Of a stretch of 64,000 nt of DNA, positions 1-64,000 are shown in pieces. How positions within the stretch are numbered: the stretch's first letter is position 1; every line of letters starts with the position of its first letter. Made by a program: the position numbers and the translations under genes. The stretch comes from Escherichia coli (lineage in GTDB: Bacteria > Pseudomonadota > Gammaproteobacteria > Enterobacterales > Enterobacteriaceae), in the NCBI RefSeq assembly GCF_024298765.1, contig NZ_CP101210.1; one strand, written 5' to 3'. Below the pieces are notes generated by a model. The model was not told where the DNA came from. It worked only from the letters and a program-made list of their open reading frames with translations, and made no database searches.

Positions 1-119
1 ACGTGAACCAGAGTTTTACTCATCCAGCCCACCACCAGCAGCGCCACTACCAGTAAATGCAACATAATCTGCCAGCAACTTAGGCCAGTTGCGACACGAA
101 CACGTTGTTGCCACTTCAT
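1..119 (-). CDS. ybhQ: inner membrane protein YbhQ, N-terminal part (gene runs off the window start)
   Basis: Minus-strand ATG at 117-119; translation MKWQQRVRVATGLSCWQIMLHLLVVALLVVGWMSKTLVH matches YbhQ N-terminus; divergent to ybhP as in E. coli. Confidence 0.7.
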   Translation of the reverse strand, partial: MKWQQRVRVATGLSCWQIMLHLLVVALLVVGWMSKTLVH

Positions 120-251
120 GGCTTCTCTCCTGAAGAATTTATCTCTACTTATTCAGAGTACCGAACTTTACGGAAAATTCCGTAAGACCGCACCTTTTTG
201 TGACGCCGACTACACTATTTCAATGAGATAAGAGGCAAAGACAGGAAAATT

Positions 252-1013
252 ATGCCCGATCAAACACAACAATTTTCGTTCAAGGTGCTCACCATCAATA
301 TTCACAAAGGCTTTACCGCGTTTAACCGACGCTTCATTTTGCCGGAACTTCGCGACGCCGTGCGTACCGTCAGCGCCGATATTGTTTGCCTGCAGGAAGT
401 GATGGGCGCGCACGAAGTTCATCCGCTGCATGTGGAAAACTGGCCCGATACCTCGCACTACGAGTTTCTCGCCGACACTATGTGGAGCGATTTTGCCTAC
501 GGTCGCAATGCCGTATACCCGGAAGGACATCACGGTAACGCCGTTCTTTCACGTTATCCCATTGAACATTATGAGAATCGTGATGTTTCGGTCGATGGTG
601 CGGAAAAGCGCGGCGTGCTCTACTGCCGCATTGTGCCGCCGATGACCGGGAAAGCGATTCATGTGATGTGCGTACATCTGGGCCTGCGTGAGGCACACCG
701 TCAGGCGCAGCTTGCGATGCTCGCCGAATGGGTGAATGAGCTACCGGACGGCGAACCGGTATTGGTAGCGGGTGATTTCAACGACTGGCGGCAAAAAGCT
801 AATCATCCGTTAAAAGTGCAGGCCGGGCTGGATGAGATTTTTACCCGCGCCCACGGACGCCCGGCGCGCACGTTTCCGGTGCAATTTCCTCTACTACAAC
901 TGGACAGGATCTACGTCAAAAATGCCAGCGCCAGCGCGCCAACCGCGTTGCCGCTGCGGACATGGCGACACCTTTCTGATCATGCCCCTTTAAGTGCGGA
1001 GATTCATTTATGA
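252..1013 (+). CDS. ybhP: endonuclease/exonuclease/phosphatase family protein YbhP
   Basis: 253-aa ORF; recognised YbhP sequence; stop overlaps clsB start (ATGA). Confidence 0.9.
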
Positions 1014-2251
1014 AATGTAGCTGGCGCGAAGGCAATAAGATCCAGTTGCTGGAAAACGGCGAGCAATATTATCCCGCGGTGTTTAAGGCGATTGGAGAGG
1101 CACAAGAACGCATCATTCTTGAAACGTTTATCTGGTTTGAGGATGACGTCGGCAAACAGCTGCATGCGGCGCTATTGGCAGCAGCGCAACGCGGGGTAAA
1201 AGCGGAAGTCTTGCTGGATGGCTACGGTTCGCCGGATCTCAGCGATGAGTTTGTCAATGAACTGACGGCAGCTGGCGTGGTGTTCCGCTACTACGATCCC
1301 CGCCCTCGCCTTTTTGGTATGCGCACCAATGTGTTTCGCCGGATGCATCGCAAAATTGTGGTGATCGACGCGCGTATTGCCTTTATTGGCGGGCTGAACT
1401 ACTCCGCCGAGCATATGTCCAGCTACGGTCCAGAGGCTAAACAGGATTACGCAGTACGCCTTGAAGGGCCGATTGTCGAAGATATTCTCCAGTTTGAGCT
1501 GGAAAACCTGCCTGGACAGAGCGCGGCACGACGCTGGTGGCGACGTCATCACAAAGCGGAAGAGAACCGCCAGCCGGGAGAAGCGCAGGTATTGCTGGTC
1601 TGGCGCGATAACGAAGAACATCGCGATGATATTGAACGTCACTATCTGAAAATGCTCACTCAGGCGCGGCGAGAAGTCATTATCGCCAACGCCTACTTCT
1701 TCCCCGGCTATCGATTTTTACACGCCTTGCGTAAAGCGGCACGGCGCGGGGTGCGGATCAAACTGATCATTCAGGGCGAACCGGATATGCCGATTGTCAG
1801 AGTCGGTGCGCGCTTGCTGTATAACTATCTGGTTAAAGGCGGCGTTCAGGTATTTGAGTACCGCCGCCGCCCGCTCCACGGCAAAGTGGCATTGATGGAC
1901 GATCACTGGGCGACAGTAGGGTCCAGTAATCTCGATCCGCTCAGTTTGTCACTGAATCTCGAAGCAAATGTCATCATCCACGATCGTAATTTTAACCAGA
2001 CGCTGCGCGATAATCTGAACGGCATTATTGCCGCAGATTGTCAGCAGGTCGATGAGACCATGCTGCCGAGACGCACCTGGTGGAACCTGACTAAAAGCGT
2101 GCTGGCGTTCCACTTTTTACGCCACTTCCCGGCGCTGGTCGGCTGGCTTCCGGCACACACACCACGTCTGGCGCAGGTTGACCCGCCCGCTCAGCCGACA
2201 ATGGAAACGCAGGATCGGGTAGAAACTGAAAACACGGGGGTAAAACCCTGA
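1010..2251 (+). CDS. clsB: cardiolipin synthase B (phospholipase D family)
   Basis: 413-aa ORF with two HKD motifs ([16 protein letters not shown]); operon position ybhP-clsB-ybhN. Confidence 0.93.
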
Positions 2252-3207
2252 TGAGTAAATCACACCCGCGCTGGCGCTTAGCAAAGAAGATCCTCACCTG
2301 GCTGTTTTTTATCGCGGTGATTGTGTTGCTGGTGGTCTACGCCAAAAAGGTGGACTGGGAAGAGGTCTGGAAGGTCATCCGCGACTACAATCGCGTTGCG
2401 TTGCTCAGTGCGGTCGGGCTGGTGGTCGTCAGTTATCTGATTTACGGCTGCTATGATCTGCTCGCCCGCTTTTACTGCGGTCACAAACTGGCGAAGCGCC
2501 AGGTGATGCTGGTGTCGTTTATCTGCTACGCCTTCAACCTGACGCTTAGTACCTGGGTCGGCGGCATAGGTATGCGCTATCGTTTGTACTCGCGGCTAGG
2601 GTTATCGGGCAGCACTATTACGCGGATTTTCTCGCTCAGTATTACCACCAACTGGCTGGGCTATATTTTGCTGGCCGGGATTATCTTTACCGCAGGCGTG
2701 GTGGAGCTGCCGGATCACTGGTATGTCGATCAAACCACGCTGCGTATTCTCGGCATTGGCTTATTGATGATTATCGCGGTTTATTTGTGGTTTTGCGCTT
2801 TCGCGAAGCACCGCCATATGACCATCAAAGGGCAAAAGCTGGTGCTGCCTTCATGGAAATTCGCCCTCGCCCAGATGCTGATTTCCAGCGTTAACTGGAT
2901 GGTCATGGGAGCGATAATCTGGCTGTTACTTGGTCAAAGCGTGAACTATTTCTTTGTACTGGGCGTGTTGCTGGTTAGTAGTATTGCCGGGGTGATTGTG
3001 CATATTCCGGCGGGGATTGGTGTGCTGGAAGCGGTGTTTATCGCACTACTGGCTGGGGAGCATACCTCCAAAGGTAGCATTATCGCCGCCCTACTCGCTT
3101 ACCGTGTGCTGTATTACTTTATCCCACTGCTGCTGGCGCTGATCTGTTACCTGCTACTGGAAAGCCAGGCGAAGAAGCTACGAGCGAAAAATGAAGCGGC
3201 GATGTGA
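2251..3207 (+). CDS. ybhN: inner membrane protein YbhN
   Basis: 318-aa polytopic membrane ORF immediately after clsB (overlapping stop/start). Confidence 0.88.
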   Translation: MSKSHPRWRLAKKILTWLFFIAVIVLLVVYAKKVDWEEVWKVIRDYNRVALLSAVGLVVVSYLIYGCYDLLARFYCGHKLAKRQVMLVSFICYAFNLTLSTWVGGIGMRYRLYSRLGLSGSTITRIFSLSITTNWLGYILLAGIIFTAGVVELPDHWYVDQTTLRILGIGLLMIIAVYLWFCAFAKHRHMTIKGQKLVLPSWKFALAQMLISSVNWMVMGAIIWLLLGQSVNYFFVLGVLLVSSIAGVIVHIPAGIGVLEAVFIALLAGEHTSKGSIIAALLAYRVLYYFIPLLLALICYLLLESQAKKLRAKNEAAM

Positions 3208-3242
3208 AGTTCGGTTAAGTTCTTTAGTATGTGCATTTACGA

Positions 3243-3632
3243 CTAATGAAAAAACCGCGTATGCCTTTGCCAGACAAGCGTTATAGCTATCGCGGCAAGT
3301 ATCCCAAAGAAGCCGATAAAATAGTAATAGAGTGTTAATGCACCTGTAAAAGCGCAACTAACCGGACTCCACAACTCTTCGCTATGGCATTTTCCTGCCA
3401 GTTCAAGGAGCTTATTTCGTCCATGCGAGATAATGCCTGACCATAAAACAATCATTAAGCAACTTATTACCCAAATGGGCCGTTCACTCATTAATGCGGC
3501 ATTCCTGATGATCACCAGGGCCAGTCCTGCGGTTGTCACCAAACCCAAAGCGGTAATGAGCCATATGCCGTTTAATATCCTGGCTTCGTGCTGAAAATCT
3601 AATTTATTGCTGCTTTGCGAGTATGATTCCAT
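3243..3632 (-). CDS. small predicted inner membrane protein (occupies the ybhM position)
   Basis: 129-aa hydrophobic ORF between ybhN and ybhL; identity not verified from memory. Confidence 0.5.
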   Translation of the reverse strand: MESYSQSSNKLDFQHEARILNGIWLITALGLVTTAGLALVIIRNAALMSERPIWVISCLMIVLWSGIISHGRNKLLELAGKCHSEELWSPVSCAFTGALTLYYYFIGFFGILAAIAITLVWQRHTRFFH

Positions 3633-3789
3633 TCTTTTAGTTATCCTTAGAAAAAATATTAATATTCACCATCAATAAATTTAAAGCCACGCATACAAAA
3701 TACTTTTGTATTTATGGATACGGAAAACACTTCCGCTCGGCCATAAGGCATATTTTATACCTGGTACTTGTTAAGTGTCGTTTTTTCGT

Positions 3790-3822
3790 AAGAAAAAAAT
3801 CCCGACACATGGCCGGGATATT
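3790..3822 (-). terminator. rho-independent terminator downstream of ybhL
   Basis: GC hairpin (tcccggccatgtgtcggga on minus strand) followed by T7 run. Confidence 0.5.
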
Positions 3823-3837
3823 GATGGTGAAAAAGAA

Positions 3838-4542
3838 TTAACGGCGGTTGCCGAAGATCCGCAACAACATCAGGAACAAGTTGATGAAGTCCAGATACAA
3901 GGTTAACGCGCCAAGAATGGAATATTTGCGCAGGTTCGACGTGTCGCGGGTATCAATCTGCTCACCCATATTTTTCAATTTCTGCGTGTCATACGCCGTC
4001 AATCCGACAAAGACAATCACGCCAATGTAGGTAACTGCCCACATCAATGCTTCGCTTTTCAGCCAGAAGTTGACCAGCGATGCCAGCACAATGCCGATTA
4101 ACGCCATAAACAGCATATTGCCAAAGCCGCTTAGATCGCGCTTCGTGGTGTAACCGTACAGGCTCATTGCGCCAAACATTCCGGCAGTAACGACGAAAGT
4201 ACTGGCGATAGAAGCAGCGGTATAAACAATGAAAATACTGGAAAGCGTAAGACCCGTCAGCGCCGAATAAAGCATAAAGAGCATCGTCGTCACACCTGCG
4301 CTCAGCTTTTGAATCATCGCTGATAACACAATAACCAATGCTAATTGCGCGATGATCAGACCGATTAAAAAGACACGGTTAGTGAACAACAGCTCCATCA
4401 CGGCCGCGGAATTAGCCGCATACCAGGCAACAAATGCGGTCAGCAACAAGCCAACGGTCATCCAGCCATAGACTTGCGCCATATAAGTTTGCAAGCCAGC
4501 CCGGGGTTGTACAATTGAATCAGAACGTGGGAATCTGTCCAT
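3838..4542 (-). CDS. ybhL: BAX inhibitor-1/YccA family inner membrane protein YbhL
   Basis: 234 aa from internal ATG (MDRFPRSDS...) preceded by AGGAG; the 339-aa ORF-track start is an upstream extension. Confidence 0.9.
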   Translation of the reverse strand: MDRFPRSDSIVQPRAGLQTYMAQVYGWMTVGLLLTAFVAWYAANSAAVMELLFTNRVFLIGLIIAQLALVIVLSAMIQKLSAGVTTMLFMLYSALTGLTLSSIFIVYTAASIASTFVVTAGMFGAMSLYGYTTKRDLSGFGNMLFMALIGIVLASLVNFWLKSEALMWAVTYIGVIVFVGLTAYDTQKLKNMGEQIDTRDTSNLRKYSILGALTLYLDFINLFLMLLRIFGNRR

Positions 4543-4678
4543 GACTTTCTCCTGAAGATATAAGGAATATCTTAAGGATACTGCAAAATGATGAGGCTGT
4601 GCATCGACGCAGCGTAAACGCATGTACTGAGCGGTGAAATTGCCGGACGCAGCGGTGCCTGATCCGGCTAACAAAAAA

Positions 4679-5131
4679 CTACCAGCGTTTTGCCGCCTGC
4701 TGATCGCTCTCCCGAGCTTCAACCCAGCGGTCGCCTTCCGGCGTGGCCTCACGCTTCCAGAACGGTGCGCGGGTTTTGAGATAATCCATAATAAACTGCC
4801 CGGCTTCAAACGCACTGCTGCGATGCGCACTGGTGACACCGACAAAAACGATTTCATCGCCCGGCCATAATTCCCCGATGCGGTGAATCACCGTGACGCG
4901 CCCCAGCGGCCAGCGGTTACGCGCTTCATCGACAATTTCTGCCAGTGCTTTTTCAGTCATCCCCGGATAGTGTTCGAGGGTTAATGCTTTGACGCTGTCG
5001 CCAAGGTTATGGTTGCGCACCTTACCGGTAAAGGTGACTACCGCACCGTCTTCATCACGCTCCGCCAGCCACGGATACTCTTCTCCTACGCTGAATGGCT
5101 GCGGGCCGACAACAATTTTGGTTTCTGCCAT
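4679..5131 (-). CDS. moaE: molybdopterin synthase catalytic subunit MoaE
   Basis: 150-aa ORF, recognised MoaE sequence; last gene of moaABCDE. Confidence 0.95.
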   Translation of the reverse strand: MAETKIVVGPQPFSVGEEYPWLAERDEDGAVVTFTGKVRNHNLGDSVKALTLEHYPGMTEKALAEIVDEARNRWPLGRVTVIHRIGELWPGDEIVFVGVTSAHRSSAFEAGQFIMDYLKTRAPFWKREATPEGDRWVEARESDQQAAKRW

Positions 5132-5132
5132 C

Positions 5133-5378
5133 TTAACCTCCAGTTACCGGCGGGAAGAAAGCCACTTCGTCGCCGTCAGTCAGCGGATGGTCAAAACTCA
5201 CCAGCGTCTTGTTGACGGCAGCCAGCAATTTGCCATCTTCCAGCGCCAGCGCCCAGCGATCGCTCTGCGCAGCCAGGTGCTGGCGTAACGCTTCAACGGT
5301 TGGGAAATCCGCAGCTACTTCGGTTGCATCTGTTCCTACCAACTCGCGCACCTGGGCGAAAAAAAGAACGTTAATCAT
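5133..5378 (-). CDS. moaD: molybdopterin synthase sulfur-carrier subunit MoaD
   Basis: 81 aa from MINVLFFAQ... ending in GG; ORF-track 102-aa version is an upstream extension. Confidence 0.93.
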
Positions 5379-5856
5379 CCGCTTCCACCTTAAAGTCACC
5401 TGATTTGCCGCCGCTCTTTGCCAGCAAACGTACCGGACCAATCACCATATCTTTTTGCACCGCTTTGCACATGTCATAAATGGTCAGCGCCGCCACGGAG
5501 GCCGCGGTTAACGCTTCCATTTCGACACCGGTTTTCCCGGTCAGGCGGCATAAGGTTTCTATACGTACCCGATTGTGCTCCGGCTCGGCCTGTAAATTGA
5601 CTTCAACTTTGCTGAGCATCAGCGGGTGACACAGCGGGATCAGATCCCAGGTGCGTTTTGCCGCCTGAATACCGGCGATACGCGCAGTGGCAAATACGTC
5701 GCCTTTGTGGTGGCGACCATCAATAATCATCGCCAGCGTCTCGCTGCGCATGGTGACAAAGGCTTCCGCCCGCGCTTCACGCACGGTTTCCGCTTTGGCG
5801 GAGACATCCACCATGTGTGCTTCGCCAGCGGCGTTGATATGGGTCAGTTGCGACAT
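5371..5856 (-). CDS. moaC: cyclic pyranopterin monophosphate synthase MoaC
   Basis: 161 aa from [19 protein letters not shown]...; overlaps moaD start by 8 nt. Confidence 0.95.
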
Positions 5857-5858
5857 AC

Positions 5859-6371
5859 TTATTTCTTCAAATGTGGATGGAAATTGCATGGACGTGTACG
5901 GGCATCGAGCTGCGGCGCGATGATATTTTCCCACGCGGTGCGGCACGCTTTGGTCGAACCCGGCATGGCGAAAATCAGCGTTTTGTTAGCGACGCCCGCT
6001 ACCGCACGAGATTGCAACGTTGAGGTGCCAATCTCTTCAAACGACAACATCCGGAACACTTCACCAAAACCTTCAACTTCACGGTCGAACAACGGCAGCA
6101 GCGCTTCGGGAGCCTGATCACCTTCCGTCAGGCCAGTACCACCCGTAATCAATACCACTTGTACATCGTCGCTGGCGATCCACGCAGATACCTGAGCGCG
6201 AATAGCGTAGCGGTTTTCTTTCACAATGGCTTTATCGACAACGTGATGGCCCGCTTCCTGCGCCGAATCGCGCAGATAGTGACCGGAGGTATCGTCTTCT
6301 TCACCACGACGATTAGAAACCGTAAGAATAGCAATACGGGTCGGGATAAATTCAGTGCTTACCTGACTCAT
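5859..6371 (-). CDS. moaB: molybdenum cofactor biosynthesis protein MoaB
   Basis: 170-aa ORF, MoaB/MogA fold signature (GGTGLTEGD). Confidence 0.95.
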
Positions 6372-6392
6372 CTGATCTCTCCTTTTGACGTT

Positions 6393-7382
6393 TTAGCCGC
6401 CAATGTACGATAAGTTTTGCGTAATACCGGTGTTGTTTTGATGCAGGAAATGGGTCTGTTTCTTCTCCCGCAGCGCCGCTGAAATACGCGCTTCCAGCGC
6501 CTGTTGCTGGGTATCGTCTTCCAGCAGATCGCGCAGGTTAACGCCGCCTTCACCAAACAGGCAGAGATGGAGTTTACCAATGGAGGAAACGCGCAGGCGG
6601 TTGCAAGTGGCGCAGAAGTCTTTTTCATACGGCATGATAAGGCCAATCTCTCCGGCGTAATCCGGATGACAAAAGACTTGCGCGGGACCGTCGCTGCGTT
6701 GACGTAATTGGTGGATCCAGCCGCGACGCAGTAGCTCGTCACGCAGAACCTGACCAGAGATGTGATGCTTACGGAAGAGCTCGCTGCCCTCACCCGTTTC
6801 CATCAATTCGATGAAACGCAGCTGGATAGGGCGATGCTGGATCCAGTTCAGAAAGGTGTCGAGCTGATGATGATTAACATCACGCATCAGCACGGTATTG
6901 ACTTTGACCTTCTCAAAACCGGCCTCAAATGCAGCATCGATCCCTGCCATGACCTGGTTGAATTTATCCTGCCCGGTAATGGCATGAAACTGGCGAGCGT
7001 CAAGGCTATCAACGCTGACGTTGATGCCAGTAAGTCCCGCATCGCGCCAGTTCGCCACATCGCGTTCCAGACGGTAACCATTGGTGGTGACCGCAATCTG
7101 GCGGATAGCGTCGTTTTCCCGCACAGCGGCGATGATATCGGTAAAGTCGCGGCGTAAAGACGGCTCACCGCCTGTCAGGCGCACTTTTTCGGTGCCCAGA
7201 CTGGCAAAGGCGCGCGCAACCCGGCGAATTTCATCGACGGTAAGAAAGCCTTTATTGGTGACGCCGCTCGGTTTGTAGCCATCCGGCAGGCAGTAGGTGC
7301 AACGAAAGTTACACACATCAGTAATCGACAGGCGCAAGTAGTAAAACTTACGCGCAAATGCATCAGTCAGTTGTGAAGCCAT
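6393..7382 (-). CDS. moaA: GTP 3',8-cyclase MoaA (radical SAM)
   Basis: 329 aa from [31 protein letters not shown] (CxxxCxxC radical-SAM motif); ORF-track start is an upstream extension. Confidence 0.95.
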
Positions 7383-7384
7383 GT

Positions 7385-7530
7385 ACACCTTTCCAGATAC
7401 GGGAGGCGAAGTCATTTCTTCCTTCGCCCTGGTGGCAATCTTTACGAGCATTGTCACGGCCAAAGCACCGTATCAGTTGACCCAGGTGCAGAGGCTAGAG
7501 TGTTTAGTGGTTAAGCCGATACTAGCGTGT
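7385..7530 (-). promoter_or_regulatory. moaA leader; expected location of the molybdenum-cofactor (Moco) riboswitch
   Basis: Placed from known E. coli moaA leader organisation; RNA structure not verified here. Confidence 0.4.
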
Positions 7531-7718
7531 AAATGAGATTTTTACCATCCACACTTTCGCTATGTAATCATGTATATAGCGTCATGATCGTGCTATTTCG
7601 CTACAGAATAAGGGAAAATGGCGGTTTTACTTTGATATACATCATCAGGAAGGCATAGCGTACATCGTCCTTTAGAGGTAGAAGAAAATAGTTTGTATCC
7701 TCAATATTGGCAGGTTAA

Positions 7719-8687
<969 letters not shown>

Positions 8688-8739
8688 CGGAAAGCCGAAG
8701 GAAAATTCCGGCTTCCTATTGAAGACAAAGTGCGCGTTG

Positions 8740-8845
8740 TTTATGCCGGATGCGGCGTGAAAGCCTTATCCGGCCTACAAACCGCGCTAATTCAATGTAT
8801 TGCAGAGATCATGTAGGCCTGATAAGCCTAGCACATCAGGCAATT
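8740..8845. repeat. REP/BIME elements between convergent ybhK and uvrB
   Basis: gccggatgcggcgtgaaagccttatccggcctaca and atgtaggcctgataagcctagcacatcaggc REP-type palindromes. Confidence 0.8.
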
Positions 8846-8878
8846 TTGCTTTTGTCATCTGTCTTCTTCGTTATCCTG

Positions 8879-10900
8879 TCACGAAGCCGCAATGAACAAC
8901 TCACGCAGCTGATGCAACTGGTCACGAATTTGTGCCGCTTCTTCGAACTCCAGATTCTGCGCGTGTTGCATCATCAACCCTTCCAGTTCATGGATTTTCT
9001 GCTGCAACGCTTTAGGCGACATATCCATCGGCACATTATCCGGCTCAACAATCGGTCGCGATTTTCCTCTGCCCTTCGCTTTGGTTTTGGCAATGTTCTG
9101 CCCCAGCGCCAGGATATCGACCACTTTCTTGTTCAAGCCTTGCGGCGTAATGCCGTGTTCCTCGTTGTACTTCTGCTGTTTCTCGCGGCGACGTTCGGTT
9201 TCGCCAATCGCTTTCGCCATTGATGGGGTGATCTTATCACCGTAGAGAATCGCTTTACCGTTAACGTTACGTGCCGCACGACCAATGGTCTGGATCAACG
9301 AACGTTCGGAACGCAGGAAGCCTTCTTTGTCAGCGTCGAGGATCGCCACCAGCGAAACTTCCGGCATATCCAGACCTTCGCGCAGTAAGTTGATCCCTAC
9401 CAATACGTCGAACTCACCCAGACGCAAGTCGCGGATAATCTCCATACGTTCGACGGTGTCGATATCTGAGTGAAGATAACGCACGCGCTCACCGTGTTCT
9501 TCGAGATATTCAGTGAGATCTTCCGCCATCCGCTTGGTCAGAGTTGTAACCAGTACGCGTTCGTTAATTGCCGCTCGCTGACGAATCTCCGATAGAAGAT
9601 CATCGACCTGTGTCGCCACTGGCCGCACTTCGATAATCGGATCAAGCAATCCGGTTGGACGCACCACCTGATCCACCACATCGCCGCCGGATTTTTCCAG
9701 CTCGTAATTACCCGGCGTCGCCGAAACATAGATGGTTTGCGGCGCTAATGCTTCGAACTCTTCAAATTTCAGCGGACGGTTATCCAGCGCTGATGGCAGG
9801 CGGAAACCGTACTCCACCAGCGTCTCTTTACGCGCCCGGTCACCGCGATACATGCCGCCAATTTGCGGAATGGTAACGTGAGATTCATCGACCACCAGCA
9901 GCCCATCAGCAGGCAGGTAATCAAACAGCGTCGGCGGTGGCTCACCCGGTCCACGACCGGAGAGGAAGCGCGAGTAGTTCTCAATTCCGGAACAGTAGCC
10001 CAGCTCGTTCATCATCTCCAGATCAAACTGGGTACGCTGGGTCAGCCGCTGCTCTTCCAGCAGTTTGTTGTTTTCCAATAGCACTTTACGTCTGGCAGCC
10101 AGCTCTTCTTTGATCTCCTCCATCGCCTGGACGATGCGCTCGCGTGGCGTGACGTAGTGCGTTTTCGGGTAGATGGTAAAACGTGGAATAGTGGAAACAA
10201 TCTGCCCGGTGAGCGGGTCAAATAACGACAATCGTTCCACTTCCTCGTCAAACAGCTCCACGCGAAGTGCAATGTCATCCGATTCTGCTGGGAAGATATC
10301 AATCACCTCACCACGAACGCGGAAAGTACCACGCTGGAATGCCTGATCATTACGAGCGTATTGCAGCTCCGCCAGTCGGCGCAGGATCGCGCGCTGATCG
10401 ATAATCATGCCGACCGTGAGATGGAGCATCATCTTGAGATATAAATCAGGATCGCCCAGACCATAAATCGCGGAAACAGACGCCACCACAACCACATCAC
10501 GCCGCTCCAGCATCGCTTTGGTGGCGGACAAACGCATCTGTTCAATATGTTCGTTAACCGAGGCATCTTTCTCAATGAAGGTGTCGGAACTCGGTACATA
10601 GGCTTCCGGCTGATAGTAGTCGTAGTAGGAGACGAAATATTCCACCGCGTTTTCCGGGAAGAACTCTTTCATTTCGCCATACAACTGGGCCGCCAGCGTT
10701 TTGTTGGGCGCAAGTACCATGGTAGGGCGCTGAAGGTCAGCAATGACATTGGCAATGGTGAAGGTTTTCCCGGAGCCAGTCACGCCAAGTAACGTCTGGT
10801 GCGCCAGGCCATCTTCCAGCCCCTCTTCGAGACGTCGAATCGCCTCTGGCTGATCGCCAGAAGGTTTAAAAGCGGAATTCAGTTTGAACGGTTTACTCAT
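8879..10900 (-). CDS. uvrB: excinuclease ABC subunit B
   Basis: 673-aa ORF, recognised UvrB (Walker A GVTGSGKT, helicase motifs). Confidence 0.97.
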
Positions 10901-10973
10901 GAGTCGCTACCTGAAGGAGTTGGGCGGGCAGGTATGTAATTTTACTCGTCGTACTTAATTATGCCAACAAATT

Positions 10974-10994
10974 ATACTGGATAAAAAAACAGTT
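10974..10994. promoter_or_regulatory. LexA box in uvrB promoter
   Basis: atACTGgataaaaaaaCAGtt, CTG-N10-CAG SOS-box geometry ~75 bp upstream of uvrB start. Confidence 0.8.
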
Positions 10995-11478
10995 CCTCAC
11001 CATAATATTTCTGTTACAGCGTAAACTCCGCTGTCAATCATGAGCAAAATTTACTCTGTGACGAGATAAAACTCCGGCCTTACCGGGTTATCCCCAAAGC
11101 AACGGCTTTTTTAACATTTGTCAAGATGAGTGATGACAGTTTTATGGCAAGAGATGCCTCTTCAGTGACTGCCATTGCAATTATCTAACCAGTTAAAAAA
11201 TAAAAGATATTTCTTTGAGCCGTCTTTAACGCCAATTCGCGTGCAAGCCGCGTATTCTCTCGCTTGCCTCGTGTTTTCTAACTCTAATACACATGGTTAT
11301 CCACAGGAATAGTGGATAACTGTCTGCAGCCCCTATCCCCCGCCGCCTGGGCAATTCCCACATACATCGCATGATGCGGAAGTAAAATTTTTTTCGTGAT
11401 TATTTTAGAATTTAATTGGTTAAATTGCAGTCAATCGAAGACGCGATCTCGCTCGCAATTTAACCAAATACAGGATGG

Positions 11479-12156
11479 CTACAACAAGGCAAGGTTTATG
11501 TACTTTCCGGTTGCCGCATTTTCTGGATTTTCTGCAAGCCAGGGGATCTCTCCCAGCAGCGGCGCGGGAATCATGCGGGTGAGCGTGGTCATATATTCAG
11601 CGTGACGTTTTCCCGGAGGCGTGACATCATTCGCCACCCAACCCGCCAGAGTCAGCCCGGCGTGTTGTATTGCCTGTGCCGTCAACATCGCGTGATTAAT
11701 ACAGCCGAGTTTCACACCAACTACCAGTATCACCGGCAGTTGTTCCTGTGTTACCCAATCCGCAAAAGTGAAAGTGTCAGAAAGCGGCGTAAACCAGCCG
11801 CCAGCACCTTCCACTAACACCCAGTCAGCCTGTTGTTCAAGCGCGCGTAATCCGGCGCTCATTACCAATGATTCTATCGGCCTGCCCTCTTGTGCGCTGA
11901 TGATGTGCGGCGAAGTGGGTTCTGCGAAGGTGTAAGGATTTACCGTTGCGTAATCCAGCTGCAGGCTGCTGTTGTGCTGTAACGCCAGCGCGTCACTATT
12001 ACGTAAGCCTTCCGGGGTCTTTTCGCTGCCAGAGGCGACCGGTTTATAACCTGCCGTCCGATAACCTGCTGCCTTCGCGGCTTGTAAAAGTGCACAACTG
12101 GCGACAGTTTTCCCCACTTCGGTATCCGTTCCGGTGACAAAATAACGTTTACTCAC
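11479..12156 (-). CDS. bioD: dethiobiotin synthetase
   Basis: 225 aa from GTG ([17 protein letters not shown]-loop); overlaps bioC end. Confidence 0.93.
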
Positions 12157-12904
12157 GAGCAATTACTCCCAAAAAAAGATGATACGTCAGAGGATATCGC
12201 CCCTGTTGCTGCGGCCAGGACAGTTGCAATCGCTGCAACTGCGAACGCGTTAATATTCGTGGGTAGCGCCCTTCATGAAGATGCGTGGCACCGATGCCTT
12301 TCAGCGAACGCATAGCACTGAGCGCATCATCAAACCACAGCGTGATGGGCTGAATATGATGTTGATAATGCACGCCGTTCAGCGACAGTTCGATTTCATC
12401 TGGCGGTAAAAAGCGATTAGCATGCGGGCGCTCGTCCACCGCCTGCCACGCCTGATGTAATTCAGGGAGCGATCCCTGCACCAGCGTGGTAAACGCGACC
12501 ACGCCTCCGGGGCGCACCACCCGATACAGCTCGCGAAGTGCCGTGGATAAATTACCGCACCACTGCACCGCGAGATTGCTCCATGCAAGATCGAAGGTTG
12601 CAGTCGCTAACGGCAGGGATTCGATATCTCCCGCCAGATAATGGTCTGCGGCATCCTTCTGGCGTGCCTGAACAAGCATTGGCGGCGAGAGATCTAACGC
12701 CGTCACCTGCGCGTGACGTTTCCGCCAGTGGCGGCTCATCCAGCCAGGTCCACAACCCGCGTCCAGTACGTGGGTGTATTTACGCTGTGGAAGCATTGCC
12801 AGTAAGACGTCAGCACTCTGGCGCTGTAACTCTGCGTGTTGCTCATAGTGCGCGGCTGCCCGTCCAAATGCCGCAGCAATGGCTTGTTTATTAACCGTTG
12901 CCAT
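12149..12904 (-). CDS. bioC: malonyl-ACP O-methyltransferase
   Basis: 251 aa from [17 protein letters not shown]...; SAM-MTase motif VLDAGCGPG. Confidence 0.93.
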
Positions 12905-24609: not shown

Positions 24610-25209
24610 TCAGAACTTATAACCGACACCCACGATGAAACCATCAGTGCGCCAGTCACCACTGCCGGAACCTTCATAAGCAATATCAATGGCCACGGAT
24701 TCGGTCGGGTTAAACTGCACGCCAGCCCACCACGCCAGAGACGTGTTGCTGTGGCGACCGTCATCACTTCCGGTCAGCACATCATGCGTTTTCCCCTTGT
24801 TGTCAGTTACGCGGAGATAATCCCCGGAAAAAGTCGACACACGGCTGTAAGCCACGCCCGCCATCGCATACGCACTGAACCATTCATTCACGCGCACAGA
24901 GGGCCCCGCCATCACGCTGAACCAGCGGTTACGCACAGAATCTTCATGCCAGCGGGTATCGCTGTAACGGGTCAGCTGGCGATTCTTGTCTCCTGCATAG
25001 CTGAATGACGTCACCATCCCCAGCGTATCCGTAAACTCATAACGGTATTTCACGTTAATCCCGTTCAGATCATCGCTGCCGGGAACGTTGGTCGAGGCAT
25101 GAAGATACCCCGCGCTCAGCGTGGACTGATGTTCAGATGCCCATGCAGGCGCACCGGATACGGCCAGACAAATGGCTGCGGACAAAATTGCTGCACAAAC
25201 TTTACGCAT
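24610..25209 (-). CDS. lom: outer membrane protein Lom (Ail/Lom family)
   Basis: 199-aa ORF with signal peptide, matches lambda Lom. Confidence 0.93.
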   Translation of the reverse strand: MRKVCAAILSAAICLAVSGAPAWASEHQSTLSAGYLHASTNVPGSDDLNGINVKYRYEFTDTLGMVTSFSYAGDKNRQLTRYSDTRWHEDSVRNRWFSVMAGPSVRVNEWFSAYAMAGVAYSRVSTFSGDYLRVTDNKGKTHDVLTGSDDGRHSNTSLAWWAGVQFNPTESVAIDIAYEGSGSGDWRTDGFIVGVGYKF

Positions 25210-25229
25210 AATTACCTCTCGCTTTTCTG

Positions 25230-25262
25230 CAATAAAAAAGGCACCATTTCTGGTGCCCTTAT
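25230..25262 (-). terminator. tJ-like rho-independent terminator after J
   Basis: aagggcaccagaaatggtgcctt hairpin followed by TTTTTTATT on the minus strand. Confidence 0.6.
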
Positions 25263-25278
25263 ATGGGTTATAACAATT

Positions 25279-28200
25279 TCAACGAATACTGATGCCGGAA
25301 GCGGCTTTTTTGGTCACAATCACCGTACAGTCGGTGATATTACCTGCCCACTGATTGCCTTTATGGAAAACCTTAAACTCCAGAGTGACGCTTCCCCTGC
25401 CACTCGGCATATCAATAACCGCACTGTAGCTACCGGGAATGGCCCCTTTAGTTTCTCTGGATGCGATTAATACACCGTTTTTGCGAACTTCAAAACCATA
25501 ACCCGTGTATCTTGTACCTCCCGGGTTATTACCACTTCCCGGATCGCTATACGCTATTCCGTTAAAGATAATGGGCGGAATAATGATTTGACGGTCAAAG
25601 TTATGATCATCGCTGATGGTGACTGTAACCGTCCCGTTTGGTGTTTCCGTATTACCCCACGTACCAGCCTGTTTCGGGAATGATTTGGATACAGCTTTAA
25701 CGAAGTCACCTCTGACCTGAGTCGCCTCCAGCATGCCCTTAATCGTACAGTTTTCATTTACCGTGACATTGTTGAGCGTCCCGGCGTTCGCATTCACACT
25801 GCCACTGATATCCGCATTTTTAGCGGTCAGCTTTCCGTCCGGTGTCAGGGAAAATGCCGGTGGATTTCCACCGCTGGTAATGGTGGGGGCCGTCAGGCGT
25901 TTCAGGAACACGTCGTTCATGAATATCTGATCGCCCTGACCAACAAACATCGGTTTTGTGTTGCCATTCGCAGGATTAACCATCGCAATCCTGTCCGCCG
26001 CCAGCAGCACCTGACTCTGCATGCCGTCAGGGGTGTTCTCAATACCGGCACCAATACCCGCGATATAAAGGCGTCCGTCCTGCATCTGCTGCAGCTTCAC
26101 AGCCCACATGCTGTTCAGGTTATTATTTGTATCAACCTGAACTTTCTGTATCTGCTGGATTGCCGCACTCTGGTCTTCCAGTTTTTTATTGACGGTCTGC
26201 GTGATTTCATTGCTGACATTCGTAATGGACGTCCTGATTTCAGCCAGGTCCGGCGCAAGCTGACCGTTATCAATCTGCGTCCACAGCTCCTGGGCCAGAT
26301 GTGTTTTCCCGATTTCTCCTTTGAAAAAATCCAGGTAACCTTCCGCATCATCGCTCGCCCGACCGACAGCCTCCACGAATGCCGATTTGCCAACAGTGTT
26401 CACACTGCGAACGTAAAAATAATAATCATGACCCGGCTTGATATTGATACTGGCAGCTATCCAGTACAGCGCCGTGCCAAGATAGCGGGCTGTAGTTTCA
26501 ACCTGCCTGATATCGGTAATCCGCTTTTCCGAGAACCAGAACTCAAACTGTACCGTCGGGTCATAAACGGCAAGATGCGGCGTTGCGGTTATCTGAAAAT
26601 AGCCCGGCGTCAGTTCAATCCGCGACGGCGTCGCCGGTGCGGCAATCCGGAACAATACCGACGCCGGATCGCCCTGCTGTCCCCACGCATTTACCGCCCG
26701 GACTGTCAGCCTGTAGTTTCCCAGCGCCAGCTGCCTGAAGCGGTATGTGGTTTCCGTCGTCCGGGCTGTGCTGACCAGCCGCTCACTGCCATCGTCCGCT
26801 GTCACGGTCAGGCGAAGCATAAAGCTCACCCCCTTCACCACCTTCGGTGTGTCCCAGCGCGCCAGCACCTGATATTCCCCGCTGTCTGCGGAGACTTCGG
26901 CTGTCAGGTGCTGTACCGCTGGCGGCGTGACACCATTCACCGTGCCGCTCAAATCGCCGTCAAAGTGCGCCCCGTTATCCACGATGGCCTCTTTTTCCGG
27001 TACATGCTGCACGGCAGTGATGGCATACGTGCCGTCATCGTTCTCACGGATACTCACACAGCGGAACAGGCGCTGGCGCAACGTCGGCAACTTCAGCCCC
27101 CATACGCTGTATCCGGCAACGCCGTCAGGAACACGGCTCACTTTTACCTTCACGCCGTCGGTGACGGACTGGACCTCCACGCTGACCGGATTGCCACTTC
27201 CGTCAACCAGGCTTATCAGCGTGGTGCCGGAAGATGGCAGCGTGATTTCACGGTCGAGCGTCAGCGTCCGGGTCTGGCTGTTCACCGCCAGCACGCGCCC
27301 GCCGGTGCTGATACCGGCATAGTCATCATCGCAGATTTCAATGACATCGCCCGGTACATGGCGAAGCCCTTCAGCACCCACGCTGAAGTCCACGGTCTGC
27401 GTTTCCAGCAGCTCCGTTTTAATCAGCCACAGCCCGGCTCGGTGTGCCTGCCCCCGGCTGGTACAGCCAAAGGCATCCATCTTCGTGACGTTACGACCAT
27501 AACGGGCAATGGCCTGCGTGTCCTCCACAAGCTCTGTCGCCGTCTCCCAGCCGTTATCCGGGTCAATCCAGTTCACCTCAACGGCATTATGGCGGTCCTT
27601 GAGGGCGCTGAAGCTGTAGCGGAACGGCGCGCCATCATCCGGCATCACCACATTACTGCGGTTATAGGTCCACACCTTATCCGACGGTCGGTCCTGCACG
27701 AACGTCAGCGTCTGCCCGTTCCATACCGGCATACAGCGCATCGCCGAGCAGAAATCACTGAGCACATCCCACGCCTTGCGCTGTGTGGTCAGGTACGCAT
27801 TACAGGTGATGCGCGGCTCCGTGCCGCCAAAGCCGTCCGGCACTGACTGGTCGCAGTACTGGCCGATGACATACAGCGCCCATTTGTCCACATCCGCCGC
27901 ACCAAGACGTTTCCCCATGCCGTAGCGTGGGTGGGTCAGCATATCCCACAGACACCAGGCCATGTTATTGCTGTATGCTGGCTTAAACGTTCCGTCCCAG
28001 ATACCGCTGTATTGCCGCGTCTGCGGGTTATAATTCGACGGCACCTGCAGAATACGCCCGCGCAGATGATAATTACGGCTCACCTGCTGGCTGCCGAACT
28101 GCTCCGAGTCCACCTGCACACCGACCAGTGCCGTGTTCGGGTAGCACTGTTTCACATCGATGATTTCGGTGTATGACGACCAGAGCGTTTTGTTCTGCAG

Positions 28201-28776
28201 CTGGTCTGTGGTGCTGTCCGGCGTCATCCTGCGCATCCGTATACTGAACGGGCGCGGCGGCAGGTTATCCACCACCACCGAGGCCAGATACTGCGAGGTG
28301 GTTTTGCCCTTAATGGTGATGTCTTTTTCCGTCACCCAGCCACCGTTACGCTGTATCTGAACCAGCAGGCGGACTTCCGACGGATTCCTGTCACCCTTTG
28401 AGGTGGTTTCCACCAGTGCCTGTACACCGAAGGTAAAGCGCAGACGGTCGATGTTTGCCGACGTGATGGTCCGGGTGATCGGCGTGTCATATTTCACTTC
28501 CGTACCCAGCACCGTCTCGGAGCCGGAGGATTCAAATCCCTCCGGCGGTGACTGCTCCTGCTCACCGGCCCGGAACACCACCGTGACGCCGGATATATTG
28601 GTATTCCCCTCACTGTCCAGCACCGGCGTACTGTTCAGCAGCACGCTTTTTAATCCATCCACCGGACCTTCAACCGGCCCTTCGCTGATGGCATCGATCA
28701 CACTCAGCAGCTGCGTGGACTTCAGGTTGTCCTTCGCTTCGCGCGGGGTATGCCCCTTACTGCTGCCTTTACCCAT
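25279..28776 (-). CDS. J: tail tip / host specificity protein J
   Basis: 1165-aa ORF, N-terminus and fibronectin-like middle match lambda gpJ. Confidence 0.95.
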
Positions 28777-28836
28777 TCGTCATGCTCCATAAACGATAAA
28801 ACCGCCCGGAGGCGGTTTCACATAAAACGTTTTTCA

Positions 28837-29478
28837 TCAGCGACCAATCACCACAACCTGACCACCATCACCTTCATCTGCTGTGCTGATCTCCTGAGAT
28901 ACCACACGTGATCCCACGCGCATTTCACCGTACAGAACGGGCAGAACATTGCCCTGGGCAACCATATTATCCAGTGAAGAAAAATAGGTGTTCTGTTTGC
29001 CGTTATCCGTTGTCTGTGTGCTGGGGGTTTTGGGTTTAGGGGCCAGCATCTGTGCAACACCGCCAAGCGTCATACTGGCACCGAGAGAAAACAGCAGATT
29101 ACTCGCCATAATTCCTACCCCCGGCATCCATATAGCAACCGCCATAACAGCCGCCCCCAGCACAGCCTGAAACACACCGCCACTTTTGGCTCCTGCCAGA
29201 CGCGGCACGATATGGATCACAGCACCATTTGCCAGCGGTTCATTAAGACGGGCTGATAATTCCGTTTCACCTGTATCACGCCCGGCAATCCGTACCTGAT
29301 ACCAGCCGTCGCTCAGTTTCTGACGAAACGCCGGGAGCTGTGTGGCCAGCGCCCGGATGGCTTCAGCCCCCGTTTTCACACGAAGGTCGATGCGGCGACC
29401 AAATCGTTGTAAATCCCCGTAAAGGCAGATGCGCGCCATGCCCGGTGACGCCAGAGGGAGTGTGTGCGTCGCTGCCAT
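28837..29478 (-). CDS. I: tail assembly protein I
   Basis: 213-aa ORF, MAATHTLPLASPGMARICLYGDLQRFG... as in lambda gpI. Confidence 0.9.
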   Translation of the reverse strand: MAATHTLPLASPGMARICLYGDLQRFGRRIDLRVKTGAEAIRALATQLPAFRQKLSDGWYQVRIAGRDTGETELSARLNEPLANGAVIHIVPRLAGAKSGGVFQAVLGAAVMAVAIWMPGVGIMASNLLFSLGASMTLGGVAQMLAPKPKTPSTQTTDNGKQNTYFSSLDNMVAQGNVLPVLYGEMRVGSRVVSQEISTADEGDGGQVVVIGR

Positions 29479-30119
29479 TTGTCGGTATACCTCTCTCGTT
29501 TGCTCAGTTGTTCAGGAATATGGTGCAGCAGCTCGCCATCACCACAGTAAATGGCGGCATGATTCGGCACCGATGAACCAAAACAGCACAGCAGCACATC
29601 GCCCGGTTGTGCTGATGACAACGGCACCTGATACAACCCTGTGGCCTCCAGATTATCCAGATAGAGATTCTGACCGTGACGCCACCAGTCATCCTCGCGA
29701 TGAAAATCCGGCATCTCAATCCCCGCCAGATGATAAGCATCCCGGAACAGCGTGTAACAGTCCGTCACCCCGTGCTCAAAGCGCCGCCCGGTGAGATGCG
29801 GCACACAGCGGAACTTATGAATCGTCCCCCGGCAGACCAGCCACCACGGCAAATCACTCTGCACCTGCAGCCGCCGGTCGGCCTCACTCAGCCAGGGCAG
29901 ACCACCGGGGTGGCTGTGGACCAGCGCCACAATCTCACCCTGCATTTCTGCCTGCAGCCAGTCTTCCGGCGACATACGGAAATACGCCTCCGGCTCACCG
30001 GAGATATTCACGCAGGGGAAATATCTTTCCCCCTCCGGCGTGCTTACCACGAAGCCGCACGACTCCGCTGGCGCACATCGCCGGGCGTGCGCCAGAATCG
30101 CTGATTCTGTCTGTGTCAT
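29376..30119 (-). CDS. K: tail assembly protein K (NlpC/P60 + JAB/MPN domains)
   Basis: 247-aa ORF; HSHP and Cys-His peptidase motifs; exact start uncertain. Confidence 0.85.
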   Translation of the reverse strand: MTQTESAILAHARRCAPAESCGFVVSTPEGERYFPCVNISGEPEAYFRMSPEDWLQAEMQGEIVALVHSHPGGLPWLSEADRRLQVQSDLPWWLVCRGTIHKFRCVPHLTGRRFEHGVTDCYTLFRDAYHLAGIEMPDFHREDDWWRHGQNLYLDNLEATGLYQVPLSSAQPGDVLLCCFGSSVPNHAAIYCGDGELLHHIPEQLSKRERYTDKWQRRTHSLWRHRAWRASAFTGIYNDLVAASTFV

Positions 30120-30124
30120 GGGAT

Positions 30125-30823
30125 TTACTGCGAAAGTTTGTTAATGGAAAGGAAGCCGCCAAAGTTGCCGACGTTATTGCGAAACTTACAGCCACTCAGG
30201 CATTTGCTGCACTTATCCTTCGTGATATCGGACGTTGGCTGGTCATATTCATCCGCGACCGCCGGACCGTGATAACCGCACTCATCGCCGCGATAGGTCC
30301 AGGTGCAGGTGTTGGCCAGCATGATACGTCCCGGAAAAACAGCGCCATCCGTTTCCGTCGGCGTGGACAGTACAAAGGAGGCACTGACCGCGCTCAGTTC
30401 GCTGCACTGCTCGATGCGCCAGCGGCTGATCACCTCCTGCTCCGGATCGGCGTCGCTGTTTCCGTTGACGAAGTTCACCGCATCCAGAAAACGGGCGTAA
30501 ACCTTACGCCGGACCACCGTTCCGCCGACCAGACTCTGCATATCTTCCGCCATCCCGGTGACCATACCGTACAGGTTAGAAACCGTCAGCGTGGGGCGTG
30601 TACTGGTGCCTTTGCCATTCAGTTCAAAACCGCTCCCCTGAATGGGATACGGCTGATACTGTCGCCCCTGCCAGGTGACCGGCTCACCTTTTTCGTTCTG
30701 CTCATTACAGAAAAAATAACGTTCTCCACCGACCTCTGTCAGGTCGATTTCCCAGAGCACCACGCTGGCCGACTGCTCCGCACGGGTGCATTCATTCAGT
30801 GTTTCCTGCCGGATATCCTGCAT
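30125..30823 (-). CDS. L: minor tail protein L
   Basis: 232-aa ORF matching lambda gpL. Confidence 0.95.
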   Translation of the reverse strand: MQDIRQETLNECTRAEQSASVVLWEIDLTEVGGERYFFCNEQNEKGEPVTWQGRQYQPYPIQGSGFELNGKGTSTRPTLTVSNLYGMVTGMAEDMQSLVGGTVVRRKVYARFLDAVNFVNGNSDADPEQEVISRWRIEQCSELSAVSASFVLSTPTETDGAVFPGRIMLANTCTWTYRGDECGYHGPAVADEYDQPTSDITKDKCSKCLSGCKFRNNVGNFGGFLSINKLSQ

Positions 30824-31152
30824 CAGTTCACCACCTGTTCAAACTCTGCGCTGAACTCAACACGCAGCATACTGACCCGCGACGACCATTTTGCGCAGGT
30901 CACCTTTATCTGCCGCCACTCATAAGGCGGCGTCCACAGAAAGGCTTTCCAGCCCCCGTGCTCTTCCAGAAACGACTCCAGTACCGTGGCCTCCTCACGG
31001 GGGACAGAAAGCGTCACGCTGTACGTTTTCAGGTTGGCATTCAGCCCGGCAGGCGCTCGCTGGGAATAGCCATCACCAAAGCGCACCTTTCTTACAGAAG
31101 GGGCCGAAGCCACATCCATACCGGGTTTCACTTTCCAGCGGAAGGTTTTCAT
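30823..31152 (-). CDS. M: minor tail protein M
   Basis: 109-aa ORF matching lambda gpM. Confidence 0.95.
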   Translation of the reverse strand: MKTFRWKVKPGMDVASAPSVRKVRFGDGYSQRAPAGLNANLKTYSVTLSVPREEATVLESFLEEHGGWKAFLWTPPYEWRQIKVTCAKWSSRVSMLRVEFSAEFEQVVN

Positions 31153-33710
31153 CGTCCACCTCCGGAGAACAGGCCACCATCACGCATCTGTGTCTGAATT
31201 TCATCACGGGCACCCTTGCGGGCCATGTCATACACTGCCTTCATCATCTGTGGACCTGGCAGACCATTCGTACCGTCGTTCTGAATCACCACGTGATTGT
31301 TCTGATTAAAATTAATGCCTTCAGCCCGCCGCATCTGCGCCGGACTTCCGGCACCGCCCACATAACCACCTTCCGCATAGCCCCGCATCAGGCGGTACAG
31401 GTTGCCGACACCAATCCGGCTGGTTGCCTCCTTCGTGAAGACAAATTCACCACGGTGAACAATCCCCGCTGGCTCATATTTGCCGCCGGTTCCCGTAAAT
31501 CCCCCGGTCGCAAAATGGAATTTCGCCGCAGCTGCCTGAATGGCTGTACCGCCTGACGCGGATGCGCCGCCACCAACAGCCCCGCCAATGGCGCTGCCGA
31601 TACTCCCGACAATCCCCACCATTGCCTGCTTAAGCAGAATTTCTGTCATCATGGACAGCACGGAACGGGTGAAGCTGCGCCAGTTCTGCTCACTGCCGGT
31701 CAGCATCGCCGCCATATTCTGTGCAATACCATCAAAGGTCTGCGTGGCAGCACTTTTAACCTGCGACATACTGTCCGTGGCGCTCTCTTCCCACTCACTC
31801 CAGCCGGACTTCAGGCCTGCCATCCAGCTCCCGCGAAGCTGGTCTTCAGCCGCCCAGGTCTTTTTCTGCTCTGACATGACGTTATTCAGCGCCAGCGGAT
31901 TATCGCCATACTGTTCCTTCAGGCGCTGTTCCGTGGCTTCCCGTTCTGCCTGCCGGTCAGTCAGCCCCCGGCTTTTCGCATCAATGGCGGCCCGTTTTGC
32001 CCGTTGCTGCTGTGCGAATTTATCCGCCTGCTGCGCCAGCGCGTTCAGGCGCTCCTGATACGTAACCTTGTCGCCAAGTGCAGCCAGCTGGCGTTTGTAC
32101 TCCAGCGTCTCATCTTTATGCGCCAGCAGGGATTTCTCCTGTGCAGACAGCTGGCGACGTTGCGCCGCCTCCTCCAGTACCGCGAACTGACTCTCCGCCT
32201 TCCACAAATCCCGGCGCTGCTGGCTGATTTTCTCATTTGCTCCGGCATGCCTCTCCAGCGTCCGGAGTTCAGCCTGAAGCGTCAGCAGGGCAGCATGAGC
32301 ACTGTCTTCCTGACGATCGCCCGCAGACACCTTCACGCCGGACTGTTTCGGCTTTTTCAGCGTCGCTTCATAGTCCTTTTTCGCCGCCGCCATCAGCGTG
32401 TTGTAATCTGCCTGCAGAATTTTCCCGTCCTTCAGTGCCTTGTTCAGTTCTTCCTGACGGGCGGTATATTTCTCCAGCGGCGTCTGCAGCCGTTCGTAAG
32501 CCTTCTGCGCCTCTTCGGTATATTTCAGCCGTGACGCTTCAGTATCGCTCTGCTGCTGCGCATTTGTGTCCTGTTGACTCTGCTGTTCAGCCTTCTTTCT
32601 CGCGGCTTCAAGCGCAAGACGGGCCTTTTCACGATCATCCCAGTAACGCGCCCGCGCTTCATCGTTAACAAAATAATCATCCTTGCGCAGACTCCAGATG
32701 TCGTCCGCTTTCTTAAACGCAGCCTCTGCCTTAATCAGCATCTCCTGCGCGGTATCAGGACGACCAATATCCAGCACCGCATCCCACATGGATTTGAATG
32801 CCCGCGCTGTCCTGTCTGCCCAGGTCTCCAGCGTACCCATGTTCTCTTTCAGGCGGCGGGTCTGGTCATCAAACCCTTTCGTCGCGGCCTCGTTCGCCGC
32901 CTGCAATGCCCCGGCTTCATCGCCGGAACGCTGCAACTGAGCAACATACGCAATCTGCTCCGCCGTCACGTTATGGAACTGGCGTGCCATCGCCGTCAAC
33001 CCCGACGTCGGGTCTGTGGTCAGCTTCCCGAAGGCTTCAGCGACCTTGTCCACCTCCACACCGGATGCAGAGGAGAAACGCGCCACACTCTGGCTGATGG
33101 ACGCAATCTGAGCCTCACCGCTTACTCCCGCCTTAACCAGTGCGCTGAGTGACTCGCTGGTCTGGTTAAACGTCAGCCCTGCCACCTGCCCGGCTCTGGA
33201 CAGGACCAGCATGCGATCTGCCGTCAGACCCGACTGATTGCCGGAAAGGACCAGCGTTTTGTTGAAATCGGACAGGGTTGAGTTGCCCTGATACCAGGCA
33301 TACGCCAGCGCACCGGTCGCCACCGCCAGCGAGGTGGCCCCCACCATCGGCAGGTTGATCGCACCGGCAAGCCCCCTGAACATGGGGATCATCCCGCCGA
33401 AGGAGTCCTTAACCTGCCCCCCCTGTTGCAGCAGGATCAGCCACGGACTTTGCCCGCCTGCAAGCTGCGTGGCCACGTCGGTGAACTGTGCAGGCAGCAT
33501 ACGCATGGCGGCTTTATACTGTCCGACGGAAATCCCCGCTTTCTGTGCAGCCAGCGCCTGCCGGTTCATTGACTGTTCAACGACTGCCGCTGTTTTTTTC
33601 GCATCACTTTCCGTACCGGAAAAATGACGCCTGACTCTGGCCATCTGCTCGTCAAATCTGGCCGCATCCAGACTTAAATCAACGACCAGATCGCCTACCG
33701 GTTCAGCCAT
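31149..33710 (-). CDS. H: tail tape measure protein H
   Basis: 853-aa ORF matching lambda gpH. Confidence 0.95.
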   Translation of the reverse strand: MAEPVGDLVVDLSLDAARFDEQMARVRRHFSGTESDAKKTAAVVEQSMNRQALAAQKAGISVGQYKAAMRMLPAQFTDVATQLAGGQSPWLILLQQGGQVKDSFGGMIPMFRGLAGAINLPMVGATSLAVATGALAYAWYQGNSTLSDFNKTLVLSGNQSGLTADRMLVLSRAGQVAGLTFNQTSESLSALVKAGVSGEAQIASISQSVARFSSASGVEVDKVAEAFGKLTTDPTSGLTAMARQFHNVTAEQIAYVAQLQRSGDEAGALQAANEAATKGFDDQTRRLKENMGTLETWADRTARAFKSMWDAVLDIGRPDTAQEMLIKAEAAFKKADDIWSLRKDDYFVNDEARARYWDDREKARLALEAARKKAEQQSQQDTNAQQQSDTEASRLKYTEEAQKAYERLQTPLEKYTARQEELNKALKDGKILQADYNTLMAAAKKDYEATLKKPKQSGVKVSAGDRQEDSAHAALLTLQAELRTLERHAGANEKISQQRRDLWKAESQFAVLEEAAQRRQLSAQEKSLLAHKDETLEYKRQLAALGDKVTYQERLNALAQQADKFAQQQRAKRAAIDAKSRGLTDRQAEREATEQRLKEQYGDNPLALNNVMSEQKKTWAAEDQLRGSWMAGLKSGWSEWEESATDSMSQVKSAATQTFDGIAQNMAAMLTGSEQNWRSFTRSVLSMMTEILLKQAMVGIVGSIGSAIGGAVGGGASASGGTAIQAAAAKFHFATGGFTGTGGKYEPAGIVHRGEFVFTKEATSRIGVGNLYRLMRGYAEGGYVGGAGSPAQMRRAEGINFNQNNHVVIQNDGTNGLPGPQMMKAVYDMARKGARDEIQTQMRDGGLFSGGGR

Positions 33711-34137
33711 ACCGGACTCCTCCTGCGATCCCTTCTGATACTGTCATCAGCATTACGTCATCCTCCGTCATGTCCGCCACATCCGGGGAAGCGGGGATAA
33801 CTTCATTCCCGTCCGGGCCAAAACGAACGCCTCCGGCAAGCCCTGCCGCTTTCTGCATCAGCACATCATCTTCAGGCTCTTCGTCAGCCTCGCGCCGGTT
33901 CAGCAGACTGAAATCCAGCGGATGCATCTCCGGATCGCTGAAAAACAGGCTGAGCACGGTGTACGTCAGCCCGGAAAAGTGCATATCCAGCAGAACATCA
34001 TGAAAATAATGGGTACTGTAAAAGCGGTGCCAGTCGGCATACTCCGTGGATGACATCCCGGCAAGCATGGCGCGCCAGTCGGGTCGCCCCATCTCACGCG
34101 CCAGTTTCAGGGCAAAACTCAGCTCACCGTCGAACAC
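33703..34137 (-). CDS. T: tail assembly chaperone T frame (expressed as G-T fusion by -1 frameshift)
   Basis: 144-aa ORF overlapping G 3' end; slippery GGGAAAG at the overlap. Confidence 0.85.
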   Translation of the reverse strand: MFDGELSFALKLAREMGRPDWRAMLAGMSSTEYADWHRFYSTHYFHDVLLDMHFSGLTYTVLSLFFSDPEMHPLDFSLLNRREADEEPEDDVLMQKAAGLAGGVRFGPDGNEVIPASPDVADMTEDDVMLMTVSEGIAGGVRYG

Positions 34138-34541
34138 TTTCCCGCAGAAACAGGCACTGCAGGCCCGGCGTCCTCTGCCTGTTCAGGAGCATCATTCACC
34201 ACAAACTCATACATACCGGACAGCCGGTACACCACGTTTTCAGCATGAGAAATTGCCTCTGTGGGCCAGGTGGTAAGCACTTCCTGCTCAATCTGTTTAA
34301 CGGCTTCATTCATGGAAGGCAGCTTTGTCTTCTGCGGATGGTTATGCCACAGGGACATCGCTACCACAAAAGCACCGGTTCTGATGGCGTCTTCCACAGT
34401 AAACTTCCGGTTGCTGTCTGACTCCGCCTGTTCTGCCTGCCGTTTCATCAGGTCGAGATGCTCAATACGCTGCAGGGCTGACAGTTCAGAAAGCGTGACG
34501 GTCACACCGTTATGTTCAAATGATTCGGTTTTCAGGAACAT
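34119..34541 (-). CDS. G: tail assembly chaperone G
   Basis: 140-aa ORF matching lambda gpG. Confidence 0.92.
   Translation of the reverse strand: MFLKTESFEHNGVTVTLSELSALQRIEHLDLMKRQAEQAESDSNRKFTVEDAIRTGAFVVAMSLWHNHPQKTKLPSMNEAVKQIEQEVLTTWPTEAISHAENVVYRLSGMYEFVVNDAPEQAEDAGPAVPVSAGKCSTVS
34137..34143 (-). other. programmed -1 ribosomal frameshift slippery site (G GGA AAG) for G-T
   Basis: ctttccc on + strand = GGGAAAG on minus strand at the G/T overlap. Confidence 0.75.
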
Positions 34542-34556
34542 CGCTGACTCTCCGGA

Positions 34557-35297
34557 TTAACTGGCGGTGACGTTGATTTCTGCAACCGCAGCAAACTCAC
34601 CATTACCAGATACGACCGGAATGTTGACCTTGCCTGCAGCAACACCTTTCACGGTGATGGTCATACCACTGACCGACACGGTGGCTTTTGTTTTATCCGC
34701 AGACACCGCACGGAAGCTCTTGTCGGTTGCGCCATCCGGCTGGAATGCCACGGTCAGCGTGGTGCTCTGCCCTTTCACTACGGAAGCACTGGCGGGTGTC
34801 ACCGTCATGCCGGTCGTCGCCGTCACCGTGCTGCGATCTTCTGCCATCGACGGACGGCCCACATTGGTGACCTTCACCGTGCGGGTAATCACTTCCTTCG
34901 CCGTCACCGCCTTACCGATACTGCTGACCCAGCCACGGAACACATCGACCGTGCCGTTCGGGAAGCGGATTTTATAGGCACGGGTATCACCTTCATTAAA
35001 CCACGCCAGCAGCGCCTGCTGCCCCTGCTCTCCGGGCATCCACGCCAGCGTGAAGCTGGTATCTCCGGCAGATTTCTGCCCCTGCCCGGTCGCAGTCCAG
35101 TCTGCATCTTCATCATCGAGATAGCTGTCGTCATAGGACTCAGCGGTCAGTTCGCCGGGCGTCAGGTCTTTAACTTTTGCCAGACGCGACCAGTCAACGT
35201 CTGAAAGCGGGTTCGCATAAGGGTCACCGCTCCCCTTATAAACCCACAGGGTGGTTCCGGCACCTTTCACCGGTATTGCTGGATTTGGTACAGGCAT
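34557..35297 (-). CDS. V: major tail protein V
   Basis: 246 aa from [16 protein letters not shown]...; C-terminal Ig-like domain. Confidence 0.95.
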
Positions 35298-35304
35298 ATC
35301 GTCC

Positions 35305-35700
35305 TCACATTTCATAGGTAATGACATACGTCAGATCGGCAGAACTCCACAAGCCCGCATCATCGTCGCGCCGGTAGTCATAGCCACTGGCCACCATACT
35401 GGTGATCAAATCTGACAGTGCCGGGATATCGCTCATCACCGGATAAATCCGGGACTCCATCCACGCATCCAGCTCTGAATCCGGCACCTGAGCAGGCAGG
35501 AAAACTTCAATATGCAGCTCCGCCTGCCAGGTATCGCTGTCCAGCTCTTCGCCCGTGTATTCAGCGCCGGTGAGATAAACGGCAATTGCCGGAAAATCTT
35601 CCTCATCAAAAACAGCAGGGCGACCATCAAAAAACGTCGCCCCGGTGTCATGCTTCTCCAGTGCATCCAGTACGGCTGCACGGAGTTCAGTATGTTTCAT
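35305..35700 (-). CDS. U: tail terminator protein U
   Basis: 131-aa ORF matching lambda gpU. Confidence 0.95.
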
Positions 35701-36275
35701 CGCTTTATTACCATCCTCAGTTGATGCTGCAGCGCATAGCCCAGCTCTTTCGGAAGACGCTCACGCCGTATCCGCTCAATATTCTGTTTAAACGCCGTGG
35801 TCAGCGGCACCGCCATCGGGATTTTCACCACATCAATGGGGTAACGGTTTTTCCCGGCCACACGCTGCATGACATGCCAGCGGCCATTTTTCAGTTGCTG
35901 AATAAACGCGCCGGGAATACGACGGTTTCCCACCACAAGCACGCTGCCGCCACCTTTCAGGGCTGAACGCTGCCCCTTTTTACGACGCCTGCGTCGGGAC
36001 AGGACAATCCGCGCGTTACCCAGCTTTATTACGGGCAAATCCCCCCGGTTAACCTTGATTCTGGCCTGCGGATTTTTGACCGTGGCCCTTTTCAGCCAGG
36101 CCCTTTCCTTTACCAGTTTCCGGCGTACCTTTGTCTCACGGGCAACCTGTGACGCCGACTGCGATATCGCGGATGAAGCAACGCGGTTAATGGCCATTGC
36201 GGCGGCACCGGGCACCGCCGTTCTGCTGATACGGCTGAGGTTTTCAACGGCCTGCTCAAGACCTTTTATGGCCAT
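35697..36275 (-). CDS. Z: tail completion protein Z
   Basis: 192-aa ORF matching lambda gpZ. Confidence 0.93.
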   Translation of the reverse strand: MAIKGLEQAVENLSRISRTAVPGAAAMAINRVASSAISQSASQVARETKVRRKLVKERAWLKRATVKNPQARIKVNRGDLPVIKLGNARIVLSRRRRRKKGQRSALKGGGSVLVVGNRRIPGAFIQQLKNGRWHVMQRVAGKNRYPIDVVKIPMAVPLTTAFKQNIERIRRERLPKELGYALQHQLRMVIKR

Positions 36276-36286
36276 ACATCCCCCTT

Positions 36287-36640
36287 TCAGCGGCGACGGT
36301 TAACGGCAGGCGGTACGCCCCGCCCAAGCCAGAGATGACAGCTTCCGCCATCATCCGGCGAAATCCGGTCTATCCAGAAGTTTTCCTCACCGATGGTCAG
36401 CGTGTCGCCGCGCCGCAGCTGCCGCACATCATCAGTCCGGACAAACAGGGACGGGCTGGAGCCTTCAACGCGTACGCCCTGTCCGGCATAGCTGATATTT
36501 TCAGGGTCATCAAAAACACCACGTATTACTGCGCCGGACTGCTCACCGGATGTCATGGTGGCTGACGTTCCCATGTACCCGCGTATCGTTTCATCGGCGC
36601 GGGCAATGGCAGCATCGAACAGGTTATCGAAATCAGCCAC
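36287..36640 (-). CDS. FII: head-tail connector protein FII
   Basis: 117-aa ORF matching lambda gpFII. Confidence 0.93.
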   Translation of the reverse strand: MADFDNLFDAAIARADETIRGYMGTSATMTSGEQSGAVIRGVFDDPENISYAGQGVRVEGSSPSLFVRTDDVRQLRRGDTLTIGEENFWIDRISPDDGGSCHLWLGRGVPPAVNRRR

Positions 36641-36651
36641 AGCGCCTCCCG

Positions 36652-37047
36652 TTATTGCATTCTGGCCAGGCCGCGCTCTGTCATTTCAGCTGCCACACCG
36701 GCAGAGACACGGAACGCCGTTCCCGGCAGCACAAATGCCACAGCCTCATCCCGCGTGGCGTGAAGTGCATCAGTATGCAGCGTCACCAGTGCCACAACCG
36801 TGACCAGATCAGCCGTATCAGTCACGGTATCCGGCTGCGCTGATACCACCTCATTTTCATGTCCGGTCAGCGCATTTTCCGGGCTGACAGATGTGTCCTG
36901 ACCGGCAGCGTCATCCGTGTCATCAAGCTCCTCTTCCAGCTCTGCCACACGGAGCGCCAGTTCTTCTTTCGTCCCCGTCAGGCTGACATCACGGTTCAGT
37001 TGTTCACCCAGCGAGCGGAGACGGGCAATCAGTTCATCTTTCGTCAT
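36652..37047 (-). CDS. FI: DNA packaging protein FI
   Basis: 132 aa from MTKDELIARLRSLGEQLN... Confidence 0.9.
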   Translation of the reverse strand: MTKDELIARLRSLGEQLNRDVSLTGTKEELALRVAELEEELDDTDDAAGQDTSVSPENALTGHENEVVSAQPDTVTDTADLVTVVALVTLHTDALHATRDEAVAFVLPGTAFRVSAGVAAEMTERGLARMQ

Positions 37048-37088
37048 GGACTCCTCCACAGAGAAACAATGGCCCCGAAGGGCCATGA

Positions 37089-37877
37089 TTACGCCAGTTG
37101 TACGGACACGAACTCATCAGGGTCAGCCAGCAGCATCAGCGGTGCTGACTGAATCATGGTGAACTCACGCGCCGGATCGCCGGTGGTCACCCAGTTTTTC
37201 GGGTAACGGGCAGAGGCGTTAATGCCTTCGCGCTGTGCGTCCGCATCCTGAATGCAGCCATAGGTGCGCAGACCGCGTGCATGAGTGTTACCCAGCACCA
37301 TCGTGTTGTCCGGCAGGAAGTTCTTTTTGACGCCGTTTTCCACGTACTGTCCGGAATACACGACGATGGCCACATCGCCATACATCCCCTTATAGGACAC
37401 CGCTTTACCCAGGTCTTTCACCGCTGTCTCCAGCTCGGAATGAGAGCCGCGACGGGTATCCAGCTTCTCCTTGACGGCGTTGAAGGAACGGAACAGCGCC
37501 CAGCCTTTCGGATCAAACACGATGATATTCACCACGCCGCTGGCGTTCAGCGCGTAGGCTTCGATATCGTCGGTCGGGTCATACGTGGACTTGTCACGCT
37601 TGCTCCACTCCGTGCCGCCGGACTGCGTGATGTTGTTCGCCGCACTGCGGCCCATATCCACCTCAACCGGATCGAAGGCTTCACCGGTCATGGTGTATTT
37701 GCCCTTGAGCACGGCAGAAACTGCCTGCATCTCTTCGACCTGAGCAATGGCCAGCTCTTCGTCACGCATGTTCTGCAGGATGATGCGACGGCGGCGGTAA
37801 GCCGGGTCCGCCAGATTCTGCGGATCTTCATCCGGCAGGCGACGCAGGGTCATCTGCGGATTCACTTCATGCTTGGG
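37089..37877 (-). pseudogene. E: major capsid protein E, C-terminal portion (gene split by island insertion)
   Basis: Encodes ...PKHEVNPQMTLRRLPDEDPQ... to the E C-terminus; upstream in-frame sequence is island DNA with an immediate stop. Confidence 0.9.
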
Positions 37878-37879
37878 TT
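37870..37879. repeat. island left junction direct repeat (att core) tgcttgggtt
   Basis: Identical 10-mer recurs at 48754-48763 at the other E junction. Confidence 0.8.
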
Positions 37880-38013
37880 ACATGAGTCAAATATGAAAGG
37901 ATGTGAATGATTTGATTACGTTTTAGCTATAGAATTGAAATGGAAAATCCTTGAATGCAATACAACGTGCAATACATGGATGAAAACCATCACTCATTTA
38001 ACAAGAGGAATCT

Positions 38014-38919
38014 ATGCGCTCACCCAACAGAATGCATGAACGCTCAACATTTTATAAGTATATGTCGTTGAATACCGCGAAGATTGTTCTTGATTCATGC
38101 AGCCTTAGATGGAGTTCTCCGGTCCTATTTAATGACCCTTTTGATGTTCCAAGAGAAGTTATGCCTGGTATTAACGAAATTAATATTGGCAAAGCTTTAG
38201 CCCGCAAGTTAATAGCGGAGTTGATTACCCCCAGAGAAGACATACAAAATTTAAACCCTAGAATTAGAACAATGCTAAGTGATTTCCAAAAGTCATTTCC
38301 TTTAGGCATACCCGCAGGATTAATTGAAAGATTTCAAGAAATGGTAAACATTCCACCAGTTGGGATTGGCGCTCCTGCGGCAATACAAGAAATGAAAGAT
38401 ATCTGGCGAGGAATGCTTAATAACAGAAGGATTTTGTGTTTATCTGAGAGCCCTATAATCACTCCTATGTGGAATCACTATGCCGATAAATATAAAGGTA
38501 TAGTTATCGAATTTGATTGTGTAGACTTTCTGGATAGCGCTTGGTTAATAGCCAAACCTATGAAATACACAGATGAAATGCCTCTAACTCACACTGCTGA
38601 AGGGATGGCCGAGTTGCTTTTCATGCCAGACAATAAGTCAATTGAATATATCAATAATGAGATAATATTCATAAAAACAGAAGAATGGGCATATGAAAGA
38701 GAGTGGAGAATTTCAACCTACGCTAGGCCAAATAGCACTGGTCAATATAGCGACTTAAAATTTCACCCTTTTGAGTTAAAATCTGTAATACTTGGTCCTC
38801 TTTTTGATGCCAGCGAGTTCGATGAAGTCGCATCACTAGTTAAAATGTATCCAAGAGCGAAATTATTTAAAAGTTCATTTGGGAACGACAGAAAAATATC
38901 CATAGTACCACTACCTTAA
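38014..38919 (+). CDS. hypothetical protein, DUF2971-like (low-GC cargo gene)
   Basis: 301-aa ORF with GAGGA RBS; motifs FYKY...LRWSSPVLFNDPFD, MWNHYADKYKGIVIEFD, EREWRI recalled as DUF2971-like; family assignment from memory only. Confidence 0.6.
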   Translation: MRSPNRMHERSTFYKYMSLNTAKIVLDSCSLRWSSPVLFNDPFDVPREVMPGINEINIGKALARKLIAELITPREDIQNLNPRIRTMLSDFQKSFPLGIPAGLIERFQEMVNIPPVGIGAPAAIQEMKDIWRGMLNNRRILCLSESPIITPMWNHYADKYKGIVIEFDCVDFLDSAWLIAKPMKYTDEMPLTHTAEGMAELLFMPDNKSIEYINNEIIFIKTEEWAYEREWRISTYARPNSTGQYSDLKFHPFELKSVILGPLFDASEFDEVASLVKMYPRAKLFKSSFGNDRKISIVPLP

Positions 38920-38949
38920 AAGGTCAAATGCTTTTGACAAATAAAATCT

Positions 38950-38976
38950 ATCGCCAGTTTTACTGGCGACTTTTAA
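38950..38976 (+). terminator. hairpin terminator between convergent DUF2971-like gene and Nu1-like gene
   Basis: cgccagttttactggcg stem-loop followed by cTTTTaa. Confidence 0.35.
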
Positions 38977-39025
38977 GCAACAAAGAACCACCTAAGCACT
39001 CTTCCTACCTATGGTTTCATTTGTT

Positions 39026-39577
39026 TTAACTTCGCTGATTATCCTTGATATACCTTTCAGCCATATCTGGAATGTTATCTGAGATCTGGTAAGCTCGAAT
39101 AAATGCTTTACTGACCTCCATCTTAATGAAGTCCTGATACCGTTTTTCCATGCCAGGAAACTGTCGACAGATCGCAAGTGGAAGACTATCAATGATTGCT
39201 CCAACTTCCCCAGTTAATTTCGACAAGGCATAAGTCGCAAATGCAGTGTCAATTACCTCACCTGTTTCGCTGGCATTCTTCAGTTCCTGTGCGTCGGCCT
39301 GCGCACGCGTAAGTCGATGGCGTTCGTACTCAATAGTCCCTGGCTGGAGATCTGTCTCGCTGGCCTGCCGCAGTTCTTCAACTTCCCGGCGCAGCTTTTC
39401 GTTCTCAATTTCAGCATCCCTTTCGGCATACCATTTTATGACGGCGGCAGAGTCATAAAGCACCTCATTACCCTTGCCACCGCCTCGCAGAACGGGCATT
39501 CCCTGTTCCTGCCAGTTCTGAATGGTACGGATACTCGCACCGAAAATGTCAGCCAGCTGCTTTTTGTTGACTTCCAT
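39026..39577 (-). CDS. terminase small subunit homolog (Nu1-like chimera)
   Basis: 183 aa; residues 1-~103 essentially identical to the prophage Nu1 at 54397-54942 (winged-HTH cosB-binding domain), C-terminal ~80 aa diverged. Confidence 0.88.
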   Translation of the reverse strand: MEVNKKQLADIFGASIRTIQNWQEQGMPVLRGGGKGNEVLYDSAAVIKWYAERDAEIENEKLRREVEELRQASETDLQPGTIEYERHRLTRAQADAQELKNASETGEVIDTAFATYALSKLTGEVGAIIDSLPLAICRQFPGMEKRYQDFIKMEVSKAFIRAYQISDNIPDMAERYIKDNQRS

Positions 39578-39739
39578 TGTTCATTCCACGGACAAAAACA
39601 GAGAAAGGAAACGACAGAGGCCAAAAAGCTCGCTTTCAGCACCTGTCGTTTCCTTTCTTTTCAGGGGGTATTTTAAATAAAAACATTAAGTTACGACGAA
39701 GAAGAACGGAAACGCCTTAAACCGGAAAATTTTCATAAA

Positions 39740-39800
39740 TAGCGAAAATCCGCGCGCCTGACGCCCCGTAGCCTGTCAGATCGCCGGAAAGGACCCGCCA
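39740..39800. other. cos-like site of the island (variant cosN)
   Basis: Aligns to prophage cos at 55100-55165; the 12-mer equivalent to the cohesive end (39755-39766, cgcctgacgccc) differs at 5/12 positions from aggtcgccgccc. Confidence 0.7.
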
Positions 39801-39822
39801 GCCAGAGCGGGCCCTAATTTCA

Positions 39823-40206
39823 TCAACCAATCAGCTTATAGCGACCATCCCGTGCATTGCGGCGTACACGCTCAATCTTGAGGCATAGCGCCGCATCTGG
39901 CTTTTTTGGGACAGGTACGCGGCAATATTCAGAAGCGCGAGGAATATTATTTATCCAGTCGATCACTTCACTTAAATACCAGGCCTTACGCCCTTCCGTA
40001 ACCTGCACACGCTCCGGGAACTCTCCACTAGCCTCAAGGTTTAGCAGTGTACGCCGACTCAGGGTTGTAATTTCCATCACCTGATTCATATCAACAAGGC
40101 GCTCGCTTAAACACATTTTGTCAGCGATAGCTTTTAATTCCTCTACAGCTGGATTCGGGTACATCATTTCGGCAATTGGCTTAAGGTCATTGTAATCATT
40201 CTGCAT
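39823..40206 (-). CDS. AlpA/MerR-like HTH protein
   Basis: 127-aa ORF; central motif ITTLSRRTLLNLEASGEFPERVQVTEGRKAWYLSEVIDWIN resembles AlpA-family HTH. Confidence 0.6.
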   Translation of the reverse strand: MQNDYNDLKPIAEMMYPNPAVEELKAIADKMCLSERLVDMNQVMEITTLSRRTLLNLEASGEFPERVQVTEGRKAWYLSEVIDWINNIPRASEYCRVPVPKKPDAALCLKIERVRRNARDGRYKLIG

Positions 40207-40217
40207 TGTATCCCCCT

Positions 40218-40559
40218 TTACACACGAGCCAGCGGCTGAACAGAAATACCTGAGCCAACAAACGCTGCAATCTTTACTGACAGTTCTTTTACAGACTCAG
40301 GCCAGTTCAGAGCATCAACATTTAAGACACCTGTCTTATAGACCTGAGCCTGTGTTTTTTTCGCGGTGTCGATTTGTACAGCGGAAACATAAACCGCTTT
40401 ACCTACGCTCGAACCATCCCATACCACCAGTGCACCTGTTGCATCTTCCTGCATCAGTGGCGTAAATGCAGGAATTACCCCTTTATTAGCTGAAAATATC
40501 CCCAGCGTAGTCACCAGTGCTTCAGTGCCAGCCATGAGTTCAGTGTAATGAGTAGCCAT
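40218..40559 (-). CDS. head decoration protein, gpD-like (divergent)
   Basis: 113 aa; shared pattern with lambda D (TPLM...WDG...YK.G...WPE...AF.G..IS) at ~30% identity. Confidence 0.7.
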   Translation of the reverse strand: MATHYTELMAGTEALVTTLGIFSANKGVIPAFTPLMQEDATGALVVWDGSSVGKAVYVSAVQIDTAKKTQAQVYKTGVLNVDALNWPESVKELSVKIAAFVGSGISVQPLARV

Positions 40560-40568
40560 TGCTCCCCC

Positions 40569-41615
40569 TTAGCCAATGCGAACGGTAACAAAACGATTGA
40601 TGCGGGCCGGTATTGGCTGTGGTGCTGAATGTGTCTGCACATATTCAATAGCCGGATCACCAGGCACAATATAGTTTTTCGGTGCAAGTTCGGCTTTAGT
40701 CAGCCCCATTCGGATTAGCTCCGGATCCTGAATACCGCCATAGGCGACAATCCCCTGAAGAGCCGTATTGCCAAGCACCATCAAATCAGGATCAAGGAAA
40801 TGTTTTTCAGTTCCGTCCTCGTCGGTATAACGCCCGCTGTATACAACAATCGCAACATCGCCCATATACCCTTTAAAACTCACCGAATCACCAAGGTCTT
40901 TAAGGGCCGTTTCCAGTTCGGAATTAGAGCCACGACGGGTATCCAGAGCCTCTTTTATCGCTCTGAATGAACGGTATTTCTTCCATACATTACCGCCCAT
41001 AATGATGATATTAGTGACGCCCTCACTAAATTCTGCGTAGCTCTCAATATCATCATTTGGATCAAAAGTTTCTTTATCCTTACCTGACCACTCAGCACCG
41101 CCAGACTGAGTGATGATATTTTGTGGTTTAATATTCCAGTCCAGCTCATAACGTTCAATACCATCGCCCTCAATGATATTTTTCCCCGTTGTGATTGCCT
41201 GAACGGCAAGCCATTCAATACGTGCACGAATAGATTTAGCCTGATTTACAATCGCCTGTTTAACTTTAATATTACGCGCTCCAAAAGCATTGTATTGCTC
41301 AGGTGATACACCAGCAGGGCGCACAGCTAACTTATTTGGATCAATGCTGCTTTTCGGCTTCATATAGCCTGGACGAATTGTTTTTGATTCGTACCCTTCG
41401 TCACGTGAAACTTTACTACCCACCATAGGAGAACAAAACGCTGCAATTGGGATATTTGGATCGTCGATTGTATCAAGAATAATATCGCGCGATTCAAACA
41501 TTACCGAGCGAGTAAAAAACAAACTGGTAAACAACGCATTTAGTTGTTTTTGTACATCTACAGCATTAACCACCTGTACAAGCTGGGTAGGCGAATATAA
41601 ATCAACCATACGCAT
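40569..41615 (-). CDS. major capsid protein, gpE-like (divergent)
   Basis: 348 aa from MRMVDLYSPTQL (RBS AAAGAGG); ~50% identity to prophage E over ITQSGG...DTRRGS.SELETA...GDVAIVVYSG...MVLGNT. Confidence 0.85.
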   Translation of the reverse strand: MRMVDLYSPTQLVQVVNAVDVQKQLNALFTSLFFTRSVMFESRDIILDTIDDPNIPIAAFCSPMVGSKVSRDEGYESKTIRPGYMKPKSSIDPNKLAVRPAGVSPEQYNAFGARNIKVKQAIVNQAKSIRARIEWLAVQAITTGKNIIEGDGIERYELDWNIKPQNIITQSGGAEWSGKDKETFDPNDDIESYAEFSEGVTNIIIMGGNVWKKYRSFRAIKEALDTRRGSNSELETALKDLGDSVSFKGYMGDVAIVVYSGRYTDEDGTEKHFLDPDLMVLGNTALQGIVAYGGIQDPELIRMGLTKAELAPKNYIVPGDPAIEYVQTHSAPQPIPARINRFVTVRIG

Positions 41616-41826
41616 CCTCTTTGCATTCATTAAAAATAATTGTGGATATATGCTATCACCGATATTTGTCATGCGAATACATGCAACCGAGTGCAATGTT
41701 GTATAAAGTTTTGGGATAACAACTTCAGCGCGGATAATTAGTGTTAATATCTTAACTCCCTTTGGTCGGGATTTATGTAGCATGCCGGAAAATTTATTTT
41801 TTTCCGGCCTTTTTTATTGGCAATAT

Positions 41827-42276
41827 TTAAAACGGAATATCATCTCCCCATTGCTCATTATCTCCCACTGGTGGATGGCTTCCTTGCTGATCTGCCTGTT
41901 GTTTTGCTCTGTTCAGTGCGTCAGTAGCCTGACCCTGTTGACCTTTTTTGCCGCCCGGTCGCACCGTTCGCGCACTGATTACGCTGTCTGCGATAACCTG
42001 CCAGCCCTGCCGCGTTTCACCGTTCTGTCCAGTCCACTGGCTCACCTGCATATTACCCGCCACGCTCAGGAGTTCGCCTTTGTGATGCTTTGCCAGCGCG
42101 TCGGCTTGTCTGCCAAACGCCAGGACAGATAACCACATCGTCGCCGTTCCGTCATCTGCCTGGCTGCATGGCAAAGATACCGCCATCCGTGCCAGTGTCA
42201 TGGGTGTTCCCTTGCTGGTATGTTTTACCTGTGGGTCGTCCACCAGCCGCCCGTAAGCTGCTATTTGCGCCGTCAT
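41827..42276 (-). CDS. ssb: single-stranded DNA-binding protein
   Basis: 149-aa ORF with OB-fold pattern, Gly/Gln-rich linker and acidic C-terminal tail ...GDDIPF. Confidence 0.8.
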   Translation of the reverse strand: MTAQIAAYGRLVDDPQVKHTSKGTPMTLARMAVSLPCSQADDGTATMWLSVLAFGRQADALAKHHKGELLSVAGNMQVSQWTGQNGETRQGWQVIADSVISARTVRPGGKKGQQGQATDALNRAKQQADQQGSHPPVGDNEQWGDDIPF

Positions 42277-42287
42277 GCTGCCTGCTC

Positions 42288-42530
42288 TCAGGACTTAATA
42301 TTGATGGTTGTCACTTCCTCCGCTTCGGCAATCTCCCGTTCGGTCAGCGTGGCAAAGTTTGCAGCCGCCGTTGTCATGAATGCGCTTATCAGTTCGGGAT
42401 GTGCTTTCGCGTATCCTTCCCCGGCGTTGCGGTCTATTGCCTTAATCGCCACCCTTAGCCAGTGTTCAGCCATATCAAGGGCGCGGTAATGTGGCTTTAT
42501 ATGTTTGTTCAGTTTTCCTGATGTGTGCAT
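42288..42530 (-). CDS. hypothetical protein
   Basis: 80-aa ORF in operon between origin and ssb. Confidence 0.5.
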   Translation of the reverse strand: MHTSGKLNKHIKPHYRALDMAEHWLRVAIKAIDRNAGEGYAKAHPELISAFMTTAAANFATLTEREIAEAEEVTTINIKS

Positions 42531-42559
42531 TTTTATTTTTACCCCCTCGTTTAAAAAGT

Positions 42560-42810
42560 TTTTTGTGCACCACCACCTTGTCTACCTTGTCTACCTGATT
42601 AGTTATCAGGCCAGTAATGGCGCGGGTTTCAGGGAGGTAGACAGCCCCAAATAGCTGTCTACCTCATCTCTACCCGTCTCCTTACCTGTCTACAAAAATG
42701 GGTAGATAAGGTAGATAACAGGTAGACAGTGAAAAATAGTTATCTACCTGCATTAATGCATTGAAATAAAAGTATTTTATTTCAGTCAGGTAGACAAGGT
42801 AGATAACCAT
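42560..42810. repeat. iteron cluster, putative island origin of replication
   Basis: >12 copies of GGTAGAYA / TRTCTACC in both orientations immediately downstream of the primase gene. Confidence 0.8.
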
Positions 42811-42819
42811 TGCCATTTT

Positions 42820-44571
42820 TTATAAAAACGCATCGCAATCATCAGTAGTCGTTGCGTTGGTCTGCGTGACTCCCTTAACTTTTCGCGTAATATATTCATA
42901 TCCGTAAACTTTCGCCGCTGACCTCATAGCCTTTCCGAACTCATTCACGCTCAAACATTTCCCCTTTCCTGTATATGCCATGAAGGCCATATAGACACGG
43001 TAAAGGCTGTTTCTGGTCGTGTACTTCACGGTGTCACCACCACCGCCCATCATTAGCCCACGAGCTTCCTCCAGAAACTCCAGCGCCGCGCAAAGCTCAA
43101 CAACCGGATCCGTTTGCTGCTTTATTGCCAGAGCTTCATCACCGTCACGCTGTTCCAGTAATAAAGCCCGTGCCTTTTCAGGGTCAGCAAAATTAGCCAG
43201 CAAGCGGCGGATAATTACGGGGATTTCTGCCGCTATCTTTTCCGGTAATTCCTTGTCTTTTTCGTCCTCCCTTACAATGTTGTCGAACCGGAAAATCACC
43301 CGACGGCGTGACACACCTCCGGCCCGTTCGGTAAAGATCATCGGGTCGTTATTGGTTGCCAGTACCACCGCCCTTATTATCGTCGTGAATCGCTTCTCAT
43401 ATTTCGGGTTAATTTCAACGGGATCGCCTCCCGTGATTTTCTTGATGCCCGTGCCTTCCCCCGTATATTTCGGCTGATCGGCAAGGACGATAAGACGACT
43501 CCCGACAACCTGCGCACGCCCTCCTGCATCATCGAGTGATGTCATCTCTGCGCTTACGGTGTTCTGTTTGCCAGCAAGCAGGGTGGCAATATGGGTAAAT
43601 GTACTCTTACCGCTTCCCCCGTCTCCGGTGGCCTCAATGAACATCTGCCAGTCGTACCGGTTCGCCATAATCATGTACAGCGCGGCACATATACGCATCA
43701 TCTTGCGCGGGTCTTTTCCGGCTGCGTGCTCAAGCCATTTATGAAAGTTTGGCGCGTTATCGCGGATGTTCTCCCCTGGTGCTGGTGGCGTGTACTCAAT
43801 GCCGTTGTGCGTGGTGATCCAGTTCTCCGGCGTGTGCGGGGAAAATTCCCCCGTTTTCAGGTCAAGCGCACCATTGGCGAACGGCAGCAAATCGCCGGAC
43901 GGCTCGCCCATTGGTTCGGCAATAACTTTTAACGCTTCAACGGCGTTATTGATCACGCGTTTGCTGAAAGTGGCCCTGTGCTCTGAATAGATCGCCACCA
44001 TTTCGCGGCTCAGCTCCATTGTGCTGATCGGACACCATACCCCGCCGCGCCATACGTGAACGATTTCACTTTCCGGATGCACACAAACGCCATCAAAGCG
44101 CTCGGCAAGCAGCTGCGCGCGCTCACTGTCTGCCATCTGTGAAAGTTGCGCCTTTTGCTTCGTCGGAAGATTAAGCACCAGGCTTTCCCCACGCTCGCAT
44201 TCCTCTTTGAGTCGCGGCAACTGGTCGGATAAATCCACTGGGCTGATGTCAGTAATCCCCGCGTATTCGTGTACGGTCTTCACTCCAGCCACAGCCAGTA
44301 ACGTAACAATCTGCGTCATGCTGTGCTCTGTGATATGTCCTGCGCGGTAAACACGCACACACTGACGATCTTCATCAATGATCCGGTAATCGGTGATGTT
44401 TTTCAGTTGCTCATCAGCCAACACGACAGGCGGCACATCGTCGGCGGCAATATGTTTACCCGCCCATTCCTGCCACTCTTTCGCATGGCTCCACGCATCA
44501 CTACCTGCAAAGATGATTATCTCTGTCAGTCTGTCGCGTGGCTGTTTTTTTAAGTTCGGTGCCAGTTTCAT
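42820..44571 (-). CDS. primase/helicase-like replication protein (P-loop NTPase, D5/P4-alpha-like)
   Basis: 583-aa ORF with Walker A GDGGSGKST and primase C-terminal-like region. Confidence 0.8.
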   Translation of the reverse strand: MKLAPNLKKQPRDRLTEIIIFAGSDAWSHAKEWQEWAGKHIAADDVPPVVLADEQLKNITDYRIIDEDRQCVRVYRAGHITEHSMTQIVTLLAVAGVKTVHEYAGITDISPVDLSDQLPRLKEECERGESLVLNLPTKQKAQLSQMADSERAQLLAERFDGVCVHPESEIVHVWRGGVWCPISTMELSREMVAIYSEHRATFSKRVINNAVEALKVIAEPMGEPSGDLLPFANGALDLKTGEFSPHTPENWITTHNGIEYTPPAPGENIRDNAPNFHKWLEHAAGKDPRKMMRICAALYMIMANRYDWQMFIEATGDGGSGKSTFTHIATLLAGKQNTVSAEMTSLDDAGGRAQVVGSRLIVLADQPKYTGEGTGIKKITGGDPVEINPKYEKRFTTIIRAVVLATNNDPMIFTERAGGVSRRRVIFRFDNIVREDEKDKELPEKIAAEIPVIIRRLLANFADPEKARALLLEQRDGDEALAIKQQTDPVVELCAALEFLEEARGLMMGGGGDTVKYTTRNSLYRVYMAFMAYTGKGKCLSVNEFGKAMRSAAKVYGYEYITRKVKGVTQTNATTTDDCDAFL

Positions 44572-44867
44572 TTTTTGCCCCTGAATGCGTTAATCATGCT
44601 TTTCATTTTCTGGATGTTTCCCCGCGCTTTTTCCCTGCTGATGGGCTTACTGCGGGGTGCGGCATATACCAGGGAAAAATCACGCCGGAACTGATAAACA
44701 GGCATCACGCAGTCATAGCTATACCCCTCACGACGGTAAGTGATGCGCCGTTCTGCCACGCCTTTAATCGTTACCGTGCCGCCGTATTTATCGCGGTAAA
44801 TATCGCCGTTCATAAATTCAGGCCGAGCGGGGCCGCTGGCAATAAAGCCAGAATTTTTCATTTCCAT
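44568..44867 (-). CDS. hypothetical protein
   Basis: 99-aa ORF overlapping primase start by 4 nt. Confidence 0.55.
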   Translation of the reverse strand: MEMKNSGFIASGPARPEFMNGDIYRDKYGGTVTIKGVAERRITYRREGYSYDCVMPVYQFRRDFSLVYAAPRSKPISREKARGNIQKMKSMINAFRGKK

Positions 44868-44884
44868 ATTATTTATTCCTCGAC

Positions 44885-45106
44885 TTAACTCGACTTATTT
44901 GATAGCTGGGCACTATTTATTGCGTCATTGAGTTTTTCTGCTGCTTCATCAATAAGTGACAACAGGCCATAAGCAATATTTGCATCTTCATTGTCATTTA
45001 TGCAATCAAGCCACATATTTAATATTGCTTTTGCTGAATTATTTAAAGTTAATGAACTTTCTGCACATGCTAACAATTTAAAAAAGACTTCCCGTTCTGT
45101 ATTCAT
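44885..45106 (-). CDS. hypothetical protein
   Basis: 73-aa low-GC ORF in the island leftward operon. Confidence 0.5.
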   Translation of the reverse strand: MNTEREVFFKLLACAESSLTLNNSAKAILNMWLDCINDNEDANIAYGLLSLIDEAAEKLNDAINSAQLSNKSS

Positions 45107-45298
45107 TTAATCCCCCACCAGCTTACTTTCTTCCTCAATCAAAAAACTAGCGACACTTCCCGAAAGACGCGCCAGTAGGCTCGCCAGTGCGGATATATCA
45201 GCATCTGTAATTTTGTTCGGGTATACCTCAAGAAGGCGGCAAATAATTTCTGTCTGGTGCGCACGTTCAGCGGCTTCGTGTAATGTGATTTCCTGCAT
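45107..45298 (-). CDS. hypothetical protein
   Basis: 63-aa ORF, start/stop abutting neighbours. Confidence 0.5.
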   Translation of the reverse strand: MQEITLHEAAERAHQTEIICRLLEVYPNKITDADISALASLLARLSGSVASFLIEEESKLVGD

Positions 45299-45483
45299 TA
45301 ATGCACCTCTTTTAATTCATACACTGCTGAAATAATGACTTGTGATAAGCCATATTCTGATGATTCGCTTCTCACCGCAGCAATAGCCGTCTGAACATTA
45401 ACAGCCTTCACATTCTGAGCGATACCAATTGTGTGGCCTATTGGGTTAACAGCTCGGGCAAATACACGGAAGGTTTTAAGCAT
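45298..45483 (-). CDS. hypothetical protein
   Basis: 61-aa ORF in operon. Confidence 0.5.
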   Translation of the reverse strand: MLKTFRVFARAVNPIGHTIGIAQNVKAVNVQTAIAAVRSESSEYGLSQVIISAVYELKEVH

Positions 45484-45673
45484 GACTCACTCCCTGGCGG
45501 ATTTTTGCAGCGAATACAGCAACACAACCGGACGGGCAACGGCTACGCGCTTCGCGTTCCGTCCAGGCGGTTACGTGGATGATTTGAGATTCTCCGGCAC
45601 TCAGTGCCAGAAAACGCCACACAAAGGCCGTTTGTGTGTGTACAAGGTGTGGTATATGATTTACAGCAACCAT
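45476..45673 (-). CDS. hypothetical small protein (first gene of leftward operon)
   Basis: 65 codons from internal ATG preceded by AGGAG at -7; rest of the 243-aa ORF-track call rejected. Confidence 0.35.
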   Translation of the reverse strand: MVAVNHIPHLVHTQTAFVWRFLALSAGESQIIHVTAWTEREARSRCPSGCVAVFAAKIRQGVSHA

Positions 45674-45764
45674 AACGGCTCCTAGTTTACGTTGTTGGTT
45701 AGACGCCCCGTATGTGTTCCCAGCACTGCGGGGCGTTGCTCTTTGTATTTCAACAATCCTTTCG

Positions 45765-45797
45765 GTGTGTTTCATGTTATGAGCGCATGAAACACAC
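45765..45797. promoter_or_regulatory. operator-like inverted repeat in divergent promoter region
   Basis: tgtgtttcatg-N9-catgaaacaca perfect 11-bp arms; third half-site tgaaacacac at 45832-45841. Confidence 0.6.
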
Positions 45798-45863
45798 GTC
45801 AAGGCTTTTTGTATTTCTTTTTTTGTGTATACTGAAACACACCGATGATTAGGAGTTTCAGAA

Positions 45864-46169
45864 ATGGCAACGGCTAACAAAAACGCAAAATCACAACTGA
45901 CAACTGTCAGAGTCCCACTAGATGTTATGCAAGGGATGGAATCCGTTAAGCTGGACGGTGAAAGCAATGCCGGATTTATCGTAACCGCCATGCGCGGTGA
46001 AATCGCCCGCCGCCAGGCAGAAGGAAGCGGAGAAAATCCCCTCGTGTCTTCACTGGATGCCTTAGCTAAGGTCGAACAAATCGGCATCAAGGCAGCGGAG
46101 GAAATCGGGCAACTCGTAGCCGTCGCTCGTGAAGAACTCCAGCGGCGTAAAGCCAAAGAATCTGAATAA
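45864..46169 (+). CDS. small DNA-binding protein, ribbon-helix-helix-like, putative island regulator
   Basis: 101-aa ORF with AGGAG RBS, divergent from the replication/packaging operon; N-terminus LTTVRVPLDVMQGMESV resembles RHH. Confidence 0.55.
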   Translation: MATANKNAKSQLTTVRVPLDVMQGMESVKLDGESNAGFIVTAMRGEIARRQAEGSGENPLVSSLDALAKVEQIGIKAAEEIGQLVAVAREELQRRKAKESE

Positions 46170-46519
46170 TTAGTATCAGCGCCGTGATGTGAGTAACTAC
46201 GGCGCATTGCTATGTAAATACTGGCAATAAACAGAAAAGGTAGTTCTACTCCGAATAATTTTATCTGACACTACTCCTGAACTAACATGCGCTTATCTTA
46301 CAGGATATAAATATAAATCCATAAAATCACGATTAAATAAAGTCGCTCCAAACATAAACCACACCCAACGCTTAACAAGATAGCAACAAACAGGTAAATA
46401 ACTTGCAGAAATATTTATCGCAAGGATTATCATTATTAATGACAAATCACTTTACCAAGTCATTCCCCTCTCTTATCATAAAGAGAAAGTAATAAATAAG
46501 TTAAGGGAGTTAGAATGCT

Positions 46520-47056
46520 ATGAATCTAAAAAAAATAGCCACAAACACAAAAAACAAGATAACAGAAACATTTAATAAACTTATATTAGAGGCATCTAAA
46601 ACCCCCACACAAGATGAAATTAAAATACTTGAGAGAAGGAGTAAGAAGTTTAATTACTCCTTTTTCTCATACGCAGTCACAGGAGCTATAATAGTTTTTT
46701 GCTCTCAACCATTAATTAAATACGCAAACCCAATACTTATTTTATTGAGTGGTCTGTTACTGTCTATCATCATTATCATTCTCAGAATGATTTATATTTC
46801 ACAAGCGAATGCATCATGGACAACCAAAAAACGCTCACATGTACTAGTTCATTTTCTTTCTGCATGTTTCATAGCATCAACATTGACGTTGCTATATCAG
46901 GCTTACGATAATAACATCACACACAAATTGTACTGTAAAAATATACAACAACTTATTGAAAAAAGGATAAAAACAGAAAAAAACATCAGCATATTCAGTG
47001 GGATGCAATGCACCCCGGTATATGATTACTCTTTATTTGGATTTAATCTCTTATAA
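46520..47056 (+). CDS. hypothetical membrane protein (very low GC cargo)
   Basis: 178-aa ORF with ~3 predicted TM helices; RBS GGGAG; AT-rich. Confidence 0.6.
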   Translation: MNLKKIATNTKNKITETFNKLILEASKTPTQDEIKILERRSKKFNYSFFSYAVTGAIIVFCSQPLIKYANPILILLSGLLLSIIIIILRMIYISQANASWTTKKRSHVLVHFLSACFIASTLTLLYQAYDNNITHKLYCKNIQQLIEKRIKTEKNISIFSGMQCTPVYDYSLFGFNLL

Positions 47057-47125
47057 AGAATGTTATTACTGATTTGAGTACAAATTCTCAAATCAGTAAT
47101 TCATAATATTTTATTCTGAGATAAT

Positions 47126-47362
47126 TTAAACTACCCACTCACCTCGAATCCATGCCTGCACTTCTGAAAGACGATATGCAACAGCAGTGGAACCAATCTT
47201 GATCCGCTTAGGAAATTTTCCTTCCTTCTCCAGCTTCCAGCGTGTGCTGTTCGCAAGAGTGGTTAGCTCCCGACATTCTTTCTCACGGATCATTCGGTCA
47301 ATGTTAGGAATGTACTCCAGACCCTTTTTATCAACAATTGCCATTTTTTTCATGTTAACCAA
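47126..47362 (-). CDS. alpA: AlpA-family transcriptional regulator/excisionase
   Basis: 78-aa ORF; motif ELTTLANSTRWKLEKEGKFPKRIKIGSTAVAYRLSEVQAWI; immediately downstream of int. Confidence 0.8.
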   Translation of the reverse strand: MVNMKKMAIVDKKGLEYIPNIDRMIREKECRELTTLANSTRWKLEKEGKFPKRIKIGSTAVAYRLSEVQAWIRGEWVV

Positions 47363-48590
47363 CCTTTTGTTTGAGGATTGTCACTTTTGAATCAGCACCT
47401 GCGATGCTATTGAGATATGTAGTCCAGAGTTCCAGAGCATCCAGTTTTTTAGCCATAAACTTACTCCGGTTGTAAACACCTGCCACGCCAGGTAGCGCAT
47501 GGCCTAACAGTTGTTCTACTACATAAAATTCAACACCGAGATCACTTAGATGAGTAGATAGCGTTCTTCTAAGGTCGTGTAGTGACCATTGTTTTTCATG
47601 GCCCAAACGTTTACCGATTTTCCCCCCAATCTTGCTTACGCTTTCTCTAATTCGCAGACTTCCCAGCACATAACCAGTATGTTTTGTCTCTTCGTGAACA
47701 TCCGTTACCCACTGTCGTAGAATTTCAGGTACTGGTCTGACGATTTCAACACCAGTTTTTGAGTGATCTTTTGGTACAGTCCAAACCCAACTTTCGAGAT
47801 CCCATTCGCTCCATTCTGATAATCGGGCTTCACTCATTCGACATCCAAATACTGTACAAAGCACAAACATTTTTCGCGTGTATTCAGACATTAGTTTTAA
47901 ATCAGGCTCGACAAAAATTGCCTTCCAGAGCTGGCCGAGTTCGGCTTCATCCAGAACCCGATCCCGCTTACCTGCAATCTGCCCCACATCACTCATGCGC
48001 AAATCCTTTAAAGCATCACACGTCGCGTACTGGCGTACCCGACAAAAACGAAGAGCTAATTTAGTGTCAGAAAAAACATACGCCGCCATAACTGGTGCAT
48101 TACGTTTAATTCGGTCAAAACAGTCCAGCCATTCATATAGGTGAGTGTCATTTACGGGCAAATGACCGATATAGGGAAAGATATGCTTTCGAAATCTGCC
48201 AAGCGTTACAGCATGAGTTTTACGACGCACCTTACAGTAATTTTCATACCAGTAATTTAGTGCATCCTCCACTGTAACTGGCTTTAAGCGTTCTTCAGCC
48301 TGAATCTTAATCTGGATACGCGGATCACGTTTGTCAGCCAACCAACCACGGCACTCGTCGCGCTTTTCCCTTGCCTGTTTGAGTGACATATCAGGATATT
48401 TACCCAACGTTAGCCAGACCGGAGCAGCCCGGCCACCTGCTAACCTGTAGAAGAAAACAAAGCTCACAGCCCCTTTAGTACTCACACGAATAGAAAGCCC
48501 CTTTCCATCAGCAATGGTGATCTGCTTTTCTCTGGGTTTCCCCAGATATCCTTTAAGCGCTTTGTCGCTCAGTTTGTTCTCGCCAGCCAT
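47355..48590 (-). CDS. int: tyrosine site-specific integrase (P4-type)
   Basis: 411 aa from MAGENKLSDKALKGY; catalytic R...HDLRRT...LLGH...Y motifs; adjacent to right island junction. Confidence 0.9.
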   Translation of the reverse strand: MAGENKLSDKALKGYLGKPREKQITIADGKGLSIRVSTKGAVSFVFFYRLAGGRAAPVWLTLGKYPDMSLKQAREKRDECRGWLADKRDPRIQIKIQAEERLKPVTVEDALNYWYENYCKVRRKTHAVTLGRFRKHIFPYIGHLPVNDTHLYEWLDCFDRIKRNAPVMAAYVFSDTKLALRFCRVRQYATCDALKDLRMSDVGQIAGKRDRVLDEAELGQLWKAIFVEPDLKLMSEYTRKMFVLCTVFGCRMSEARLSEWSEWDLESWVWTVPKDHSKTGVEIVRPVPEILRQWVTDVHEETKHTGYVLGSLRIRESVSKIGGKIGKRLGHEKQWSLHDLRRTLSTHLSDLGVEFYVVEQLLGHALPGVAGVYNRSKFMAKKLDALELWTTYLNSIAGADSKVTILKQKVG

Positions 48591-48752
48591 TTTTAGCCCC
48601 AAAAAGCAATACAAGCTGCAATACAGAGATGATTGCAACACACAGATAACGAGGAAAATTCAGTGAAAGCACCAGATAAACTTATTCTTTATTATCAAAA
48701 GATTAAGTGTAAAAACCAGCAACTACACGAAAGCCTCAGAAAGCCATGCTAA

Positions 48753-48998
48753 GTGCTTGGGTTTGACATATCCCGGCGTAAATTCAGAGGTGGAGCCGCC
48801 ACGGGAACGGATAACCTCACCGGAAACAATCGGCGAAACGTACAGCGCCATGTTTACCAGTCCCGGAATTTGTGAGAGATAGACTTTCTCCGTAGTGAAG
48901 GGATAGCTCTCACGGAAAAAGAGACGCAGAAACAGCGGATCAAACTTAAATTTCTGCTCATTTGCCGCCAGCAGCTGGGCGGTTGTGTACATCGACAT
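48753..48998 (-). pseudogene. E: major capsid protein E, N-terminal portion (82 codons) truncated by island
   Basis: MSMYTTAQLLAANEQKFKFDPLFLRL...GYVKPKH then island-derived LAWLSEAFV and stop. Confidence 0.9.
48754..48763. repeat. island right junction direct repeat (att core) tgcttgggtt
   Basis: Identical to 37870-37879. Confidence 0.8.
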
Positions 48999-49053
48999 AA
49001 AAAAATCCCGTAAAAAAAGCCGCACAGGCGGCCTTTAGTGATGAAGGGTAAAG

Positions 49054-49386
49054 TTAAACGATGCTGATTGCCGTTCCGGCAAACGCGGTCCGTTTTTTCG
49101 TCTCGTCGCTGGCAGCCTCCGGCCAGAGCACATCCTCATAACGGAACGTGCCGGACTTGTAGAACGTCAGCGTGGTGCTGGTCTGGTCAGCATCAACCGC
49201 CAGAATGCCAACGGCAGCACCGTCGGTGGTGCCATCCCACGCAACCAGCTTACGGGTGGAGGTATCCAGCATCAGCGGGGTCATTGCAGGCGCTTTCGCA
49301 CTCAATCCGCCGGGCGCGGTTGCCGTATGTGCCGGGTCACTGTTGCCCAGCGGCTGGTAATGGGTAAAGGTTTCTTTGCTCGTCAT
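49054..49386 (-). CDS. D: head decoration protein D
   Basis: 110 aa from [12 protein letters not shown], matches lambda gpD. Confidence 0.95.
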
Positions 49387-49395
49387 AAACATCCC

Positions 49396-50695
49396 TTACA
49401 CTGGTGTGTTCAGCAAATCGTTAACGGCATCAGATGCCGGGTTACCTGCAGCCAGCGGTGCCGGTGCCCCCTGCATCAGACGATCCAGCGCAGTGTCACT
49501 GCGCGCCTGTGCACTCTGTGGTGCAGCTGCCAGAATGCGGCGGGCCGTTTCCACGGTCATACCGGGGGTTTCGGCCAGCACGCGTGCCTGTTCTTCGCGT
49601 CCGTGAGCCTCCTCACAGTTGAGGATCCCCATAATGCGACTGTTTTCTGCCGCAACCGCTGCGGTGATCTGCGCGTTCACGTCCGGCTGCGCCGCGCTGG
49701 CGTTCTCGCCCTCCGTCGCTTGCACCACGCCAGTAACGTCAGCCTGCGAAGCAGTGGCTGAAACAGTTGTTGATTGAGTCTCTTTGGTCATTCGCCCTCC
49801 TGAGAGACGGGATTTACGTGCATCCAGTGCATCACGCATGACGGTGATCGCATCGGTACTGTTAACAAGTTCATCAGCCAGTCCGGCATCAATGGCCTCC
49901 TGACCGCTGTACACTGCAGCCTCGGTATCCAGCACAGCCTGCACGGACAGGCCGGTATATGCCGACACCTTCTGTGCAAACATCTGGCGGGTTGCGTCCA
50001 TCCGGGACTGCAGTGTCTCCCGGACGTCATCCGGAAGATGGCTGTAGGGATTGCCATCCACCTTATGGCTGCCGCTGTAAATCAGCGTGATTTCCACACC
50101 CTGTTTCTCCAGGGCAGCACCGTAATTACTGTGAGCCATCATGACGCCGATGGAGCCTGTCCGGGCGGTCTGCGTGACCAGACGCCGGGAGGCGGCACTG
50201 GCAAGCAGCTGACCTGCACTGCAGTTCATGTCGTTGGCCAGCGCCCATACCGGTTTTATGTCACGCACACGGGCGATGATGTCAGCGCAGTCAAATGCCC
50301 CCGCCACCATTCCGCCTGGCGTGTCCATATCGAGCAGAATGCCGTCCACCATCGGGTCGCTGGCAGCCTGTTGCAGACGGGCGATAATGCCGTTGTAACC
50401 GGTCATCCCCGAGTACGGCTGCAGCGCCCGCGTCCGGCTGACCAGCGTGCCGGACACCGGCAGCACGGCGATGCCGTTCATGACCTGATAACTGCGGGCC
50501 TGTCGTGGTCCGTCATCATCACCGGATAATGCCAGCGTCGCGAGTGCCTCCTGGGCAGTCAGGCTGTCGCCGGACACCGCATCCGTCAGGCGGCTGATCC
50601 CAAGCTGGCCTGCAAGCGCACAAAAGAAAACCCGCGCATAGGCGGGTTCAAGCATCAGCGGCTCATTAAAGGCCATGCTGGCAATATGCGGGAGA

Positions 50696-50715
<20 letters not shown>
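49396..50715 (-). CDS. C: capsid assembly protease C (with nested scaffold Nu3 frame)
   Basis: Matches lambda gpC from (GTG)TAELRNLPHIASMAF; the 484-aa ORF-track start is an extension; exact start uncertain. Confidence 0.85.
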
Positions 50716-54396
<3,681 letters not shown>

Positions 54397-54422
<26 letters not shown>

Positions 54423-54942
54423 TCAGCAACCCCGGTATCAGTTCATCCAGCGCGGCTGCTTTGTTCATAGCTTTGATGATATCCCGTTTCAGGAAATCAA
54501 CATGTCGGTTTTCCAGTTCCGGAAAACGCCGCTGCACCGACAGGGGGATCCCGTCGAGAATACTGGCAATTTCACCTGCGATCCGCGACAGCACGAAAGT
54601 ACAGAATGCGGTTTCCACCACTTCAGCTGAGTCTCTGGCATTCTTCAGTTCCTGTGCGTCGGCCTGCGCACGCGTAAGTCGATGGCGTTCGTACTCAATA
54701 GTCCCTGGCTGCAGATCTGTCTCGCTGGCCTGCCGCAGTTCTTCAACTTCCCGGCGCAGCTTTTCGTTCTCAATTTCAGCATCCCTTTCGGCATACCATT
54801 TTATAACGGCGGCAGAGTCATAAAGCACCTCATTACCCTTGCCACCGCCTCGCAGAACGGGCATTCCCTGTTCCTGCCAGTTCTGAATGGTACGGATACT
54901 CGCACCGAAAATGTCAGCCAGCTGCTTTTTGTTGACTTCCAT
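54397..54942 (-). CDS. Nu1: terminase small subunit Nu1
   Basis: 181-aa ORF matching lambda Nu1 end to end. Confidence 0.95.
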
Positions 54943-55099
54943 TGTTCATTCCACGGCCAAAAACAGAGAAAGGAAACGACAAAGGCCCAAAAGTTCGTTT
55001 TCAGCACCTGTCGTTTCCTTTCTTTTCAGGGGTTATTTTAAATAAAAACATTAAGTTACGACGAAGAAGAACGGAAACACCTTAAACCGGAAAATTTTC

Positions 55100-55165
55100 A
55101 TAAATAGCAAAAACCCGCGAGGTCGCCGCCCCGTAACCTGTCGGATCGCCGGAAAGGACCCGTAA
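55100..55165. other. prophage cos site (cosN cohesive-end 12-mer at 55120-55131)
   Basis: aggtcgccgccc = reverse complement of lambda cohesive end GGGCGGCGACCT; flanking sequence matches lambda left/right ends. Confidence 0.9.
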
Positions 55166-55330
55166 AGTGATAATGATTATCATCTACATATCACAACGTG
55201 CGTGGAGGCCATCAAACCACGTCAAATAATCAATTATGACGCAGGTATCGTATTAATTGATCTGCATCAACTTAACGTAAAAACAACTTCAGACAATACA
55301 AATCAGCGACACTGAATACGGGGCAACCTC

Positions 55331-55525
55331 ATGTCAACGAAGAACAGAACCCGCAGAACAACAACCCGCAACATCCGCTTTCCTAACCAAATGATTGAAC
55401 AAATTAACATCGCTCTTGAGCAAAAAGGGTCCGGGAATTTCTCAGCCTGGGTCATTGAAGCCTGCCGTCGGAGACTAACGTCAGAAAAGAGAGCATATAC
55501 ATCAATCCAGAGTGATGATGAATAA
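55331..55525 (+). CDS. hypothetical protein of lambda right end
   Basis: 64-aa ORF in sequence matching the lambda genome right end. Confidence 0.7.
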   Translation: MSTKNRTRRTTTRNIRFPNQMIEQINIALEQKGSGNFSAWVIEACRRRLTSEKRAYTSIQSDDE

Positions 55526-55886
55526 ACATCCCGGTTTCTTCCACCATCGCACCGGAAAAGCGACTATGAGGGTAACCCTGCGTCTGTCAGCACAGTAAAA
55601 CCCGGTGTGCATCGTTTTTGATTATTCCCGCACACTCACGCAGAAGGAATTCCCCGTCGGGCTACGGTCATGGTTAATGCGGGAATACGGCGACGATACA
55701 GCGCAGCTAAAAGGGTAATGGACAGAAAGAGCGGTTTATTTCATTCCACAGGATTCTGAGTGCCCCCCCCTCCTCCAATAGGCTGAGCATCCACCTATAT
55801 AGTTTTAATTTTCATCAATCCATTTAACTATCGTTTAATTGTTGTCACATAGGATTCTGCCGTTTTTAACAATGCAGGATAATAAG

Positions 55887-56180
55887 ATGAAAAAAATGTT
55901 GTTTTCTGCCGCTCTGGCAATGCTTATTACAGGATGTGCTCAACAGACGTTTACTGTTGGAAACAAACCGACAGCAGTAACACCAAAGGAAACCATCACC
56001 CATCATTTCTTCGTTTCGGGAATTGGACAGGAGAAAACTGTTGATGCAGCCAAAATTTGTGGCGGCGCAGAAAATGTTGTTAAAACAGAAACCCAGCAAA
56101 CATTCGTAAATGGATTTCTCGGTTTTATTACTTTAGGCATTTATACTCCGCTGGAAGCGCGTGTGTATTGCTCACAATAA
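55887..56180 (+). CDS. bor: Bor lipoprotein (serum-resistance, Iss-like)
   Basis: 97 aa from MKKMLFSAALAMLITGCAQ (lipobox); matches lambda Bor. Confidence 0.92.
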   Translation: MKKMLFSAALAMLITGCAQQTFTVGNKPTAVTPKETITHHFFVSGIGQEKTVDAAKICGGAENVVKTETQQTFVNGFLGFITLGIYTPLEARVYCSQ

Positions 56181-56211
56181 TTGCATGAGTTGCCCATAGA
56201 TATGGGCAGCT

Positions 56212-56673
56212 CTATCTGCACTGCTCATTAATATACTTCTGGGTTCCTTCCAGTTGTTTTTGCATAGTAATCAGCCTCTCTCTGAGGGTGAAATAATCCC
56301 GTTCAGCGGTGTCTGCCAGTCGGGGGGAGGCTGCATTATCCACGCCGGAGGCGGTGGTGGCTTCACGCACTGACTGACAGACTGCTTTGATGTGCAACCG
56401 ACGACGACCAGCGGCAACATCATCACGCAGAGCATCATTTTCAGCTTTCGCATCAGCTAACTCCTTCGTGTATTTTGCATCGAGCGCAGCAACATCACGC
56501 TGACGCATCTGCATGTCAGTAATTGCCGCGTTCGCCAGCTTCAGTTCTCTGGCATTTTTGTCGCGCTGGGCTTTGTAGGTAATGGCGTTATCACGGTAAT
56601 GATTAACAGCCCATGACAGGCCGACGATGATGCAGATAACCAGAGCGGAGATAATCGCGGTTACTCTGTTCAT
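56212..56673 (-). CDS. Rz: i-spanin Rz
   Basis: 153 aa from [17 protein letters not shown], matches lambda Rz. Confidence 0.93.
56271..56453 (-). CDS. Rz1: o-spanin Rz1 (embedded in Rz, +1 frame)
   Basis: 60-aa lipoprotein ORF ...[23 protein letters not shown]... inside Rz. Confidence 0.9.
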
Positions 56674-57167
56674 TGCTGACCCCACAAACAGATTTCACGC
56701 TCAATCTCACGACGAGTCATGAGACCTTTCCATTGCTTACCGCCAGCATATGTCCAGCGACGTAGCTGATCACATGCGCCTTTAATATCACCCTGGTTTA
56801 TTTTGCGAAGAAGCGTCGATGTTCTGAAATTGCCAGCACCCACGTTGTAGACGAACGAGTAAAGAGCGCCGCGCGTTGTTTCCGGTATATCGACTTTGAT
56901 GTACGGGTTAATTTGTCTGGCGACAGTGGCAAGGTCTTTATTCAGGAGGGCTTTGCACTCTGCTTCGGTATACGTTTTACCGGGAATGATGTCTTTTCCT
57001 GTATGCCCGTGACATACAGTCCATACACCAACTATGTCTTTGTAAGGATTATGTCTCACACCTTCCAGACCATCGTTACCACTTGGGCCAGTGATTAATA
57101 CAGATGCTATAGCAATAGCCCCGCCACCAATAGCAGCAGCAACAGCTTTTCGTAATGATGGAGGCAT
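56670..57167 (-). CDS. R: SAR endolysin (phage 21 R-type lysozyme)
   Basis: 165-aa ORF with N-terminal signal-anchor-release domain and T4-lysozyme-like catalytic region. Confidence 0.92.
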
Positions 57168-57382
57168 TATCCACCTCTCGCAGCCTTGCGCTTATCTTCT
57201 TTAATCTTGAAATAAAGGTTTGTCAGGTACGTCAGCAGGCCAAATACCAGGCTACCCAGCACTCCAATTGCCGCCCACTGTGAGGGCGTGACTTTATCTA
57301 GCAGCTGTAAAAACCAGTACCCGGCACTACCTGCTGAGGTGCCATAGGCGACACCCGTTGTTAACTTATCCATGGATTTCAT
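57167..57382 (-). CDS. S: pinholin S (phage 21 type)
   Basis: 71-aa two-[31 protein letters not shown]... Confidence 0.9.
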
Positions 57383-57493
57383 AACCCCACCTCGCAGACA
57401 AAGCGGGTGTAAATTGAGGGAATACTACGAAACGTAACAGACTCGGAGTCAGTGAATAACTCAGGTATTGGGTTATCAGCTAATATCGAGACT

Positions 57494-57526
57494 CAAAAAA
57501 TGGAAAAACCCGCTCGACGGCGGGTT
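57494..57526 (-). terminator. rho-independent terminator upstream of S (tR'-like position)
   Basis: cccgccgtcgagcggg hairpin followed by TTTTTCCATTTTTT on the minus strand. Confidence 0.5.
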
Positions 57527-57954
57527 TAAGCTGTGTGACGAAGTAACCACTCTTAACAGCATAACCAATTTTTTACGTACGTAAACCACTAAATGATATT
57601 TGCGAGAATGCTACCGAGTATTGAAAACACCACTACAAATACATAAGCAAATCTCAACAAATAACCAACAAATAATTTCCAGTGTTATTTTTAGCTGGTT
57701 TAAATTGAACCTTCAAATTATAGAGCACTTATAAATAACAGCCGTTAATATAAATTGGCTAACAGATTTATTTTTATTCAGCCAAGAGCCATGAATAGGA
57801 TTCGATAGAAAAAAGTTCAGATAAAAATAGAGATCTACTTCACAAATCAAACGAGAAACCAAAACTTACATCTTGAAATAATCACATTGATTAGATGAAT
57901 ATTTATCGCGCAGTGACATCATTTTTTAATAATAGTTCAAAAAAAGGGCTCACG

Positions 57955-59052
57955 ATGAAAAAATTAACAGTGGCAATTTCTGCTGTAGCTGCATCAGTAC
58001 TGATGGCGATGTCTGCTCAGGCAGCTGAAATTTATAATAAAGACAGTAACAAGCTGGATCTGTACGGGAAAGTTAATGCTAAGCACTACTTCTCCTCTAA
58101 TGATGCAGATGATGGTGATACTACTTATGCCCGTCTTGGCTTCAAAGGTGAAACCCAAATCAACGATCAACTGACTGGTTTCGGTCAGTGGGAATATGAA
58201 TTCAAAGGCAACCGCGCTGAATCTCAAGGTTCCTCCAAAGATAAAACCCGTCTTGCCTTCGCTGGCCTGAAATTCGGTGACTACGGCTCCATCGATTACG
58301 GCCGTAACTACGGTGTAGCATACGACATCGGTGCGTGGACTGACGTCCTGCCAGAATTCGGTGGTGACACTTGGACTCAAACCGACGTGTTCATGACTCA
58401 ACGTGCAACTGGTGTTGCAACCTATCGTAACAACGACTTCTTTGGTCTGGTTGATGGTCTGAATTTTGCTGCTCAGTACCAAGGCAAAAACGATCGTAGC
58501 GATTTCGATAACTACACTGAAGGTAACGGTGATGGCTTCGGTTTCTCTGCTACCTATGAATACGAAGGATTCGGTATCGGTGCAACTTATGCGAAATCTG
58601 ATCGTACCGACACTCAAGTTAATGCAGGGAAAGTTCTTCCTGAAGTATTTGCTTCCGGTAAAAATGCAGAAGTTTGGGCCGCAGGTCTGAAATATGACGC
58701 TAACAACATTTACCTGGCCACTACCTATTCTGAAACCCAGAATATGACTGTATTTGCTGATCACTTCGTTGCTAATAAAGCCCAAAACTTCGAAGCTGTT
58801 GCACAATATCAGTTCGATTTCGGTCTGCGTCCGTCCGTTGCTTACCTGCAATCTAAAGGTAAGGATCTTGGAGTATGGGGCGATCAGGACTTAGTCAAAT
58901 ATGTTGATGTAGGTGCAACCTATTACTTCAACAAAAATATGTCTACTTTCGTTGATTACAAAATCAACCTGCTTGACAAAAATGACTTCACTAAAGCACT
59001 CGGTGTAAGCACTGATGACATCGTTGCTGTAGGTCTGGTTTACCAGTTCTAA
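57955..59052 (+). CDS. nmpC: OmpC-family outer membrane porin (NmpC/Lc-type phage moron)
   Basis: 365 aa from [23 protein letters not shown] signal peptide; porin ending in VYQF; inserted between Q and lysis genes on the opposite strand. Confidence 0.92.
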
Positions 59053-59189
59053 TCTGATTACGAAAAAGATATGTTGCGGGAGGCGTTGCCTCCCCAACAT
59101 ATAAGTGGCTCCCTCAAGCCACTTCCTTTAGAAGCACAACCTTGCTTCTAACTATATAAACCTTCTGTTATATATTACCCTTTATTTTT

Positions 59190-59216
59190 GGGGGCGTCTC
59201 AACGCCCCATTTTTAA
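59190..59216 (+). terminator. rho-independent terminator downstream of porin gene
   Basis: gggggcgtctcaacgcccc hairpin followed by ATTTTT. Confidence 0.6.
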
Positions 59217-59241
59217 TAATTTTTAGTAAACAATTGGCATA

Positions 59242-64000: not shown

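What the first reader, a model, noticed from the sequence alone, without database searches (positions are those of the whole stretch)
34119..34143. Conserved G-T programmed -1 frameshift site
The slippery heptamer GGGAAAG lies exactly at the G/T overlap, as in lambda, indicating the tail assembly chaperone pair is intact.
Basis: established knowledge. Interest (0 to 1): 0.2.

Follow-up and report, generated by a model that had tools for sequence, protein, structure and literature searches.

The report
Lambda-type G-T tail chaperone frameshift site
This is the well-known lambda G/T tail-assembly-chaperone frameshift site, intact in a lambda-like prophage of E. coli; it is ordinary and found in most E. 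coli genomes.

Summary
Confirmed, and ordinary. GGGAAAG lies on the minus strand at window 34143..34137, in phase G GGA AAG of a 140-aa ORF (34541..34119). That ORF is a lambda gpG equivalog. The -1 frame runs open from the heptamer for 146 codons to a stop at 33703 and is a lambda T equivalog.

An 871-base stretch from the end of V to the start of H aligns to lambda without gaps at 97.5% identity. The heptamer is in the identical column. The predicted G-T fusion is 279 aa in both.

The pair sits between the tail tube gene V and the tape measure gene H, as in lambda. In 76 of 77 related viral loci with a complete G, down to 67-69% G identity, the same heptamer holds the same phase and position. 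The segment occurs in 3692 of 5426 complete E. coli genomes.

The heptamer alone is not rare in the window (12 seen, 7.35 expected). Phase, position and homology carry the argument. Frameshifting itself is inferred from lambda experiments and was not tested here.

One caveat on "intact": the prophage's capsid gene E is split by a 10.9-kb satellite. This is a known helper-embedded PICI arrangement, reported to excise after induction. Novelty: already known.

The parts
34137..34143 (-). Slippery heptamer G GGA AAG (X XXY YYZ), the site of the -1 shift
   Evidence: Read directly. Identical column to lambda and phage 434 in a gapless alignment. Conserved in 76 of 77 related loci.
34119..34541 (-). 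Gene G, tail assembly chaperone, 140 aa, zero-frame product
   Evidence: ORF. PF06894 at 6e-59. TIGR01674 equivalog at 3e-62. 133/140 aa identical to lambda G.
33703..34143 (-). T reading frame (-1 relative to G), open from the heptamer for 146 codons to its stop; expressed only as the C-terminal part of G-T
   Evidence: Translation without stops. PF06223 at 2e-14. TIGR01715 equivalog at 1.6e-56. 143/144 aa identical to lambda T.
33703..34541 (-). Predicted G-T fusion coding region: join(34541..34137, 34137..33703), 279 aa
   Evidence: Constructed fusion is 279 aa in both window and lambda, 271/279 identical. Phage 434 record annotates the same join.
34557..35297 (-). Gene V, major tail tube protein, immediately upstream of G
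   Evidence: PF16461 at 1.4e-70 plus Big_2. PGAP 741-nt CDS in the near-identical genome. Same order as lambda.
31149..33710 (-). Gene H, tape measure protein, 853 aa, start overlapping the end of T by 8 bases
   Evidence: PF06791 at 1.7e-69 and PF09718 at 3.7e-21. Same 2562-nt length as lambda H.
34059..34129 (-). Predicted branched RNA structure beginning 7 nt after the heptamer; unproven, not claimed as functional
   Evidence: MFE fold has z = -2.35 against shuffles. 98.7% of cells paired in 12 relatives, but no compensatory change.

Best explanation
This is the lambda-type programmed -1 ribosomal frameshift site of the tail assembly chaperone genes G and T, carried by a lambda-like prophage in an E. 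coli chromosome. Most ribosomes translating G on the minus strand read G GGA AAG in frame and stop six codons later, making the 140-aa gpG. A small fraction slip back one base on the heptamer. The glycine and lysine tRNAs re-pair with GGG AAA, and those ribosomes continue in the T frame to make a 279-aa G-T fusion. By analogy with lambda, gpG and the G part of gpGT coat the tape measure protein H. The T part recruits the tail tube protein V, and neither chaperone ends up in the finished tail. What is shown here is the sequence, phase, open frame, homology, gene order and conservation. Inferred from lambda experiments are the slippage itself, its roughly 4% frequency and the chaperone role.
For: Heptamer and phase read directly. 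The 871-base stretch from the end of V to the start of H aligns to lambda without gaps, 849/871 identical, with the heptamer and about 60 nt on either side of it nearly unchanged. G is 133/140 and T is 143/144 aa identical to lambda, and the fusion is 279 aa in both. Curated equivalog models for lambda G and T both pass far above cut-off, as do the Pfam families. Gene order Z-U-V-G-T-H-M matches lambda. In 76 of 77 related IMG/VR loci with a complete G, including G proteins only 67-69% identical, GGGAAAG is in phase with its GGA codon 7 codons before the G stop. The -1 frame is open for 105-154 codons in all 72 loci where it can be followed to a stop. The synonymous positions inside the heptamer are invariant in 41 distinct sequences, while G third positions further upstream vary. 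Literature: lambda's G/GT slippery sequence is GGGAAAG, with the zero frame kept about 96% of the time (PMC3296357). G_GGA_AAG is highly shift-prone in E. coli (PMC5009743). The 30:1 G:GT ratio is crucial; gpG and gpGT bind gpH, the T domain binds gpV, and neither is in virions (PMC5009743). Phage 434, 99.1% identical here, is annotated with the joined GT product.
Against: No expression data were obtained for this strain, so frameshifting is inferred, not observed. The heptamer by itself is not statistically unusual in the window. RefSeq/PGAP annotates G and T as two separate CDS without a slippage join. The prophage's capsid gene is interrupted, and IS elements lie next to its tail-fibre end, so this particular copy may be rarely or never used productively.
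Confidence: 0.93

Rival explanations
1. The site is genuine but idle. The prophage is defective, so G, T and the frameshift are a well-preserved relic that is not productively used in this strain.
For: The lambda-type capsid gene E is split into 37089..37877 and 48754..48999 by a 10.9-kb insert. An IS1 transposase, IS fragments and an AraC-family regulator lie between the tail-fibre genes and ybhB, where the prophage end should be. The integrase end of the prophage lies outside the window and was not examined.
Against: The insert is a site-specific helper-embedded PICI with a clean 10-bp core at both junctions. Such composites have been shown to excise, replicate and then release the satellite, which would restore E (PMC10111431). 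All tail genes from Z to J, and the head genes Nu1 to D, are full-length ORFs. Copies of G/T 100% identical to this one occur in E. coli from chicken, pig, dog and human.
Confidence: 0.15
2. T is an independent gene initiated at the GTG at 34137..34135, as RefSeq annotates it, and no frameshift is needed.
For: PGAP lists 'phage tail assembly protein T' as its own CDS starting at that GTG, as does the lambda RefSeq record.
Against: The GTG overlaps the last base of the heptamer, and no Shine-Dalgarno-like sequence at a usable spacing is visible upstream (read by eye, no scan run). The heptamer's phase and position are conserved in 76 of 77 relatives, which independent initiation would not require. 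Lambda literature describes T sequence only as part of gpGT (PMC5009743, PMC3296357). The phage 434 record annotates the join.
Confidence: 0.03
3. The heptamer is a chance occurrence, or the extended product arises by RNA polymerase slippage on the short G3/A3 runs rather than by ribosomal slippage.
For: GGGAAAG occurs 12 times in the window, not significantly above expectation.
Against: Identical position and phase to an experimentally characterised site, conservation across diverged relatives and invariant synonymous positions. By established knowledge, homopolymer runs of three bases are far shorter than those known to support transcriptional slippage.
Confidence: 0.01

Closest known systems
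Bacteriophage lambda genes G and T (NC_001416 9711..10133 and 10115..10549), G-T programmed -1 frameshift at G GGA AAG
   Same: Same heptamer, same phase, same distance to the G stop, same 279-aa fusion length, same flanking genes V and H. 97.5% nucleotide identity over 871 gapless columns. G is 95% and T is 99% identical in protein.
   Different: Seven substitutions in G and one in T. It resides in a chromosomal prophage whose capsid gene E carries an embedded satellite and whose lysis and late-regulatory region is annotated with DLP12-type gene names.
Phage 434 tape measure chaperone pair (OL657226.1 9710..10548), annotated with the joined frameshift product
   Same: 99.1% identical over the 1051-base query, with the same site.
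   Different: The 434 record annotates the join explicitly. RefSeq E. coli genomes with this same sequence do not.
The conserved tail assembly chaperone frameshift of long-tailed dsDNA phages in general (Xu, Hendrix and Duda 2004, cited in PMC5009743 and PMC10885494)
   Same: Two overlapping ORFs between the tail tube and tape measure genes, joined by a low-level -1 shift.
   Different: Most members share only the arrangement, not the sequence. This one is a near-identical sequence homologue of the founding example.
E. coli dnaX -1 frameshift (A AAA AAG) (established knowledge; not examined here)
   Same: It works alike at the A-site: the single E. coli lysine tRNA slips from AAG to AAA.
   Different: dnaX uses an upstream Shine-Dalgarno-like element and a strong downstream hairpin and shifts at about 50%. 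No stimulator could be established here, and lambda's level is about 4% (PMC3296357).

Membership tests
Lambda-type G/GT tail assembly chaperone with programmed -1 frameshift | Upstream ORF homologous to lambda gpG | tested here: met
   TIGR01674 equivalog 208.6 bits against a cut-off of 74.45. PF06894 at 6e-59. 133/140 aa identical to lambda G.
Lambda-type G/GT tail assembly chaperone with programmed -1 frameshift | Downstream ORF in the -1 frame, overlapping the end of G, homologous to lambda T and free of stops | tested here: met
   146 open codons from the heptamer. TIGR01715 equivalog 189.3 bits against a cut-off of 77.35. 143/144 aa identical to lambda T.
Lambda-type G/GT tail assembly chaperone with programmed -1 frameshift | In-phase X XXY YYZ slippery heptamer within the overlap, shortly before the G stop | tested here: met
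   G GGA AAG at 34143..34137, with the GGA codon 7 codons before the TGA. Identical column to lambda.
Lambda-type G/GT tail assembly chaperone with programmed -1 frameshift | Location between the major tail tube gene and the tape measure gene | tested here: met
   V (PF16461) lies upstream and H (PF06791 and PF09718) downstream, all on the minus strand.
Lambda-type G/GT tail assembly chaperone with programmed -1 frameshift | Conservation of the site among relatives | tested here: met
   76 of 77 loci with a complete G keep the heptamer, phase and position. Synonymous positions of the heptamer are invariant in 41 distinct sequences.
Lambda-type G/GT tail assembly chaperone with programmed -1 frameshift | Actual synthesis of a G-T fusion at a low, fixed ratio to G | not testable with these tools
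   Needs protein detection. Known for lambda (PMC3296357, PMC5009743).
Lambda-type G/GT tail assembly chaperone with programmed -1 frameshift | Requirement of G and G-T for tail assembly; binding to H and V | not testable with these tools
   Needs genetics or biochemistry. Inferred from lambda (PMC5009743).
Frameshift sites with a downstream RNA stimulator (dnaX or IS type) | Conserved stem-loop or pseudoknot 5-9 nt after the heptamer, supported by covariation | tested here: inconclusive
   A fold starting 7 nt downstream has z = -2.35. In 12 relatives 98.7% of cells pair, but no pair changes on both sides and the shuffle control is uninformative. No Rfam family matches.
Helper-embedded PICI, capE site type (side observation) | Roughly 11-kb element with integrase, AlpA, primase and its own E-type capsid gene, inserted in and co-oriented with a lambda-type E gene, with a 10-bp identity block at both junctions | tested here: met
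   The 10-bp core AACCCAAGCA occurs at 37870..37879 and 48754..48763, and the E halves rejoin on the lambda alignment. The insert carries integrase, D5-type primase, Phage_cap_E, HDPD, Nu1 and AlpA domains. This matches the description in PMC10111431. Placement of the integrase in the paper's clade was not tested.

The most novel reading that the evidence does not exclude
The branched RNA fold predicted at 34059..34129, which starts 7 nt after the heptamer and lies in a block of high nucleotide conservation, could be an unrecognised tuner of G-T frameshift efficiency in lambda-like phages. It could help to set the critical G:GT ratio. My data neither support nor exclude this. T is conserved at synonymous sites along its whole length in this sample, so the conservation is not specific to the fold, and no compensatory change was seen.
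Probability: 0.08. Interest if true: 0.3.

Novelty: already known. Interest (0 to 1): 0.07.

Why it matters
It matters little beyond correct annotation. The site is the textbook example of a programmed frameshift in a dsDNA phage, in a copy nearly identical to lambda's, and the segment is present in about two thirds of complete E. coli genomes. There is one practical point. RefSeq/PGAP annotation of this and thousands of similar prophages lists G and T as separate genes and omits the 279-aa G-T fusion. Proteomic searches and prophage-completeness calls based on those annotations will therefore miss a protein that lambda needs for tail assembly. The intact tail module also fits the known biology of the satellite embedded in this prophage's capsid gene, which depends on helper-made virion parts.

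Tried and rejected
1. Bare heptamer statistics: GGGAAAG is not enriched in the window, so I did not use this as evidence and used phase and position controls instead.

2. Downstream stimulator: a fold with z = -2.35 looked promising because of its 7-nt spacing. Pair counting on 12 relatives found only one-sided, wobble-compatible changes and no covariation. Synonymous conservation is no stronger there than in the rest of T. I left it as unproven.

3. Rfam scan of 33600..34700: only a sub-threshold chance hit to an archaeal snoRNA family.

4. Solved structures: no PDB chain matches the G-T fusion by sequence, so no structure-based comparison was made.

5. I first suspected that the satellite in capsid gene E was a new arrangement, possibly a capsid-forming PICI that keeps only the helper's tails. 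The literature search showed it is the described helper-embedded PICI of the capE type. It encodes only E-, D- and Nu1-like late proteins, not a full capsid module, so I dropped the cf-PICI reading.

6. Two other in-phase heptamers with long -1 extensions (CCCTTTA at the end of 252..1013, and TTTCCCC in 29676..30104) were rejected as frameshift candidates. The first is an ordinary overlapping gene junction. The second is an ORF antisense to a tail gene.

7. The primary paper Xu et al. 2013 (PMC3762263) is not held. The original 1993 paper could not be read either, so statements on the absence of stimulators in lambda are not cited.

Full report
**Observation.** The + strand reads CTTTCCC at 34137..34143, so the minus strand reads GGGAAAG at 34143..34137. 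A 140-aa ORF runs from 34541 to 34119 on the minus strand and ends ...GCG GGA AAG TGT TCG ACG GTG AGC TGA. The heptamer is therefore in the canonical X XXY YYZ phase, with its GGA codon seven codons before the stop. In the -1 frame the same bases read GGG AAA GTG TTC GAC..., and that frame is open for 146 codons to a stop at 33705..33703. It is also open for 13 codons upstream of the heptamer. The interval 34119..34143 is exactly the stretch from the heptamer to the G stop.

**Is it more than chance?** The bare heptamer is not. It occurs 12 times in the window against 7.35 expected, and 7 of 100 shuffles reach 12. The combination is. Among 121 ORFs of at least 100 aa on both strands, only three have an in-phase XXXYYYZ in their last 30 codons followed by at least 100 open -1 codons. 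One of the other two is an ordinary overlapping gene junction, and the other is an ORF antisense to a tail gene.

**What it is.**
- The upstream ORF matches Pfam PF06894 (6e-59) and the NCBIfam equivalog for lambda G, TIGR01674 (3e-62).
- The -1 frame matches PF06223 (2e-14) and the equivalog for lambda T, TIGR01715 (1.6e-56).
- Upstream lie U and the tail tube gene V. Downstream lie the 853-aa tape measure gene H, with both lambda-type domains, and M.
- An 871-base stretch from the end of V to the start of H aligns to lambda NC_001416 and to phage 434 without a single gap. It is 849/871 identical to lambda, and the heptamer is in the same column.
- G is 133/140 and T is 143/144 aa identical to lambda. 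The predicted fusion is 279 aa in both.
- The phage 434 record, 99.1% identical here, annotates the joined frameshift product.

**Conservation.** A scan of viral contigs returned 80 loci encoding G relatives. In 77 of them G is complete. In 76 of those, GGGAAAG is in the same phase and at the same distance from the G stop. This includes a group whose G is only 67-69% identical and whose flanking bases differ. Where the -1 frame can be followed to a stop (72 loci), it is 105-154 codons long. Across 41 distinct sequences, the synonymous positions inside the heptamer never vary, while G third positions further upstream vary freely. The one exception, L065, has a G frame broken upstream of the site.

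**How it most likely works.** This part is inferred from lambda. The papers consulted say the following:
- Lambda's G/GT slippery sequence is GGGAAAG, and the zero frame is kept about 96% of the time (PMC3296357).
- G_GGA_AAG is highly shift-prone in E. coli (PMC5009743).
- Hypomodified lysine tRNA shifts more often on this site (PMC7618472).
- The G:GT ratio of about 30:1 is crucial. gpG and the G part of gpGT bind the tape measure protein, the T part binds the tail tube protein, and neither is in the virion (PMC5009743).

Given near identity of sequence and context, the same mechanism is expected here.

**Stimulatory elements.** The 120 nt after the heptamer fold somewhat better than shuffles (z = -2.35), and a branched structure starts 7 nt downstream. 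On 12 distinct relatives, 98.7% of cells pair. However, no pair changes on both sides, and the shuffle control is uninformative because the sequences are too alike. T is conserved at synonymous sites along its whole length in this sample, so the conservation is not specific to the fold. No Rfam family matches. I leave this as unproven.

**Context, and the word "intact".** The window is an E. coli chromosome. The best match is strain 200177 at 99.7%, and the prophage lies next to ybhB-bioA. All tail genes from Z to J are full-length. The lambda-type capsid gene E, however, is split:
- Lambda 6372..14000 aligns to window 37877..30252, and lambda 5500..6379 aligns to 49633..48754.
- Both junctions carry the 10-bp core AACCCAAGCA, at 37870..37879 and 48754..48763.
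- The 10.9-kb insert encodes a tyrosine integrase, a D5-type primase, an SSB, its own E-type capsid and D-type decoration proteins, an AlpA-domain protein and a Nu1-type small terminase.

This matches the helper-embedded PICI of the capE type described by Tommasini, Mageeney and Williams. They reported a 10-bp identity block, 201 instances at this site, and excision of the satellite after induction of the composite (PMC10111431). The G/T pair is therefore intact, and the interruption of E is a known, reversible arrangement rather than simple decay. IS1 and IS fragments next to the tail-fibre end leave open whether this particular prophage can still complete a cycle.

**Comparison and novelty.** All sequence-testable defining features of the lambda G/GT system are met. 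Fusion synthesis and chaperone function cannot be tested here. The segment occurs in 3692 of 5426 complete E. coli genomes, several at 100% identity. The only practical note is that RefSeq/PGAP lists G and T as separate CDS and omits the fusion.

Noticed in passing
window 37870..48763 (insert); E gene halves at 37089..37877 and 48754..48999, minus strand: The prophage's lambda-type major capsid gene E is split by a 10.9-kb integrase-bearing satellite. The 10-bp core AACCCAAGCA is present at both junctions. The insert carries its own E-like capsid, D-like decoration and Nu1-like small terminase genes, plus primase, SSB and AlpA. It matches the published helper-embedded PICI of the capE type (PMC10111431). 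Here the composite sits next to ybhB-bioA rather than at icd.
   Followed up: yes
window 39026..39577 (-) and 38014/38161..38919 (+): The satellite's Nu1-type small terminase gene is an intact 183-aa ORF in the window. In the closest genome (NZ_CM128589.1) it is annotated as a pseudogene with an internal stop. Beside it, on the opposite strand, is a DUF2971 gene that looks like satellite cargo of unknown function.
   Followed up: partly
window 33703..34541 (-), and RefSeq records: RefSeq/PGAP annotates T as a free-standing CDS starting at the GTG that overlaps the last base of the heptamer, and gives no ribosomal-slippage join. The 279-aa G-T protein is therefore missing from the annotation of thousands of E. 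coli genomes. The phage 434 GenBank record does annotate the join.
   Followed up: yes
window 17689..19564: Between the tail-fibre assembly gene and ybhB lie an IS1 transposase (19061..19564), an AraC-family regulator (18096..18848) and IS fragments. The prophage's tail-side end appears rearranged, and its attachment site there may be lost.
   Followed up: partly
window 57895..59052 (+): A 385-aa general porin gene (Porin_1, 5.6e-157; PGAP names the counterpart in the closest genome ompC) sits inside the prophage, between the lysis genes and the early region (Dam methylase, P and O replication genes).
   Followed up: partly
window 34059..34129 (-): Predicted branched RNA fold starting 7 nt after the heptamer (z = -2.35). 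Pairing is kept in relatives, but only through invariant or one-sided wobble changes, so there is no covariation.
   Followed up: partly
window 34557..35327 (-): The ORF of tail tube gene V extends 10 codons upstream of the lambda V start (ATG at 35327 against the annotated start at 35297). PGAP and lambda use the shorter 246-aa form.
   Followed up: partly
L065 1501..1924; L004 and L023 (T frame): Natural variants among relatives. L065 has a G frame that ends early (124 aa), so the heptamer is no longer in phase. L004 and L023 have shortened T frames (131 and 105 codons). These could be decaying copies or assembly errors.
   Followed up: no
window 252..1013 and 1010..2251 (+): An in-phase CCCTTTA heptamer lies 8 codons before the end of a chromosomal ORF whose -1 frame is the next gene. 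It looks like an ordinary overlapping gene junction rather than a recoding site.
   Followed up: no

What the first reader, a model, noticed from the sequence alone, without database searches (positions are those of the whole stretch)
37089..48998. A 10.9-kb integrative island sits inside the prophage major capsid gene E, and precise excision would rebuild E
The two halves of a lambda-type E gene lie on the same strand 10,874 bp apart (N-terminal 82 codons at 48753-48998, C-terminal part at 37089-37877). Both junctions carry the same 10-mer tgcttgggtt (37870-37879 and 48754-48763). Joining the flanks across one copy gives ...GYVKPKHEVNPQMTLRR..., the uninterrupted gpE sequence. The insert has a P4-type tyrosine integrase and AlpA at the right junction, a primase/helicase-like gene, iterons and a packaging module, which is the layout of a phage-inducible chromosomal island or satellite. 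I do not recall a satellite whose attachment site is a conserved stretch of its helper's capsid gene. As integrated, the helper cannot express its own capsid protein, so island excision would act as a switch on helper capsid production.
Basis: partly seen in the sequence, partly recalled or inferred. Interest (0 to 1): 0.95.

Follow-up and report, generated by a model that had tools for sequence, protein, structure and literature searches.

The report
Satellite island splitting helper capsid gene
A 10.9-kb phage satellite sits inside the major capsid gene of a lambda-like prophage and clean excision would rebuild that gene, but this arrangement was published in 2023 as a "helper-embedded PICI", so the finding is real and not new.

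Summary
A lambda-type E gene is split at 48754-48998 and 37089-37869 (minus strand) by a 10,874-bp insert. The insert is bounded by the only two copies of TGCTTGGGTT in the window. Joining the flanks across one copy gives a 341-aa protein that aligns end to end with the solved lambda capsid protein. The insert has the parts of a Gram-negative PICI: integrase, AlpA, primase with iterons, SSB, capsid and decoration homologues, and a cos site with a Nu1-like terS.

Tommasini, Mageeney and Williams (2023, PMC10111431) described this element class as helper-embedded PICIs. Their prototype 11capE uses the same 10-bp block, and they list 201 instances at this site. They showed precise excision after mitomycin C induction. 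The window's integrase is 99.5% identical to the prototype's. In 5,426 complete E. coli genomes, 172 carry the same integrase-side junction and 3,102 carry the empty site.

One side observation is not discussed in that paper's main text. The island's cosN (GGGCGTCAGGCG) differs at 5 of 12 positions from the helper's canonical cosN in all 10 composites examined. This instance also has a full-length terS whose C-terminal domain is seen only in satellites.

The parts
48754..48998 (-). 5' fragment of helper major capsid gene E, covering codons 1-81 and the first two bases of codon 82. In the integrated state it reads on into the island and stops at 48723.
48754..48763 (.). Integrase-proximal copy of the 10-bp identity block (AACCCAAGCA on the late-gene strand). 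This is attL in the published nomenclature.
37870..37879 (.). Integrase-distal copy of the 10-bp identity block (attR).
37089..37869 (-). 3' fragment of helper gene E, from the last base of codon 82 to the stop codon.
47355..48590 (-). Tyrosine integrase, 411 aa. It is 99.5% identical to the integrase of the published prototype 11capE.
48606..48625 (-). Doubled TGTATTGC motif on the integrase-side arm of attP. A third copy with one mismatch lies about 17 bp nearer the core.
   Evidence: motif defined in PMC10111431
37957..37976 (-). Doubled TGTATTGC motif on the cargo-side arm of attP.
47126..47353 (-). AlpA-family excisionase/regulator, 100% identical to the 11capE AlpA.
46520..47056 (+). 178-aa hypothetical protein on the opposite strand. 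It has no PHROG or PADLOC match and lies in a variable accessory slot.
45864..46169 (+). YlcI/YnfO-family protein on the opposite strand.
44568..45673 (-). Icd-like protein, three small hypothetical ORFs and a DUF4222 protein, all upstream of the primase.
42820..44571 (-). Primase/helicase-type replication initiator, 583 aa. It is only 48% identical to the prototype's primase, so the replication module has been swapped.
42575..42811 (.). Iteron field of at least ten AGGTAGAYA-type copies in both orientations, immediately downstream of the primase. This is the presumed origin of replication.
   Evidence: the position of the origin in PICIs is from PMC6092414
41827..42530 (-). 80-aa hypothetical protein and SSB (149 aa).
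40569..41609 (-). The island's own major capsid protein homologue, 346 aa. It is 42% identical to the rebuilt helper E.
40218..40559 (-). The island's head-decoration (gpD-like) homologue. It is 36% identical to the helper's D.
39823..40206 (-). Second AlpA-family helix-turn-helix protein, 127 aa. It shows no sequence match to the solved Rpp structures.
39578..39800 (-). Island cos region. It has a cosQ-like box, the variant cosN GGGCGTCAGGCG, and lambda-type cosB R sites. It matches the helper cos closely except at cosN.
39026..39577 (-). Nu1-like small terminase, 183 aa and intact. Residues 1-102 are identical to the helper's Nu1. For the C-terminal 83 residues the best match in any phage record is 41%.
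38014..38919 (+). DUF2971 cargo gene on the opposite strand. It matches the PADLOC candidate defence family PDC-S31. The RefSeq start in a relative corresponds to 38161.
55120..55131 (-). Helper cosN, the canonical lambda sequence GGGCGGCGACCT, upstream of Nu1 and A. Given for context.
17084..17098 (-). Lambda att core with one mismatch, next to ybhB. It marks the low-coordinate end of the helper prophage, which sits at the classical lambda attachment site. Given for context.

Best explanation
The insert is a helper-embedded phage-inducible chromosomal island (HE-PICI) of the published site group E:Phage_cap_E:80. It sits in the major capsid gene of a lambda-like prophage that occupies the classical lambda attachment site between ybhB and ybhC.

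Its tyrosine integrase recombined a 10-bp core (AACCCAAGCA) in the island's attP with the same 10 bp at codons 79-82 of helper gene E. The island carries no replacement sequence, so E is non-functional while the island is integrated.

All of the island's main genes point the same way as the helper late operon. After SOS induction the most likely sequence is as follows:
1. The composite excises from the chromosome and replicates.
2. Q-antiterminated late transcription runs from D and the E fragment into int and alpA.
3. Integrase and AlpA excise the island, which rebuilds an intact E.
4. The island replicates from its own primase and iteron origin and is packaged through its own cos site into particles made with helper proteins.

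What is shown here: the anatomy, the exact restoration of E, the att architecture, and near-identity to the prototype. What is shown in the literature for the prototype only: the order of excision and replication. What is inferred: read-through transcription as the trigger, packaging, and transfer.
For: - The split and the rebuilt gene: only two copies of the 10-mer exist and they lie at the junctions. The rebuilt E is a full 341-aa match to solved lambda gpE.
- The empty site: it is present in 3,102 of 5,426 complete E. coli genomes. In viral contig L008 the two flanks abut and share one copy of the 10-mer.
- The occupied site: the integrase-side junction is in 172 genomes. Seven further composites were read in detail and all have the island co-oriented inside a split E.
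- Identity to the prototype 11capE of NRG857c: Int 99.5%, AlpA 100%, capsid homologue 99.7%, decoration homologue 100%, 127-aa HTH protein 100%.
- The doubled TGTATTGC motifs specific to HE-PICI attP are present on both arms.
- Iterons lie directly downstream of the primase.
- No terminator-like hairpin was found on the late-gene strand between D and int.
- The paper reports the same 10-bp block, 201 instances, and precise excision after mitomycin C following composite replication. It also lists a helper at PBP|ybhC.
Against: - No excision, replication or transfer data exist for this strain.
- The window ends inside the helper's replication region, so its repressor, int and xis were not seen and inducibility cannot be judged.
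- The authors of the prototype study could not detect plaque-forming particles.
- The island's cosN differs from the helper's at 5 of 12 positions, so cleavage by the resident helper's terminase is not assured.
- The island terS is a pseudogene in several relatives, which suggests parts of the late zone are decaying.
Confidence: 0.9

Rival explanations
1. The composite is a fossil. A lambda-like prophage was inactivated by an island that no longer excises, so E is permanently broken and nothing is switched.
For: - No virions could be recovered from the prototype.
- terS carries an internal stop in four relatives, and SSB does in one.
- Annotated IS remnants lie near this end of the prophage in the colinear strain 200177.
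Against: - Int, AlpA, both att cores and all four arm motifs are intact.
- Every helper late gene from Nu1 to tfa is a full-length ORF.
- The prototype, whose integrase is 99.5% identical, excises precisely in 42-98% of composites after induction.
- The island is found in several different helper backgrounds, which implies recent mobility.
Confidence: 0.07
2. The island is mainly an anti-phage or host-protective element. By holding the helper's capsid gene hostage and carrying defence cargo, it limits prophage output. Its own transfer is secondary.
For: - The cargo gene at 38014-38919 matches the PADLOC candidate defence family PDC-S31 at E = 1.8e-32.
- The same slot holds HEPN and DUF262 genes in NRG857c and in strain 104.
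- The paper expects reduced helper yield.
Against: - This does not compete with the satellite reading. PICIs commonly combine interference with their own transfer.
- The island keeps replication, cos and integration functions that an element serving only defence would not need.
Confidence: 0.03

Closest known systems
HE-PICI Eco567.11capE and the E:Phage_cap_E:80 group (Tommasini, Mageeney & Williams 2023, NAR Genom Bioinform 5:lqad036)
   Same: - Same target gene, same codon and same 10-bp identity block.
- Co-orientation with the helper late operon.
- Int 99.5% identical; AlpA, decoration homologue and the 127-aa HTH protein 100%; capsid homologue 99.7%.
- The same doubled TGTATTGC motifs on the attP arms.
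- The same variant cosN.
   Different: - The helper is at the lambda attachment site (ybhB|ybhC) instead of icd. That combination is also listed in the paper's supplement.
- The primase module is only 48% identical.
- terS is a full-length 183-aa Nu1-like gene here. The prototype has a 64-aa remnant and is described as lacking terS.
- The cargo is a DUF2971 gene instead of HEPN plus DUF262.
EcCICFT073, the model Gram-negative cos PICI (Fillol-Salom et al. 2018, 2019)
   Same: - int-alpA, then primase and origin, then capsid and decoration homologues, then cos.
- Lambdoid helper.
- No portal, protease, large terminase, tail or lysis genes.
   Different: - EcCICFT073 integrates in the chromosome and interacts with its helper only in trans.
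- It keeps a lambda-like cosN but has a different cosB, which is read by an Rpp-TerS heterodimer.
- The window island has the reverse pattern: lambda-type cosB R sites and a changed cosN.
- No protein with sequence similarity to the solved Rpp structures was found.
Intervening elements that give regulated gene integrity, such as the B. subtilis skin element in sigK and the Listeria phage in comK. These examples are from my own knowledge; the paper uses the term 'regulated gene integrity'.
   Same: A gene is split by an integrative element, and developmentally timed excision restores it.
   Different: Here the interrupted gene belongs to another mobile element, the helper phage. The timing serves the satellite and not the host cell.
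Capsid-forming PICIs (Alqurainy et al. 2023)
   Same: A satellite that encodes its own major capsid protein homologue and a small terminase.
   Different: cf-PICIs encode a complete head and packaging module. No portal, protease or large terminase gene is annotated in a 99.4%-identical copy of this island or turned up in the PHROG scan of ten of its proteins.

Membership tests
HE-PICI, site group E:Phage_cap_E:80 | Integrated inside a late gene of a prophage and co-oriented with that gene | tested here: met
   The island lies inside E. Its int, alpA, primase, capsid homologue and terS are all on the minus strand, as is the helper late operon from Nu1 to tfa.
HE-PICI, site group E:Phage_cap_E:80 | attL/attR identity block aacccaagca at about codon 80 of the Phage_cap_E family protein | tested here: met
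   The exact 10-mer is at both junctions, at codons 79-82 of E. It matches the block in the paper's supplement.
HE-PICI, site group E:Phage_cap_E:80 | Integrase belongs to the HE-PICI clade or subclade | tested here: met
   409 of 411 residues are identical to the 11capE integrase of NRG857c. No tree was built, but at 99.5% identity one is not needed.
HE-PICI, site group E:Phage_cap_E:80 | Two co-oriented copies of the doubled motif tgTGTATTGCantgTGTATTGCa flanking the attP centre | tested here: met
   TGTATTGC pairs begin 101 and 89 nt upstream and 134 and 146 nt downstream of the core centre in the rebuilt attP. The paper gives 81 +/- 2 and 132 +/- 2. The upstream figure differs by roughly 8-20 nt depending on which point of the motif is measured, and the paper's reference point is not stated in the text read.
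HE-PICI, site group E:Phage_cap_E:80 | Four ordered zones: integration, Bro/dynamic, replication, late | tested here: inconclusive
   The integration (int, alpA), replication (primase, iterons, SSB) and late (capsid and decoration homologues, cos, terS) zones are present in the published order. The dynamic zone holds YlcI/YnfO-like, Icd-like and hypothetical genes. No Bro-N domain or C4/isrK RNA was detected, and Pfam was not run.
HE-PICI, site group E:Phage_cap_E:80 | Precise excision after helper induction, restoring the late gene | not testable with these tools
   This was shown for the prototype by qPCR and deep sequencing. Here only the sequence consequence was verified, namely an intact 341-aa E.
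Gram-negative PICI (Fillol-Salom 2018 criteria) | Integrase, AlpA, a primase-type replication gene with the origin directly downstream, size 10-20 kb, and no tail or lysis genes | tested here: met
   The island is 10,874 bp. Int, AlpA, the primase and the downstream iterons were found. No tail or lysis gene is annotated in a 99.4%-identical copy.
Gram-negative PICI (Fillol-Salom 2018 criteria) | Helper-dependent induction and high-frequency transfer in phage particles | not testable with these tools
   This has not been demonstrated even for the prototype, for which no particles were detected.
Capsid-forming PICI | Own complete head and packaging module (portal, protease/scaffold, major capsid protein, connectors, TerS and TerL) | tested here: not met
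   Only a capsid homologue, a decoration homologue and terS are present. No portal, protease or large terminase was found.
Rpp-type cos PICI (EcCICFT073-like packaging redirection) | An Rpp protein together with a PICI-specific cosB that lacks the lambda R sites | tested here: not met
   The island's cosB keeps the lambda-type R sites and matches the helper closely there. The 127-aa HTH protein matches an AlpA-family structure (8c3t) and not the Rpp structures. A distant Rpp relative cannot be excluded by sequence search alone.

The most novel reading that the evidence does not exclude
The embedded satellite has its own packaging specificity, distinct from that of the helper it sits in. Its cosN (GGGCGTCAGGCG) is invariant across islands whose flanking bases differ. 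It mismatches the resident helper's canonical cosN at 5 of 12 overhang positions in all 10 composites examined. In this instance it is paired with a terS whose DNA-binding half is identical to the helper's Nu1 and whose terminase-binding half is seen only in satellites.

If this is functional, three consequences are possible. It could keep the integrated island's cos from being cut within helper concatemers. It could make satellite and helper cohesive ends incompatible. Or it could tie the satellite to the rarer lambda-like phages that carry the same variant cosN (L008, L048, L060). None of this is discussed in the main text of the 2023 paper as searched.
Probability: 0.2. Interest if true: 0.5.

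Novelty: already known. Interest (0 to 1): 0.2.

Why it matters
A satellite that lodges in its helper's capsid gene links the two elements in cis. The helper cannot build heads until the satellite leaves, and the satellite is replicated and probably transcribed by the helper before it does. That idea is interesting, but it has been in the literature since 2022 (preprint) and 2023 (paper), with hundreds of instances catalogued, and this window adds one more.

The remaining value lies in open questions that the published work did not settle:
- Are particles made at all?
- Which terminase cuts the island's divergent cosN?
- What do the satellite's own capsid homologue and chimeric small terminase do?

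Tried and rejected
- **Assembly chimera:** rejected. The same junction is in 172 complete genomes.
- **Chance repeat:** rejected. The 10-mer occurs only at the two junctions, and the flanks abut across a single copy in an empty-site relative.
- **Rpp-type packaging redirection:** rejected at the sequence level. The 127-aa HTH protein matches AlpA and not Rpp, and cosB is lambda-type.
- **Capsid-forming PICI:** rejected. There is no portal, protease or large terminase.
- **P4-type immunity RNAs (C4/isrK):** no Rfam match at E <= 0.1 across 37000-49100.
- **A phage source for the variant cosN:** none among 50,697 phage records, where the best match across cosN is 93.6%. Three prophage-type viral contigs do carry it upstream of Nu1/A or Nu1.
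- **A phage source for the terS C-terminal domain:** none closer than 41% identity.
- **Defence annotation of other island genes:** PADLOC gave only weak or off-target hits apart from the DUF2971 gene.


Full report
**The observation**

The 10-mer TGCTTGGGTT occurs exactly twice in the window, at 37870-37879 and 48754-48763. About 0.17 copies are expected by chance. On the minus strand the upstream junction reads ...ccgggatatgtcAAACCCAAGCActtagcatgg... and the downstream junction reads ...gactcatgtAACCCAAGCAtgaagtgaatccgcag.... The identity is 10 bp and no more.

The ORF 48723..49025 carries the E N-terminus up to ...TPGYVKPKH and then runs into island sequence. The ORF 37089..37865 carries NPQMTLRR... 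through to the E stop codon. Joining the flanks across one repeat copy gives a 1,026-nt ORF. Its product aligns 1-341 of 341 with the solved lambda major capsid protein 7VI9, with six substitutions and no gap at the junction. The insert is 37880-48753, which is 10,874 bp.

**Anatomy of the insert**

In late-gene orientation (minus strand, high to low coordinates) the island contains:
- a tyrosine integrase (47355-48590) and an AlpA-family protein (47126-47353);
- two opposite-strand genes, a 178-aa hypothetical protein and a YlcI/YnfO-like protein;
- an Icd-like gene, three small ORFs and a DUF4222 protein;
- a 583-aa primase-type initiator (42820-44571);
- an iteron field at 42575-42811, with at least ten AGGTAGAYA-type copies in both orientations, immediately downstream of the primase;
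- an 80-aa ORF and SSB;
- a major capsid homologue (40569-41609), 42% identical to the rebuilt helper E;
- a gpD-like decoration homologue, 36% identical to the helper's D;
- a second AlpA-family helix-turn-helix protein of 127 aa;
- a cos region (39578-39800);
- a 183-aa Nu1-like small terminase (39026-39577);
- an opposite-strand DUF2971 gene (38014-38919).

These assignments rest. No portal, protease, large terminase, tail or lysis gene is annotated in a 99.4%-identical copy of the island. No Rfam family matched across the island.

**Context**

The island sits in a lambda-like prophage whose late operon is otherwise made of full-length ORFs, from Nu1 at 54397-54942 to tfa at 20563-21144.

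The window is colinear with E. coli strain 200177. In that strain the prophage lies between ybhB/bioA and ybhC. A lambda att core with one mismatch lies at 17084-17098 next to ybhB. The helper therefore occupies the classical lambda attachment site.

The window ends in the helper's replication genes. Its repressor, int and xis were not seen.

**Empty and occupied sites elsewhere**

A 310-bp rebuilt attB is present uninterrupted in 3,102 of 5,426 complete E. coli genomes, at 100% identity in the twelve best records listed. The integrase-side junction is present in 172 genomes. The cargo-side junction is present in 31. At least 80% of the island is present in 51.

Viral contig L008 is 97.7% identical to the helper late region. 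The two flanks abut there and overlap by exactly the 10-mer.

Seven further composites were read in full (L063-L069). All have the island co-oriented inside a split E, in several different helper backgrounds. This excludes an assembly artefact and shows the site is used repeatedly.

**This is published**

Their prototype, Eco567.11capE in E. coli NRG857c, is an 11-kb PICI in the capsid gene E of a lambda-like prophage. It has a 10-bp identity block and carries its own capsid gene. They state that the helper's capsid gene cannot be expressed until the satellite excises.

After mitomycin C, qPCR and deep sequencing showed three steps in order: excision of the composite, its replication, and then precise satellite excision in 42-98% of composites at 2-3 h. 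[quoted passage not shown]

Their supplement gives the block as aacccaagca. One attL listed there (Eco15150.12) matches the window junction over the bases compared by eye. It also lists a helper at PBP|ybhC.

**Membership tests done here**

- Against NRG857c, the window's Int is 99.5% identical. AlpA, the decoration homologue and the 127-aa HTH protein are 100% identical. The capsid homologue is 99.7% and SSB 95% identical.
- The doubled TGTATTGC motif that the paper reports only in HE-PICI attP sites is present on both arms of the rebuilt attP, co-oriented, and five of the ten exact copies of TGTATTGC in the window lie inside the island, four of them in these arm motifs. The downstream offset matches the published figure. 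The upstream offset is some 8-20 nt larger than published, depending on which point of the motif is measured.
- The zone order integration, dynamic, replication, late is as published.

The island is therefore a member of the published group. It differs from the prototype as a mosaic variant:
- The primase module is only 48% identical.
- The region after cos carries a full terS and a DUF2971 gene. The prototype has a 64-aa Nu1 remnant plus HEPN and DUF262 genes.

The paper reports 220 HE-PICI genotypes, so such variation is expected.

**Likely mechanism, and what is inferred**

- Shown here by sequence: the split, the exact restoration of E, intact int and alpA, both cores, the arm motifs, the origin, and the co-orientation.
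- Shown in the literature for a prototype with a 99.5%-identical integrase: the order composite excision, replication, satellite excision.
- Inferred: helper late transcription reads from D and the E fragment into int and alpA. The scan found no terminator-like hairpin on that strand between D and int, but it is a crude consensus match.
- Also inferred: packaging and transfer. The authors could not recover particles.
- In strain 200177 the composite spans roughly 60 kb by my arithmetic from the coordinates. That is above the lambda packaging limit discussed in the paper, so the island would have to leave before the helper can be packaged.

**Seen in passing: the two cos sites do not match**

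The island's cos region matches the helper's closely from the cosQ-like box through cosB and the first 102 codons of Nu1. The exception is cosN: GGGCGTCAGGCG in the island against the canonical GGGCGGCGACCT in the helper, a difference at 5 of 12 positions.

The same mismatch holds in strain 200177, in the published prototype NRG857c, and in seven more composites, making 10 of 10 examined. The bases flanking cosN vary between islands while the variant cosN does not.

No phage record among 50,697 carries the variant. Of 57 viral contigs that carry it:
- about 49 have it in island context, at a fixed distance after the capsid, decoration and HTH genes;
- three have it in phage context, directly upstream of a 99%-identical Nu1 (L008, L048, L060), and in L008 a 98%-identical gene A follows;
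- five showed none of the island or helper proteins used as queries.

The paper's main text says only that 258 bp are shared at 90% identity with the helper's cos. Whether the resident helper's terminase cuts this site is unknown. That may bear on the failure to find particles.

**Seen in passing: the small terminase is a chimera**

Residues 1-102 of the island terS are identical to the helper's Nu1, and overall identity is 74%. For the last 83 residues, which in lambda Nu1 include the part that binds the large terminase, the best match in any phage record is 41%.

The gene is intact here and in strain 23AR0885. It has an internal stop in four relatives. It may be a decaying capture or an interference or redirection factor. 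I could not tell which.

**Verdict**

It merits low interest as a discovery. A modest residual interest attaches to the cosN mismatch and the chimeric terS.

Noticed in passing
window 39578-39800 versus 55100-55170; also L004, L062, L001/L003, L063-L069: The island's cosN (GGGCGTCAGGCG) differs from the resident helper's canonical lambda cosN (GGGCGGCGACCT) at 5 of 12 positions, while cosQ, cosB and the 5' end of Nu1 match closely. This holds in 10 of 10 composites examined, including the published prototype. The variant stays constant while the flanking bases vary.
   Followed up: partly
L008 (1234-1300 and 7632-7641), L048, L060: Three prophage-type viral contigs carry the variant cosN directly upstream of a lambda-type Nu1 (99% identical). 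In L008 a 98%-identical gene A follows, and E is uninterrupted, making it an empty attB. No record in the 50,697-genome phage collection has the variant.
   Followed up: partly
window 39026-39577 (minus strand): The island terS is a chimera. Residues 1-102 are identical to the helper's Nu1, and the best match for the C-terminal 83 residues in any phage record is 41%. It is intact here and in strain 23AR0885 and has an internal stop in four relatives. The prototype has a 64-aa remnant.
   Followed up: partly
window 38014-38919 (plus strand): The opposite-strand cargo gene (DUF2971) matches the PADLOC candidate defence family PDC-S31 at E = 1.8e-32. The same slot, between cos/terS and attR, holds HEPN plus DUF262 in NRG857c, strain 104 and FDAARGOS_1268, and a different hypothetical gene in MN06021. 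It behaves as a variable cargo hotspot.
   Followed up: partly
window 45864-47056; L068 and L069, 17157-18466: A second variable slot lies between alpA and the Icd-like gene. Here it holds a 178-aa hypothetical protein and a YlcI/YnfO-like protein. In LST200A and 23AR0885 it holds another DUF2971 gene and a SWIM zinc-finger gene.
   Followed up: no
window 42575-44571 versus L004 7230-9340: The replication module (primase) is swapped relative to the prototype, at 48% protein identity. The integration and late modules are 97.5-98% identical at the DNA level.
   Followed up: partly
L063, L064, L067, L068, L069 junctions versus window 37870-37879 and 48754-48763: The identity block is AACCCAAGCA in some composites and AGCCGAAGCA in others. 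Within a given composite it is the same at both junctions, tracking a synonymous allele of E (AAA CCC versus AAG CCG). This could help locate the crossover point.
   Followed up: no
window 17084-20560 and 57895-59052: The helper prophage ends at a lambda att core next to ybhB. In the colinear strain 200177 the annotated genes between tfa and this end are IS remnants and an AraC-family regulator. The helper also carries an OmpC/NmpC-like porin gene between Q and the lysis genes, as DLP12-type prophages do.
   Followed up: no

What the first reader, a model, noticed from the sequence alone, without database searches (positions are those of the whole stretch)
39026..39800. Island carries a near-copy of the helper cosB/Nu1 5' region with a mutated cosN and a chimeric small terminase
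Island 39271-39797 is nearly identical to prophage 54637-55162 (cosB, Nu1 start and the Nu1 N-terminal DNA-binding domain). Two things then diverge. The Nu1 C-terminal ~80 residues, which in lambda mediate oligomerisation and gpA contact, are only ~45% identical in the island protein. The 12-mer that gives the cohesive end is cgcctgacgccc (39755-39766) against aggtcgccgccc (55120-55131), 5 of 12 changed. This looks like packaging-signal piracy with altered nicking site and terminase-interaction domain. It could be competitive or redirected packaging, or a decayed copy.
Basis: seen in the sequence. Interest (0 to 1): 0.85.

Follow-up and report, generated by a model that had tools for sequence, protein, structure and literature searches.

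The report
Embedded satellite's swappable packaging module
An 11-kb phage satellite sitting inside its helper prophage's capsid gene carries a working-looking lambda-type packaging site plus a hybrid small-terminase gene; the satellite family is already published and the "mutated" cut site is a natural, tolerated variant, but the hybrid gene and its exchangeable front half are a new detail.

Summary
Island 39271-39797 matches the helper cos/Nu1 5' region with 18 mismatches in 527 bp. Five of them fall in the 12-bp cosN. Nu1 residues 1-102 are identical and the rest is ~38% identical.

The interpretation needs revision in four ways.
- The island (37880-48763) is a published "helper-embedded PICI" of the 11capE family, integrated in the prophage's capsid gene E. 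That paper already noted cos sharing.
- The cosN variant GGGCGTCAGGCG is not an island mutation. It also occurs at the cos of lambda-like prophages with near-identical Nu1 and gpA. Four of its five changes lie in the cosN half reported not to affect nicking.
- The divergent C-terminal half is the island lineage's own part. The lambda-type cosB plus DNA-binding half was acquired by recombination.
- That front half is a swappable cassette. In strain A37 the same C-half is fused to a phage-21-like cosB and DNA-binding half, 423/423 bp identical to the resident helper.

cos is conserved in every copy. The hybrid terS is expendable: it is deleted in 31 of 40 related copies and carries W22* in others. 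This is a new variant of a known kind, of moderate interest. Packaging has never been shown experimentally.

The parts
37880..48763 (-). Helper-embedded PICI (11capE family), 10.9 kb, co-oriented with the helper late operon. Genes: int, AlpA-like, primase, SSB, capsid, decoration protein, second AlpA-like, cos, hybrid terS, cargo.
   Evidence: Junction reads. ORFs. PHROG assignments. At least 51 of 5,426 complete E. coli genomes carry it. Same synteny in RefSeq annotation. Published as Eco567.11capE (PMC10111431).
37870..37879 (-). att identity block AACCCAAGCA at the island's terS-side junction with the 3' part of helper gene E.
   Evidence: Joining the flanks restores ...PGYVKPKH|EVNPQMTL... 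of lambda-type E. The paper reports a 10-bp identity block.
48754..48763 (-). att identity block AACCCAAGCA at the island's int-side junction with the 5' part of helper gene E.
39026..39577 (-). Hybrid small-terminase gene (183 aa). Codons 1-102 (39272-39577) are lambda Nu1-type: the DNA-binding domain and the start of the central region. Codons 103-183 (39026-39271) are island-lineage type: the oligomerisation and TerL-binding half.
   Evidence: Pfam Phage_Nu1, E=7e-84. Residues 1-98 match lambda Nu1 at 97/98 (PDB 6hn7_B). The C-half is absent from 50,697 phage records. The exact protein is on 139 contigs.
39578..39754 (-). cosB, lambda type (R3, I1, R2, R1). R3 (AGGCGTTTCCGTTCTT) is at 39702-39717. 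There are 9 mismatches in 177 bp against the helper cosB.
   Evidence: R3 was placed from lambda bp 50-65 as given in PMC9026076. The R2/R1 inverted pair was detected.
39755..39766 (-). cosN 12-mer, allele GGGCGTCAGGCG on the lambda top strand. It differs from the helper's GGGCGGCGACCT at bp 6, 8, 9, 10 and 12. The flanking CG|...|CG and the left half GGGCG are intact.
39767..39797 (-). Segment from cosQ to cosN. The cosQ heptamer GGGTCCT is at 39790-39796. The sequence here is of the island-lineage type: 0 mismatches to other islands, 2 to the helper.
   Evidence: The position of cosQ in lambda is from my own knowledge of lambda (bp 48473-48479).
39823..40206 (-). AlpA-family regulator (127 aa) directly upstream of cos. 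It served as the anchor for the family census. It is not an Rpp.
   Evidence: PHROG 2790. PDB 8c3t, E=2e-9, and no Rpp match.
38014..38919 (+). Cargo gene (301 aa, DUF2971, 37.6% GC region) next to terS. Cargo replacement at this position removes terS in other copies.
   Evidence: PADLOC PDC-S31, E=1.8e-32. Alternative cargo DUF262+HEPN in L001. L010 is identical to the window up to R1 and then diverges.
54397..55162 (-). Helper packaging module: Nu1 54397-54942, cosB 54943-55119, cosN 55120-55131 (lambda-type GGGCGGCGACCT), cosQ segment 55132-55162.
52497..54422 (-). Helper large terminase gpA (641 aa). It is the only TerL available to the island.
48754..48998 (-). 5' fragment of helper major capsid gene E (about codons 1-81), interrupted by the island.
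37089..37879 (-). 3' fragment of helper major capsid gene E.

Best explanation
The feature is the DNA-packaging module of a helper-embedded phage satellite (HE-PICI, 11capE family) integrated in gene E of a lambda-like prophage. It has two parts.

(1) A complete lambda-type cos: cosQ, cosN, and cosB with R3-I1-R2-R1. [quoted passage not shown] The island's cohesive end GGGCGTCAGGCG is simply another natural allele, also used by some lambda-like prophages. It pairs with itself, so island DNA can still cyclise.

(2) A hybrid terS. The island lineage originally had its own small terminase with its own DNA-binding half and its own cosB. Homologous recombination with a lambda-like phage replaced cosN, cosB and the DNA-binding half. 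The crossovers lay near the conserved cosQ/cosN stretch and in the invariant R-x-R-L-x-x-A-Q-A-x-A-Q-E-L-K-N coding patch. The island's own C-terminal half, which oligomerises and binds TerL, was kept.

The hybrid probably still couples lambda cosB to helper gpA. With a lambda-type helper it duplicates helper Nu1, which explains why relatives have lost it.

Shown here: the anatomy, the family-wide conservation of cos, the recombinant origin, cassette exchange with a resident helper (strain A37), and the dispensability of terS.

Inferred: that cos is actually cut and packaged, and that the C-half binds gpA.
For: - Island identity and context.
- cos intact, with all subsites and spacing.
- cos conserved while terS is lost. 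In 79 related copies, 40 have lambda-like cosB retained through R1. Of these, 31 have no terS, 4 have W22* and 5 are intact. L010 equals the window's island up to R1 and then switches cargo.
- The variant cosN also sits at real phage-type cos sites with near-identical Nu1 and gpA (L088, L124, L136). A sister allele GGGCGGAAGGCG is in phages PhiR46_1 and YDC107_1 and in an intact prophage, L141.
- Published tolerance of bp 7-12 changes and natural right-half variation: PMC4669245.
- The C-half is of island lineage. It is absent from phages. Relatives at 67-77% identity include one (P0002, on L005) in the same capsid-decoration-AlpA-cos-terS synteny, with its own DNA-binding half and cosB. An intact own-type terS of ~180 aa occurs in 35 related islands, and this type of cos/terS region is present in 761 complete genomes.
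- The crossover patch is invariant across all TerS types.
- Cassette exchange: in strain A37 the same C-half is fused to a 21-like cosB and DNA-binding half. It is 423/423 bp identical to the resident helper, with mismatches on both flanks.
- Functional lambda-21 TerS chimeras with the same domain logic are known (PMC9026076).
- The hybrid ORF recurs intact: the exact protein is on 139 contigs and the 3' half is in 31 of 5,426 genomes.
Against: - No experiment shows that any 11capE-type island is packaged. The authors could not detect virions.
- bp 6 of cosN is also changed. It lies at the centre of the site, outside the bp 7-12 range reported as tolerant.
- Three gpA residues (S21A, E185D, T466I) co-vary with cosN allele in a 3-versus-3 comparison, so some allele specificity of gpA is not excluded.
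- The C-half is only ~38% identical to lambda Nu1's, and lambda/21 TerS-TerL pairing is specific. Binding to helper gpA is therefore an assumption.
- In strains E1 and S1bESBLb the island's lambda-type cosB does not match the 21-like helper, and the island terS is broken. Those copies may be stranded, which shows the module is not always functional.
- The C-half is at least 99.6% identical everywhere, so there is no evolutionary-rate evidence for or against selection on it.
Confidence: 0.6

Rival explanations
1. One reading: redirected or competitive packaging. The altered cosN and altered terminase-interaction half together create an island-specific packaging specificity that diverts the helper terminase from helper DNA to island DNA.
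For: The cosN difference is strongly clustered (P=4e-5). The C-half covers the region that in lambda mediates oligomerisation and gpA binding (PMC9026076). Satellites that retarget terminase are known (Rpp, PMC6739421). In all 8 sampled composites where a lambda-type helper hosts a lambda-module island, helper and island differ in cosN allele.
Against: TerS does not read cosN, and the DNA-binding half and cosB are the same as the helper's, so nothing discriminates the two DNAs. The variant cosN occurs at phage-type cos sites with near-identical gpA. Right-half changes do not affect cleavage. terS is deleted or broken in most relatives, yet the variant cosN persists. No Rpp homologue was found.
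Confidence: 0.08
2. Decayed relic: the whole cos/terS segment is a non-functional remnant of late-gene capture, and the island spreads in some other way or not at all.
For: W22* in a spreading sublineage. terS is absent from 31 of 40 related copies. Virions were not detected for the prototype. Many helpers are themselves degraded: gpA is frameshifted in L145, protease has an internal stop in L143, and E has an internal stop in EC93.
Against: cosQ, the flanking CG dinucleotides, the cosN left half, R3, R2, R1 and their spacing are all intact in the window. They are retained even in copies that have replaced everything downstream of R1. A neutral relic would not keep a 240-bp non-coding block while neighbouring genes turn over. 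The ORF is intact here and on hundreds of contigs.
Confidence: 0.12
3. Orthogonal cohesive ends: the cosN allele mismatch between island and helper is selected. The island cos lies about 15.4 kb downstream of the helper cos and is co-oriented with it. In an unexcised ~61-kb composite, the stretch from island cos to the next helper cos is a packageable ~46 kb. Non-complementary ends (5 of 12) would stop such hybrid chromosomes from cyclising, or would keep island and helper packaging series apart.
For: All 40 related copies with lambda-like cosB carry the variant allele. Copies with their own cosB mostly carry the lambda allele (Fisher P=7e-15). The 8 lambda/lambda composites are all mismatched. 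A 2-bp mismatch already costs about 4-fold in yield. Alleles differ at 2-5 of the 7 variable positions (bp 6-12), 4-5 of them against the lambda allele, while flanks are 97-99% identical. That is more than neutral drift predicts.
Against: The association is confounded by clonal descent. Strain A37 carries an island whose cosN and cosB are identical to its helper's. Variant alleles occur in island-free prophages. Hybrid island-cos to helper-cos molecules lack most of the island, so it is unclear who would benefit. The published view is that bp 7-12 are simply unselected.
Confidence: 0.1
4. Interference factor: the hybrid TerS is a dominant-negative. It dimerises with helper Nu1 through the identical DNA-binding domain, or occupies cosB, but fails to recruit gpA productively. 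This lowers helper packaging.
For: The N-terminal domain is identical and in lambda forms tight dimers (PMC9026076). The C-half is only ~38% identical. Satellites commonly inhibit helper packaging.
Against: It would block the island's own identical cosB just as much. The gene is frequently lost without replacement. Residues invariant across all TerS types, including the terminal I-P...Y motif, are kept in the C-half, which suggests retained function rather than a poison.
Confidence: 0.1

Closest known systems
Eco567.11capE, the prototype helper-embedded PICI (Tommasini, Mageeney & Williams 2023, PMC10111431)
   Same: Same element family. About 11 kb, integrated at the same 10-bp block in lambda-type capsid gene E and co-oriented with the late genes. 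Same int, AlpA, primase, SSB, capsid and decoration genes. A cos-like stretch is shared with the helper.
   Different: The prototype is described as lacking terS and sharing only 258 bp at 90% with its helper. The window's copy has a full 183-aa hybrid terS and a 527-bp match at 96.6%. The cosN allele difference and the cassette exchange are not described in that paper's text, and Nu1, terminase and cos terms do not occur in its supplements held as text.
EcCICFT073 and the Rpp system (Fillol-Salom 2018, 2019; PMC6092414, PMC6739421)
   Same: An E. coli cos satellite of lambda-like helpers. It keeps cosQ/cosN-like sequences and depends on helper TerL.
   Different: Opposite logic. EcCICFT073 keeps cosN but has an unrelated cosB, and it uses Rpp, a TerS-derived protein lacking the TerL-binding tail, to retarget helper TerS. 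Here cosB and the DNA-binding half are the helper's type, there is no Rpp, and the protein is a full-length TerS.
Satellite-encoded small terminases of pac-type SaPIs, and helper-cos carriage by SaPIbov5 (as summarised in PMC6092414 and PMC6739421)
   Same: The related islands that carry their own cosB and own TerS work like SaPI TerS: a satellite TerS that pairs with helper TerL. The window's copy resembles SaPIbov5 in carrying the helper's own cos type.
   Different: Different phage families and a different terminase fold context. In the window the two strategies are fused in one gene, with a helper-type DNA-binding half and a satellite-type TerL-binding half.
Laboratory lambda-21 hybrid TerS (Frackman et al. 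1985, as reviewed in PMC9026076)
   Same: Same domain logic and a crossover in the middle of the gene. The N-half sets cosB specificity and the C-half sets TerL pairing. Such chimeras are functional.
   Different: Those are phage-phage hybrids made in the laboratory. Here the hybrids are natural phage-satellite ones, with two different N-halves (lambda-like, 21-like) found on one satellite C-half.
Natural cosN variation in lambda-like phages: N15 and phiD326 (bp 9, 12), Gifsy-1 (bp 8, 9, 11) (Feiss et al. 2015, PMC4669245; Vahanian et al. 2017, not held)
   Same: Variation is confined essentially to the right half of the 12-mer. The left half, the flanking CG and cosQ are conserved. Terminase is reported to be indifferent to these changes.
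   Different: The window's allele differs at five positions including central bp 6, and it occurs among otherwise 97-99% identical E. coli lambda-like elements. I could not check whether this exact allele is listed in Vahanian 2017.

Membership tests
Helper-embedded PICI (HE-PICI, 11capE group) | [quoted passage not shown] | tested here: met
   AACCCAAGCA occurs at both junctions, and joining the flanks restores E. All island late genes are on the helper late strand.
Helper-embedded PICI (HE-PICI, 11capE group) | Tyrosine integrase followed by AlpA, then the replication zone (primase, SSB), then the late zone. | tested here: met
   (PHROGs) and RefSeq annotation of near-identical copies.
Helper-embedded PICI (HE-PICI, 11capE group) | Excision and replication on helper induction, and transfer in helper-made particles. 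| not testable with these tools
   Excision and replication are shown for the prototype only. Particles were not detected.
Lambda-type small terminase (Phage_Nu1, PF07471) | Full-length match to the Nu1 profile with an N-terminal winged-helix DNA-binding domain. | tested here: met
   Pfam E=7e-84 over residues 1-162. 97/98 identity to lambda Nu1 residues 1-98.
Lambda-type small terminase (Phage_Nu1, PF07471) | A cognate cosB (R sites) immediately upstream, at lambda spacing from cosN. | tested here: met
   ungapped alignment with helper and lambda-like cos. R3 lies at lambda bp 50-65.
Lambda-type small terminase (Phage_Nu1, PF07471) | The C-terminal ~40 residues bind the cognate large terminase. 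| not testable with these tools
   The C-half is ~38% identical to lambda's. Residues invariant across all TerS types are kept. No interaction data exist.
Functional lambda-like cos site | cosQ heptamer, a 12-bp cosN with conserved left half and flanking CG dinucleotides, and cosB. | tested here: met
   judged against the criteria in PMC4669245.
Functional lambda-like cos site | Cleaved by terminase to give 12-nt cohesive ends. | not testable with these tools
   Indirect only: the same 12-mer is at the cos of lambda-like prophages, and the sister allele is in sequenced phages.
Rpp-type packaging redirection (EcCICFT073-like) | An Rpp protein encoded next to cos. | tested here: not met
   The 127-aa neighbour is AlpA-family with no Rpp match. 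RppC matches the hybrid TerS only marginally (E=0.04).
Rpp-type packaging redirection (EcCICFT073-like) | A cosB unrelated to the helper's. | tested here: not met
   The island cosB has 9 mismatches in 177 bp against the helper's.
Capsid-forming PICI (cf-PICI) | Encodes its own TerL, portal and protease as well as capsid. | tested here: not met
   Of the morphogenesis genes, only capsid, decoration protein and TerS are present.

The most novel reading that the evidence does not exclude
Embedded satellites keep a two-part small terminase: a constant satellite-specific half that docks on the helper's large terminase, and an exchangeable cosN-cosB-DNA-binding cassette. The cassette is repeatedly overwritten by gene conversion from whichever lambdoid helper the satellite sits in. 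This would let the satellite track, or deliberately offset, its helper's packaging specificity. The cohesive-end allele would then be an additional selected compatibility label between helper and satellite DNA.
Probability: 0.2. Interest if true: 0.65.

Novelty: new variant of a known kind. Interest (0 to 1): 0.4.

Why it matters
It corrects a tempting reading. The changed cut site is an ordinary natural allele, not a sign of altered nicking.

It also adds a detail to a recently described satellite type. Some helper-embedded PICIs do encode a small terminase, and it is a natural phage-satellite hybrid. Its DNA-recognition half, together with the matching cosB and cosN, can be replaced from the resident helper.

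This offers a natural test set for three questions:
- how modular TerS domains are;
- which TerS residues contact TerL;
- how embedded satellites stay compatible with helpers of different packaging specificity (lambda-like or 21-like).

The practical consequence is small until packaging of these islands is shown.

Tried and rejected
- **A phage donor of the C-terminal half.** tblastn against 50,697 phage records gave nothing better than 40% identity, which is lambda Nu1 itself. A simple phage-phage mosaic is rejected.
- **An Rpp on the island.** None was found.
- **Recent exchange with this particular helper.** Rejected: the island segment is equally close to unrelated phages.
- **The rule that an island cos never equals its helper's cos.** It looked strong in the census, but strain A37 breaks it and the census is clonal. 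I kept it only as a low-probability rival.
- **Composites whose helper has a variant cosN.** The two variant-allele prophages I fetched (L141, L142) carry no island, so that test could not be made.
- **gpA specificity differences.** Three co-varying residues were seen in a 3-versus-3 comparison, which is too few and is phylogenetically confounded.
- **Databases with no hits.** NCBIfam gave nothing for any TerS, and Rfam gave nothing on the island.
- **Vahanian et al. 2017** (the natural cosN survey) is not held, so I could not check whether this allele is already listed there.
- **The word-indexed protein search with the C-half alone** returned only 6 proteins. The family's true breadth outside E. 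coli is probably underestimated.
Full report
**1. The observation**

Reading both segments and aligning them confirms the finding. Island 39271-39797 is collinear with helper 54636-55162 at a constant offset of 15365. There are 18 mismatches in 527 bp.

Five mismatches lie in the 12-bp cosN. On the + strand the island reads cgcctgacgccc at 39755-39766 and the helper reads aggtcgccgccc at 55120-55131. On the lambda top strand these are GGGCGTCAGGCG and GGGCGGCGACCT. That degree of clustering has P = 4e-5. A cosQ-to-cosN pattern occurs exactly twice in the window and never in shuffles.

The two Nu1-like proteins are identical for residues 1-102 and about 38-39% identical afterwards. Pfam assigns the island protein to Phage_Nu1 (E = 7e-84). 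Its first 98 residues match lambda Nu1 at 97 of 98.

**2.

The ORF at 37089-37865 is the C-terminal part of a lambda-type major capsid protein E. The N-terminal part is at 48754-48998. Both junctions carry AACCCAAGCA, and joining the flanks restores ...PGYVKPKH|EVNPQMTL....

So a 10.9-kb element (37880-48763) is integrated site-specifically inside the helper's capsid gene, co-oriented with the late operon. In order it carries integrase, AlpA-like regulator, primase, SSB, its own E-like capsid gene, a D-like decoration gene, a second AlpA-family gene, cos, the Nu1-like gene and a cargo gene.

This is the published "helper-embedded PICI" Eco567.11capE family (Tommasini, Mageeney & Williams 2023, PMC10111431). 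At least 51 of 5,426 complete E. coli genomes carry the island at 80% coverage or more. In every copy I inspected it sits next to lambda-type head genes.

That paper states that 11capE lacks terS. It notes only a 258-bp, 90% match to the helper at the cos position, and it presumes cos packaging. Virions could not be detected, so packaging remains unproven.

**3. The "mutated" cosN is a natural allele**

I anchored on the AlpA-like gene just upstream of cos and compared 80 IMG/VR loci with the window and other copies. Island copies carry four cosN alleles:

| Allele | Copies with a readable cosN (83) |
|---|---|
| GGGCGTCAGGCG (the window's) | 49 |
| GGGCGGCGACCT (lambda type) | 32 |
| GGGCGGAAGGCG | 1 |
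| GGGCGGCTGACG | 1 |

All variation lies at bp 6-12. The left half GGGCG and the flanking CG dinucleotides never change.

An exact scan of IMG/VR for the window's allele gave 53 sites, 4 of them outside the island context. Three of these (L088, L124, L136) are ordinary lambda-like phage-type cos regions. They have lambda cosB, a Nu1 99.4% identical to the window's helper, and gpA at 98.6-100% identity.

The allele GGGCGGAAGGCG is at the cos of the sequenced phages PhiR46_1 and YDC107_1. It is also in an intact island-free prophage in strain ETEC1721.

Feiss et al. 2015 (PMC4669245) report four relevant points:
- cosN is functionally asymmetric.
- Changes at bp 7-12 do not measurably affect cleavage, because TerS bound at R3 positions the bottom-strand nick.
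- Such variation is common in nature (N15, phiD326, Gifsy-1).
- cosQ, the left half and the flanking CG are the selected parts.

The window's allele keeps all the selected parts. Only bp 6 falls outside the documented tolerant range. "Altered nicking site" and "decayed cosN" are therefore not supported.

The real consequence is that island and helper cohesive ends are not complementary at 5 of 12 positions.

**4. "Near-copy of the helper" is not specific to this helper**

The same segment is 97.0-97.7% identical to lambda and to many lambda-like phages. Outside cosN it has 13 mismatches to the resident helper and 15-19 to unrelated prophages. The 31-bp cosQ flank is of the island-lineage type: 0 mismatches to other islands and 2 to the helper.

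**5. Origin of the chimera**

No phage among 50,697 records carries the C-terminal half. The best match is lambda Nu1 at 40%, and phage DNA matches stop exactly at the breakpoint.

Relatives of the C-half at 67-77% identity exist. One of them, P0002, lies on metagenome contig L005. That contig has the same gene order (capsid, decoration, AlpA-like, cos, terS). Its cosN is lambda-type, its cosB is unrelated, and its terS has a divergent winged-helix N-half.

Among the close E. coli relatives, 39 of 79 copies have such an "own" cosB, and 35 of these have an intact own-type terS of ~180 aa. This type of cos/terS region is present in 761 of 5,426 complete genomes. One example is an island embedded in the portal gene of strain EC93. 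There helper and island share cosN, but the sequences diverge 23 bp into cosB.

So the C-half is the satellite's own part, and the lambda-type cosB plus DNA-binding half is the acquired part. The breakpoint sits directly after a motif (R-x-R-L-x-x-A-Q-A-x-A-Q-E-L-K-N) that is invariant in all TerS types. That gives an obvious site for homologous crossover.

**6. The front half is an exchangeable cassette**

The island-type 3' half occurs in 31 of 5,426 complete genomes, always at 99.6% identity or more.

In sampled composites the island is always in gene E, with its cos 15.2-15.5 kb downstream of the helper cos and co-oriented with it.

In strain A37 the helper has a phage-21-like cosB and DNA-binding half. 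That half is 85.7% identical to phage 21 gp1 and 100% to phage IdasGreatGrand. The embedded island carries the same cosN, cosB and N-half fused to the usual island C-half. Island and helper are identical over 423 consecutive bp, from just before cosN to about codon 77, with mismatches on both flanks. This is a fresh conversion tract from the resident helper, and cosN simply travelled with it. The hybrid is unique to A37.

In strains E1 and S1bESBLb the helper is 21-like, but the island still has the lambda-type module.

**7. cos is kept and terS is expendable**

| Related copies with lambda-like cosB (n = 40) | Count |
|---|---|
| Intact hybrid terS | 5 |
| Hybrid terS with W22* | 4 |
| No terS | 31 |

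W22* is one shared nonsense mutation in the recognition helix, so it was a single event. It also appears in RefSeq copies.

The terS-less copies keep cosB through R1 and diverge immediately after it. L010 is identical to the window's island up to that point.

The adjacent cargo gene differs between copies. It is DUF2971 here, which matches PADLOC candidate family PDC-S31 (E = 1.8e-32), and DUF262+HEPN elsewhere. This points to cargo turnover as the cause of terS loss.

**8. Most likely mechanism**

Inferred: helper Nu1 binds the island's lambda-type cosB, and the hybrid TerS does so where present. Helper gpA then nicks the island cosN. Concatemers made by the island's own replication module are packaged, and island DNA cyclises through its own self-complementary ends.

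The hybrid TerS is best seen as a still-plausibly-functional adaptor (lambda cosB to helper gpA). It became redundant once the island adopted the helper family's cosB.

Laboratory lambda-21 TerS chimeras with the same architecture are functional (PMC9026076). C-half residues invariant across all TerS types are retained.

**9. Rivals**

- Redirected packaging fails because nothing in the module distinguishes island DNA from helper DNA.
- A pure relic fails because cos is conserved while its neighbours turn over.
- Selected "orthogonal ends" remains possible. In the census all 40 copies with lambda-like cosB carry the variant allele, and all 8 lambda/lambda composites I sampled are mismatched. 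The alleles also differ far more than their flanks do. However, the census is clonal, A37 is a counterexample, and variant alleles occur in island-free prophages.
- A dominant-negative role for the hybrid is not excluded.

**10. Verdict**

The element is a member of a published satellite family, and the cosN difference is ordinary. The new elements are the natural phage-satellite hybrid terS and the evidence for cassette exchange with the resident helper. This is a new variant of a known kind, of moderate interest.

Noticed in passing
window 37870-37879 and 48754-48763; E fragments 37089-37879 and 48754-48998: The island interrupts the helper's major capsid gene E at a 10-bp identity block while carrying its own E-like capsid gene (40569-41783) and D-like decoration gene (40218-40559). 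This is the published HE-PICI configuration.
   Followed up: yes
window 38014-38919 (+): The low-GC cargo gene (301 aa, DUF2971) matches PADLOC candidate defence family PDC-S31 (E=1.8e-32). Other copies carry DUF262+HEPN at the same position, so this looks like a defence-cargo hotspot at the island's end.
   Followed up: partly
L137 (phage PhiR46_1), L138 (YDC107_1), L088, L141 compared with window 52497-54422: In a 3-versus-3 comparison, gpA residues S21A, E185D and T466I co-vary with the cosN allele (lambda type versus variant). The sample is too small and phylogenetically confounded, but T466I lies in the C-terminal part of gpA, where the endonuclease centre is located.
   Followed up: partly
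L002, L014, L018, L032, L140, L146, L147, L148 (island terS): A single nonsense mutation, W22*, in the recognition helix of the hybrid TerS is shared by copies in many unrelated strains. It leaves a possible restart at M27, giving a 157-aa protein without the DNA-binding helix. It is unknown whether that product does anything.
   Followed up: partly
L145, L146, L148 (helper terS, WP_000867489.1): The helper small terminase in these strains is itself a natural hybrid. Its N-half is phage-21-like. Its C-half is identical to the lambda-type helper's apart from the last residue. It is joined in the same region as the island hybrid, so the conserved patch seems to be a general recombination point.
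   Followed up: partly
L147, helper cos (rc position ~1398): The helper cosN reads ACGAGGCGGCGACCT, a change at bp 1 in the left half, which is the half reported to be sensitive. This helper may be packaging-defective.
   Followed up: no
L139 (E. coli EC93), 10129-22629: A related island with the same late module but its own cosB and TerS is embedded in the helper's portal gene. In that prophage gene E carries an internal stop.
   Followed up: partly
L003, L004 (Klebsiella), 10001-10399: A frameshifted relative of the island-type TerS C-half lacks the DNA-binding half. It sits in an unrelated element with TrbL, NikA-like and AAA_25 genes, which looks like a stray fragment of a satellite packaging gene.
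   Followed up: no
window 40569-41783 (-): The island capsid ORF is open for 404 codons here, whereas RefSeq annotates a 346-aa product in near-identical copies. The true start is uncertain.
   Followed up: no
L143, L145 (helper genes): Several helpers hosting the island are themselves damaged: the S49 protease has an internal stop in strain 95-3322, and gpA is frameshifted in A37. This agrees with the paper's remark that many HE-PICI helpers look degraded.
   Followed up: no

What the first reader, a model, noticed from the sequence alone, without database searches (positions are those of the whole stretch)
40218..41615. The island encodes its own divergent major capsid (gpE-like) and decoration (gpD-like) proteins but no portal, protease or large terminase
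The 348-aa product of 40569-41615 aligns with the interrupted helper E at roughly half identity (ITQSGG...DTRRGS.SELETA...GDVAIVVYSG...MVLGNT). The 113-aa product of 40218-40559 shares the gpD pattern at ~30% identity. Carrying only the shell and decoration proteins while the helper supplies B, C/Nu3, A and tails suggests a capsid-replacing satellite. Together with the insertion in helper E, it implies the particles made on induction could be built mainly from island-encoded capsid protein, possibly with a different shell size suited to an 11-kb genome.
Basis: partly seen in the sequence, partly recalled or inferred. Interest (0 to 1): 0.85.

Follow-up and report, generated by a model that had tools for sequence, protein, structure and literature searches.

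The report
Known embedded satellite's capsid gene pair
The two genes are real capsid-shell and decoration genes carried by an 11-kb phage satellite that sits inside its helper prophage's own capsid gene, but this element (11capE, a helper-embedded PICI) and its capsid genes are already published, and tests on a relative argue against the proposed capsid replacement.

Summary
Window 40569-41609/41615 (-) encodes a full-length lambda gpE-type HK97-fold capsid protein, 41.5% identical to the restored helper E. Window 40218-40559 (-) encodes a gpD/SHP-type decoration protein, 37.7% identical to helper D. Both lie in a 10,884-bp satellite (37880-48763) inserted at a 10-bp core in the helper E gene. 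The island has no portal, protease or large terminase, but it does have its own cos site and a Nu1-like small terminase.

It is already known. E', D' and the following regulator differ by 1, 0 and 0 residues from Eco567.11capE of E. coli NRG857c, the founding helper-embedded PICI (Tommasini et al. 2022/2023). Capsid and decoration genes in lambda-dependent PICIs were reported in 2018 (EcCICFT073 c1499/c1500; PDB 3BQW).

The "capsid-replacing, different shell size" reading is not supported:
- The same module occurs in PICIs that do not interrupt E.
- Deleting the EcCICFT073 homologs changed neither transfer nor interference, and packaged DNA was phage-sized.
- Four island copies (43.5 kb) fit a full lambda head.

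What this work adds: the pair belongs to an old satellite-specific lineage under strong purifying selection (dN/dS 0.06-0.13). Its function is still unknown.

The parts
40569..41609 (-).
   Evidence: Pfam Phage_cap_E 2e-41. 41.5% identical to the restored helper E, E = 4e-84. PDB 3BQW 7e-121 and lambda gpE 6e-76. AF2/Foldseek TM 0.95 and 0.91. One residue differs from NRG857c 11capE. dN/dS 0.06-0.09.
40218..40559 (-). D' : satellite-encoded gpD/SHP-type head decoration protein (113 aa). A strong RBS (GGGGGAG) follows directly after the E' stop codon.
   Evidence: Pfam HDPD 5e-15. 37.7% identical to helper D, E = 7e-18. PDB SHP 1TD0 6e-16 and gpD 1e-11. Foldseek TM 0.77-0.85. Identical to NRG857c 11capE D'. 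dN/dS 0.06-0.13.
39823..40206 (-). AlpA-like helix-turn-helix protein (127 aa), the conserved third gene of the E'-D' module
   Evidence: PHROG 2790 1e-49. PDB AlpA 8C3T 2e-9. Phage_AlpA genes follow HDPD in L005 and L007. Identical to the NRG857c protein.
39578..39797 (-). Island cos site (cosQ-cosN-cosB). The 12-nt cohesive end at 39755-39766 reads GGGCGTCAGGCG, against the helper's GGGCGGCGACCT.
   Evidence: A 558-bp segment (39240-39797) is 95% identical to the helper cos-Nu1 region at 54605-55162. The cosN variant is shown.
39026..39577 (-). Island small terminase (Nu1-like, 183 aa). Residues 1-102 are identical to helper Nu1; the C-terminal 80 residues are divergent.
   Evidence: PHROG 57 1e-65. 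PDB lambda TerS 1-98 5e-59. Alignment.
38014..38919 (+). Cargo gene: DUF2971 protein, a candidate anti-phage defence gene
   Evidence: RefSeq annotation of the near-identical locus. PADLOC PDC-S31 2e-32.
41827..42276 (-). Island single-stranded DNA-binding protein
   Evidence: PHROG 44 1.5e-37.
42575..42810 (.). Iteron-rich putative replication origin, directly 3' of the primase gene (GGTAGACA/GGTAGATAA repeats)
   Evidence: the repeat finder families D1, D2, D4, D6, D7. The position matches the PICI ori organisation described in PMC6092414.
42820..44571 (-). Island primase/helicase (DUF5906/D5-type, 583 aa)
   Evidence: PHROG 864 6e-162. Only 47% identical to the NRG857c primase.
47126..47353 (-). 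AlpA-type excisionase/regulator next to int
   Evidence: PHROG 2790 5e-18. RefSeq annotation.
47355..48590 (-). Island tyrosine integrase (411 aa) of the clade that targets prophage late genes
   Evidence: PHROG 1 8e-64. Two residues differ from the NRG857c 11capE integrase.
48754..48763 (-). att core copy at the upstream junction (AACCCAAGCA), within helper E codons for K-P-K-H
   Evidence: Longest common block between the two junctions. It equals the 10-bp identity block reported for 11capE.
37870..37879 (-). att core copy at the downstream junction (AACCCAAGCA)
48754..48998 (-). Helper E, N-terminal fragment (codons 1-82)
   Evidence: Joined to 37089-37869 it gives an intact 341-aa ORF, 98% identical to lambda E.
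37089..37869 (-). Helper E, C-terminal fragment
49054..49386 (-). Helper D (lambda-type decoration protein), intact

Best explanation
The two ORFs are the conserved capsid module of an enterobacterial lambda-dependent PICI. The element here is a variant of the published helper-embedded PICI Eco567.11capE, inserted at site E:Phage_cap_E:80 of a lambda-like prophage. The module is a gpE-type HK97-fold shell protein plus its cognate gpD/SHP-type cementing protein.

Shown:
- homology, fold and element identity;
- an old satellite-specific lineage;
- strong purifying selection;
- occurrence of the module regardless of integration site;
- co-orientation with the helper late operon;
- presence of the island's own cos and TerS.

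Inferred mechanism:
- On induction the pair is transcribed late, by Q-antiterminated read-through from the helper late operon and/or an island promoter.
- The proteins enter full-size lambda-type heads built on the helper's portal, scaffold/protease and connectors, either mixed with helper gpE/gpD or as a cognate E'-D' lattice.
- The island excises at the 10-bp core and restores helper E.
- Concatemeric island DNA, about four units or 43.5 kb, is packaged from the island cos by helper gpA with island or helper TerS.

On this view the pair is an auxiliary, conditionally useful shell supply. It could buffer the satellite against helper E variation or against the delay before E is restored. It is not a size-determining or obligatory replacement shell.
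For: Homology and fold.

Element identity:
- 10-bp core AACCCAAGCA and restoration of E.
- E', D', HTH and Int differ by 1, 0, 0 and 2 residues from NRG857c 11capE.
- The element is described in 10.1101/2022.07.18.500453 and PMC10111431.

Module independent of the E interruption:
- chromosomal clpS-cspD PICIs, 96% and 82% nucleotide identity;
- a fis-site PICI in Serratia;
- a portal-embedded PICI in Edwardsiella whose helper has intact E and D.

Satellite-specific lineage:
- Island-type E proteins are 52-74% identical to one another but 39-47% identical to helper E proteins, while two helper E proteins from different genera are 59% identical.
- Two clusters appear among 111 sequences.
- No phage record holds a homolog at 60% identity or more; the best full-length match is lambda E at 41.7%.

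Purifying selection: dN/dS 0.06-0.13.

Full-size heads: EcCICFT073 DNA is packaged at phage size, and deleting c1499 or c1500 left transfer and interference unchanged. Four island copies are 43,536 bp.

Packaging signals: island cos and TerS.
Against: - No particle, expression or knockout data exist for this element. The authors of the 11capE paper could not detect virions.
- Lack of a phenotype for c1499/c1500 deletions in a 55%-identical relative means no positive function has ever been shown. It also need not transfer to an element whose helper E is interrupted.
- Strong purifying selection implies a function that matters more than 'auxiliary' suggests.
- Island size alone does not exclude one copy in a T=3-sized shell or two copies in a T=4-sized shell.
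Confidence: 0.6

Rival explanations
1. Capsid-replacing satellite. With helper E interrupted, particles are built mainly from island E'/D' on the helper portal and scaffold, possibly with a smaller T number suited to an 11-kb genome.
For: - Helper E is interrupted while E'/D' are intact and co-oriented with the late operon.
- The pair is under strong purifying selection.
- One island copy would roughly fill a T=3-sized lambda-type shell, by volume scaling (my own estimate).
- Other satellites use a capsid-protein homolog for size redirection: SaPIbov5 Ccm, cited in PMC6092414.
Against: - The same module is present where helper E is untouched.
- In EcCICFT073, packaged DNA was phage-sized and deleting either gene had no effect on transfer.
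- The island excises precisely and restores E.
- E' has the same length and domain layout as gpE, with no extra domain.
- 4 x 10,884 bp fits a full head.
Confidence: 0.15
2. Backup copy (Tommasini et al.). E' was captured from the neighbouring helper late region and functionally replaces the interrupted E until the island excises.
For: - Proposed in PMC10111431.
- E' lies in the same late transcription unit, so it could be made before excision.
Against: - E'/D' are not recent captures. They are 39-47% identical to helper E proteins and form a separate lineage shared with non-embedded PICIs.
- The identical module occurs in chromosomal PICIs.
- Whether E' works with the helper's Nu3, portal or D is untested.
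Confidence: 0.15
3. Interference factor. E'/D' co-assemble with helper gpE/gpD as poison subunits that reduce helper phage yield.
For: - PICIs generally interfere with their helpers.
- This island lacks an Rpp homolog: the position after cos holds a full TerS instead. Another interference route is therefore plausible.
- The divergent N-arm and E-loop half of E' (31% identity) could disturb a mixed lattice.
Against: Deleting c1499 or c1500 did not relieve interference with lambda in EcCICFT073, although Rpp may have masked an effect there. There is no direct evidence.
Confidence: 0.08
4. Non-functional remnant of a captured head-gene cluster.
For: No phenotype for the EcCICFT073 deletions. The neighbouring terS decays in some copies: an internal stop in L001 and a 64-aa stub in NRG857c.
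Against: - Both ORFs are intact in all copies examined, with dN/dS 0.06-0.13 at dS up to 1.2.
- The pair is conserved across Escherichia, Salmonella, Serratia, Edwardsiella and Cedecea.
Confidence: 0.02

Closest known systems
Eco567.11capE, the founding helper-embedded PICI (HE-PICI/HES) of E. coli NRG857c, site E:Phage_cap_E:80 (Tommasini, Mageeney & Williams, bioRxiv 2022 10.1101/2022.07.18.500453; NAR Genom Bioinform 2023, PMC10111431)
   Same: - Same insertion point and the same 10-bp core in a lambda-type E gene.
- Same orientation.
- Int differs by 2 of 411 residues, E' by 1 of 346, D' by 0 of 113, the HTH by 0 of 127.
- Same variant cosN.
- The paper already states that the island 'bears its own capsid gene'.
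   Different: - The replication module is swapped: the primase is only 47% identical.
- Right-end cargo differs: DUF2971 here, HEPN + DUF262 in NRG857c.
- terS is full length here (183 aa) but a 64-aa stub in NRG857c, which the paper describes as lacking terS.
- The segment shared with the helper cos region is 558 bp at 95% here, against 258 bp at 90% in the paper.
EcCICFT073 c1499 (capsid, PDB 3BQW) and c1500 (head decoration) of the model Gram-negative PICI (Fillol-Salom et al. 2018 ISME J, PMC6092414; 2019 Mol Cell, PMC6739421)
   Same: - Same gene order: E'-D'-small ORF-cos-TerS-derived gene.
- Same satellite-specific E/D lineage: 55% and 54% identity, closer than either is to lambda E/D.
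- Lambda-type helper and cos packaging.
   Different: - EcCICFT073 is chromosomal, not embedded in its helper.
- It has Rpp (a TerS-DBD mimic) where this island has a full TerS.
- It has canonical cosN with a private cosB, whereas this island has helper-type cosB with a variant cosN.
Capsid-forming PICIs (cf-PICI, EcCIEDL933; Alqurainy et al., 10.1101/2022.09.08.507074)
   Same: A satellite that encodes its own HK97-fold capsid protein and shares the int/alpA/primase backbone type.
   Different: cf-PICIs also encode portal, protease, head-tail connectors, HNH and large terminase, and they build small capsids. This island has none of these.
SaPIbov5 Ccm (capsid-protein homolog that redirects helper capsid size)
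   Same: A satellite-encoded homolog of the helper major capsid protein, without a portal or protease of its own.
   Different: Ccm causes small capsids. For the PICI E' lineage, the only test (EcCICFT073) showed phage-sized packaging and no role in interference. There is no sequence relationship to Ccm.

Membership tests
Lambda gpE-type major capsid protein (Pfam Phage_cap_E, HK97 fold) | Full-length match to the Phage_cap_E profile and to gpE | tested here: met
   Pfam 2e-41 over residues 12-343 of 346. BLASTP to the restored helper E 41.5% over 349 columns, E = 4e-84. PDB 7VI9 6e-76.
Lambda gpE-type major capsid protein (Pfam Phage_cap_E, HK97 fold) | HK97-like fold (N-arm, E-loop, spine helix, P and A domains) | tested here: met
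   AF2 pLDDT 84, pTM 0.85. Foldseek TM 0.95 to 3BQW and 0.91-0.93 to the lambda gpE crystal structure 7SJ5.
Lambda gpE-type major capsid protein (Pfam Phage_cap_E, HK97 fold) | Assembles into an icosahedral shell | not testable with these tools
   Needs expression, EM or mass spectrometry.
gpD/SHP head decoration protein (Pfam HDPD) | Profile match and gpD/SHP fold | tested here: met
   Pfam HDPD 5e-15. PDB SHP 6e-16 and gpD 1e-11. Foldseek TM 0.77/0.84 to 1TD0 and 0.79/0.83 to capsid-bound gpD 8XQB.
gpD/SHP head decoration protein (Pfam HDPD) | Trimer that binds threefold sites of the expanded shell | not testable with these tools
   No multimer prediction or experiment is available here.
Gram-negative PICI | int + AlpA at one end, primase with an iteron origin 3' of it, about 10-15 kb, no tail or lysis genes | tested here: met
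   Int, AlpA and primase. Iterons at 42575-42810. Size 10,884 bp. No tail, lysis, portal or TerL matches.
Gram-negative PICI | Induction, replication and packaging depend on a helper phage | not testable with these tools
   Excision after mitomycin C was measured for the near-identical NRG857c element. Packaging has not been shown.
Helper-embedded PICI, site E:Phage_cap_E:80 (11capE type) | [quoted passage not shown] | tested here: met
   The 10-bp core is duplicated at 37870-37879 and 48754-48763, and joining the flanks gives an intact 341-aa E. The main island genes (int, AlpA, primase, SSB, E', D', terS) are on the helper late-gene strand; three ORFs (38014-38919, 45864-46169, 46520-47056) run on the + strand.
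Helper-embedded PICI, site E:Phage_cap_E:80 (11capE type) | Integrase of the clade that targets late genes | tested here: met
   409 of 411 residues are identical to the NRG857c 11capE integrase.
Capsid-forming PICI (cf-PICI) | Own portal, protease, head-tail connectors and large terminase/HNH | tested here: not met
   None found among the island ORFs.
Capsid-size-redirecting satellite (Ccm/Sid/CpmB-like function) | Production of small capsids commensurate with the satellite genome | not testable with these tools
   Published data exist only for a relative: EcCICFT073 DNA was packaged at phage size.

The most novel reading that the evidence does not exclude
The satellite-specific E'/D' lineage is a working 'shell-only' capsid module. 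On the helper's portal, scaffold and protease it builds heads made largely of satellite subunits. In helper-embedded PICIs this would happen while helper E is still interrupted. Such elements would be a functional intermediate between classical PICIs, which steal whole heads, and cf-PICIs, which make whole heads. The lack of phenotype in EcCICFT073 would then reflect redundancy with an intact helper E.
Probability: 0.2. Interest if true: 0.6.

Novelty: already known. Interest (0 to 1): 0.25.

Why it matters
As it stands, the element, its insertion in E and its own capsid gene are published, and the nearest experimental test argues against capsid replacement or resizing.

One open question remains, and this element is well placed to address it. 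A capsid/decoration pair has been kept under strong purifying selection as a separate satellite lineage across several enterobacterial genera, yet deleting it has shown no phenotype. Here the helper's own E is switched off until the island excises, which makes a role for E' testable.

Tried and rejected
1. Many E. coli hits spanned about 17.5 kb and covered terminase, portal and protease genes. I suspected islands that had captured the helper head cluster. Inspection of L008 showed an ordinary E-embedded island. The extra span came from BLAST joining the helper's own cos-Nu1 match to the island match.
2. I tested whether the 127-aa HTH after D' is an Rpp. It has no PDB match to RppC, only to AlpA. 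In EcCICFT073, Rpp is the gene after cos, the position held here by a full TerS.
3. I suspected the variant cosN was satellite-specific. This is rejected: 3 of 18 IMG/VR contigs carry it at a phage's own cos, next to helper-type Nu1/A/B.
4. The Rfam scan of the island (C4/isrK-type immunity RNAs are reported for some PICIs) gave no match at gathering scores.
5. NCBIfam gave no match for any of the six island proteins scanned.
6. The promoter and terminator scan around E' found no more sites than in shuffled sequence. The only clear feature is a terminator-like hairpin after terS at 38950-38970.
Full report
**What is there.** The whole region lies on the - strand of a lambda-like prophage.
- An island of lower G+C content (about 36-54% per kb, mean about 46%, against 55-60% in the flanks) interrupts the helper's major capsid gene E.
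- The two junctions share a 10-bp block, AACCCAAGCA, at 48754-48763 and 37870-37879. The island is therefore 10,884 bp.
- Joining the flanks at that block gives an intact 341-aa ORF, 98% identical to lambda E.
- Island genes, in gene order:
  - integrase (47355-48590);
  - AlpA;
  - an Icd-like small gene, four small ORFs and two opposite-strand ORFs (45864-46169, 46520-47056);
  - DUF4222;
  - a D5/DUF5906 primase (42820-44571);
  - an iteron-rich origin (42575-42810);
  - an 80-aa ORF;
  - SSB;
  - E' (40569-41609);
  - D' (40218-40559);
  - an AlpA-like HTH (39823-40206);
  - a cos site;
  - a Nu1-like small terminase (39026-39577);
  - a DUF2971 gene on the opposite strand.
- The helper's Nu1, A, B, C, D, H, J and other tail genes are full length.

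**Check of the observation.**
- E' matches the restored helper E over its full length: 41.5% identity, E = 4e-84. Identity is 31% in the N-terminal half and 53% in the C-terminal half.
- E' matches Pfam Phage_cap_E (2e-41), PHROG 29, lambda gpE structures (6e-76) and PDB 3BQW (7e-121).
- An AlphaFold2 model (pLDDT 84) superposes on 3BQW at TM 0.95 and on the lambda gpE crystal structure at TM 0.91.
- D' is 37.7% identical to helper D (E = 7e-18). It matches Pfam HDPD (5e-15). Its model superposes on phage 21 SHP and lambda gpD at TM 0.72-0.85.
- No island ORF is a portal, protease or large terminase.
The ribosome-binding site favours ATG 41609 over 41615.

**It is a published element.** A literature search led to Tommasini, Mageeney & Williams (bioRxiv 2022; NAR Genom Bioinform 2023).
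- It has a 10-bp identity block and lies at site E:Phage_cap_E:80 of a lambda-like prophage at icd.
- They named the class helper-embedded satellites, or HE-PICIs.
- I fetched that locus. Against the window, E' differs by 1 of 346 residues and Int by 2 of 411. D' and the HTH are identical, and the cosN variant is the same.
- The primase module (47% identity), the right-end cargo and the state of terS differ. The window therefore holds a mosaic variant of 11capE.
- Capsid and decoration genes in lambda-dependent PICIs were reported earlier for EcCICFT073 (c1499, c1500) (Fillol-Salom et al. 2018).
- 3BQW, released in 2008, is the crystal structure of that CFT073 protein.
- E' and D' are 55% and 54% identical to c1499 and c1500.

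**Does the pair go with the interruption of E? No.**
- The same SSB-E'-D'-HTH-cos-terS block lies in chromosomal PICIs between clpS and cspD, at 96% and 82% nucleotide identity over E'D'.
- Homologous E-D-AlpA blocks occur in a fis-site PICI of Serratia.
- They also occur in an Edwardsiella PICI embedded in a portal gene, whose helper keeps intact E and D.
- A Salmonella island lying among P2-like tail genes has one too.
- In E. coli, 394 of 5,426 complete genomes carry the pair at 80% coverage or more. About 50 of them carry this particular E-embedded island at that coverage.

**Lineage and selection.**
- Island-type E proteins are 52-74% identical to each other and 39-47% identical to helper E proteins. 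Two helper E proteins from E. coli and Edwardsiella are 59% identical.
- Among 111 full-length homologs, average-linkage clustering gives two groups: one with E' and c1499, one with lambda E. One sequence, P0045, is borderline.
- No record in the phage collection holds a homolog at 60% identity or more. The best full-length hits are lambda-type E at 41.7%.
- D' shows the same split, with a satellite-type C-terminus ...SVQPL against phage-type ...SIV.
- The pair is thus an old satellite lineage rather than a recent capture from the neighbouring helper genes. This qualifies the 'capture/backup' suggestion made in the 11capE paper.
- Nei-Gojobori dN/dS between copies is 0.06-0.09 for E' and 0.06-0.13 for D', at dS up to 1.2. 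Both proteins are therefore maintained by selection.

**How it most likely works.**
- Published tests on EcCICFT073 found that deleting c1499 or c1500 changed neither interference with lambda nor transfer. All packaged DNA was phage-sized, and PICIs of this family are thought to be packaged as multimers in large heads.
- For NRG857c, the composite prophage excises and replicates after mitomycin C. The island then excises precisely, 42-98% by 2-3 h. Virions were not detected.
- Four island copies are 43,536 bp, 90% of the lambda genome. That is within lambda's accepted packaging range (established knowledge).
- My best reading is that E'/D' are a cognate shell-plus-cement pair. They would be expressed with the late genes and enter full-size heads built on helper portal and scaffold. 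Packaging would run from the island cos by helper gpA with island or helper TerS.
- On this reading the pair is auxiliary, not a replacement or size-determining shell.
- The identity of the genes and the element is near certain. The functional part is inference, and the report scores the whole explanation at 0.6.
- Rivals are scored in the report: shell replacement or small capsids, a backup for the interrupted E, a poison subunit, and a remnant.

**Packaging signals (beyond the finding).**
- A 558-bp island segment (39240-39797) is 95% identical to the helper cos-Nu1 region.
- Island TerS residues 1-102 are identical to helper Nu1, and the C-terminal 80 residues are diverged.
- Inside this near-identical stretch, the 12-nt cohesive end differs at 5 positions: GGGCGTCAGGCG against GGGCGGCGACCT.
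- That variant is not satellite-specific. Of 18 IMG/VR contigs carrying it, 15 have it next to the E'-D'-HTH module, and 3 have it at a phage's own cos next to helper-type Nu1, A and B.
- EcCICFT073 has Rpp at the position of this TerS.

**Verdict.** The element and its capsid genes are already known. Interest is low. The residual question is what a conserved, selected, satellite-specific E/D pair does.

Noticed in passing
window 39026-39577 (-) and 39240-39797: The island small terminase is a chimera. Residues 1-102, together with the upstream cos region (558 bp, 95% identical), match the helper's Nu1/cos. The C-terminal 80 residues are divergent, and in lambda Nu1 that part binds gpA. The published 11capE is described as lacking terS (a 64-aa stub in NRG857c). 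A 99.4%-identical island in strain 200177 has an internal stop in this gene.
   Followed up: partly
window 39755-39766 (-), compared with helper cosN 55120-55131 (-): The island's cohesive-end sequence is GGGCGTCAGGCG, against the canonical GGGCGGCGACCT of the helper: 5 of 12 positions differ within an otherwise near-identical cos. The same variant is in NRG857c 11capE and in 18 IMG/VR contigs. In three of those contigs (L010, L014, L026) it is a lambdoid phage's own cos. Whether this helper's terminase cuts both alleles is unknown.
   Followed up: partly
window 38014-38919 (+): The low-GC cargo gene at the island's right end (DUF2971) matches the PADLOC candidate defence family PDC-S31 (2e-32). 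The same slot holds HEPN + DUF262 genes in NRG857c and a 311-aa hypothetical protein in strain MN06021. It therefore looks like a variable defence-cargo slot.
   Followed up: partly
window 42820-44571 (-) versus L028 4230-6050: The island is mosaic. Int, E', D' and the HTH are at least 99% identical to NRG857c 11capE, but the primase is only 47% identical, which indicates a swapped replication module. Nucleotide similarity stops at about island positions 2887 and 6281.
   Followed up: partly
L007 (Salmonella enterica AAEGCM010000006.1) 4292-13978: An island with int, DUF4222, an AAA_25 replication protein, Phage_cap_E, HDPD and AlpA lies between the tail-fibre and tail-tube genes of a P2-like prophage. 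This may be a helper-embedded PICI in a non-lambdoid late region, carrying a lambda-type capsid pair that could not co-assemble with a P2-type capsid protein.
   Followed up: no
L006 (Edwardsiella tarda MBLV01000009.1) 1786-11394: A PICI is embedded in the portal gene of a lambda-like prophage. It carries its own E/D pair while the helper's E and D (14191-15626) are intact. This is a clean case separating carriage of E/D from interruption of E.
   Followed up: partly
window 42575-42810: A dense set of direct and inverted GGTAGACA/GGTAGATAA iterons lies immediately downstream of the primase gene. This is the expected PICI replication origin.
   Followed up: partly
proteins P0005 and P0147: One database protein of 463 aa carries both Phage_cap_E and HDPD domains, an apparent E'-D' fusion. 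One of 194 aa carries a small-terminase domain plus HDPD. These could be read-through, frameshift or assembly artefacts and were not examined.
   Followed up: no
window 40569-41615 codons 82-91 versus helper E att site: The integrase targets the DNA encoding PGYxKPK, the motif most conserved across both E lineages. At the equivalent position E' has AGCCGAAAAG against the core AACCCAAGCA (5 of 10 differ), so the island cannot insert into its own capsid gene. The 11capE paper also noted this.
   Followed up: yes

What the first reader, a model, noticed from the sequence alone, without database searches (positions are those of the whole stretch)
41781..41820. Strong hairpin between the island ssb and capsid genes, oriented as a plus-strand terminator
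gccggaaaa-N7-ttttccggc is followed by CTTTTTTATT on the plus strand (41781-41820), whereas all flanking island genes are on the minus strand. It may stop antisense or read-in transcription, or be an RNA element separating the replication and capsid modules.
Basis: seen in the sequence. Interest (0 to 1): 0.25.

Follow-up and report, generated by a model that had tools for sequence, protein, structure and literature searches.

The report
Plus-strand terminator of a probable satellite small RNA
The hairpin is a real, conserved transcription stop signal that faces against the genes of a phage-parasitic island, and it most likely ends a roughly 60-base non-coding RNA that nobody has described; expression has not been shown.

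Summary
GCCGGAAAA-N7-TTTTCCGGC lies at 41784-41808 (+) and is followed by CTTTTTTATT. It is one of only five strict terminator-like sites in the 64 kb window.

It sits in the 217-nt gap between ssb and the true capsid start (41609, not 41783). The island is an EcCICFT073-type phage-inducible chromosomal island (PICI). Here it is embedded in the capsid gene of a lambdoid prophage, a published configuration.

In 42 E. coli variants and 19 variants from other genera, a GC hairpin occupies this position. Its U tract is always richer on the strand antisense to the island genes.

An invariant extended -10 motif (TGnTAnnnT) lies on that same strand, 34 nt upstream of the hairpin in E. coli (41742-41750). 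In the other genera it lies 87-100 nt upstream of the terminator's end. There, a 5' stem-loop with a conserved CCUCC loop and the terminator show covariation and G·U pairs that only work on the antisense strand.

Best reading: the hairpin is the intrinsic terminator of an unannotated small RNA of about 60 nt. It matches no Rfam family and appeared in no paper searched. Its target is unknown and expression is untested. The terminator itself is ordinary; the RNA gene would be a new member of a known kind.

The parts
41784..41808 (+). Terminator hairpin: 9-bp stem (5 GC and 4 AU pairs), 7-nt loop
   Evidence: The GC core GCCGG/CCGGC is unchanged in 41 of 42 unique E. coli-type variants.
41809..41818 (+). 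U tract CTTTTTTATT (7 U in the 9 nt after the stem). It appears as an A tract on the gene-sense strand.
   Evidence: It has 6-8 U in 9 nt in every E. coli-type variant.
41742..41750 (+). Candidate extended -10 promoter TGtTAATAT of the antisense transcript
   Evidence: The pattern TGnTAnnnT is kept in all 19 lineages listed from other genera. T1, G2, T4 and A5 are invariant in the 17-sequence alignment A4. It is also kept in the E. coli types as TGTTAATAT or TGTTAATGT.
41757..41771 (+). Short 5' stem-loop UCCC-UUUGGUC-GGGA carrying the C-rich motif CUCCC
   Evidence: Two independent C-to-U changes keep the pairing as U·G on this strand only. One G-to-U change breaks a pair.
41757..41817 (+). 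Inferred non-coding RNA of about 60 nt. Both ends are predicted, not mapped.
   Evidence: Inferred from the promoter and terminator positions. No ORF is present.
41711..41738 (+). Second promoter-like site, TTGGGA-16-GATAAT. Its -35 hexamer is not conserved in the type-2 islands.
41650..41658 (-). Extended -10 (TGaTAGCAT) of the capsid operon's own promoter, with a predicted start near 41643
   Evidence: The equivalent motif is present in every lineage.
41681..41707 (-). Conserved TTTATACA box and TTGCA(C/T) direct repeats at about 10-11 bp spacing (two in E. coli, three elsewhere). A likely activator site for the capsid promoter.
41610..41826 (.). The ssb-capsid intergenic region that holds all of the above
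   Evidence: It is found in 365 of 5426 complete E. coli genomes and in no record of the phage collection.

Best explanation
The hairpin and its U tract form a Rho-independent terminator that works on the + strand, against the direction of the island's genes.

RNA polymerase would start at a conserved extended -10 promoter (TGtTAATAT, 41742-41750; start near 41757). It would transcribe about 60 nt, pause on the U tract, and be released when the GCCGGAAAA/UUUUCCGGC stem forms.

The product is a small non-coding RNA with three parts: a C-rich 5' end (CUCCC, partly paired), an A/U-rich linker, and the terminator hairpin with a U tail.

What is shown:
- the sequence features;
- their conservation;
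- the strand bias;
- RNA-level covariation in the relatives from other genera.

What is inferred:
- that the promoter fires;
- the exact RNA ends;
- that the E. coli form is the counterpart of the RNA seen in other genera.

What is guessed is the RNA's job. Either its invariant C-rich motif pairs with G-rich ribosome-binding sites. Or it pairs in cis with early transcripts that read from ssb into the capsid module, so that early and late expression are uncoupled.
For: 1. The terminator anatomy is met only on the + strand and is far above chance.

2. All 61 unique variants have the richer U tail on the antisense strand.

3. In relatives from Kluyvera, Kosakonia, Superficieibacter and uncultured contigs, the capsid proteins are 85-98% identical while the upstream DNA has diverged. 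A GC hairpin of different sequence still sits in the same place.

4. TGnTAnnnT is kept on the antisense strand in all 19 of these lineages. It lies at a fixed distance, 87-100 nt from the motif to the terminator's end. T1, G2, T4 and A5 are invariant in the 17-sequence alignment, while the weakly constrained -10 positions vary. A stem-loop begins 5-7 nt after the motif.

5. A covariance model built on that strand finds every non-E. coli lineage at 22-103 bits. The opposite strand gives only terminator-sized hits of 18-25 bits.

6. On the resulting alignment 95.6% of cells pair, and 4 pairs show compensatory changes. No shuffle out of 500 reaches the observed pairing or covariation score.

7. 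The same structure has 25 G·U and 12 mismatched cells on the antisense strand, against 9 G·U and 28 mismatches on the sense strand.

8. Minimum free energy is lower on the antisense strand in 12 of 15 lineages, by up to 6.7 kcal/mol.

9. No + strand ORF ends at the hairpin.

10. The stem-loop's loop sequence CCUCC is nearly invariant while its stem covaries.
Against: - There are no expression data of any kind.
- The covariance model from the other genera does not detect the E. coli-type sequence at E <= 1. The E. coli RNA is therefore a parallel in architecture, not a demonstrated homolog.
- In the E. coli type the 5' stem is only 4 bp, and one variant group breaks a pair.
- The two strands fold about equally well in the E. 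coli type.
- One type-2 stem change (A to G) gives G·U on the sense strand and a mismatch on the + strand.
- The -10 hexamers match the consensus at only 3-5 of 6 positions.
- The tool's two-hexamer scan does not call this promoter, and misses the Kluyvera terminator because of a bulge.
- The structure-fitted alignment leans towards the model, and the lineages are related rather than independent.
- No target stands out in the window.
Confidence: 0.55

Rival explanations
1. The hairpin is a + strand terminator acting as a plain insulator. It stops diffuse antisense transcription that arises in the AT-rich capsid module, or read-in from the convergent accessory gene, before it runs into ssb and the primase gene. 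No dedicated promoter and no functional RNA product are involved.
For: The terminator anatomy and strand bias are the same as in the main explanation. The capsid module is AT-rich and contains several weak promoter-like matches on +. The + strand gene at 38014-38919 points into the module.
Against: This does not explain the invariant TGnTAnnnT at a fixed distance, the conserved CCUCC loop, or the covarying 5' stem in the relatives. Read-in from 38014-38919 meets a bidirectional terminator at 38950-38970 first.
Confidence: 0.25
2. The hairpin works on the gene-sense (minus) strand. It would be a 3' stabiliser of the ssb/early transcript, or a weak U-tract-less terminator or pause that separates early from late expression.
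For: It lies 18 nt after the ssb stop. The capsid operon has its own conserved promoter downstream of it. In many non-E. coli lineages the sense side carries 3-5 U, so there the element looks bidirectional.
Against: In the E. coli type the sense tail is AUGCUACAU in all 42 variants. The conserved A tract has no role on this strand. The hairpin is kept next to the capsid module when the upstream gene differs. The G·U pattern favours the other strand.
Confidence: 0.12
3. It is a DNA-level element (a protein-binding palindrome, or part of the cos site or the origin), a REP-like repeat, or a chance palindrome.
For: The stem ends GCCGGA...TCCGGCC loosely recall the ends of REP elements (recalled from memory).
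Against: - Shuffles exclude chance.
- Lineages keep the pairing but not the sequence, with wobble pairs, which fits RNA rather than a protein site.
- The island's cos-like region is at 39240-39797.
- The expected origin position is next to the primase gene (PMC6092414).
- The interior is A/T only, unlike REP.
Confidence: 0.05

Closest known systems
Canonical Rho-independent (intrinsic) terminators of E. coli, especially those of Hfq-binding small RNAs
   Same: A GC-closed stem of 9 bp, a 7-nt loop, -12.7 to -13.5 kcal/mol, and 6-7 consecutive U directly after the stem. PMC5558911 (listed) notes that terminators of Hfq-binding sRNA genes carry seven or more T residues.
   Different: No annotated gene lies on that strand. 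Binding to Hfq or ProQ is untested. The window's variant has 6 consecutive U and some variants have 7.
Phage lambda oop RNA, and similar short antisense RNAs of temperate phages such as P22 sar (from my own knowledge, not checked here)
   Same: A short RNA with its own promoter and a strong intrinsic terminator. It is transcribed against a long one-directional operon of a lambdoid-associated element, at a module boundary next to the replication genes.
   Different: oop overlaps the 3' end of cII and acts on it as an antisense. This RNA would end 9 nt short of the ssb stop codon and overlaps no coding sequence. There is no sequence similarity and no Rfam match.
Bidirectional terminators between convergent genes, such as the one at 38950-38970 in this window
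   Same: In many relatives from other genera the hairpin has A5-A8 on one side and U3-U5 on the other. There it could stop both the upstream sense gene and the antisense RNA.
   Different: The E. coli type has no sense-side U tract at all, and both flanking genes point the same way.
P4 CI / P1 c4 immunity RNAs of satellites and phages
   Same: A small regulatory RNA encoded by a phage satellite. Relatives of P4 CI and seqA are reported in the Bro zone of these islands (PMC10111431).
   Different: The location differs (the Bro zone rather than the replication/capsid boundary). Those RNAs are processed from a longer transcript rather than made as a promoter-to-terminator unit. No C4-family hit was found in 37000-49500.

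Membership tests
Rho-independent terminator (+ strand) | GC-rich stem of at least 5 bp with a 3-8 nt loop and a stable fold | tested here: met
   9 bp with 5 GC pairs, loop of 7 nt, -13.5 kcal/mol
Rho-independent terminator (+ strand) | U-rich tract directly 3' of the stem | tested here: met
   CUUUUUUAU, 7 U in 9 nt. All 42 E. coli variants have 6-8 U.
Rho-independent terminator (+ strand) | Lies at the 3' end of a transcription unit on that strand | tested here: inconclusive
   There is no annotated + gene. A conserved extended -10 motif lies 34 nt upstream, but no transcript data exist.
Rho-independent terminator (+ strand) | Releases RNA polymerase in vivo or in vitro | not testable with these tools
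   Needs a terminator-probe assay or 3'-end sequencing
Rho-independent terminator (minus, gene-sense strand) | U-rich tract directly 3' of the stem | tested here: not met
   AUGCUACAU, 3 U in 9 nt, identical in all 42 E. coli variants
Small non-coding RNA gene | Own promoter on the same strand | tested here: inconclusive
   TGnTAnnnT is kept in every lineage at a fixed distance. Its activity is untested.
Small non-coding RNA gene | No conserved ORF | tested here: met
   No ORF lies between 41742 and 41818 on +. The putative leader peptide on the sense strand is not conserved.
Small non-coding RNA gene | Conserved secondary structure with covariation on the transcribed strand | tested here: inconclusive
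   Met in the relatives from other genera: 95.6% of cells paired, 4 compensatory pairs, 25 against 9 G·U cells. The E. coli-type stems vary too little to judge.
Small non-coding RNA gene | Detectable transcript | not testable with these tools
   No RNA data were available, and no paper mentions it.
Any Rfam family | Covariance-model match near the gathering score | tested here: not met
   The best hits reach 15-22 bits against thresholds of 49-208 bits.
Lambda oop-type cis-antisense RNA | Overlaps the coding sequence of the gene it controls | tested here: not met
   The U tract ends at 41818 and the ssb stop codon is at 41827-41829.
Bidirectional terminator | U tracts available on both strands between opposed transcription units | tested here: not met
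   The E. coli type has a tail on one side only, and the flanking genes are co-directional. The feature is partly met in other genera.
EcCICFT073-type Gram-negative PICI (context) | int, alpA-type regulator, primase, then a late zone with capsid and decoration homologs, all in one direction | tested here: met
   ORF map and RefSeq annotation of identical DNA; descriptions in PMC6092414
Helper-embedded PICI (context) | [quoted passage not shown] | tested here: met
   Capsid-gene fragments flank the island in the window and in strain T-HYM1. The type is described in PMC10111431.

The most novel reading that the evidence does not exclude
Capsid-carrying Gram-negative PICIs encode a dedicated small RNA at the boundary between their replication and capsid modules. 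Its invariant C-rich (anti-Shine-Dalgarno-like) motif would control translation or stability of late-gene messages, either the satellite's own or the helper phage's. That would add an RNA layer to satellite-helper conflict.
Probability: 0.25. Interest if true: 0.65.

Novelty: new member of a known kind. Interest (0 to 1): 0.4.

Why it matters
Regulation of Gram-negative PICIs is described so far in terms of proteins (AlpA, Rpp), and their genes are described as one-directional. This would be a conserved promoter-to-terminator unit running the other way, placed exactly where early (replication) genes meet late (capsid) genes. It would be the first candidate regulatory RNA at this position in these satellites.

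It is cheap to test, because the island occurs in about 7% of complete E. coli genomes. If the RNA is not made, the result is still useful. The hairpin is then simply a well-conserved antisense-facing terminator, and the capsid operon has its own promoter and activator repeats downstream of it.

Tried and rejected
- **Rfam.** Scans of the island, the 250-nt region and the Kluyvera counterpart found nothing near threshold.

- **Literature.** I searched for the island type, for the locus tags c1498-c1500, for sRNA and terminator in PICIs, and for the sequence itself. No paper mentions this element.

- **Trans targets in the window.**
  - Duplex energies against 122 translation-initiation regions were no better than for shuffled queries. 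The best was -34.7 kcal/mol, equal to the best shuffle, and the shuffle mean was -30.6.
  - A 12-bp match upstream of the helper Nu3-like start at 49791 is at chance level by my estimate.
  - The same holds for a 10-nt match to the ribosome-binding site of the + strand ORF at 46520.
  - Pairing of the C-rich motif with the Shine-Dalgarno sequences of the island's decoration and HTH genes is generic.

- **Module junctions.** I first read L032 and L047 as junctions just upstream of the A tract. They are IS200 and IS1 insertions. The evidence that the hairpin stays with the capsid module rests instead on the Kluyvera-type loci, which have four different upstream contexts.

- **IHF site.** The sense motif TA.CA could be part of a WATCAR-N4-TTR site. 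By my reading of the sequences, the TTR half is present in only about half of the lineages. The invariant base matching -7T is also not explained by this reading.

- **Leader peptide.** A sense-strand peptide behind the GGAGG loop is not conserved.

- **cos site.** The helper's cosN is at 55120-55131, and the island's cos-like copy is at 39240-39797.

- **Model search.** The covariance model from the other genera did not find the E. coli form.

- **EcCICFT073 itself.** It has a different sequence at this position.

Full report
**1. The observation**

The sequence at 41784-41808 (+) is GCCGGAAAA TTTATTT TTTTCCGGC, followed by CTTTTTTATT.

- The tool scan ranks it first among terminator-like sites in 36-48 kb.
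- It folds at -13.5 kcal/mol on the + strand and -13.2 kcal/mol on the - strand.
- A stricter scan of my own required a perfect stem of at least 8 bp, at least 4 GC, a loop of 3-8 nt and at least 6 T in the next 9 nt. It finds five sites in the whole 64 kb on both strands, against 0.2 records per dinucleotide shuffle.
- On the minus strand the stem is followed by AUGCUACAU, which is not a terminator tail.

**2. The context**

The surrounding genes all run on the minus strand:

| Gene | Coordinates |
|---|---|
| integrase | 47355-48641 |
| primase | 42820-44571 |
| ssb | 41827-42276 |
| lambda gpE-like capsid gene | 40569-41609 (annotated start; see below) |
| gpD-like decoration gene | 40218-40559 |
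| HTH regulator | 39823-40206 |
| Nu1-like small terminase | 39026-39577 |

- RefSeq annotation of an identical stretch in strain T-HYM1 starts the capsid gene at the position matching 41609 (MVDLY), not at the longest-ORF start 41783.
- The hairpin therefore lies in a 217-nt intergenic region, 41610-41826.
- The island matches the EcCICFT073-type Gram-negative PICIs, which carry capsid and decoration homologs (PMC6092414).
- In this window the island splits the major capsid gene of a lambdoid prophage. The fragments are at 48723-49025 and 37089-37865. This is the published 'helper-embedded PICI' configuration (PMC10111431).
- The intergenic region occurs in 365 of 5426 complete E. coli genomes and in no record of the phage collection.

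**3. Conservation in E. coli**

I collected 82 loci, which give 42 unique upstream sequences.

- The GC core is unchanged in 41 of the 42 variants.
- The length of the loop's A run drifts between variants.
- The + strand tail has 6-8 U in 9 nt in every variant, while the sense tail is always AUGCUACAU.
- Two island types differ by about 25% and by indels in the end of ssb. From the hairpin to the capsid start they are still 86-100% identical.
- Some genomes carry an IS200 or IS1 insertion between ssb and the hairpin.

**4. Other genera**

I found capsid relatives in Kluyvera, Kosakonia, Superficieibacter and uncultured viral and metagenomic contigs. Their capsid proteins are 85-98% identical to each other and to the window's. 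They give 19 unique upstream regions that have diverged strongly.

- Each has a GC hairpin of a different sequence at the same place, for example GCGGG...CCCGC, GGCGGGC...GCCCGCC or GACGGG...CCCGTC.
- In all 19 the U tail is richer on the strand antisense to the capsid gene: a mean of 6.9 U in 9 nt against 3.8.
- Many also have 3-5 U on the sense side, so there the element looks bidirectional. The E. coli type has lost the sense tail.
- In the Kluyvera-type group the same hairpin and A tract sit behind four different upstream sequences.

**5. A transcription unit on the antisense strand**

- The motif TGnTAnnnT lies on the antisense strand in all 19 lineages. It sits 87-100 nt from the motif to the terminator's end. 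T1, G2, T4 and A5 are invariant in the 17-sequence alignment A4.
- The invariant positions are the ones that matter most in an extended -10 promoter (-15T, -14G, -12T, -11A, -7T), going by established knowledge of sigma-70 promoters. The middle positions vary.
- A stem-loop of 6-9 bp begins 5-7 nt after the motif. Its loop is nearly invariant (CCUCC). About 30 nt of linker follow, then the terminator.
- The E. coli type has the same motif as TGTTAATAT or TGTTAATGT at 41742-41750. It is followed by CUCCC within a 4-bp stem (41757-41771), a 12-nt A/U-rich linker and the hairpin.

**6. Which strand is the RNA?**

- A covariance model built from nine antisense sequences finds every non-E. coli lineage on that strand at 22-103 bits. 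The opposite strand gives only terminator-sized hits.
- On the resulting 16-sequence alignment, 95.6% of cells pair and four pairs carry compensatory changes. No shuffle out of 500 reaches the observed pairing or covariation score. Sliding the partner columns drops pairing to 35-63%.
- The same pairs, counted on each strand, give:

| Strand | Watson-Crick cells | G·U cells | Mismatched cells |
|---|---|---|---|
| antisense | 235 | 25 | 12 |
| sense | 235 | 9 | 28 |

- Minimum free energy is lower on the antisense strand in 12 of 15 lineages, by up to 6.7 kcal/mol.
- Caveats: the alignment was fitted to the model, and the lineages are related rather than independent.
- In the E. coli type the evidence is thin. 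The two strands fold about equally well. Two C-to-U changes keep pairs as U·G on + only. One G-to-U change breaks a pair. One A-to-G change in the terminator stem favours the sense strand.
- The model does not detect the E. coli form.

**7. What else lies in the region**

- On the sense strand every lineage has an extended -10 (GTGATAGCAT or variants) about 50 nt before the capsid ATG.
- Upstream of it lie TTGCA(C/T) direct repeats at 10-11 bp spacing and a TTTATACA box.
- The capsid operon therefore has its own promoter, probably activator-dependent, downstream of the hairpin. This explains why the hairpin can mark a boundary without being a sense terminator.

**8. Interpretation**

- *Most likely (0.55).* The hairpin is the intrinsic terminator of an RNA of about 60 nt, made from the conserved extended -10 promoter on the + strand.
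- *Rival (0.25).* It is a + strand insulator with no dedicated product. This does not explain the promoter motif, the conserved loop or the covarying stem.
- *Rival (0.12).* It has a sense-strand role. This is contradicted by the missing U tract, the conserved A tract and the G·U pattern.
- *Rival (0.05).* It is a DNA-level site, or chance. The evidence in section 6 and argues against both.
- The RNA's function is unknown. The invariant C-rich motif suggests pairing with G-rich ribosome-binding sites. Pairing in cis with ssb-to-capsid read-through transcripts is the other simple option. Neither could be tested, and my target searches in the window were at chance level.

**9. Comparison and novelty**

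- The hairpin itself is a textbook intrinsic terminator.
- The inferred RNA resembles lambda oop in layout (from my own knowledge) but overlaps no gene.
- It matches no Rfam family and appears in none of the papers searched.
- I rate it a new member of a known kind, of moderate interest, pending a simple expression test.

Noticed in passing
window 37089-37865 and 48723-49025, with the island between them (about 37.9-48.7 kb): The island is inserted in, and co-oriented with, the major capsid gene of a lambdoid prophage. The prophage's head genes lie at 49-55 kb and its tail genes at 20-37 kb. This is the published helper-embedded PICI configuration ('11capE' type, PMC10111431). Strain T-HYM1 has the same arrangement.
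   Followed up: partly
window 39240-39797 against 54605-55162: The island's small-terminase 5' half and about 220 nt upstream are 95% identical to the helper's Nu1 and cos region. The 12-nt cosN core differs, however: GGGCGTCAGGCG in the island against GGGCGGCGACCT in the helper.
   Followed up: partly
window 41650-41707 (minus strand): The capsid operon's control region is conserved. It has a TTTATACA box, TTGCA(C/T) direct repeats about 10-11 bp apart (two in E. coli, three in other genera) and an extended -10 (GTGATAGCAT). It is probably the binding site of an island activator; which protein binds is unknown.
   Followed up: partly
window 38950-38970: A hairpin TCGCCAGT-TTT-ACTGGCGA has T-rich tails on both strands. 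It lies between the convergent small-terminase gene and the + strand DUF2971 gene (38014-38919), and is a likely bidirectional terminator.
   Followed up: partly
L032 5560-5830, L189 3214-3940, L047 5020-5790: In some E. coli genomes an IS200C element or an IS1 element sits between ssb and the hairpin. In L032, which carries the IS200 insertion, the hairpin has a stem mismatch (CCTGC).
   Followed up: partly
L270 230-300 (E. coli CFT073, EcCICFT073): The model island has a different sequence upstream of its capsid module. A canonical sense terminator (GCCGGA-GCAA-TCCGGC followed by six T) comes first. A second hairpin follows, flanked by A7 and T4, so it again has the richer tail on the antisense strand.
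   Followed up: no
window 20446-20470 (+): Another strong + strand terminator-like site, TCGCCATGAA-GCTCT-TTCATGGCGA followed by TTTTTTATT. It lies next to minus-strand prophage tail genes.
   Followed up: no
window 49791 region (minus strand): A 12-bp complementarity, including one G·U, links the candidate RNA (CGGGAUUUAUGU) to a sequence 24-35 nt upstream of an internal start in the helper's protease/scaffold gene. By my estimate it is at chance level.
   Followed up: partly
window 40840-40974 against 37357-37491: The island's capsid gene and the helper's interrupted capsid gene share only a short stretch of DNA similarity (74% over 136 nt). The island's copy is therefore a diverged homolog, not a recent duplicate.
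   Followed up: no

What the first reader, a model, noticed from the sequence alone, without database searches (positions are those of the whole stretch)
42288..44571. Island replication module: primase/helicase-like gene, iteron origin and own SSB
A 583-aa P-loop protein (GDGGSGKST) is followed by more than 12 GGTAGAYA iterons in both orientations (42560-42810) and an SSB with the canonical acidic ...DIPF tail. Autonomous replication after excision is what distinguishes a satellite from a passive insertion.
Basis: partly seen in the sequence, partly recalled or inferred. Interest (0 to 1): 0.4.

Follow-up and report, generated by a model that had tools for sequence, protein, structure and literature searches.

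The report
PICI satellite replication module (Rep, ori, SSB)
This is the self-replication cassette of a known type of E. coli phage satellite: an origin-binding helicase, its repeat-studded origin and an SSB. It is a close relative of a cassette already shown experimentally to drive replication, so it is real but ordinary.

Summary
The features exist, with small corrections. The 583-aa P-loop protein is at 42820-44571 (-). The array has 10 exact and 2 one-mismatch GGTAGAYA iterons at 42579-42805, not more than 12. The DDIPF-tailed SSB is at 41827-42276, just outside the stated coordinates. The ORF at 42288-42530 is a conserved 80-aa protein of unknown function.

The protein matches phage P4 alpha without its primase: a D5-type SF3 helicase plus the alpha origin-binding winged helix, 41% identical to alpha residues 321-762. 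It has no zinc ribbon, Toprim or AEP domain.

The module is syntenic with the pri-rep-ori-ssb module of EcCICFT073: 81% identical Rep, same iterons at the same positions. That rep+ori segment was shown to replicate a plasmid (PMC6092414).

The island sits inside the lambda-type capsid gene E of a prophage. This is the published helper-embedded PICI "capE" configuration (PMC10111431).

Comparison adds one detail. The helicase, DNA-binding domain and origin move as a cassette, and iteron sequence tracks the DNA-binding domain. The N-terminal domain recombines independently.

Verdict: interpretation supported, "primase" label not supported, already known, low interest.

The parts
44568..44867 (-). 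DUF4222 protein (99 aa). Its stop overlaps the rep start by 4 nt, so it is probably translationally coupled. It is a conserved upstream neighbour of rep.
   Evidence: Pfam DUF4222, E 9e-24. The same DUF4222-rep adjacency is seen in CFT073, BH100N, ATCC 25922, O22:H8, O157:H7, NRG857c and the distant locus L009.
42820..44571 (-). Rep: 583-aa origin-binding SF3 helicase, P4 alpha-like but without the primase domain.
   Evidence: Pfam D5_N 152-281, DUF5906 315-416, Pox_D5 517-575. TIGR01613 scores 104.9 bits, just under its 108.7 cutoff. 41% identity to P4 alpha aa 321-762. 81% identity to EcCICFT073 Rep. AF2 model pLDDT 89; best structural match is SaPI5 PriRep 7OLA (Foldseek E 1e-17).
44167..44571 (-). 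Rep N-terminal domain (aa 1-135): alpha/beta fold of unknown function that takes the place of the P4 alpha primase. It recombines independently of the rest of the gene.
43114..44154 (-). D5_N collar plus SF3 ATPase core (aa 140-486), including Walker A GDGGSGKST at 43600-43626.
   Evidence: dN/dS is 0.05 against CFT073, with dS 0.33.
42823..43113 (-). C-terminal winged-helix origin-binding domain (aa 487-583).
   Evidence: phmmer hit to 1KA8, the P4 alpha origin-binding domain, E 2.3e-7 over aa 487-578. The model shows helices 523-534 and 542-555 followed by a three-strand wing at 562-575.
42531..42819 (-). ori: the 289-bp intergenic region immediately 3' of rep.
   Evidence: It aligns over its full length with the EcCICFT073 ori (75% identity) and with five other variants. 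No sigma-70-like promoter or intrinsic terminator was found. No DnaA box, IHF site or GATC was found.
42579..42805 (.). Iteron array of 12 copies of GGTAGAYA/TRTCTACC (10 exact). It includes two head-to-head dyads (42635-42664 and 42720-42749) and two tandem pairs at the outer ends in inverted orientation (42579-42595 and 42789-42805).
   Evidence: The 6-bp core is more often invariant across 7 origin variants than the rest of the region: 51 of 72 core columns against 74 of 225 other columns, Fisher p 2e-8.
42749..42788 (.). AT-rich stretch (about 77% A+T), the candidate DNA-unwinding element, flanked by iterons pointing in opposite directions.
   Evidence: GC is 0.225-0.275 in 42740-42799. 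The maximum-AT 40-mer starts at 42753. An imperfect 37-nt palindrome spans 42735-42811 (I1). The same element sits in the same place in all aligned origins.
42288..42530 (-). Conserved 80-aa ORF of unknown function between ori and ssb, with a strong conserved ribosome-binding site (GAGGGGG).
   Evidence: phrog_1231, E 8.5e-46. 80-84% identical in four related islands. No Pfam, NCBIfam, PADLOC or PDB match.
41827..42276 (-). Island-encoded SSB (149 aa): OB fold plus the host-type acidic tip DDIPF.
   Evidence: Pfam SSB and TIGR00621. 28% identical to E. coli SSB, with the W54, F60 and W88 equivalents and the tip conserved. PDB SSB hits down to E 4e-11.

Best explanation
This is the replicon of an EcCICFT073-type Gram-negative phage-inducible chromosomal island (PICI), here in its helper-embedded form inside prophage capsid gene E.

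Proposed mechanism, with the basis for each step:
1. Rep binds the GGTAGAYA iterons in the 289-bp region just 3' of its own gene through its C-terminal winged-helix domain. This is shown by homology to P4 alpha and SaPI Rep, and by iteron/CTD co-variation.
2. Rep assembles as SF3 hexamers on either side of the AT-rich stretch at 42749-42788, which is flanked by oppositely oriented iterons. It then melts that stretch and loads itself as the replicative 3'-5' helicase. This is inferred from the SaPI Rep 'self-loading helicase' work.
3. Rep has no primase domain and the island encodes no primase. Primers and the polymerase must therefore come from the host (DnaG, Pol III) or the helper phage. This is inference.
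4. The island SSB coats the unwound DNA. Through its host-type DDIPF tip it can engage the host SSB-interactome, for example DnaG and the chi subunit. This is inferred from established E. coli SSB biology. The SSB is accessory, not essential.
5. Expression follows the unidirectional int-alpA-...-rep operon after helper induction. This is drawn from the PICI literature.
For: - Domain content and homology: D5_N, DUF5906 and Pox_D5; 41% identity to P4 alpha 321-762; CTD matches the 1KA8 origin-binding domain; fold matches SaPI5 PriRep 7OLA and poxvirus D5/E5 helicases.
- Iterons are 10 exact copies confined to 227 bp, against 1.9 expected in 64 kb.
- Synteny, 81% Rep identity and identical iteron type and positions with EcCICFT073. 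Its rep+ori was shown to replicate a plasmid, and its pri-rep deletion cut transfer about 100-fold (PMC6092414).
- The ori architecture matches the published rule of iterons immediately 3' of rep, an AT-rich region, and at least two iterons on each side in opposite orientation (PMC9371898).
- Iteron cores are preferentially conserved (p 2e-8).
- Iteron type switches with the CTD. TGTTCACC goes with P4, NRG857c 11capE and locus L009. GGTAGAYA goes with the window and the CFT073 group. GGTAGAGG goes with the O157:H7 and O22:H8 islands, whose recognition helix carries N544A and G547S.
- The helicase core is under strong purifying selection, dN/dS 0.05.
- The module is 99.6-99.8% identical in many genomes; 326 of 5426 complete E. 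coli genomes carry at least 80% of it.
Against: - No experiment exists on this allele.
- In the published capE helper-embedded PICI (11capE), attP:attB stayed near 1 in two of three inductions. Post-excision replication may therefore be weak, or masked by passive replication within the helper (PMC10111431). That island carries a different Rep/ori allele.
- The AT-rich element is not central. Two iterons lie on the rep side and nine or ten on the other.
- How priming occurs without a primase domain is unknown.
- The role of the SSB is inferred only. Sister islands with the same Rep lack it.
Confidence: 0.85

Rival explanations
1. The repeat array is mainly a transcriptional operator or promoter region for the downstream genes (80-aa ORF, ssb, capsid genes), bound by a regulator such as AlpA or the island HTH protein. 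On this reading it is not an origin.
For: The array lies directly upstream of a gene with a strong, conserved ribosome-binding site. Iteron-binding initiators often autoregulate.
Against: No sigma-70-like promoter was found in 42200-43000. The same repeats in EcCICFT073 are required in cis for Rep-dependent plasmid replication. The repeat sequence co-varies with the Rep CTD, not with alpA or int: NRG857c has the same int/alpA at 97.5% identity but different iterons. A secondary regulatory role is not excluded.
Confidence: 0.05
2. The array is a P4 crr-like cis-acting enhancer that needs a second, distant iteron-containing origin, as in phage P4. On its own it is not a sufficient origin.
For: Its position immediately 3' of the alpha-like gene is exactly that of P4 crr. 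It also contains internally duplicated units (85-88 bp spacing), as crr contains 120-bp repeats.
Against: No second cluster exists. All exact iterons in 64 kb lie in this one array, and one-mismatch hits in the island are at chance density. The EcCICFT073 rep gene plus the putative ori site next to it is sufficient for plasmid replication.
Confidence: 0.04
3. The module is a largely idle relic. In the helper-embedded configuration the island is copied passively as part of the replicating prophage, and its own replicon contributes little.
For: In 11capE/61icd the composite replicates before the satellite excises. Satellite attP:attB was near 1 in 2 of 3 repeats (PMC10111431).
Against: All ORFs are intact. 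The helicase is under strong purifying selection (dN/dS 0.05 at dS 0.33). Iteron cores are selectively conserved. The cassette has been exchanged between islands as a functional unit. The EcCICFT073 pri-rep deletion lowers transfer about 100-fold.
Confidence: 0.08

Closest known systems
EcCICFT073 pri-rep-ori module (Gram-negative PICI; Fillol-Salom et al. 2018, PMC6092414)
   Same: Same gene order: DUF4222, Rep, 288-bp ori, small ORF, SSB, then capsid and decoration homologues. Rep is 81% identical overall and 97% in the helicase. The iteron (GGTAGAYA) is identical at the same 11 positions, with the same AT-rich element.
   Different: The N-terminal 135 aa of Rep are only 43% identical and the CTD 82%. 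The integration site and integrase differ: here the site is inside prophage capsid gene E, whereas in CFT073 the island lies next to phoQ among chromosomal genes.
HE-PICI 11capE of E. coli NRG857c (Mageeney et al. 2023, PMC10111431)
   Same: Same integrase and alpA (97.5% nt), same att site in capsid gene E, and same SSB, capsid, decoration and HTH block (98% nt). The replication module has the same layout.
   Different: The Rep/ori segment is a different allele. Rep is 47% identical (CTD 33%), and the origin carries P4-type TGTTCACC iterons in the same architecture. The accessory cargo also differs.
Phage P4 alpha protein with ori/crr
   Same: The helicase and the origin-binding winged helix are homologous (41% over 443 aa; 1KA8). 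An octamer iteron occurs in both orientations. An iteron cluster lies immediately 3' of the gene, like crr. The iteron differs from the P4 type 1 repeat only at two central bases, GGTAGACA against GGTGAACA.
   Different: It lacks the 320-aa zinc-ribbon/Toprim primase of alpha and has an unrelated 135-aa domain instead. It has a single iteron cluster rather than ori plus crr 4.5 kb apart.
SaPI Rep / PriRep self-loading SF3 helicases (Qiao et al. 2022, PMC9371898; PDB 7OLA)
   Same: It is the best structural match (Foldseek E 1e-17). It has a D5_N + SF3 ATPase + C-terminal WHD architecture. Its origin is 6-12 iterons 3' of rep around an AT-rich region.
   Different: Structural-alignment sequence identity is only about 18%. 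SaPIs have a primase upstream of or fused to Rep; none is present here. SaPI iterons are penta- or hexamers.

Membership tests
Gram-negative PICI replicon (EcCICFT073 type) | Rep homologous to EcCICFT073 Pri-Rep | tested here: met
   81% identity over the full length, BLASTP E 0.
Gram-negative PICI replicon (EcCICFT073 type) | [quoted passage not shown] | tested here: met
   Iterons at 42579-42805 and an AT-rich stretch at 42749-42788. The region aligns with the CFT073 ori, with iterons at the same positions.
Gram-negative PICI replicon (EcCICFT073 type) | Island context: int, alpA and rep transcribed unidirectionally, about 10-20 kb, no lysis or tail genes | tested here: met
   int 47355-48641, alpA 47126-47362 and rep are all on the - strand. 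The island is about 10.9 kb between att cores at 37870 and 48754.
Gram-negative PICI replicon (EcCICFT073 type) | rep + ori drives Rep-dependent plasmid replication | not testable with these tools
   Shown only for EcCICFT073 (PMC6092414).
Helper-embedded PICI (capE group) | [quoted passage not shown] | tested here: met
   Capsid gene E is split into 48723-49025 (N-terminal part) and 37089-37865 (C-terminal part), both on the - strand like the island genes. There is a 10-bp direct repeat TGCTTGGGTT at both junctions. The configuration is the same in strains 13P477T and NRG857c.
Phage P4 alpha primase-helicase | SF3 helicase plus C-terminal origin-binding winged helix | tested here: met
   41% identity to alpha 321-762; 1KA8 E 2.3e-7.
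Phage P4 alpha primase-helicase | N-terminal zinc ribbon + Toprim primase (EGYATA and DxD motifs) | tested here: not met
Phage P4 alpha primase-helicase | Bipartite cis elements: ori and crr, both with TGTTCACC type 1 repeats | tested here: not met
   There is a single cluster, and the iteron is TRTCTACC.
SaPI-type self-loading Rep helicase | D5_N + SF3 ATPase + C-terminal WHD fold | tested here: met
   Foldseek 7OLA E 1.2e-17, TM 0.51/0.67; phmmer 7OLA E 4e-14.
SaPI-type self-loading Rep helicase | Primase encoded upstream of, or fused to, rep | tested here: not met
   No primase domain was found in Rep or in the nine neighbouring island ORFs scanned against Pfam, seven of them also against NCBIfam (44568-48641, the 80-aa ORF and ssb). 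The downstream capsid, decoration, HTH, terminase-like and DUF2971 ORFs were not scanned; their names come from RefSeq annotation of near-identical islands. The upstream neighbour of rep is a DUF4222 protein.
SaPI-type self-loading Rep helicase | 3'-5' helicase activity and ATP-independent origin binding and melting | not testable with these tools
   Biochemistry exists only for SaPI Reps (PMC9371898).
Bacterial SSB | OB-fold ssDNA-binding domain plus acidic C-terminal tip (D-D/N-I-P-F) | tested here: met
   Pfam SSB E 7e-15. TIGR00621 scores 65.5 bits, above its 53.95 cutoff. The W54, F60 and W88 equivalents and the DDIPF tip are conserved.

The most novel reading that the evidence does not exclude
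Probability: 0.3. Interest if true: 0.35.

Novelty: already known. Interest (0 to 1): 0.15.

Why it matters
It confirms that the island is a self-replicating satellite (a PICI) rather than a passive insertion, which is useful for annotating the window.

It adds little new biology. The replicon type was defined and tested in EcCICFT073, and the embedded-in-capsid-gene configuration was published in 2023.

Three minor points are of use:
- The RefSeq name 'DNA primase family protein' is misleading for this protein.
- The helicase-CTD-ori unit behaves as an exchangeable cassette whose iteron sequence tracks the DNA-binding domain. This gives three natural specificity classes for testing initiator-iteron recognition.
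- How a primase-less SF3 helicase gets primed in E. coli is an open but modest question.

Tried and rejected
- Promoter and terminator scan of 42200-43000: none found.
- DnaA box, IHF, Fis-like and GATC motif scan of the ori: none found. Iterons of the form TTATCTACC match the DnaA box at only 7 of 9 positions.
- Rfam scan of the whole island at E up to 0.1: no RNA family.
- PADLOC on Rep, the 80-aa ORF, SSB and DUF4222: nothing meaningful.
- The 80-aa ORF: no Pfam, NCBIfam or PDB-profile match. Its function remains unknown.
- Search for a second iteron cluster (a P4 ori/crr analogue): none.
- Distant homologue L012 (P0035): no evident iterons in the short 166-bp region 3' of rep. L010 is ambiguous.
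- The repeat finder across the two island junctions cannot compare separate regions. A script was used instead.

Full report
**Observation**

The ORF list and sequence show, all on the minus strand:
- a 99-aa DUF4222 protein at 44568-44867;
- a 583-aa ORF at 42820-44571 containing GDGGSGKST;
- a 289-bp intergenic region at 42531-42819;
- an 80-aa ORF at 42288-42530;
- a 149-aa ORF at 41827-42276 ending WGDDIPF.

GGTAGAYA occurs 10 times exactly in the 64-kb window, and all 10 lie in 42579-42805, on both strands. The chance expectation is 1.9, and none of 100 shuffles reached 10. Allowing one mismatch adds two sites inside the array (42667, 42687). Hits elsewhere are then at chance level.

So there are 12 copies, not more than 12. 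The SSB is real but lies just outside the stated coordinates. The ORF inside them at 42288-42530 is a different, conserved protein of unknown function.

**What the 583-aa protein is**

- Pfam finds D5_N, DUF5906 (the SF3 P-loop) and Pox_D5. TIGR01613 'primase_Cterm' scores just under its cutoff.
- By sequence the protein hits two solved structures: SaPI5 PriRep (7OLA, E 4e-14) and the origin-binding winged-helix domain of phage P4 alpha (1KA8, E 2e-7, aa 487-578).
- Residues 137-578 are 41% identical to P4 alpha residues 321-762.
- A confident AlphaFold model (pLDDT 89) matches SaPI5 PriRep best, then the poxvirus D5/E5 helicases.

The first 135 residues have no counterpart in alpha.
- Long homologues of about 770-830 aa carry Zn_Ribbon_Prim and Toprim_3 domains with EGYATA and DxD motifs in that position. 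The roughly 580-620-aa forms, including this one, do not.
- The N-domain folds confidently as an alpha/beta domain (pLDDT 90.8).
- Foldseek, hhalign and Pfam give nothing.
- The family has no invariant acidic residue.

I conclude that the protein is a helicase/initiator without a recognisable primase. None of the other island ORFs scanned against Pfam or NCBIfam is a primase; the downstream capsid, decoration, HTH, terminase-like and DUF2971 ORFs were not scanned and are named from RefSeq annotation of near-identical islands. That helicases of this family are routinely mis-annotated as primases has already been pointed out (PMC10061031).

**What the module is**

A search of complete E. coli genomes finds the 3.1-kb module at 99.6-99.8% identity in many strains. 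At least 80% of it is present in 326 of 5426 genomes, essentially always on chromosomes.

The reference island EcCICFT073 has the same order: DUF4222, Rep, 288-bp gap, small ORF, SSB, then capsid and decoration homologues. Its Rep is 81% identical. Its gap carries the same GGTAGAYA iterons at the same positions around the same AT-rich stretch.

Fillol-Salom et al. 2018 reported three relevant results (PMC6092414):
- EcCICFT073 rep plus this region maintains a temperature-sensitive plasmid at the restrictive temperature, while rep or ori mutants do not;
- deleting pri-rep lowers island transfer about 100-fold.

The origin rule worked out for SaPIs also fits. That rule is 6-12 iterons just 3' of rep, an AT-rich region, at least two iterons on each side in opposite orientation, Rep binding through a C-terminal winged helix, and a self-loading 3'-5' helicase (PMC9371898). 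Here the tandem pair 42789-42805 and the iteron at 42741-42748 point away from the AT-rich 42749-42788. An imperfect 37-nt palindrome spans the element.

**Comparative support for Rep-iteron recognition**

Seven origin variants are about 75-80% identical overall. In their alignment the 6-bp iteron cores are far more often invariant than the rest: 51 of 72 columns against 74 of 225, p 2e-8.

Iteron type changes together with the Rep C-terminal domain:
- The O157:H7 and O22:H8 islands use GGTAGAGG and carry N544A and G547S at the start of the predicted recognition helix.
- The published 11capE island of NRG857c has a Rep whose CTD is only 33% identical. Its origin has the same architecture but carries P4-type TGTTCACC iterons at each site.
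- A 48%-identical metagenomic homologue also has TGTTCAC iterons around an AT-rich stretch.
- P4 itself has TGTTCACC repeats in crr, immediately 3' of alpha.

The window iteron differs from the P4 repeat only at two central bases.

**Mosaicism**

Against NRG857c 11capE, the window island is 97.5-98% identical over int-alpA (45877-48794) and over the segment from the 80-aa ORF through SSB and the capsid genes (39540-42483). It is unrelated or weakly related over 42484-45876.

Within Rep, the three parts have different affinities:

| Rep part | Identity to CFT073 | Identity to NRG857c |
|---|---|---|
| N-domain (aa 1-135) | 43% | 64% |
| Helicase (aa 140-486) | 97% (dN/dS 0.05) | 47% |
| CTD (aa 487-583) | 82% | 33% |

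The helicase-CTD-ori unit therefore moves as a cassette, and the N-domain is exchanged separately.

**SSB and the 80-aa ORF**

The SSB is 28% identical to E. coli SSB. It keeps the aromatic ssDNA-binding residues and the DDIPF tip. Two sister islands with the same Rep lack both the SSB and the 80-aa ORF. [quoted passage not shown] The SSB is therefore an accessory part of the module.

**Context**

The island is about 10.9 kb and lies between 10-bp direct repeats at 37870 and 48754. It interrupts a lambda-type major capsid gene E and is co-oriented with it. This is the helper-embedded PICI configuration described for 11capE, which was extended to 491 further elements. That paper already lists Primase, SSB and DUF5906 proteins next to the mapped origin as the 'Replication' zone (PMC10111431). 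It also reports that 11capE attP:attB stayed near 1 in two of three inductions. Vigorous post-excision replication should therefore not be assumed for embedded islands.

**Negative results**

- No promoter-like or terminator-like site in 42200-43000.
- No DnaA, IHF or GATC motif in the origin.
- No Rfam family in the island.
- No defence-system match.
- No second iteron cluster.

**Verdict**

The finding is correct in substance and its interpretation is supported. It describes a known and experimentally characterised type of replicon in a known type of satellite. The 'primase' label is not supported. Interest is low.

Noticed in passing
window 37866-48762 (junctions 37870-37879 and 48754-48763); capsid gene fragments 37089-37865 and 48723-49025: [quoted passage not shown] This is the published 'helper-embedded PICI' capE configuration (PMC10111431). 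The same arrangement is seen in strains 13P477T and NRG857c.
   Followed up: yes
window 42484-45876 compared with L014:19342-30409 (NRG857c 11capE): Relative to the published 11capE, the backbone is 97.5-98% identical but the segment from the small ORFs through DUF4222, Rep and ori is replaced. Rep is a three-part mosaic: an 11capE-like N-domain and a CFT073-like helicase and CTD. The origin switches from TGTTCACC to GGTAGAYA iterons.
   Followed up: yes
L007:2629-2920 and L008:2624-2915 (O22:H8 and O157:H7 islands): A third iteron class, GGTAGAGG, sits at the same origin positions. It goes with two substitutions (N544A, G547S) at the start of the predicted recognition helix of an otherwise about 96% identical Rep. 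These islands lack the 80-aa ORF and the SSB. Only two related examples were examined.
   Followed up: partly
window 42610-42631: A non-iteron block inside the origin (CTGAAAsCCGCGCCATTACTGGC on the coding strand) is nearly invariant in all seven GGTAGA-type origins. It is absent from the TGTTCACC-type origin of NRG857c. Its function is unknown.
   Followed up: no
window 44568-44867: A DUF4222 gene overlaps the rep start codon by 4 nt. It precedes rep in every related island examined, including a 48%-identical metagenomic one (L009). It may be an uncharacterised partner in the replication module.
   Followed up: partly
window 38014-41783: Downstream of ssb the island carries its own major capsid homologue (40569-41783), head decoration homologue (40218-40559), an HTH protein (39823-40206), a Nu1-like small terminase (39026-39577) and a DUF2971 protein on the opposite strand (38014-38919). 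This cargo end differs between otherwise near-identical islands: NRG857c has HEPN and DUF262 genes, and 13P477T has DUF3892.
   Followed up: partly
window 42701-42717, 42740-42748 and 42798-42806: Iterons of the form TTATCTACC match the DnaA box consensus TTATCCACA at 7 of 9 positions. This is probably coincidental. No true DnaA box is present.
   Followed up: no

What the first reader, a model, noticed from the sequence alone, without database searches (positions are those of the whole stretch)
45700..47056. Island regulatory hub: palindromic operators between a divergent small RHH-like gene and the replication operon, plus an AT-rich membrane-protein gene
A perfect inverted repeat tgtgtttcatg-N9-catgaaacaca (45766-45796) and a third half-site (45832-45841) lie between the leftward small-ORF/primase operon and the rightward 101-aa RHH-like ORF. 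This is the expected position of the island's master repressor and operator, which in Gram-negative PICIs is poorly defined. Next to it, 46520-47056 encodes a very AT-rich three-TM protein with no recognisable family, which could be exclusion or abortive-infection cargo.
Basis: partly seen in the sequence, partly recalled or inferred. Interest (0 to 1): 0.55.

Follow-up and report, generated by a model that had tools for sequence, protein, structure and literature searches.

The report
Phage satellite repressor-operator switch region
Between two back-to-back promoters of a phage-parasitic island lodged in a prophage capsid gene lie a small DNA-binding protein gene, three matching binding sites and an unnoticed antisense RNA; comparison with related islands suggests these form the island's swappable on/off switch, which has not been described for this class of islands.

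Summary
A perfect 12-nt inverted repeat (45765-45776 / 45786-45797) and a third copy (45833-45845) lie between the leftward icd-like/primase operon and the rightward 101-aa ORF. The two arms overlap a sigma-70-like leftward promoter. The third copy abuts the rightward -10.

The 101-aa protein belongs to the YlcI/YnfO family. It has a ribbon-helix-helix (RHH) N-domain and a long C-terminal helix.

Across about 20 related islands, including the model PICI EcCICFT073, the repeat sequence changes together with the RHH strand residues. It does not change with AlpA or Icd. Two near-isogenic islands differ only in this block. The best reading is an autoregulated RHH repressor with its operators: an exchangeable immunity module. 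Whether it is the "master" repressor is untested, and AlpA is the known activator.

It is antisense to the icd leader, Shine-Dalgarno sequence and start codon, and carries strand-specific covariation.

The 178-aa, three-TM gene is AT-rich (31% GC) replaceable cargo with no assignable function.

The island itself is a published type: a helper-embedded PICI in lambda gene E.

The parts
45762..45776 (.). Operator O1 (TCGGTGTGTTTCATG), the left arm of the inverted repeat. It covers the -10/+1 of the leftward promoter.
   Evidence: repeat; the core GTGTGTTTC is invariant from E. coli to Xenorhabdus and Photorhabdus while the flanks and spacer vary.
45786..45798 (.). Operator O2 (CATGAAACACACG), the right arm. 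It fills the spacer next to the -35 of the leftward promoter. Its centre lies about 22 bp from the centre of O1.
45831..45845 (.). Operator O3 (ACTGAAACACACCGA). It overlaps the end of the rightward -10 and the predicted start site, which would give autoregulation.
   Evidence: 13/13 complementary to O1; conserved; clustering of the exact 10-mer.
45774..45802 (-). Leftward sigma-70-like promoter: -35 TTGACG 45802-45797, 17-nt spacer, -10 TAACAT 45779-45774, predicted start about 45767. It drives the icd-like to primase operon.
   Evidence: The same -35/-10 arrangement can be read in the other specificity classes.
45828..45833 (+). Rightward -10 (TATACT) for the RHH gene. Upstream is T-rich and there is no good -35.
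   Evidence: Read (GTGTATACT / GTGTATAAT conserved). Not flagged by the consensus scan.
45864..46169 (+). 101-aa YlcI/YnfO-family protein. The RHH domain spans about residues 9-52 and a long helix spans 59-100 (a putative oligomerisation domain).
45655..45752 (+). Predicted cis-antisense RNA. It has a -10-like TATGAT at 45655-45660 and an RNA body of about 45667-45751. Hairpin 1 displays the anti-Shine-Dalgarno CUCCU in its loop, and hairpin 2 (45703-45736) with a U-rich tail looks like a terminator. It is complementary to the icd-like leader, ribosome-binding site and start codon.
   Evidence: consensus fold -25.4 kcal/mol with 23 pairs on the + strand against -7.0 with 7 pairs on the - strand; 49 G.U against 1 A.C; z = -3.7 against -1.7; covariance model finds one copy per island, 68-85 bits; no Rfam family.
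45476..45673 (-). icd-like gene (65 aa), the first gene of the leftward operon and the target of the antisense RNA.
   Evidence: RefSeq annotation; NF033153, 63.7 bits.
46179..46205 (+). Hairpin GCGCCGT..ACGGCGC after the RHH stop codon. It is conserved in EcCICFT073 and in O157-type islands, and sequence homology ends just after it, at GCATTGCTATG (46204-46214).
46215..47100 (+). AT-rich cargo cassette (about 31-34% GC). It replaces the 57-69-aa basic ORF found at this position in other islands. It contains a promoter-like site at 46451-46479, the 178-aa gene and a terminator-like hairpin at 47065-47100.
   Evidence: Slot contents in other islands.
46520..47056 (+). 178-aa protein with three hydrophobic segments and unknown function.
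   Evidence: hydropathy; no family; few homologs; a homolog sits directly after an RHH gene in L023.
47126..47353 (-). alpA (excisionase/activator family). This is context, not the binder of O1-O3.
   Evidence: islands with identical AlpA carry different operators.

Best explanation
The 45655-46169 stretch is the immunity (maintenance) switch of a Gram-negative phage-inducible chromosomal island.

Shown here:
- The 101-aa YlcI/YnfO protein has an RHH fold.
- Three copies of its putative site, O1-O3, sit on two divergent promoters.
- The site sequence co-varies with the RHH strand residues across islands.
- The operator-plus-RHH block is exchanged as a unit between otherwise near-identical islands.
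- A structured RNA conserved on the + strand lies antisense to the icd-like leader.

Inferred:
- RHH dimers bind the 13-bp pseudo-symmetric sites (GGTG-N5-CA..). Invariant Arg16 would read the constant GGTG, and variable residues 12 and 14 would read the class-specific centre. These correspond to Arc Gln9 and Asn11 in the hhalign register.
- O1 and O2 are 22 bp apart, about two helical turns. They would be occupied cooperatively, with the C-terminal helix as the oligomerisation domain, as in P22 Mnt.
- That occupancy would block RNA polymerase at the strong leftward promoter and so silence the icd-like and replication genes.
- O3 would give negative autoregulation of the RHH gene.
- The roughly 85-nt antisense RNA would pair with the ribosome-binding site and AUG of any leaky icd-like mRNA, as a second lock.
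- Induction probably bypasses the lock rather than inactivating it. AlpA-activated transcription, and in this helper-embedded island Q-antiterminated late read-through, would enter from the int-alpA side. It would run antisense through the cargo and RHH genes and continue into the icd-primase operon.

The 178-aa membrane protein is replaceable cargo in the slot behind the repressor gene. It most likely acts in the quiescent state, for example in exclusion, but nothing here shows that.
For: Fold:
- AF2 models show an extended N-terminus, then helices 19-28 and 35-54.
- hhalign against Arc gives E = 2.5e-4 and places R16-x-P18 on Arc R13-W14-P15.
- UniRef names some homologs 'Arc-like DNA binding domain'.

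Geometry:
- O2 lies in the spacer of the leftward promoter and O1 over its -10/+1.
- O3 follows the rightward -10.

Non-randomness.

Co-variation:
- The strand class QLTTV goes with GAAACACAC in E. coli, four Xenorhabdus species and Photorhabdus. It does so alongside three different AlpA types and two Icd types.
- QSLTA goes with GTGTAAG/CTTACA in E. coli and Enterobacter soli.
- QQKTA goes with GGTGCAAGTCACC in E. coli and Cedecea.
- EcCICFT073 (QALKA) has GGTGTGGCCCAC twice.

Natural swaps:
- L015 and L018 share the same AlpA, DUF4222 and integration site, yet differ in operator and RHH class.
- L004 and L017 share AlpA yet differ in operator.
- L002 and L005 share Icd yet differ in operator.
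- L015 against L018 is 96-100% identical in the 800 bp to the left and about 900 bp to the right of the switch and 78-100% elsewhere in the locus. It falls to 42-66% only over the operator region and RHH N-domain.

The slot behaves as an immunity slot:
- L020 has C4 and isrK immunity RNAs upstream of icd.
- Other islands carry a different, unannotated Arc-like RHH with its own palindromes.

Antisense RNA.
Against: - There are no binding or expression data.
- The operators lie within 20-100 bp of the RHH N-terminal codons, so co-variation could partly reflect linkage rather than recognition.
- L003 and L005 share the strand QQLNARF but their sites agree only in TGAAT. Residues outside the strand must also contribute.
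- The rightward promoter lacks a recognisable -35.
- In EcCICFT073, which carries the same module, AlpA over-expression alone triggers excision and replication (PMC6092414). The RHH protein therefore cannot be an absolute master lock.
- The antisense RNA promoter is only a conserved -10-like hexamer inside the icd coding sequence, and that conservation could be protein-coding constraint.
Confidence: 0.65

Rival explanations
1. The repeats are binding sites for AlpA, the known PICI activator, or for another island or host factor. On this reading the RHH gene is an unrelated neighbour.
For: AlpA is the demonstrated regulator of EcCICFT073 and activates genes downstream of alpA (PMC6092414; PMC11773190). 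AlpA-family genes flank the region in every locus.
Against: Islands with the identical AlpA protein (L015/L018 and L004/L017) carry unrelated repeat sequences. Islands with three different AlpA types share the same repeats. A host factor would need a constant motif, but the motif differs in every class. The sites overlap the core promoter elements, which is a repressor position, not an activator position.
Confidence: 0.07
2. The RHH protein binds O1-O3, but it is not a repressor of island induction. It might activate transcription, act as a directionality or packaging accessory (YlcI proteins of lambdoid prophages sit next to cos), or simply be an antidote-like brake on the toxic Icd-like protein with no role in the island's life-cycle decision.
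Against: O2 lies inside the promoter spacer and O1 over the -10/+1, which is the classical repression geometry. The same slot holds C4/isrK immunity RNAs in L020. The block is exchanged like a phage immunity region.
Confidence: 0.2
3. The inverted repeat acts as a nucleic-acid hairpin, such as a terminator, attenuator or cruciform, rather than as protein-binding sites.
For: The arms are 12 nt and perfect with a 9-nt loop. Read-through transcripts from the alpA side would contain both arms.
Against: No U-tract follows the repeat on either strand. Both predicted start sites lie inside or beyond the repeat. In EcCICFT073 the equivalent sites are direct repeats, not inverted. In other classes orientation and spacing vary. 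What is conserved is the repeated motif, not the ability to pair.
Confidence: 0.03
4. The conserved + strand structure is not an antisense RNA. It is a 5'-UTR element of the icd-like mRNA or a DNA-level element.
For: Any hairpin is present on both strands. It lies in the predicted leader of the leftward transcript. No promoter passed the consensus scan on the + strand.
Against: There are 49 G.U pairs on the + strand against 1 A.C. The consensus fold has 23 pairs on the + strand against 7 on the - strand. The U-rich tail is present only on the + strand. TATGAT, TATAAT or TATGCT is conserved at a fixed distance upstream.
Confidence: 0.25

Closest known systems
Phage P22 immI region (Mnt and Arc RHH repressors, sar antisense RNA, ant). 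Details are from my own knowledge.
   Same: Both have small RHH repressors acting on divergent, closely spaced promoters, with operators overlapping the core promoter elements. Both show autoregulation. Mnt has a C-terminal helical oligomerisation domain, and the 101-aa form here has a comparable long helix. The 57-59-aa forms resemble Arc. In both, a short cis-antisense RNA covers the ribosome-binding site of the regulated gene.
   Different: Sequence similarity to Arc is marginal (hhalign E = 2.5e-4, probability 43%) and there is none to Mnt. The regulated operon starts with an icd-like gene and runs into replication genes, not an antirepressor. The host element is a satellite, not a phage. 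Nothing here has been tested biochemically.
P1/P7 immI and P4 immunity (C4/CI RNA upstream of icd/kil).
   Same: The first regulated gene is Icd-like, and an RNA is predicted to act at its translation start. A related island (L020) has bona fide C4 and isrK elements in the equivalent position.
   Different: The window has no C4 or isrK match even at E = 10. [quoted passage not shown] A protein repressor is present as well.
EcCICFT073 and the AlpA paradigm for Gram-negative PICIs (PMC6092414).
   Same: Same island family: int, alpA, icd-like, DUF4222, primase, SSB, capsid E-like and gpD-like genes. EcCICFT073 itself carries a 59-aa YlcI/YnfO gene divergent from icd-like, with two GGTGTGGCCCAC sites and the antisense RNA element.
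   Different: The published model has only AlpA as regulator and states that the existence of a repressor is unclear. The small genes appear only in newer RefSeq annotation (locus tags C_RS30120 and C_RS30125).
Helper-embedded PICI '11capE' group (PMC10111431).
   Same: An island of about 10.9 kb inserted in, and co-oriented with, the lambda-like major capsid gene. The att core is TGCTTGGGTT. It shows the four-zone organisation described in that paper.
   Different: That paper describes the zone between alpA and the replication genes as a 'Bro zone' with Bro-network proteins and immunity RNAs. It does not mention an RHH protein or its operators (no occurrence of YlcI, YnfO or DUF3950).
SaPI Stl / Gram-positive PICI Rpr master repressors.
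   Same: A repressor gene divergent from the excision/replication operon, with variable specificities among islands.
   Different: Stl/Rpr are larger helix-turn-helix proteins that are relieved by specific helper-phage proteins (PMC6092414). There is no evidence here for an anti-repressor mechanism.

Membership tests
Ribbon-helix-helix (Arc/MetJ) superfamily | N-terminal beta-strand followed by two helices (beta-alpha-alpha topology). | tested here: met
Ribbon-helix-helix (Arc/MetJ) superfamily | Sequence relationship to a characterised member, with the conserved strand Arg-x-Pro and the G-x-S-x-N turn in register. | tested here: inconclusive
   hhalign against P22 Arc gives E = 2.5e-4 and probability 43%, with R16-V-P18 on Arc R13-W-P15. 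Against Mnt it is not significant. The only Pfam hint is PSK_trans_fac at E = 0.079.
Ribbon-helix-helix (Arc/MetJ) superfamily | Obligate dimer that inserts a two-stranded sheet into the major groove of repeated sites. | not testable with these tools
   Only indirect support: the repeated 13-bp sites are 22-23 bp apart, and the site sequence co-varies with strand residues 12-15.
YlcI/YnfO family (NCBIfam NF041551) | Score above the curated cutoff of the N-domain model. | tested here: met
   62.6 bits against a cutoff of 30, residues 9-50. RefSeq annotates the gene the same way.
Gram-negative PICI | Integrase plus AlpA plus primase/replication module in an island of about 10-15 kb bounded by att repeats. 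| tested here: met
   The att core TGCTTGGGTT occurs at 37870-37879 and 48754-48763.
Gram-negative PICI | Induction, excision and packaging by a helper phage. | not testable with these tools
   Shown experimentally only for relatives (PMC6092414, PMC10111431).
Helper-embedded PICI, E:Phage_cap_E site group | Insertion inside, and co-oriented with, the helper prophage's major capsid gene. | tested here: met
   Gene E fragments lie at 48723-49025 and 37089-37865, both on the - strand, like int.
P1/P4-type RNA immunity (Rfam C4 RF01695, isrK RF01394) | Match to the covariance models upstream of icd. | tested here: not met
   No match at E up to 10 in 45350-46550, and none at E up to 1 in 36000-50000. 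Positive control: L020 scores 77.6 and 66 bits.
P22 immI-type module | The regulated gene is an antirepressor (ant). | tested here: not met
   The first regulated gene is Icd-like. No Ant domain is present in the window's operon.
Type II toxin-antitoxin pair with an RHH antitoxin | Antitoxin and toxin co-transcribed as a two-gene operon. | tested here: not met
   The RHH and icd-like genes are divergent, each with its own promoter.
Known anti-phage defence or exclusion families (for the 178-aa protein) | Match to PADLOC, Pfam, PHROG or NCBIfam models. | tested here: not met
   No hit. The only Pfam hint is DUF443 at E = 0.0011.

The most novel reading that the evidence does not exclude
The YlcI/YnfO-type RHH protein, its class-specific operators and the cis-antisense RNA together form the long-sought immunity system of E. 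coli-type Gram-negative PICIs, including the model EcCICFT073. On this reading there are discrete heteroimmune specificity classes set mainly by strand residues 12 and 14. AlpA and helper late read-through induce the island by transcribing over this lock rather than by inactivating it.
Probability: 0.4. Interest if true: 0.75.

Novelty: new variant of a known kind. Interest (0 to 1): 0.6.

Why it matters
[quoted passage not shown] The field currently works with an activator-only (AlpA) model.

If the reading here is right, a defined 200-bp switch is present in the model island and matches to it occur in about 1,500 of 5,426 complete E. coli genomes. It consists of a small RHH repressor, three operators and an antisense RNA. 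That gives direct handles to test three things:
- how these satellites stay silent;
- why islands with the same AlpA can coexist;
- how specificity classes evolve.

It would also assign a first function to the uncharacterised YlcI/YnfO family. In addition, it flags unannotated RHH genes that PGAP currently overwrites with opposite-strand pseudogenes.

Tried and rejected
- Rfam scans for C4/isrK or any other family over the region found nothing.
- Pfam scans of both proteins gave nothing significant.
- A profile search of PDB sequences suggested a helix-hairpin-helix-like C-terminus (Hef, E = 0.017). AF2 predicts one continuous helix there, so I do not claim an HhH motif.
- The genome-contig scan returned only 7 loci because a single peptide pattern was used.
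- I considered a fourth half-site, TGTGTTCC, in the terminator loop (45713-45723). I rejected it because the same sequence occurs in islands of other operator classes.
- I considered an extended -10 for the rightward promoter. The register is GTG, not TGn, so I rejected it.
- Literature searches for YlcI/YnfO function, or for an RHH repressor in PICIs, found nothing relevant. Subscription-only papers are not covered.
- Context of the 178-aa protein's homologs: one lies in another helper-embedded PICI, and others lie in an ordinary chromosomal neighbourhood. The family is therefore not island-specific, and its function stays open.
Full report
**Context**

The window is E. coli. The finding lies inside a 10.9-kb island. 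The island is bounded by the 10-bp direct repeat TGCTTGGGTT at 37870-37879 and 48754-48763. It splits a lambda-like major capsid gene: the N-terminal fragment is at 48723-49025 and the C-terminal fragment at 37089-37865, both on the - strand.

From right to left, on the - strand unless noted, the island carries:
- int and alpA;
- a 178-aa ORF (+ strand);
- a 101-aa ORF (+ strand);
- an icd-like gene, three small ORFs and a DUF4222 gene;
- primase, an 80-aa ORF and SSB;
- gpE-like and gpD-like genes, and a second AlpA-like HTH gene;
- a Nu1-like terS with a copy of the cos-proximal repeat;
- a PDC-S31 candidate defence gene (+ strand).

This is the 'helper-embedded PICI' of the E:Phage_cap_E group described by Tommasini et al. 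(PMC10111431). It is a relative of the model island EcCICFT073 (PMC6092414). The island type is therefore known. The question is what the 45700-47056 stretch does.

**Checking the observation**

The inverted repeat is real and slightly better than reported. It has 12-nt perfect arms, GTGTGTTTCATG at 45765-45776 and CATGAAACACAC at 45786-45797, with a 9-nt spacer.

The third copy, at 45833-45845, is 13/13 complementary to 45762-45774.

Only 6 of 5000 dinucleotide shuffles of the 190-bp intergenic region reach an 11-nt perfect repeat, and none reaches 12. The exact 10-mer occurs four times in the 64 kb, and three of those copies are within 80 bp here.

A consensus scan places a leftward sigma-70-like promoter on the repeat: -35 TTGACG at 45802-45797, a 17-nt spacer, and -10 TAACAT at 45779-45774. 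One arm therefore fills the spacer and the other covers the -10/+1. The third copy directly follows a conserved rightward -10, TATACT at 45828-45833.

**The 101-aa protein**

NCBIfam assigns it to YlcI/YnfO (62.6 bits, cutoff 30). Pfam finds nothing significant.

AF2 with a 31-sequence alignment (pLDDT 83.7) gives three elements: an extended N-terminus, helices 19-28 and 35-54, and one long helix 59-100.

hhalign against P22 Arc gives E = 2.5e-4. The invariant R16-x-P18 falls on Arc R13-W14-P15.

The RHH reading is therefore supported. The architecture is an RHH domain plus a C-terminal helix, as in Mnt (my own knowledge). Related islands encode 57-59-aa forms that lack the helix, which resembles Arc.

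**Comparative evidence**

The arrangement is: int, alpA, variable slot, RHH gene pointing one way, then icd-like, small ORFs, DUF4222 and primase or RepA helicase pointing the other way. It recurs:
- in many E. coli islands at several integration sites;
- in Xenorhabdus, Photorhabdus, Enterobacter and Cedecea;
- in EcCICFT073 itself.

In every locus the same three features are present: a near-consensus leftward -35 (TTGAC/A), repeats over the leftward core promoter, and usually a further copy at the rightward -10. The repeat sequence, however, differs between loci, and it differs in step with residues 11-15 of the RHH strand:

| RHH strand class | Repeat sequence | Where found |
|---|---|---|
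| QLTTV | GAAACACAC | window, L015, L016, four Xenorhabdus species, Photorhabdus |
| QSLTA | GTGTAAG / CTTACA | three E. coli islands, Enterobacter soli |
| QQKTA | GGTGCAAGTCACC | E. coli, Cedecea |
| QALKA | GGTGTGGCCCAC, two direct copies 23 bp apart | EcCICFT073 |

In the QLTTV class the arm cores are invariant across genera while the flanks and spacer change.

All classes keep a GGTG..CA frame around a variable 5-nt centre. In the Arc register, invariant R16 and variable positions 12 and 14 correspond to Arc's base-contacting R13, Q9 and N11. That correspondence is my inference combined with my own knowledge of Arc.

**Natural swap experiments**

- L015 and L018 have the identical AlpA (WP_001206975), the same DUF4222 and the same integration site. 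They carry different operators, each matched to its own RHH class.
- L004 and L017 share AlpA (WP_000387403) yet differ in operators.
- L002 and L005 share Icd (WP_001368837) yet differ in operators.
- Conversely, the window, L015 and L016 share operators and RHH class with three different AlpA types and two Icd types.

A sliding comparison of L015 and L018 was also run. Identity is 96-100% in the 800 bp to the left and about 900 bp to the right of the switch and 78-100% elsewhere in the locus. It is 42-66% only over the operator region and the RHH N-domain. It is about 75-80% over the RHH C-terminus and the next small ORF.

This is the signature of an exchangeable immunity region. It argues against AlpA, Icd or any host factor as the binder.

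Two caveats apply. First, the operators and the RHH N-terminal codons are adjacent, so linkage contributes to the association. Second, L003 and L005 share the strand sequence but their sites agree only partly.

Between the icd-like start codon and O1 lies a block conserved in all loci. On the + strand it folds into two hairpins:
- Hairpin 1 has the anti-Shine-Dalgarno sequence CUCCU in its loop.
- After a conserved GGUUAGA, a GC-rich hairpin (45703-45736) is followed by a U-rich tail.

The evidence for the + strand is:
- RNAalifold gives -25.4 kcal/mol and 23 pairs, 9 of them with compensatory changes, on the + strand. The - strand gives -7.0 kcal/mol and 7 pairs.
- Across 16 sequences there are 49 G.U pairs on the + strand and only one A.C.
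- The window's own sequence folds at -33.6 kcal/mol (z = -3.7) on the + strand, against z = -1.7 on the - strand.
- A -10-like TATGAT, TATAAT or TATGCT sits at a fixed distance upstream. Most E. coli loci have TGGTATGAT, which is extended-10-like.
- A covariance model built from the alignment finds exactly one copy per island, always antisense to the icd-like or ash start. This includes loci not used to build it: L019, L020, L023 and EcCICFT073, at 68-81 bits. It finds nothing else in the window.

I read this as an RNA of about 85 nt, cis-antisense to the icd-like leader, ribosome-binding site and AUG. Functionally it would be comparable to P22 sar (my own knowledge). No Rfam family matches it. 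Its promoter has not been verified.

**The slot as an immunity slot**

In L020 the leftward leader additionally contains bona fide C4 and isrK RNAs upstream of icd.

L019, L020 and L023 encode an unannotated 57-59-aa Arc-like RHH, for example MSTPLEKRSPPYQMRLPEDF.... It has its own palindromes (ATGGTAATTACCAT, twice) in the same position. PGAP calls an opposite-strand pseudogene there.

Different repressor types, each with its own sites, therefore occupy one locus next to the same icd/antisense block.

**Mechanism proposed**

Binding, cooperativity and derepression are all inferred.
- RHH dimers on O1 and O2 would block the leftward promoter and silence the icd-like and replication genes.
- O3 would give autoregulation of the RHH gene.
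- The antisense RNA would block translation of leaky transcripts.
- Induction would come from transcription entering from the int-alpA side. This would be AlpA-activated and, in this embedded island, also helper late read-through as proposed in PMC10111431.

This fits the published finding that AlpA over-expression alone induces EcCICFT073 (PMC6092414). It also means that 'master repressor' is too strong without genetic evidence.

**The 178-aa gene**

- It has 31% GC against 44.7% for the island, and three hydrophobic segments.
- It has its own promoter-like site at 46451-46479 and a terminator-like hairpin at 47065-47100.
- Homology with other islands stops at GCATTGCTATG (46204-46214). At that point other islands begin a 57-69-aa basic ORF, whereas the window reads ATG-TAA. 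The gene is therefore part of a cassette that replaced the usual occupant.
- It has no family in Pfam, NCBIfam, PHROGs or PADLOC. The word-indexed search found only near-identical E. coli copies. The exhaustive search found a few relatives at 26-36% identity.
- One of those relatives sits 66 nt behind a different RHH gene in another capsid-gene-embedded island. Others lie in ordinary chromosomal contexts.
- Co-expression with the repressor in the quiescent state is compatible with an exclusion role, but nothing tests that.

**Verdict**

The 'master repressor' and 'exclusion cargo' parts remain hypotheses.

An RHH repressor with operators on divergent promoters is a known kind of system. Its role as the exchangeable immunity module of Gram-negative PICIs, coupled to a cis-antisense RNA and present but unremarked in the model island, appears undescribed in the searchable literature.

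Noticed in passing
window 37866-48763 (att cores 37870-37879 and 48754-48763): The whole island is inserted in, and co-oriented with, the lambda-like major capsid gene E of a prophage. It is bounded by the direct repeat TGCTTGGGTT. This matches the published '11capE' helper-embedded PICI type (PMC10111431).
   Followed up: yes
window 39026-39658 and 54397-55023: The island carries its own Nu1-like small terminase gene (39026-39577). It also has a 15-16-nt inverted repeat, AGAAAGGAAACGACA(G)..(C)TGTCGTTTCCTTTCT, at 39602-39658. Its 15-nt arm sequences recur in the helper's cos-proximal repeat at 54967-55023. The island appears to have captured the helper's cos/terS region.
   Followed up: partly
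window 42634-42749: Two iteron-like inverted repeats sharing GGTAGA(C/T)A lie in the AT-rich gap just downstream of the primase gene: GAGGTAGACAGC/GCTGTCTACCTC and AGGTAGATAAC/GTTATCTACCT. This is probably the island's replication origin.
   Followed up: no
window 38014-38919 (+): A 301-aa ORF at the far end of the island matches the PADLOC candidate defence family PDC-S31 (E = 1.8e-32). A sister island that is 100% identical over the regulatory region (L001, NZ_CP029164) carries DUF262 plus HEPN genes there instead. This end of the island is a defence-cargo hotspot.
   Followed up: partly
L022 8474-9053 (E. coli CFT073, NC_004431.1 1380473-1381052): The model PICI EcCICFT073 has a 59-aa YlcI/YnfO gene divergent from an icd-like gene. 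It has two direct GGTGTGGCCCAC sites 23 bp apart and the antisense RNA element. These small genes carry late-added locus tags (C_RS30120, C_RS30125) and are not discussed in the PICI papers I could read.
   Followed up: yes
L019 3330-3503, L020 3684-3857, L023 3752-3931: Unannotated 57-59-aa Arc-like RHH ORFs (MSTPLEKRSPPYQMRLPEDF...) with palindromic ATGGTAATTACCAT sites occupy the same slot in O157-type PICIs and in another embedded PICI. RefSeq annotates an opposite-strand 'Icd-like' pseudogene over two of them, L019 and L020 (L023 is an unannotated Logan contig), which is probably a mis-annotation.
   Followed up: partly
window 45618-45638 (- strand): A terminator-like hairpin, CACACAAACGGCCTTTGTGTG followed by GCGTTTTCTG, lies inside the 5' part of the icd-like ORF on the sense strand. 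It is conserved in islands with this Icd type. It could be an attenuator of the leftward operon.
   Followed up: no
window 55331-55525 (+) and 54397-54942 (-): The helper prophage has its own 64-aa YlcI protein. Its gene is divergent from the Nu1/nohD terminase gene across cos. YlcI/YnfO-family genes therefore sit in a divergent position next to an operon start in both the helper and the satellite.
   Followed up: no
window 46204-46217: Homology with other islands ends at GCATTGCTATG. Other islands start a 57-69-aa basic ORF there (MQDNTMTDKEL...), but the window reads ATG-TAA. This marks the left junction of the AT-rich cassette that brought in the 178-aa gene.
   Followed up: partly
L020 3215-3553 and 3239-3424: In a related island the same leader and antisense element is fused to an 'ash family' ORF that contains isrK and C4 RNAs ahead of a second icd-like gene. 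That one island therefore combines the RHH, antisense-RNA and P4/P1-type RNA layers.
   Followed up: partly
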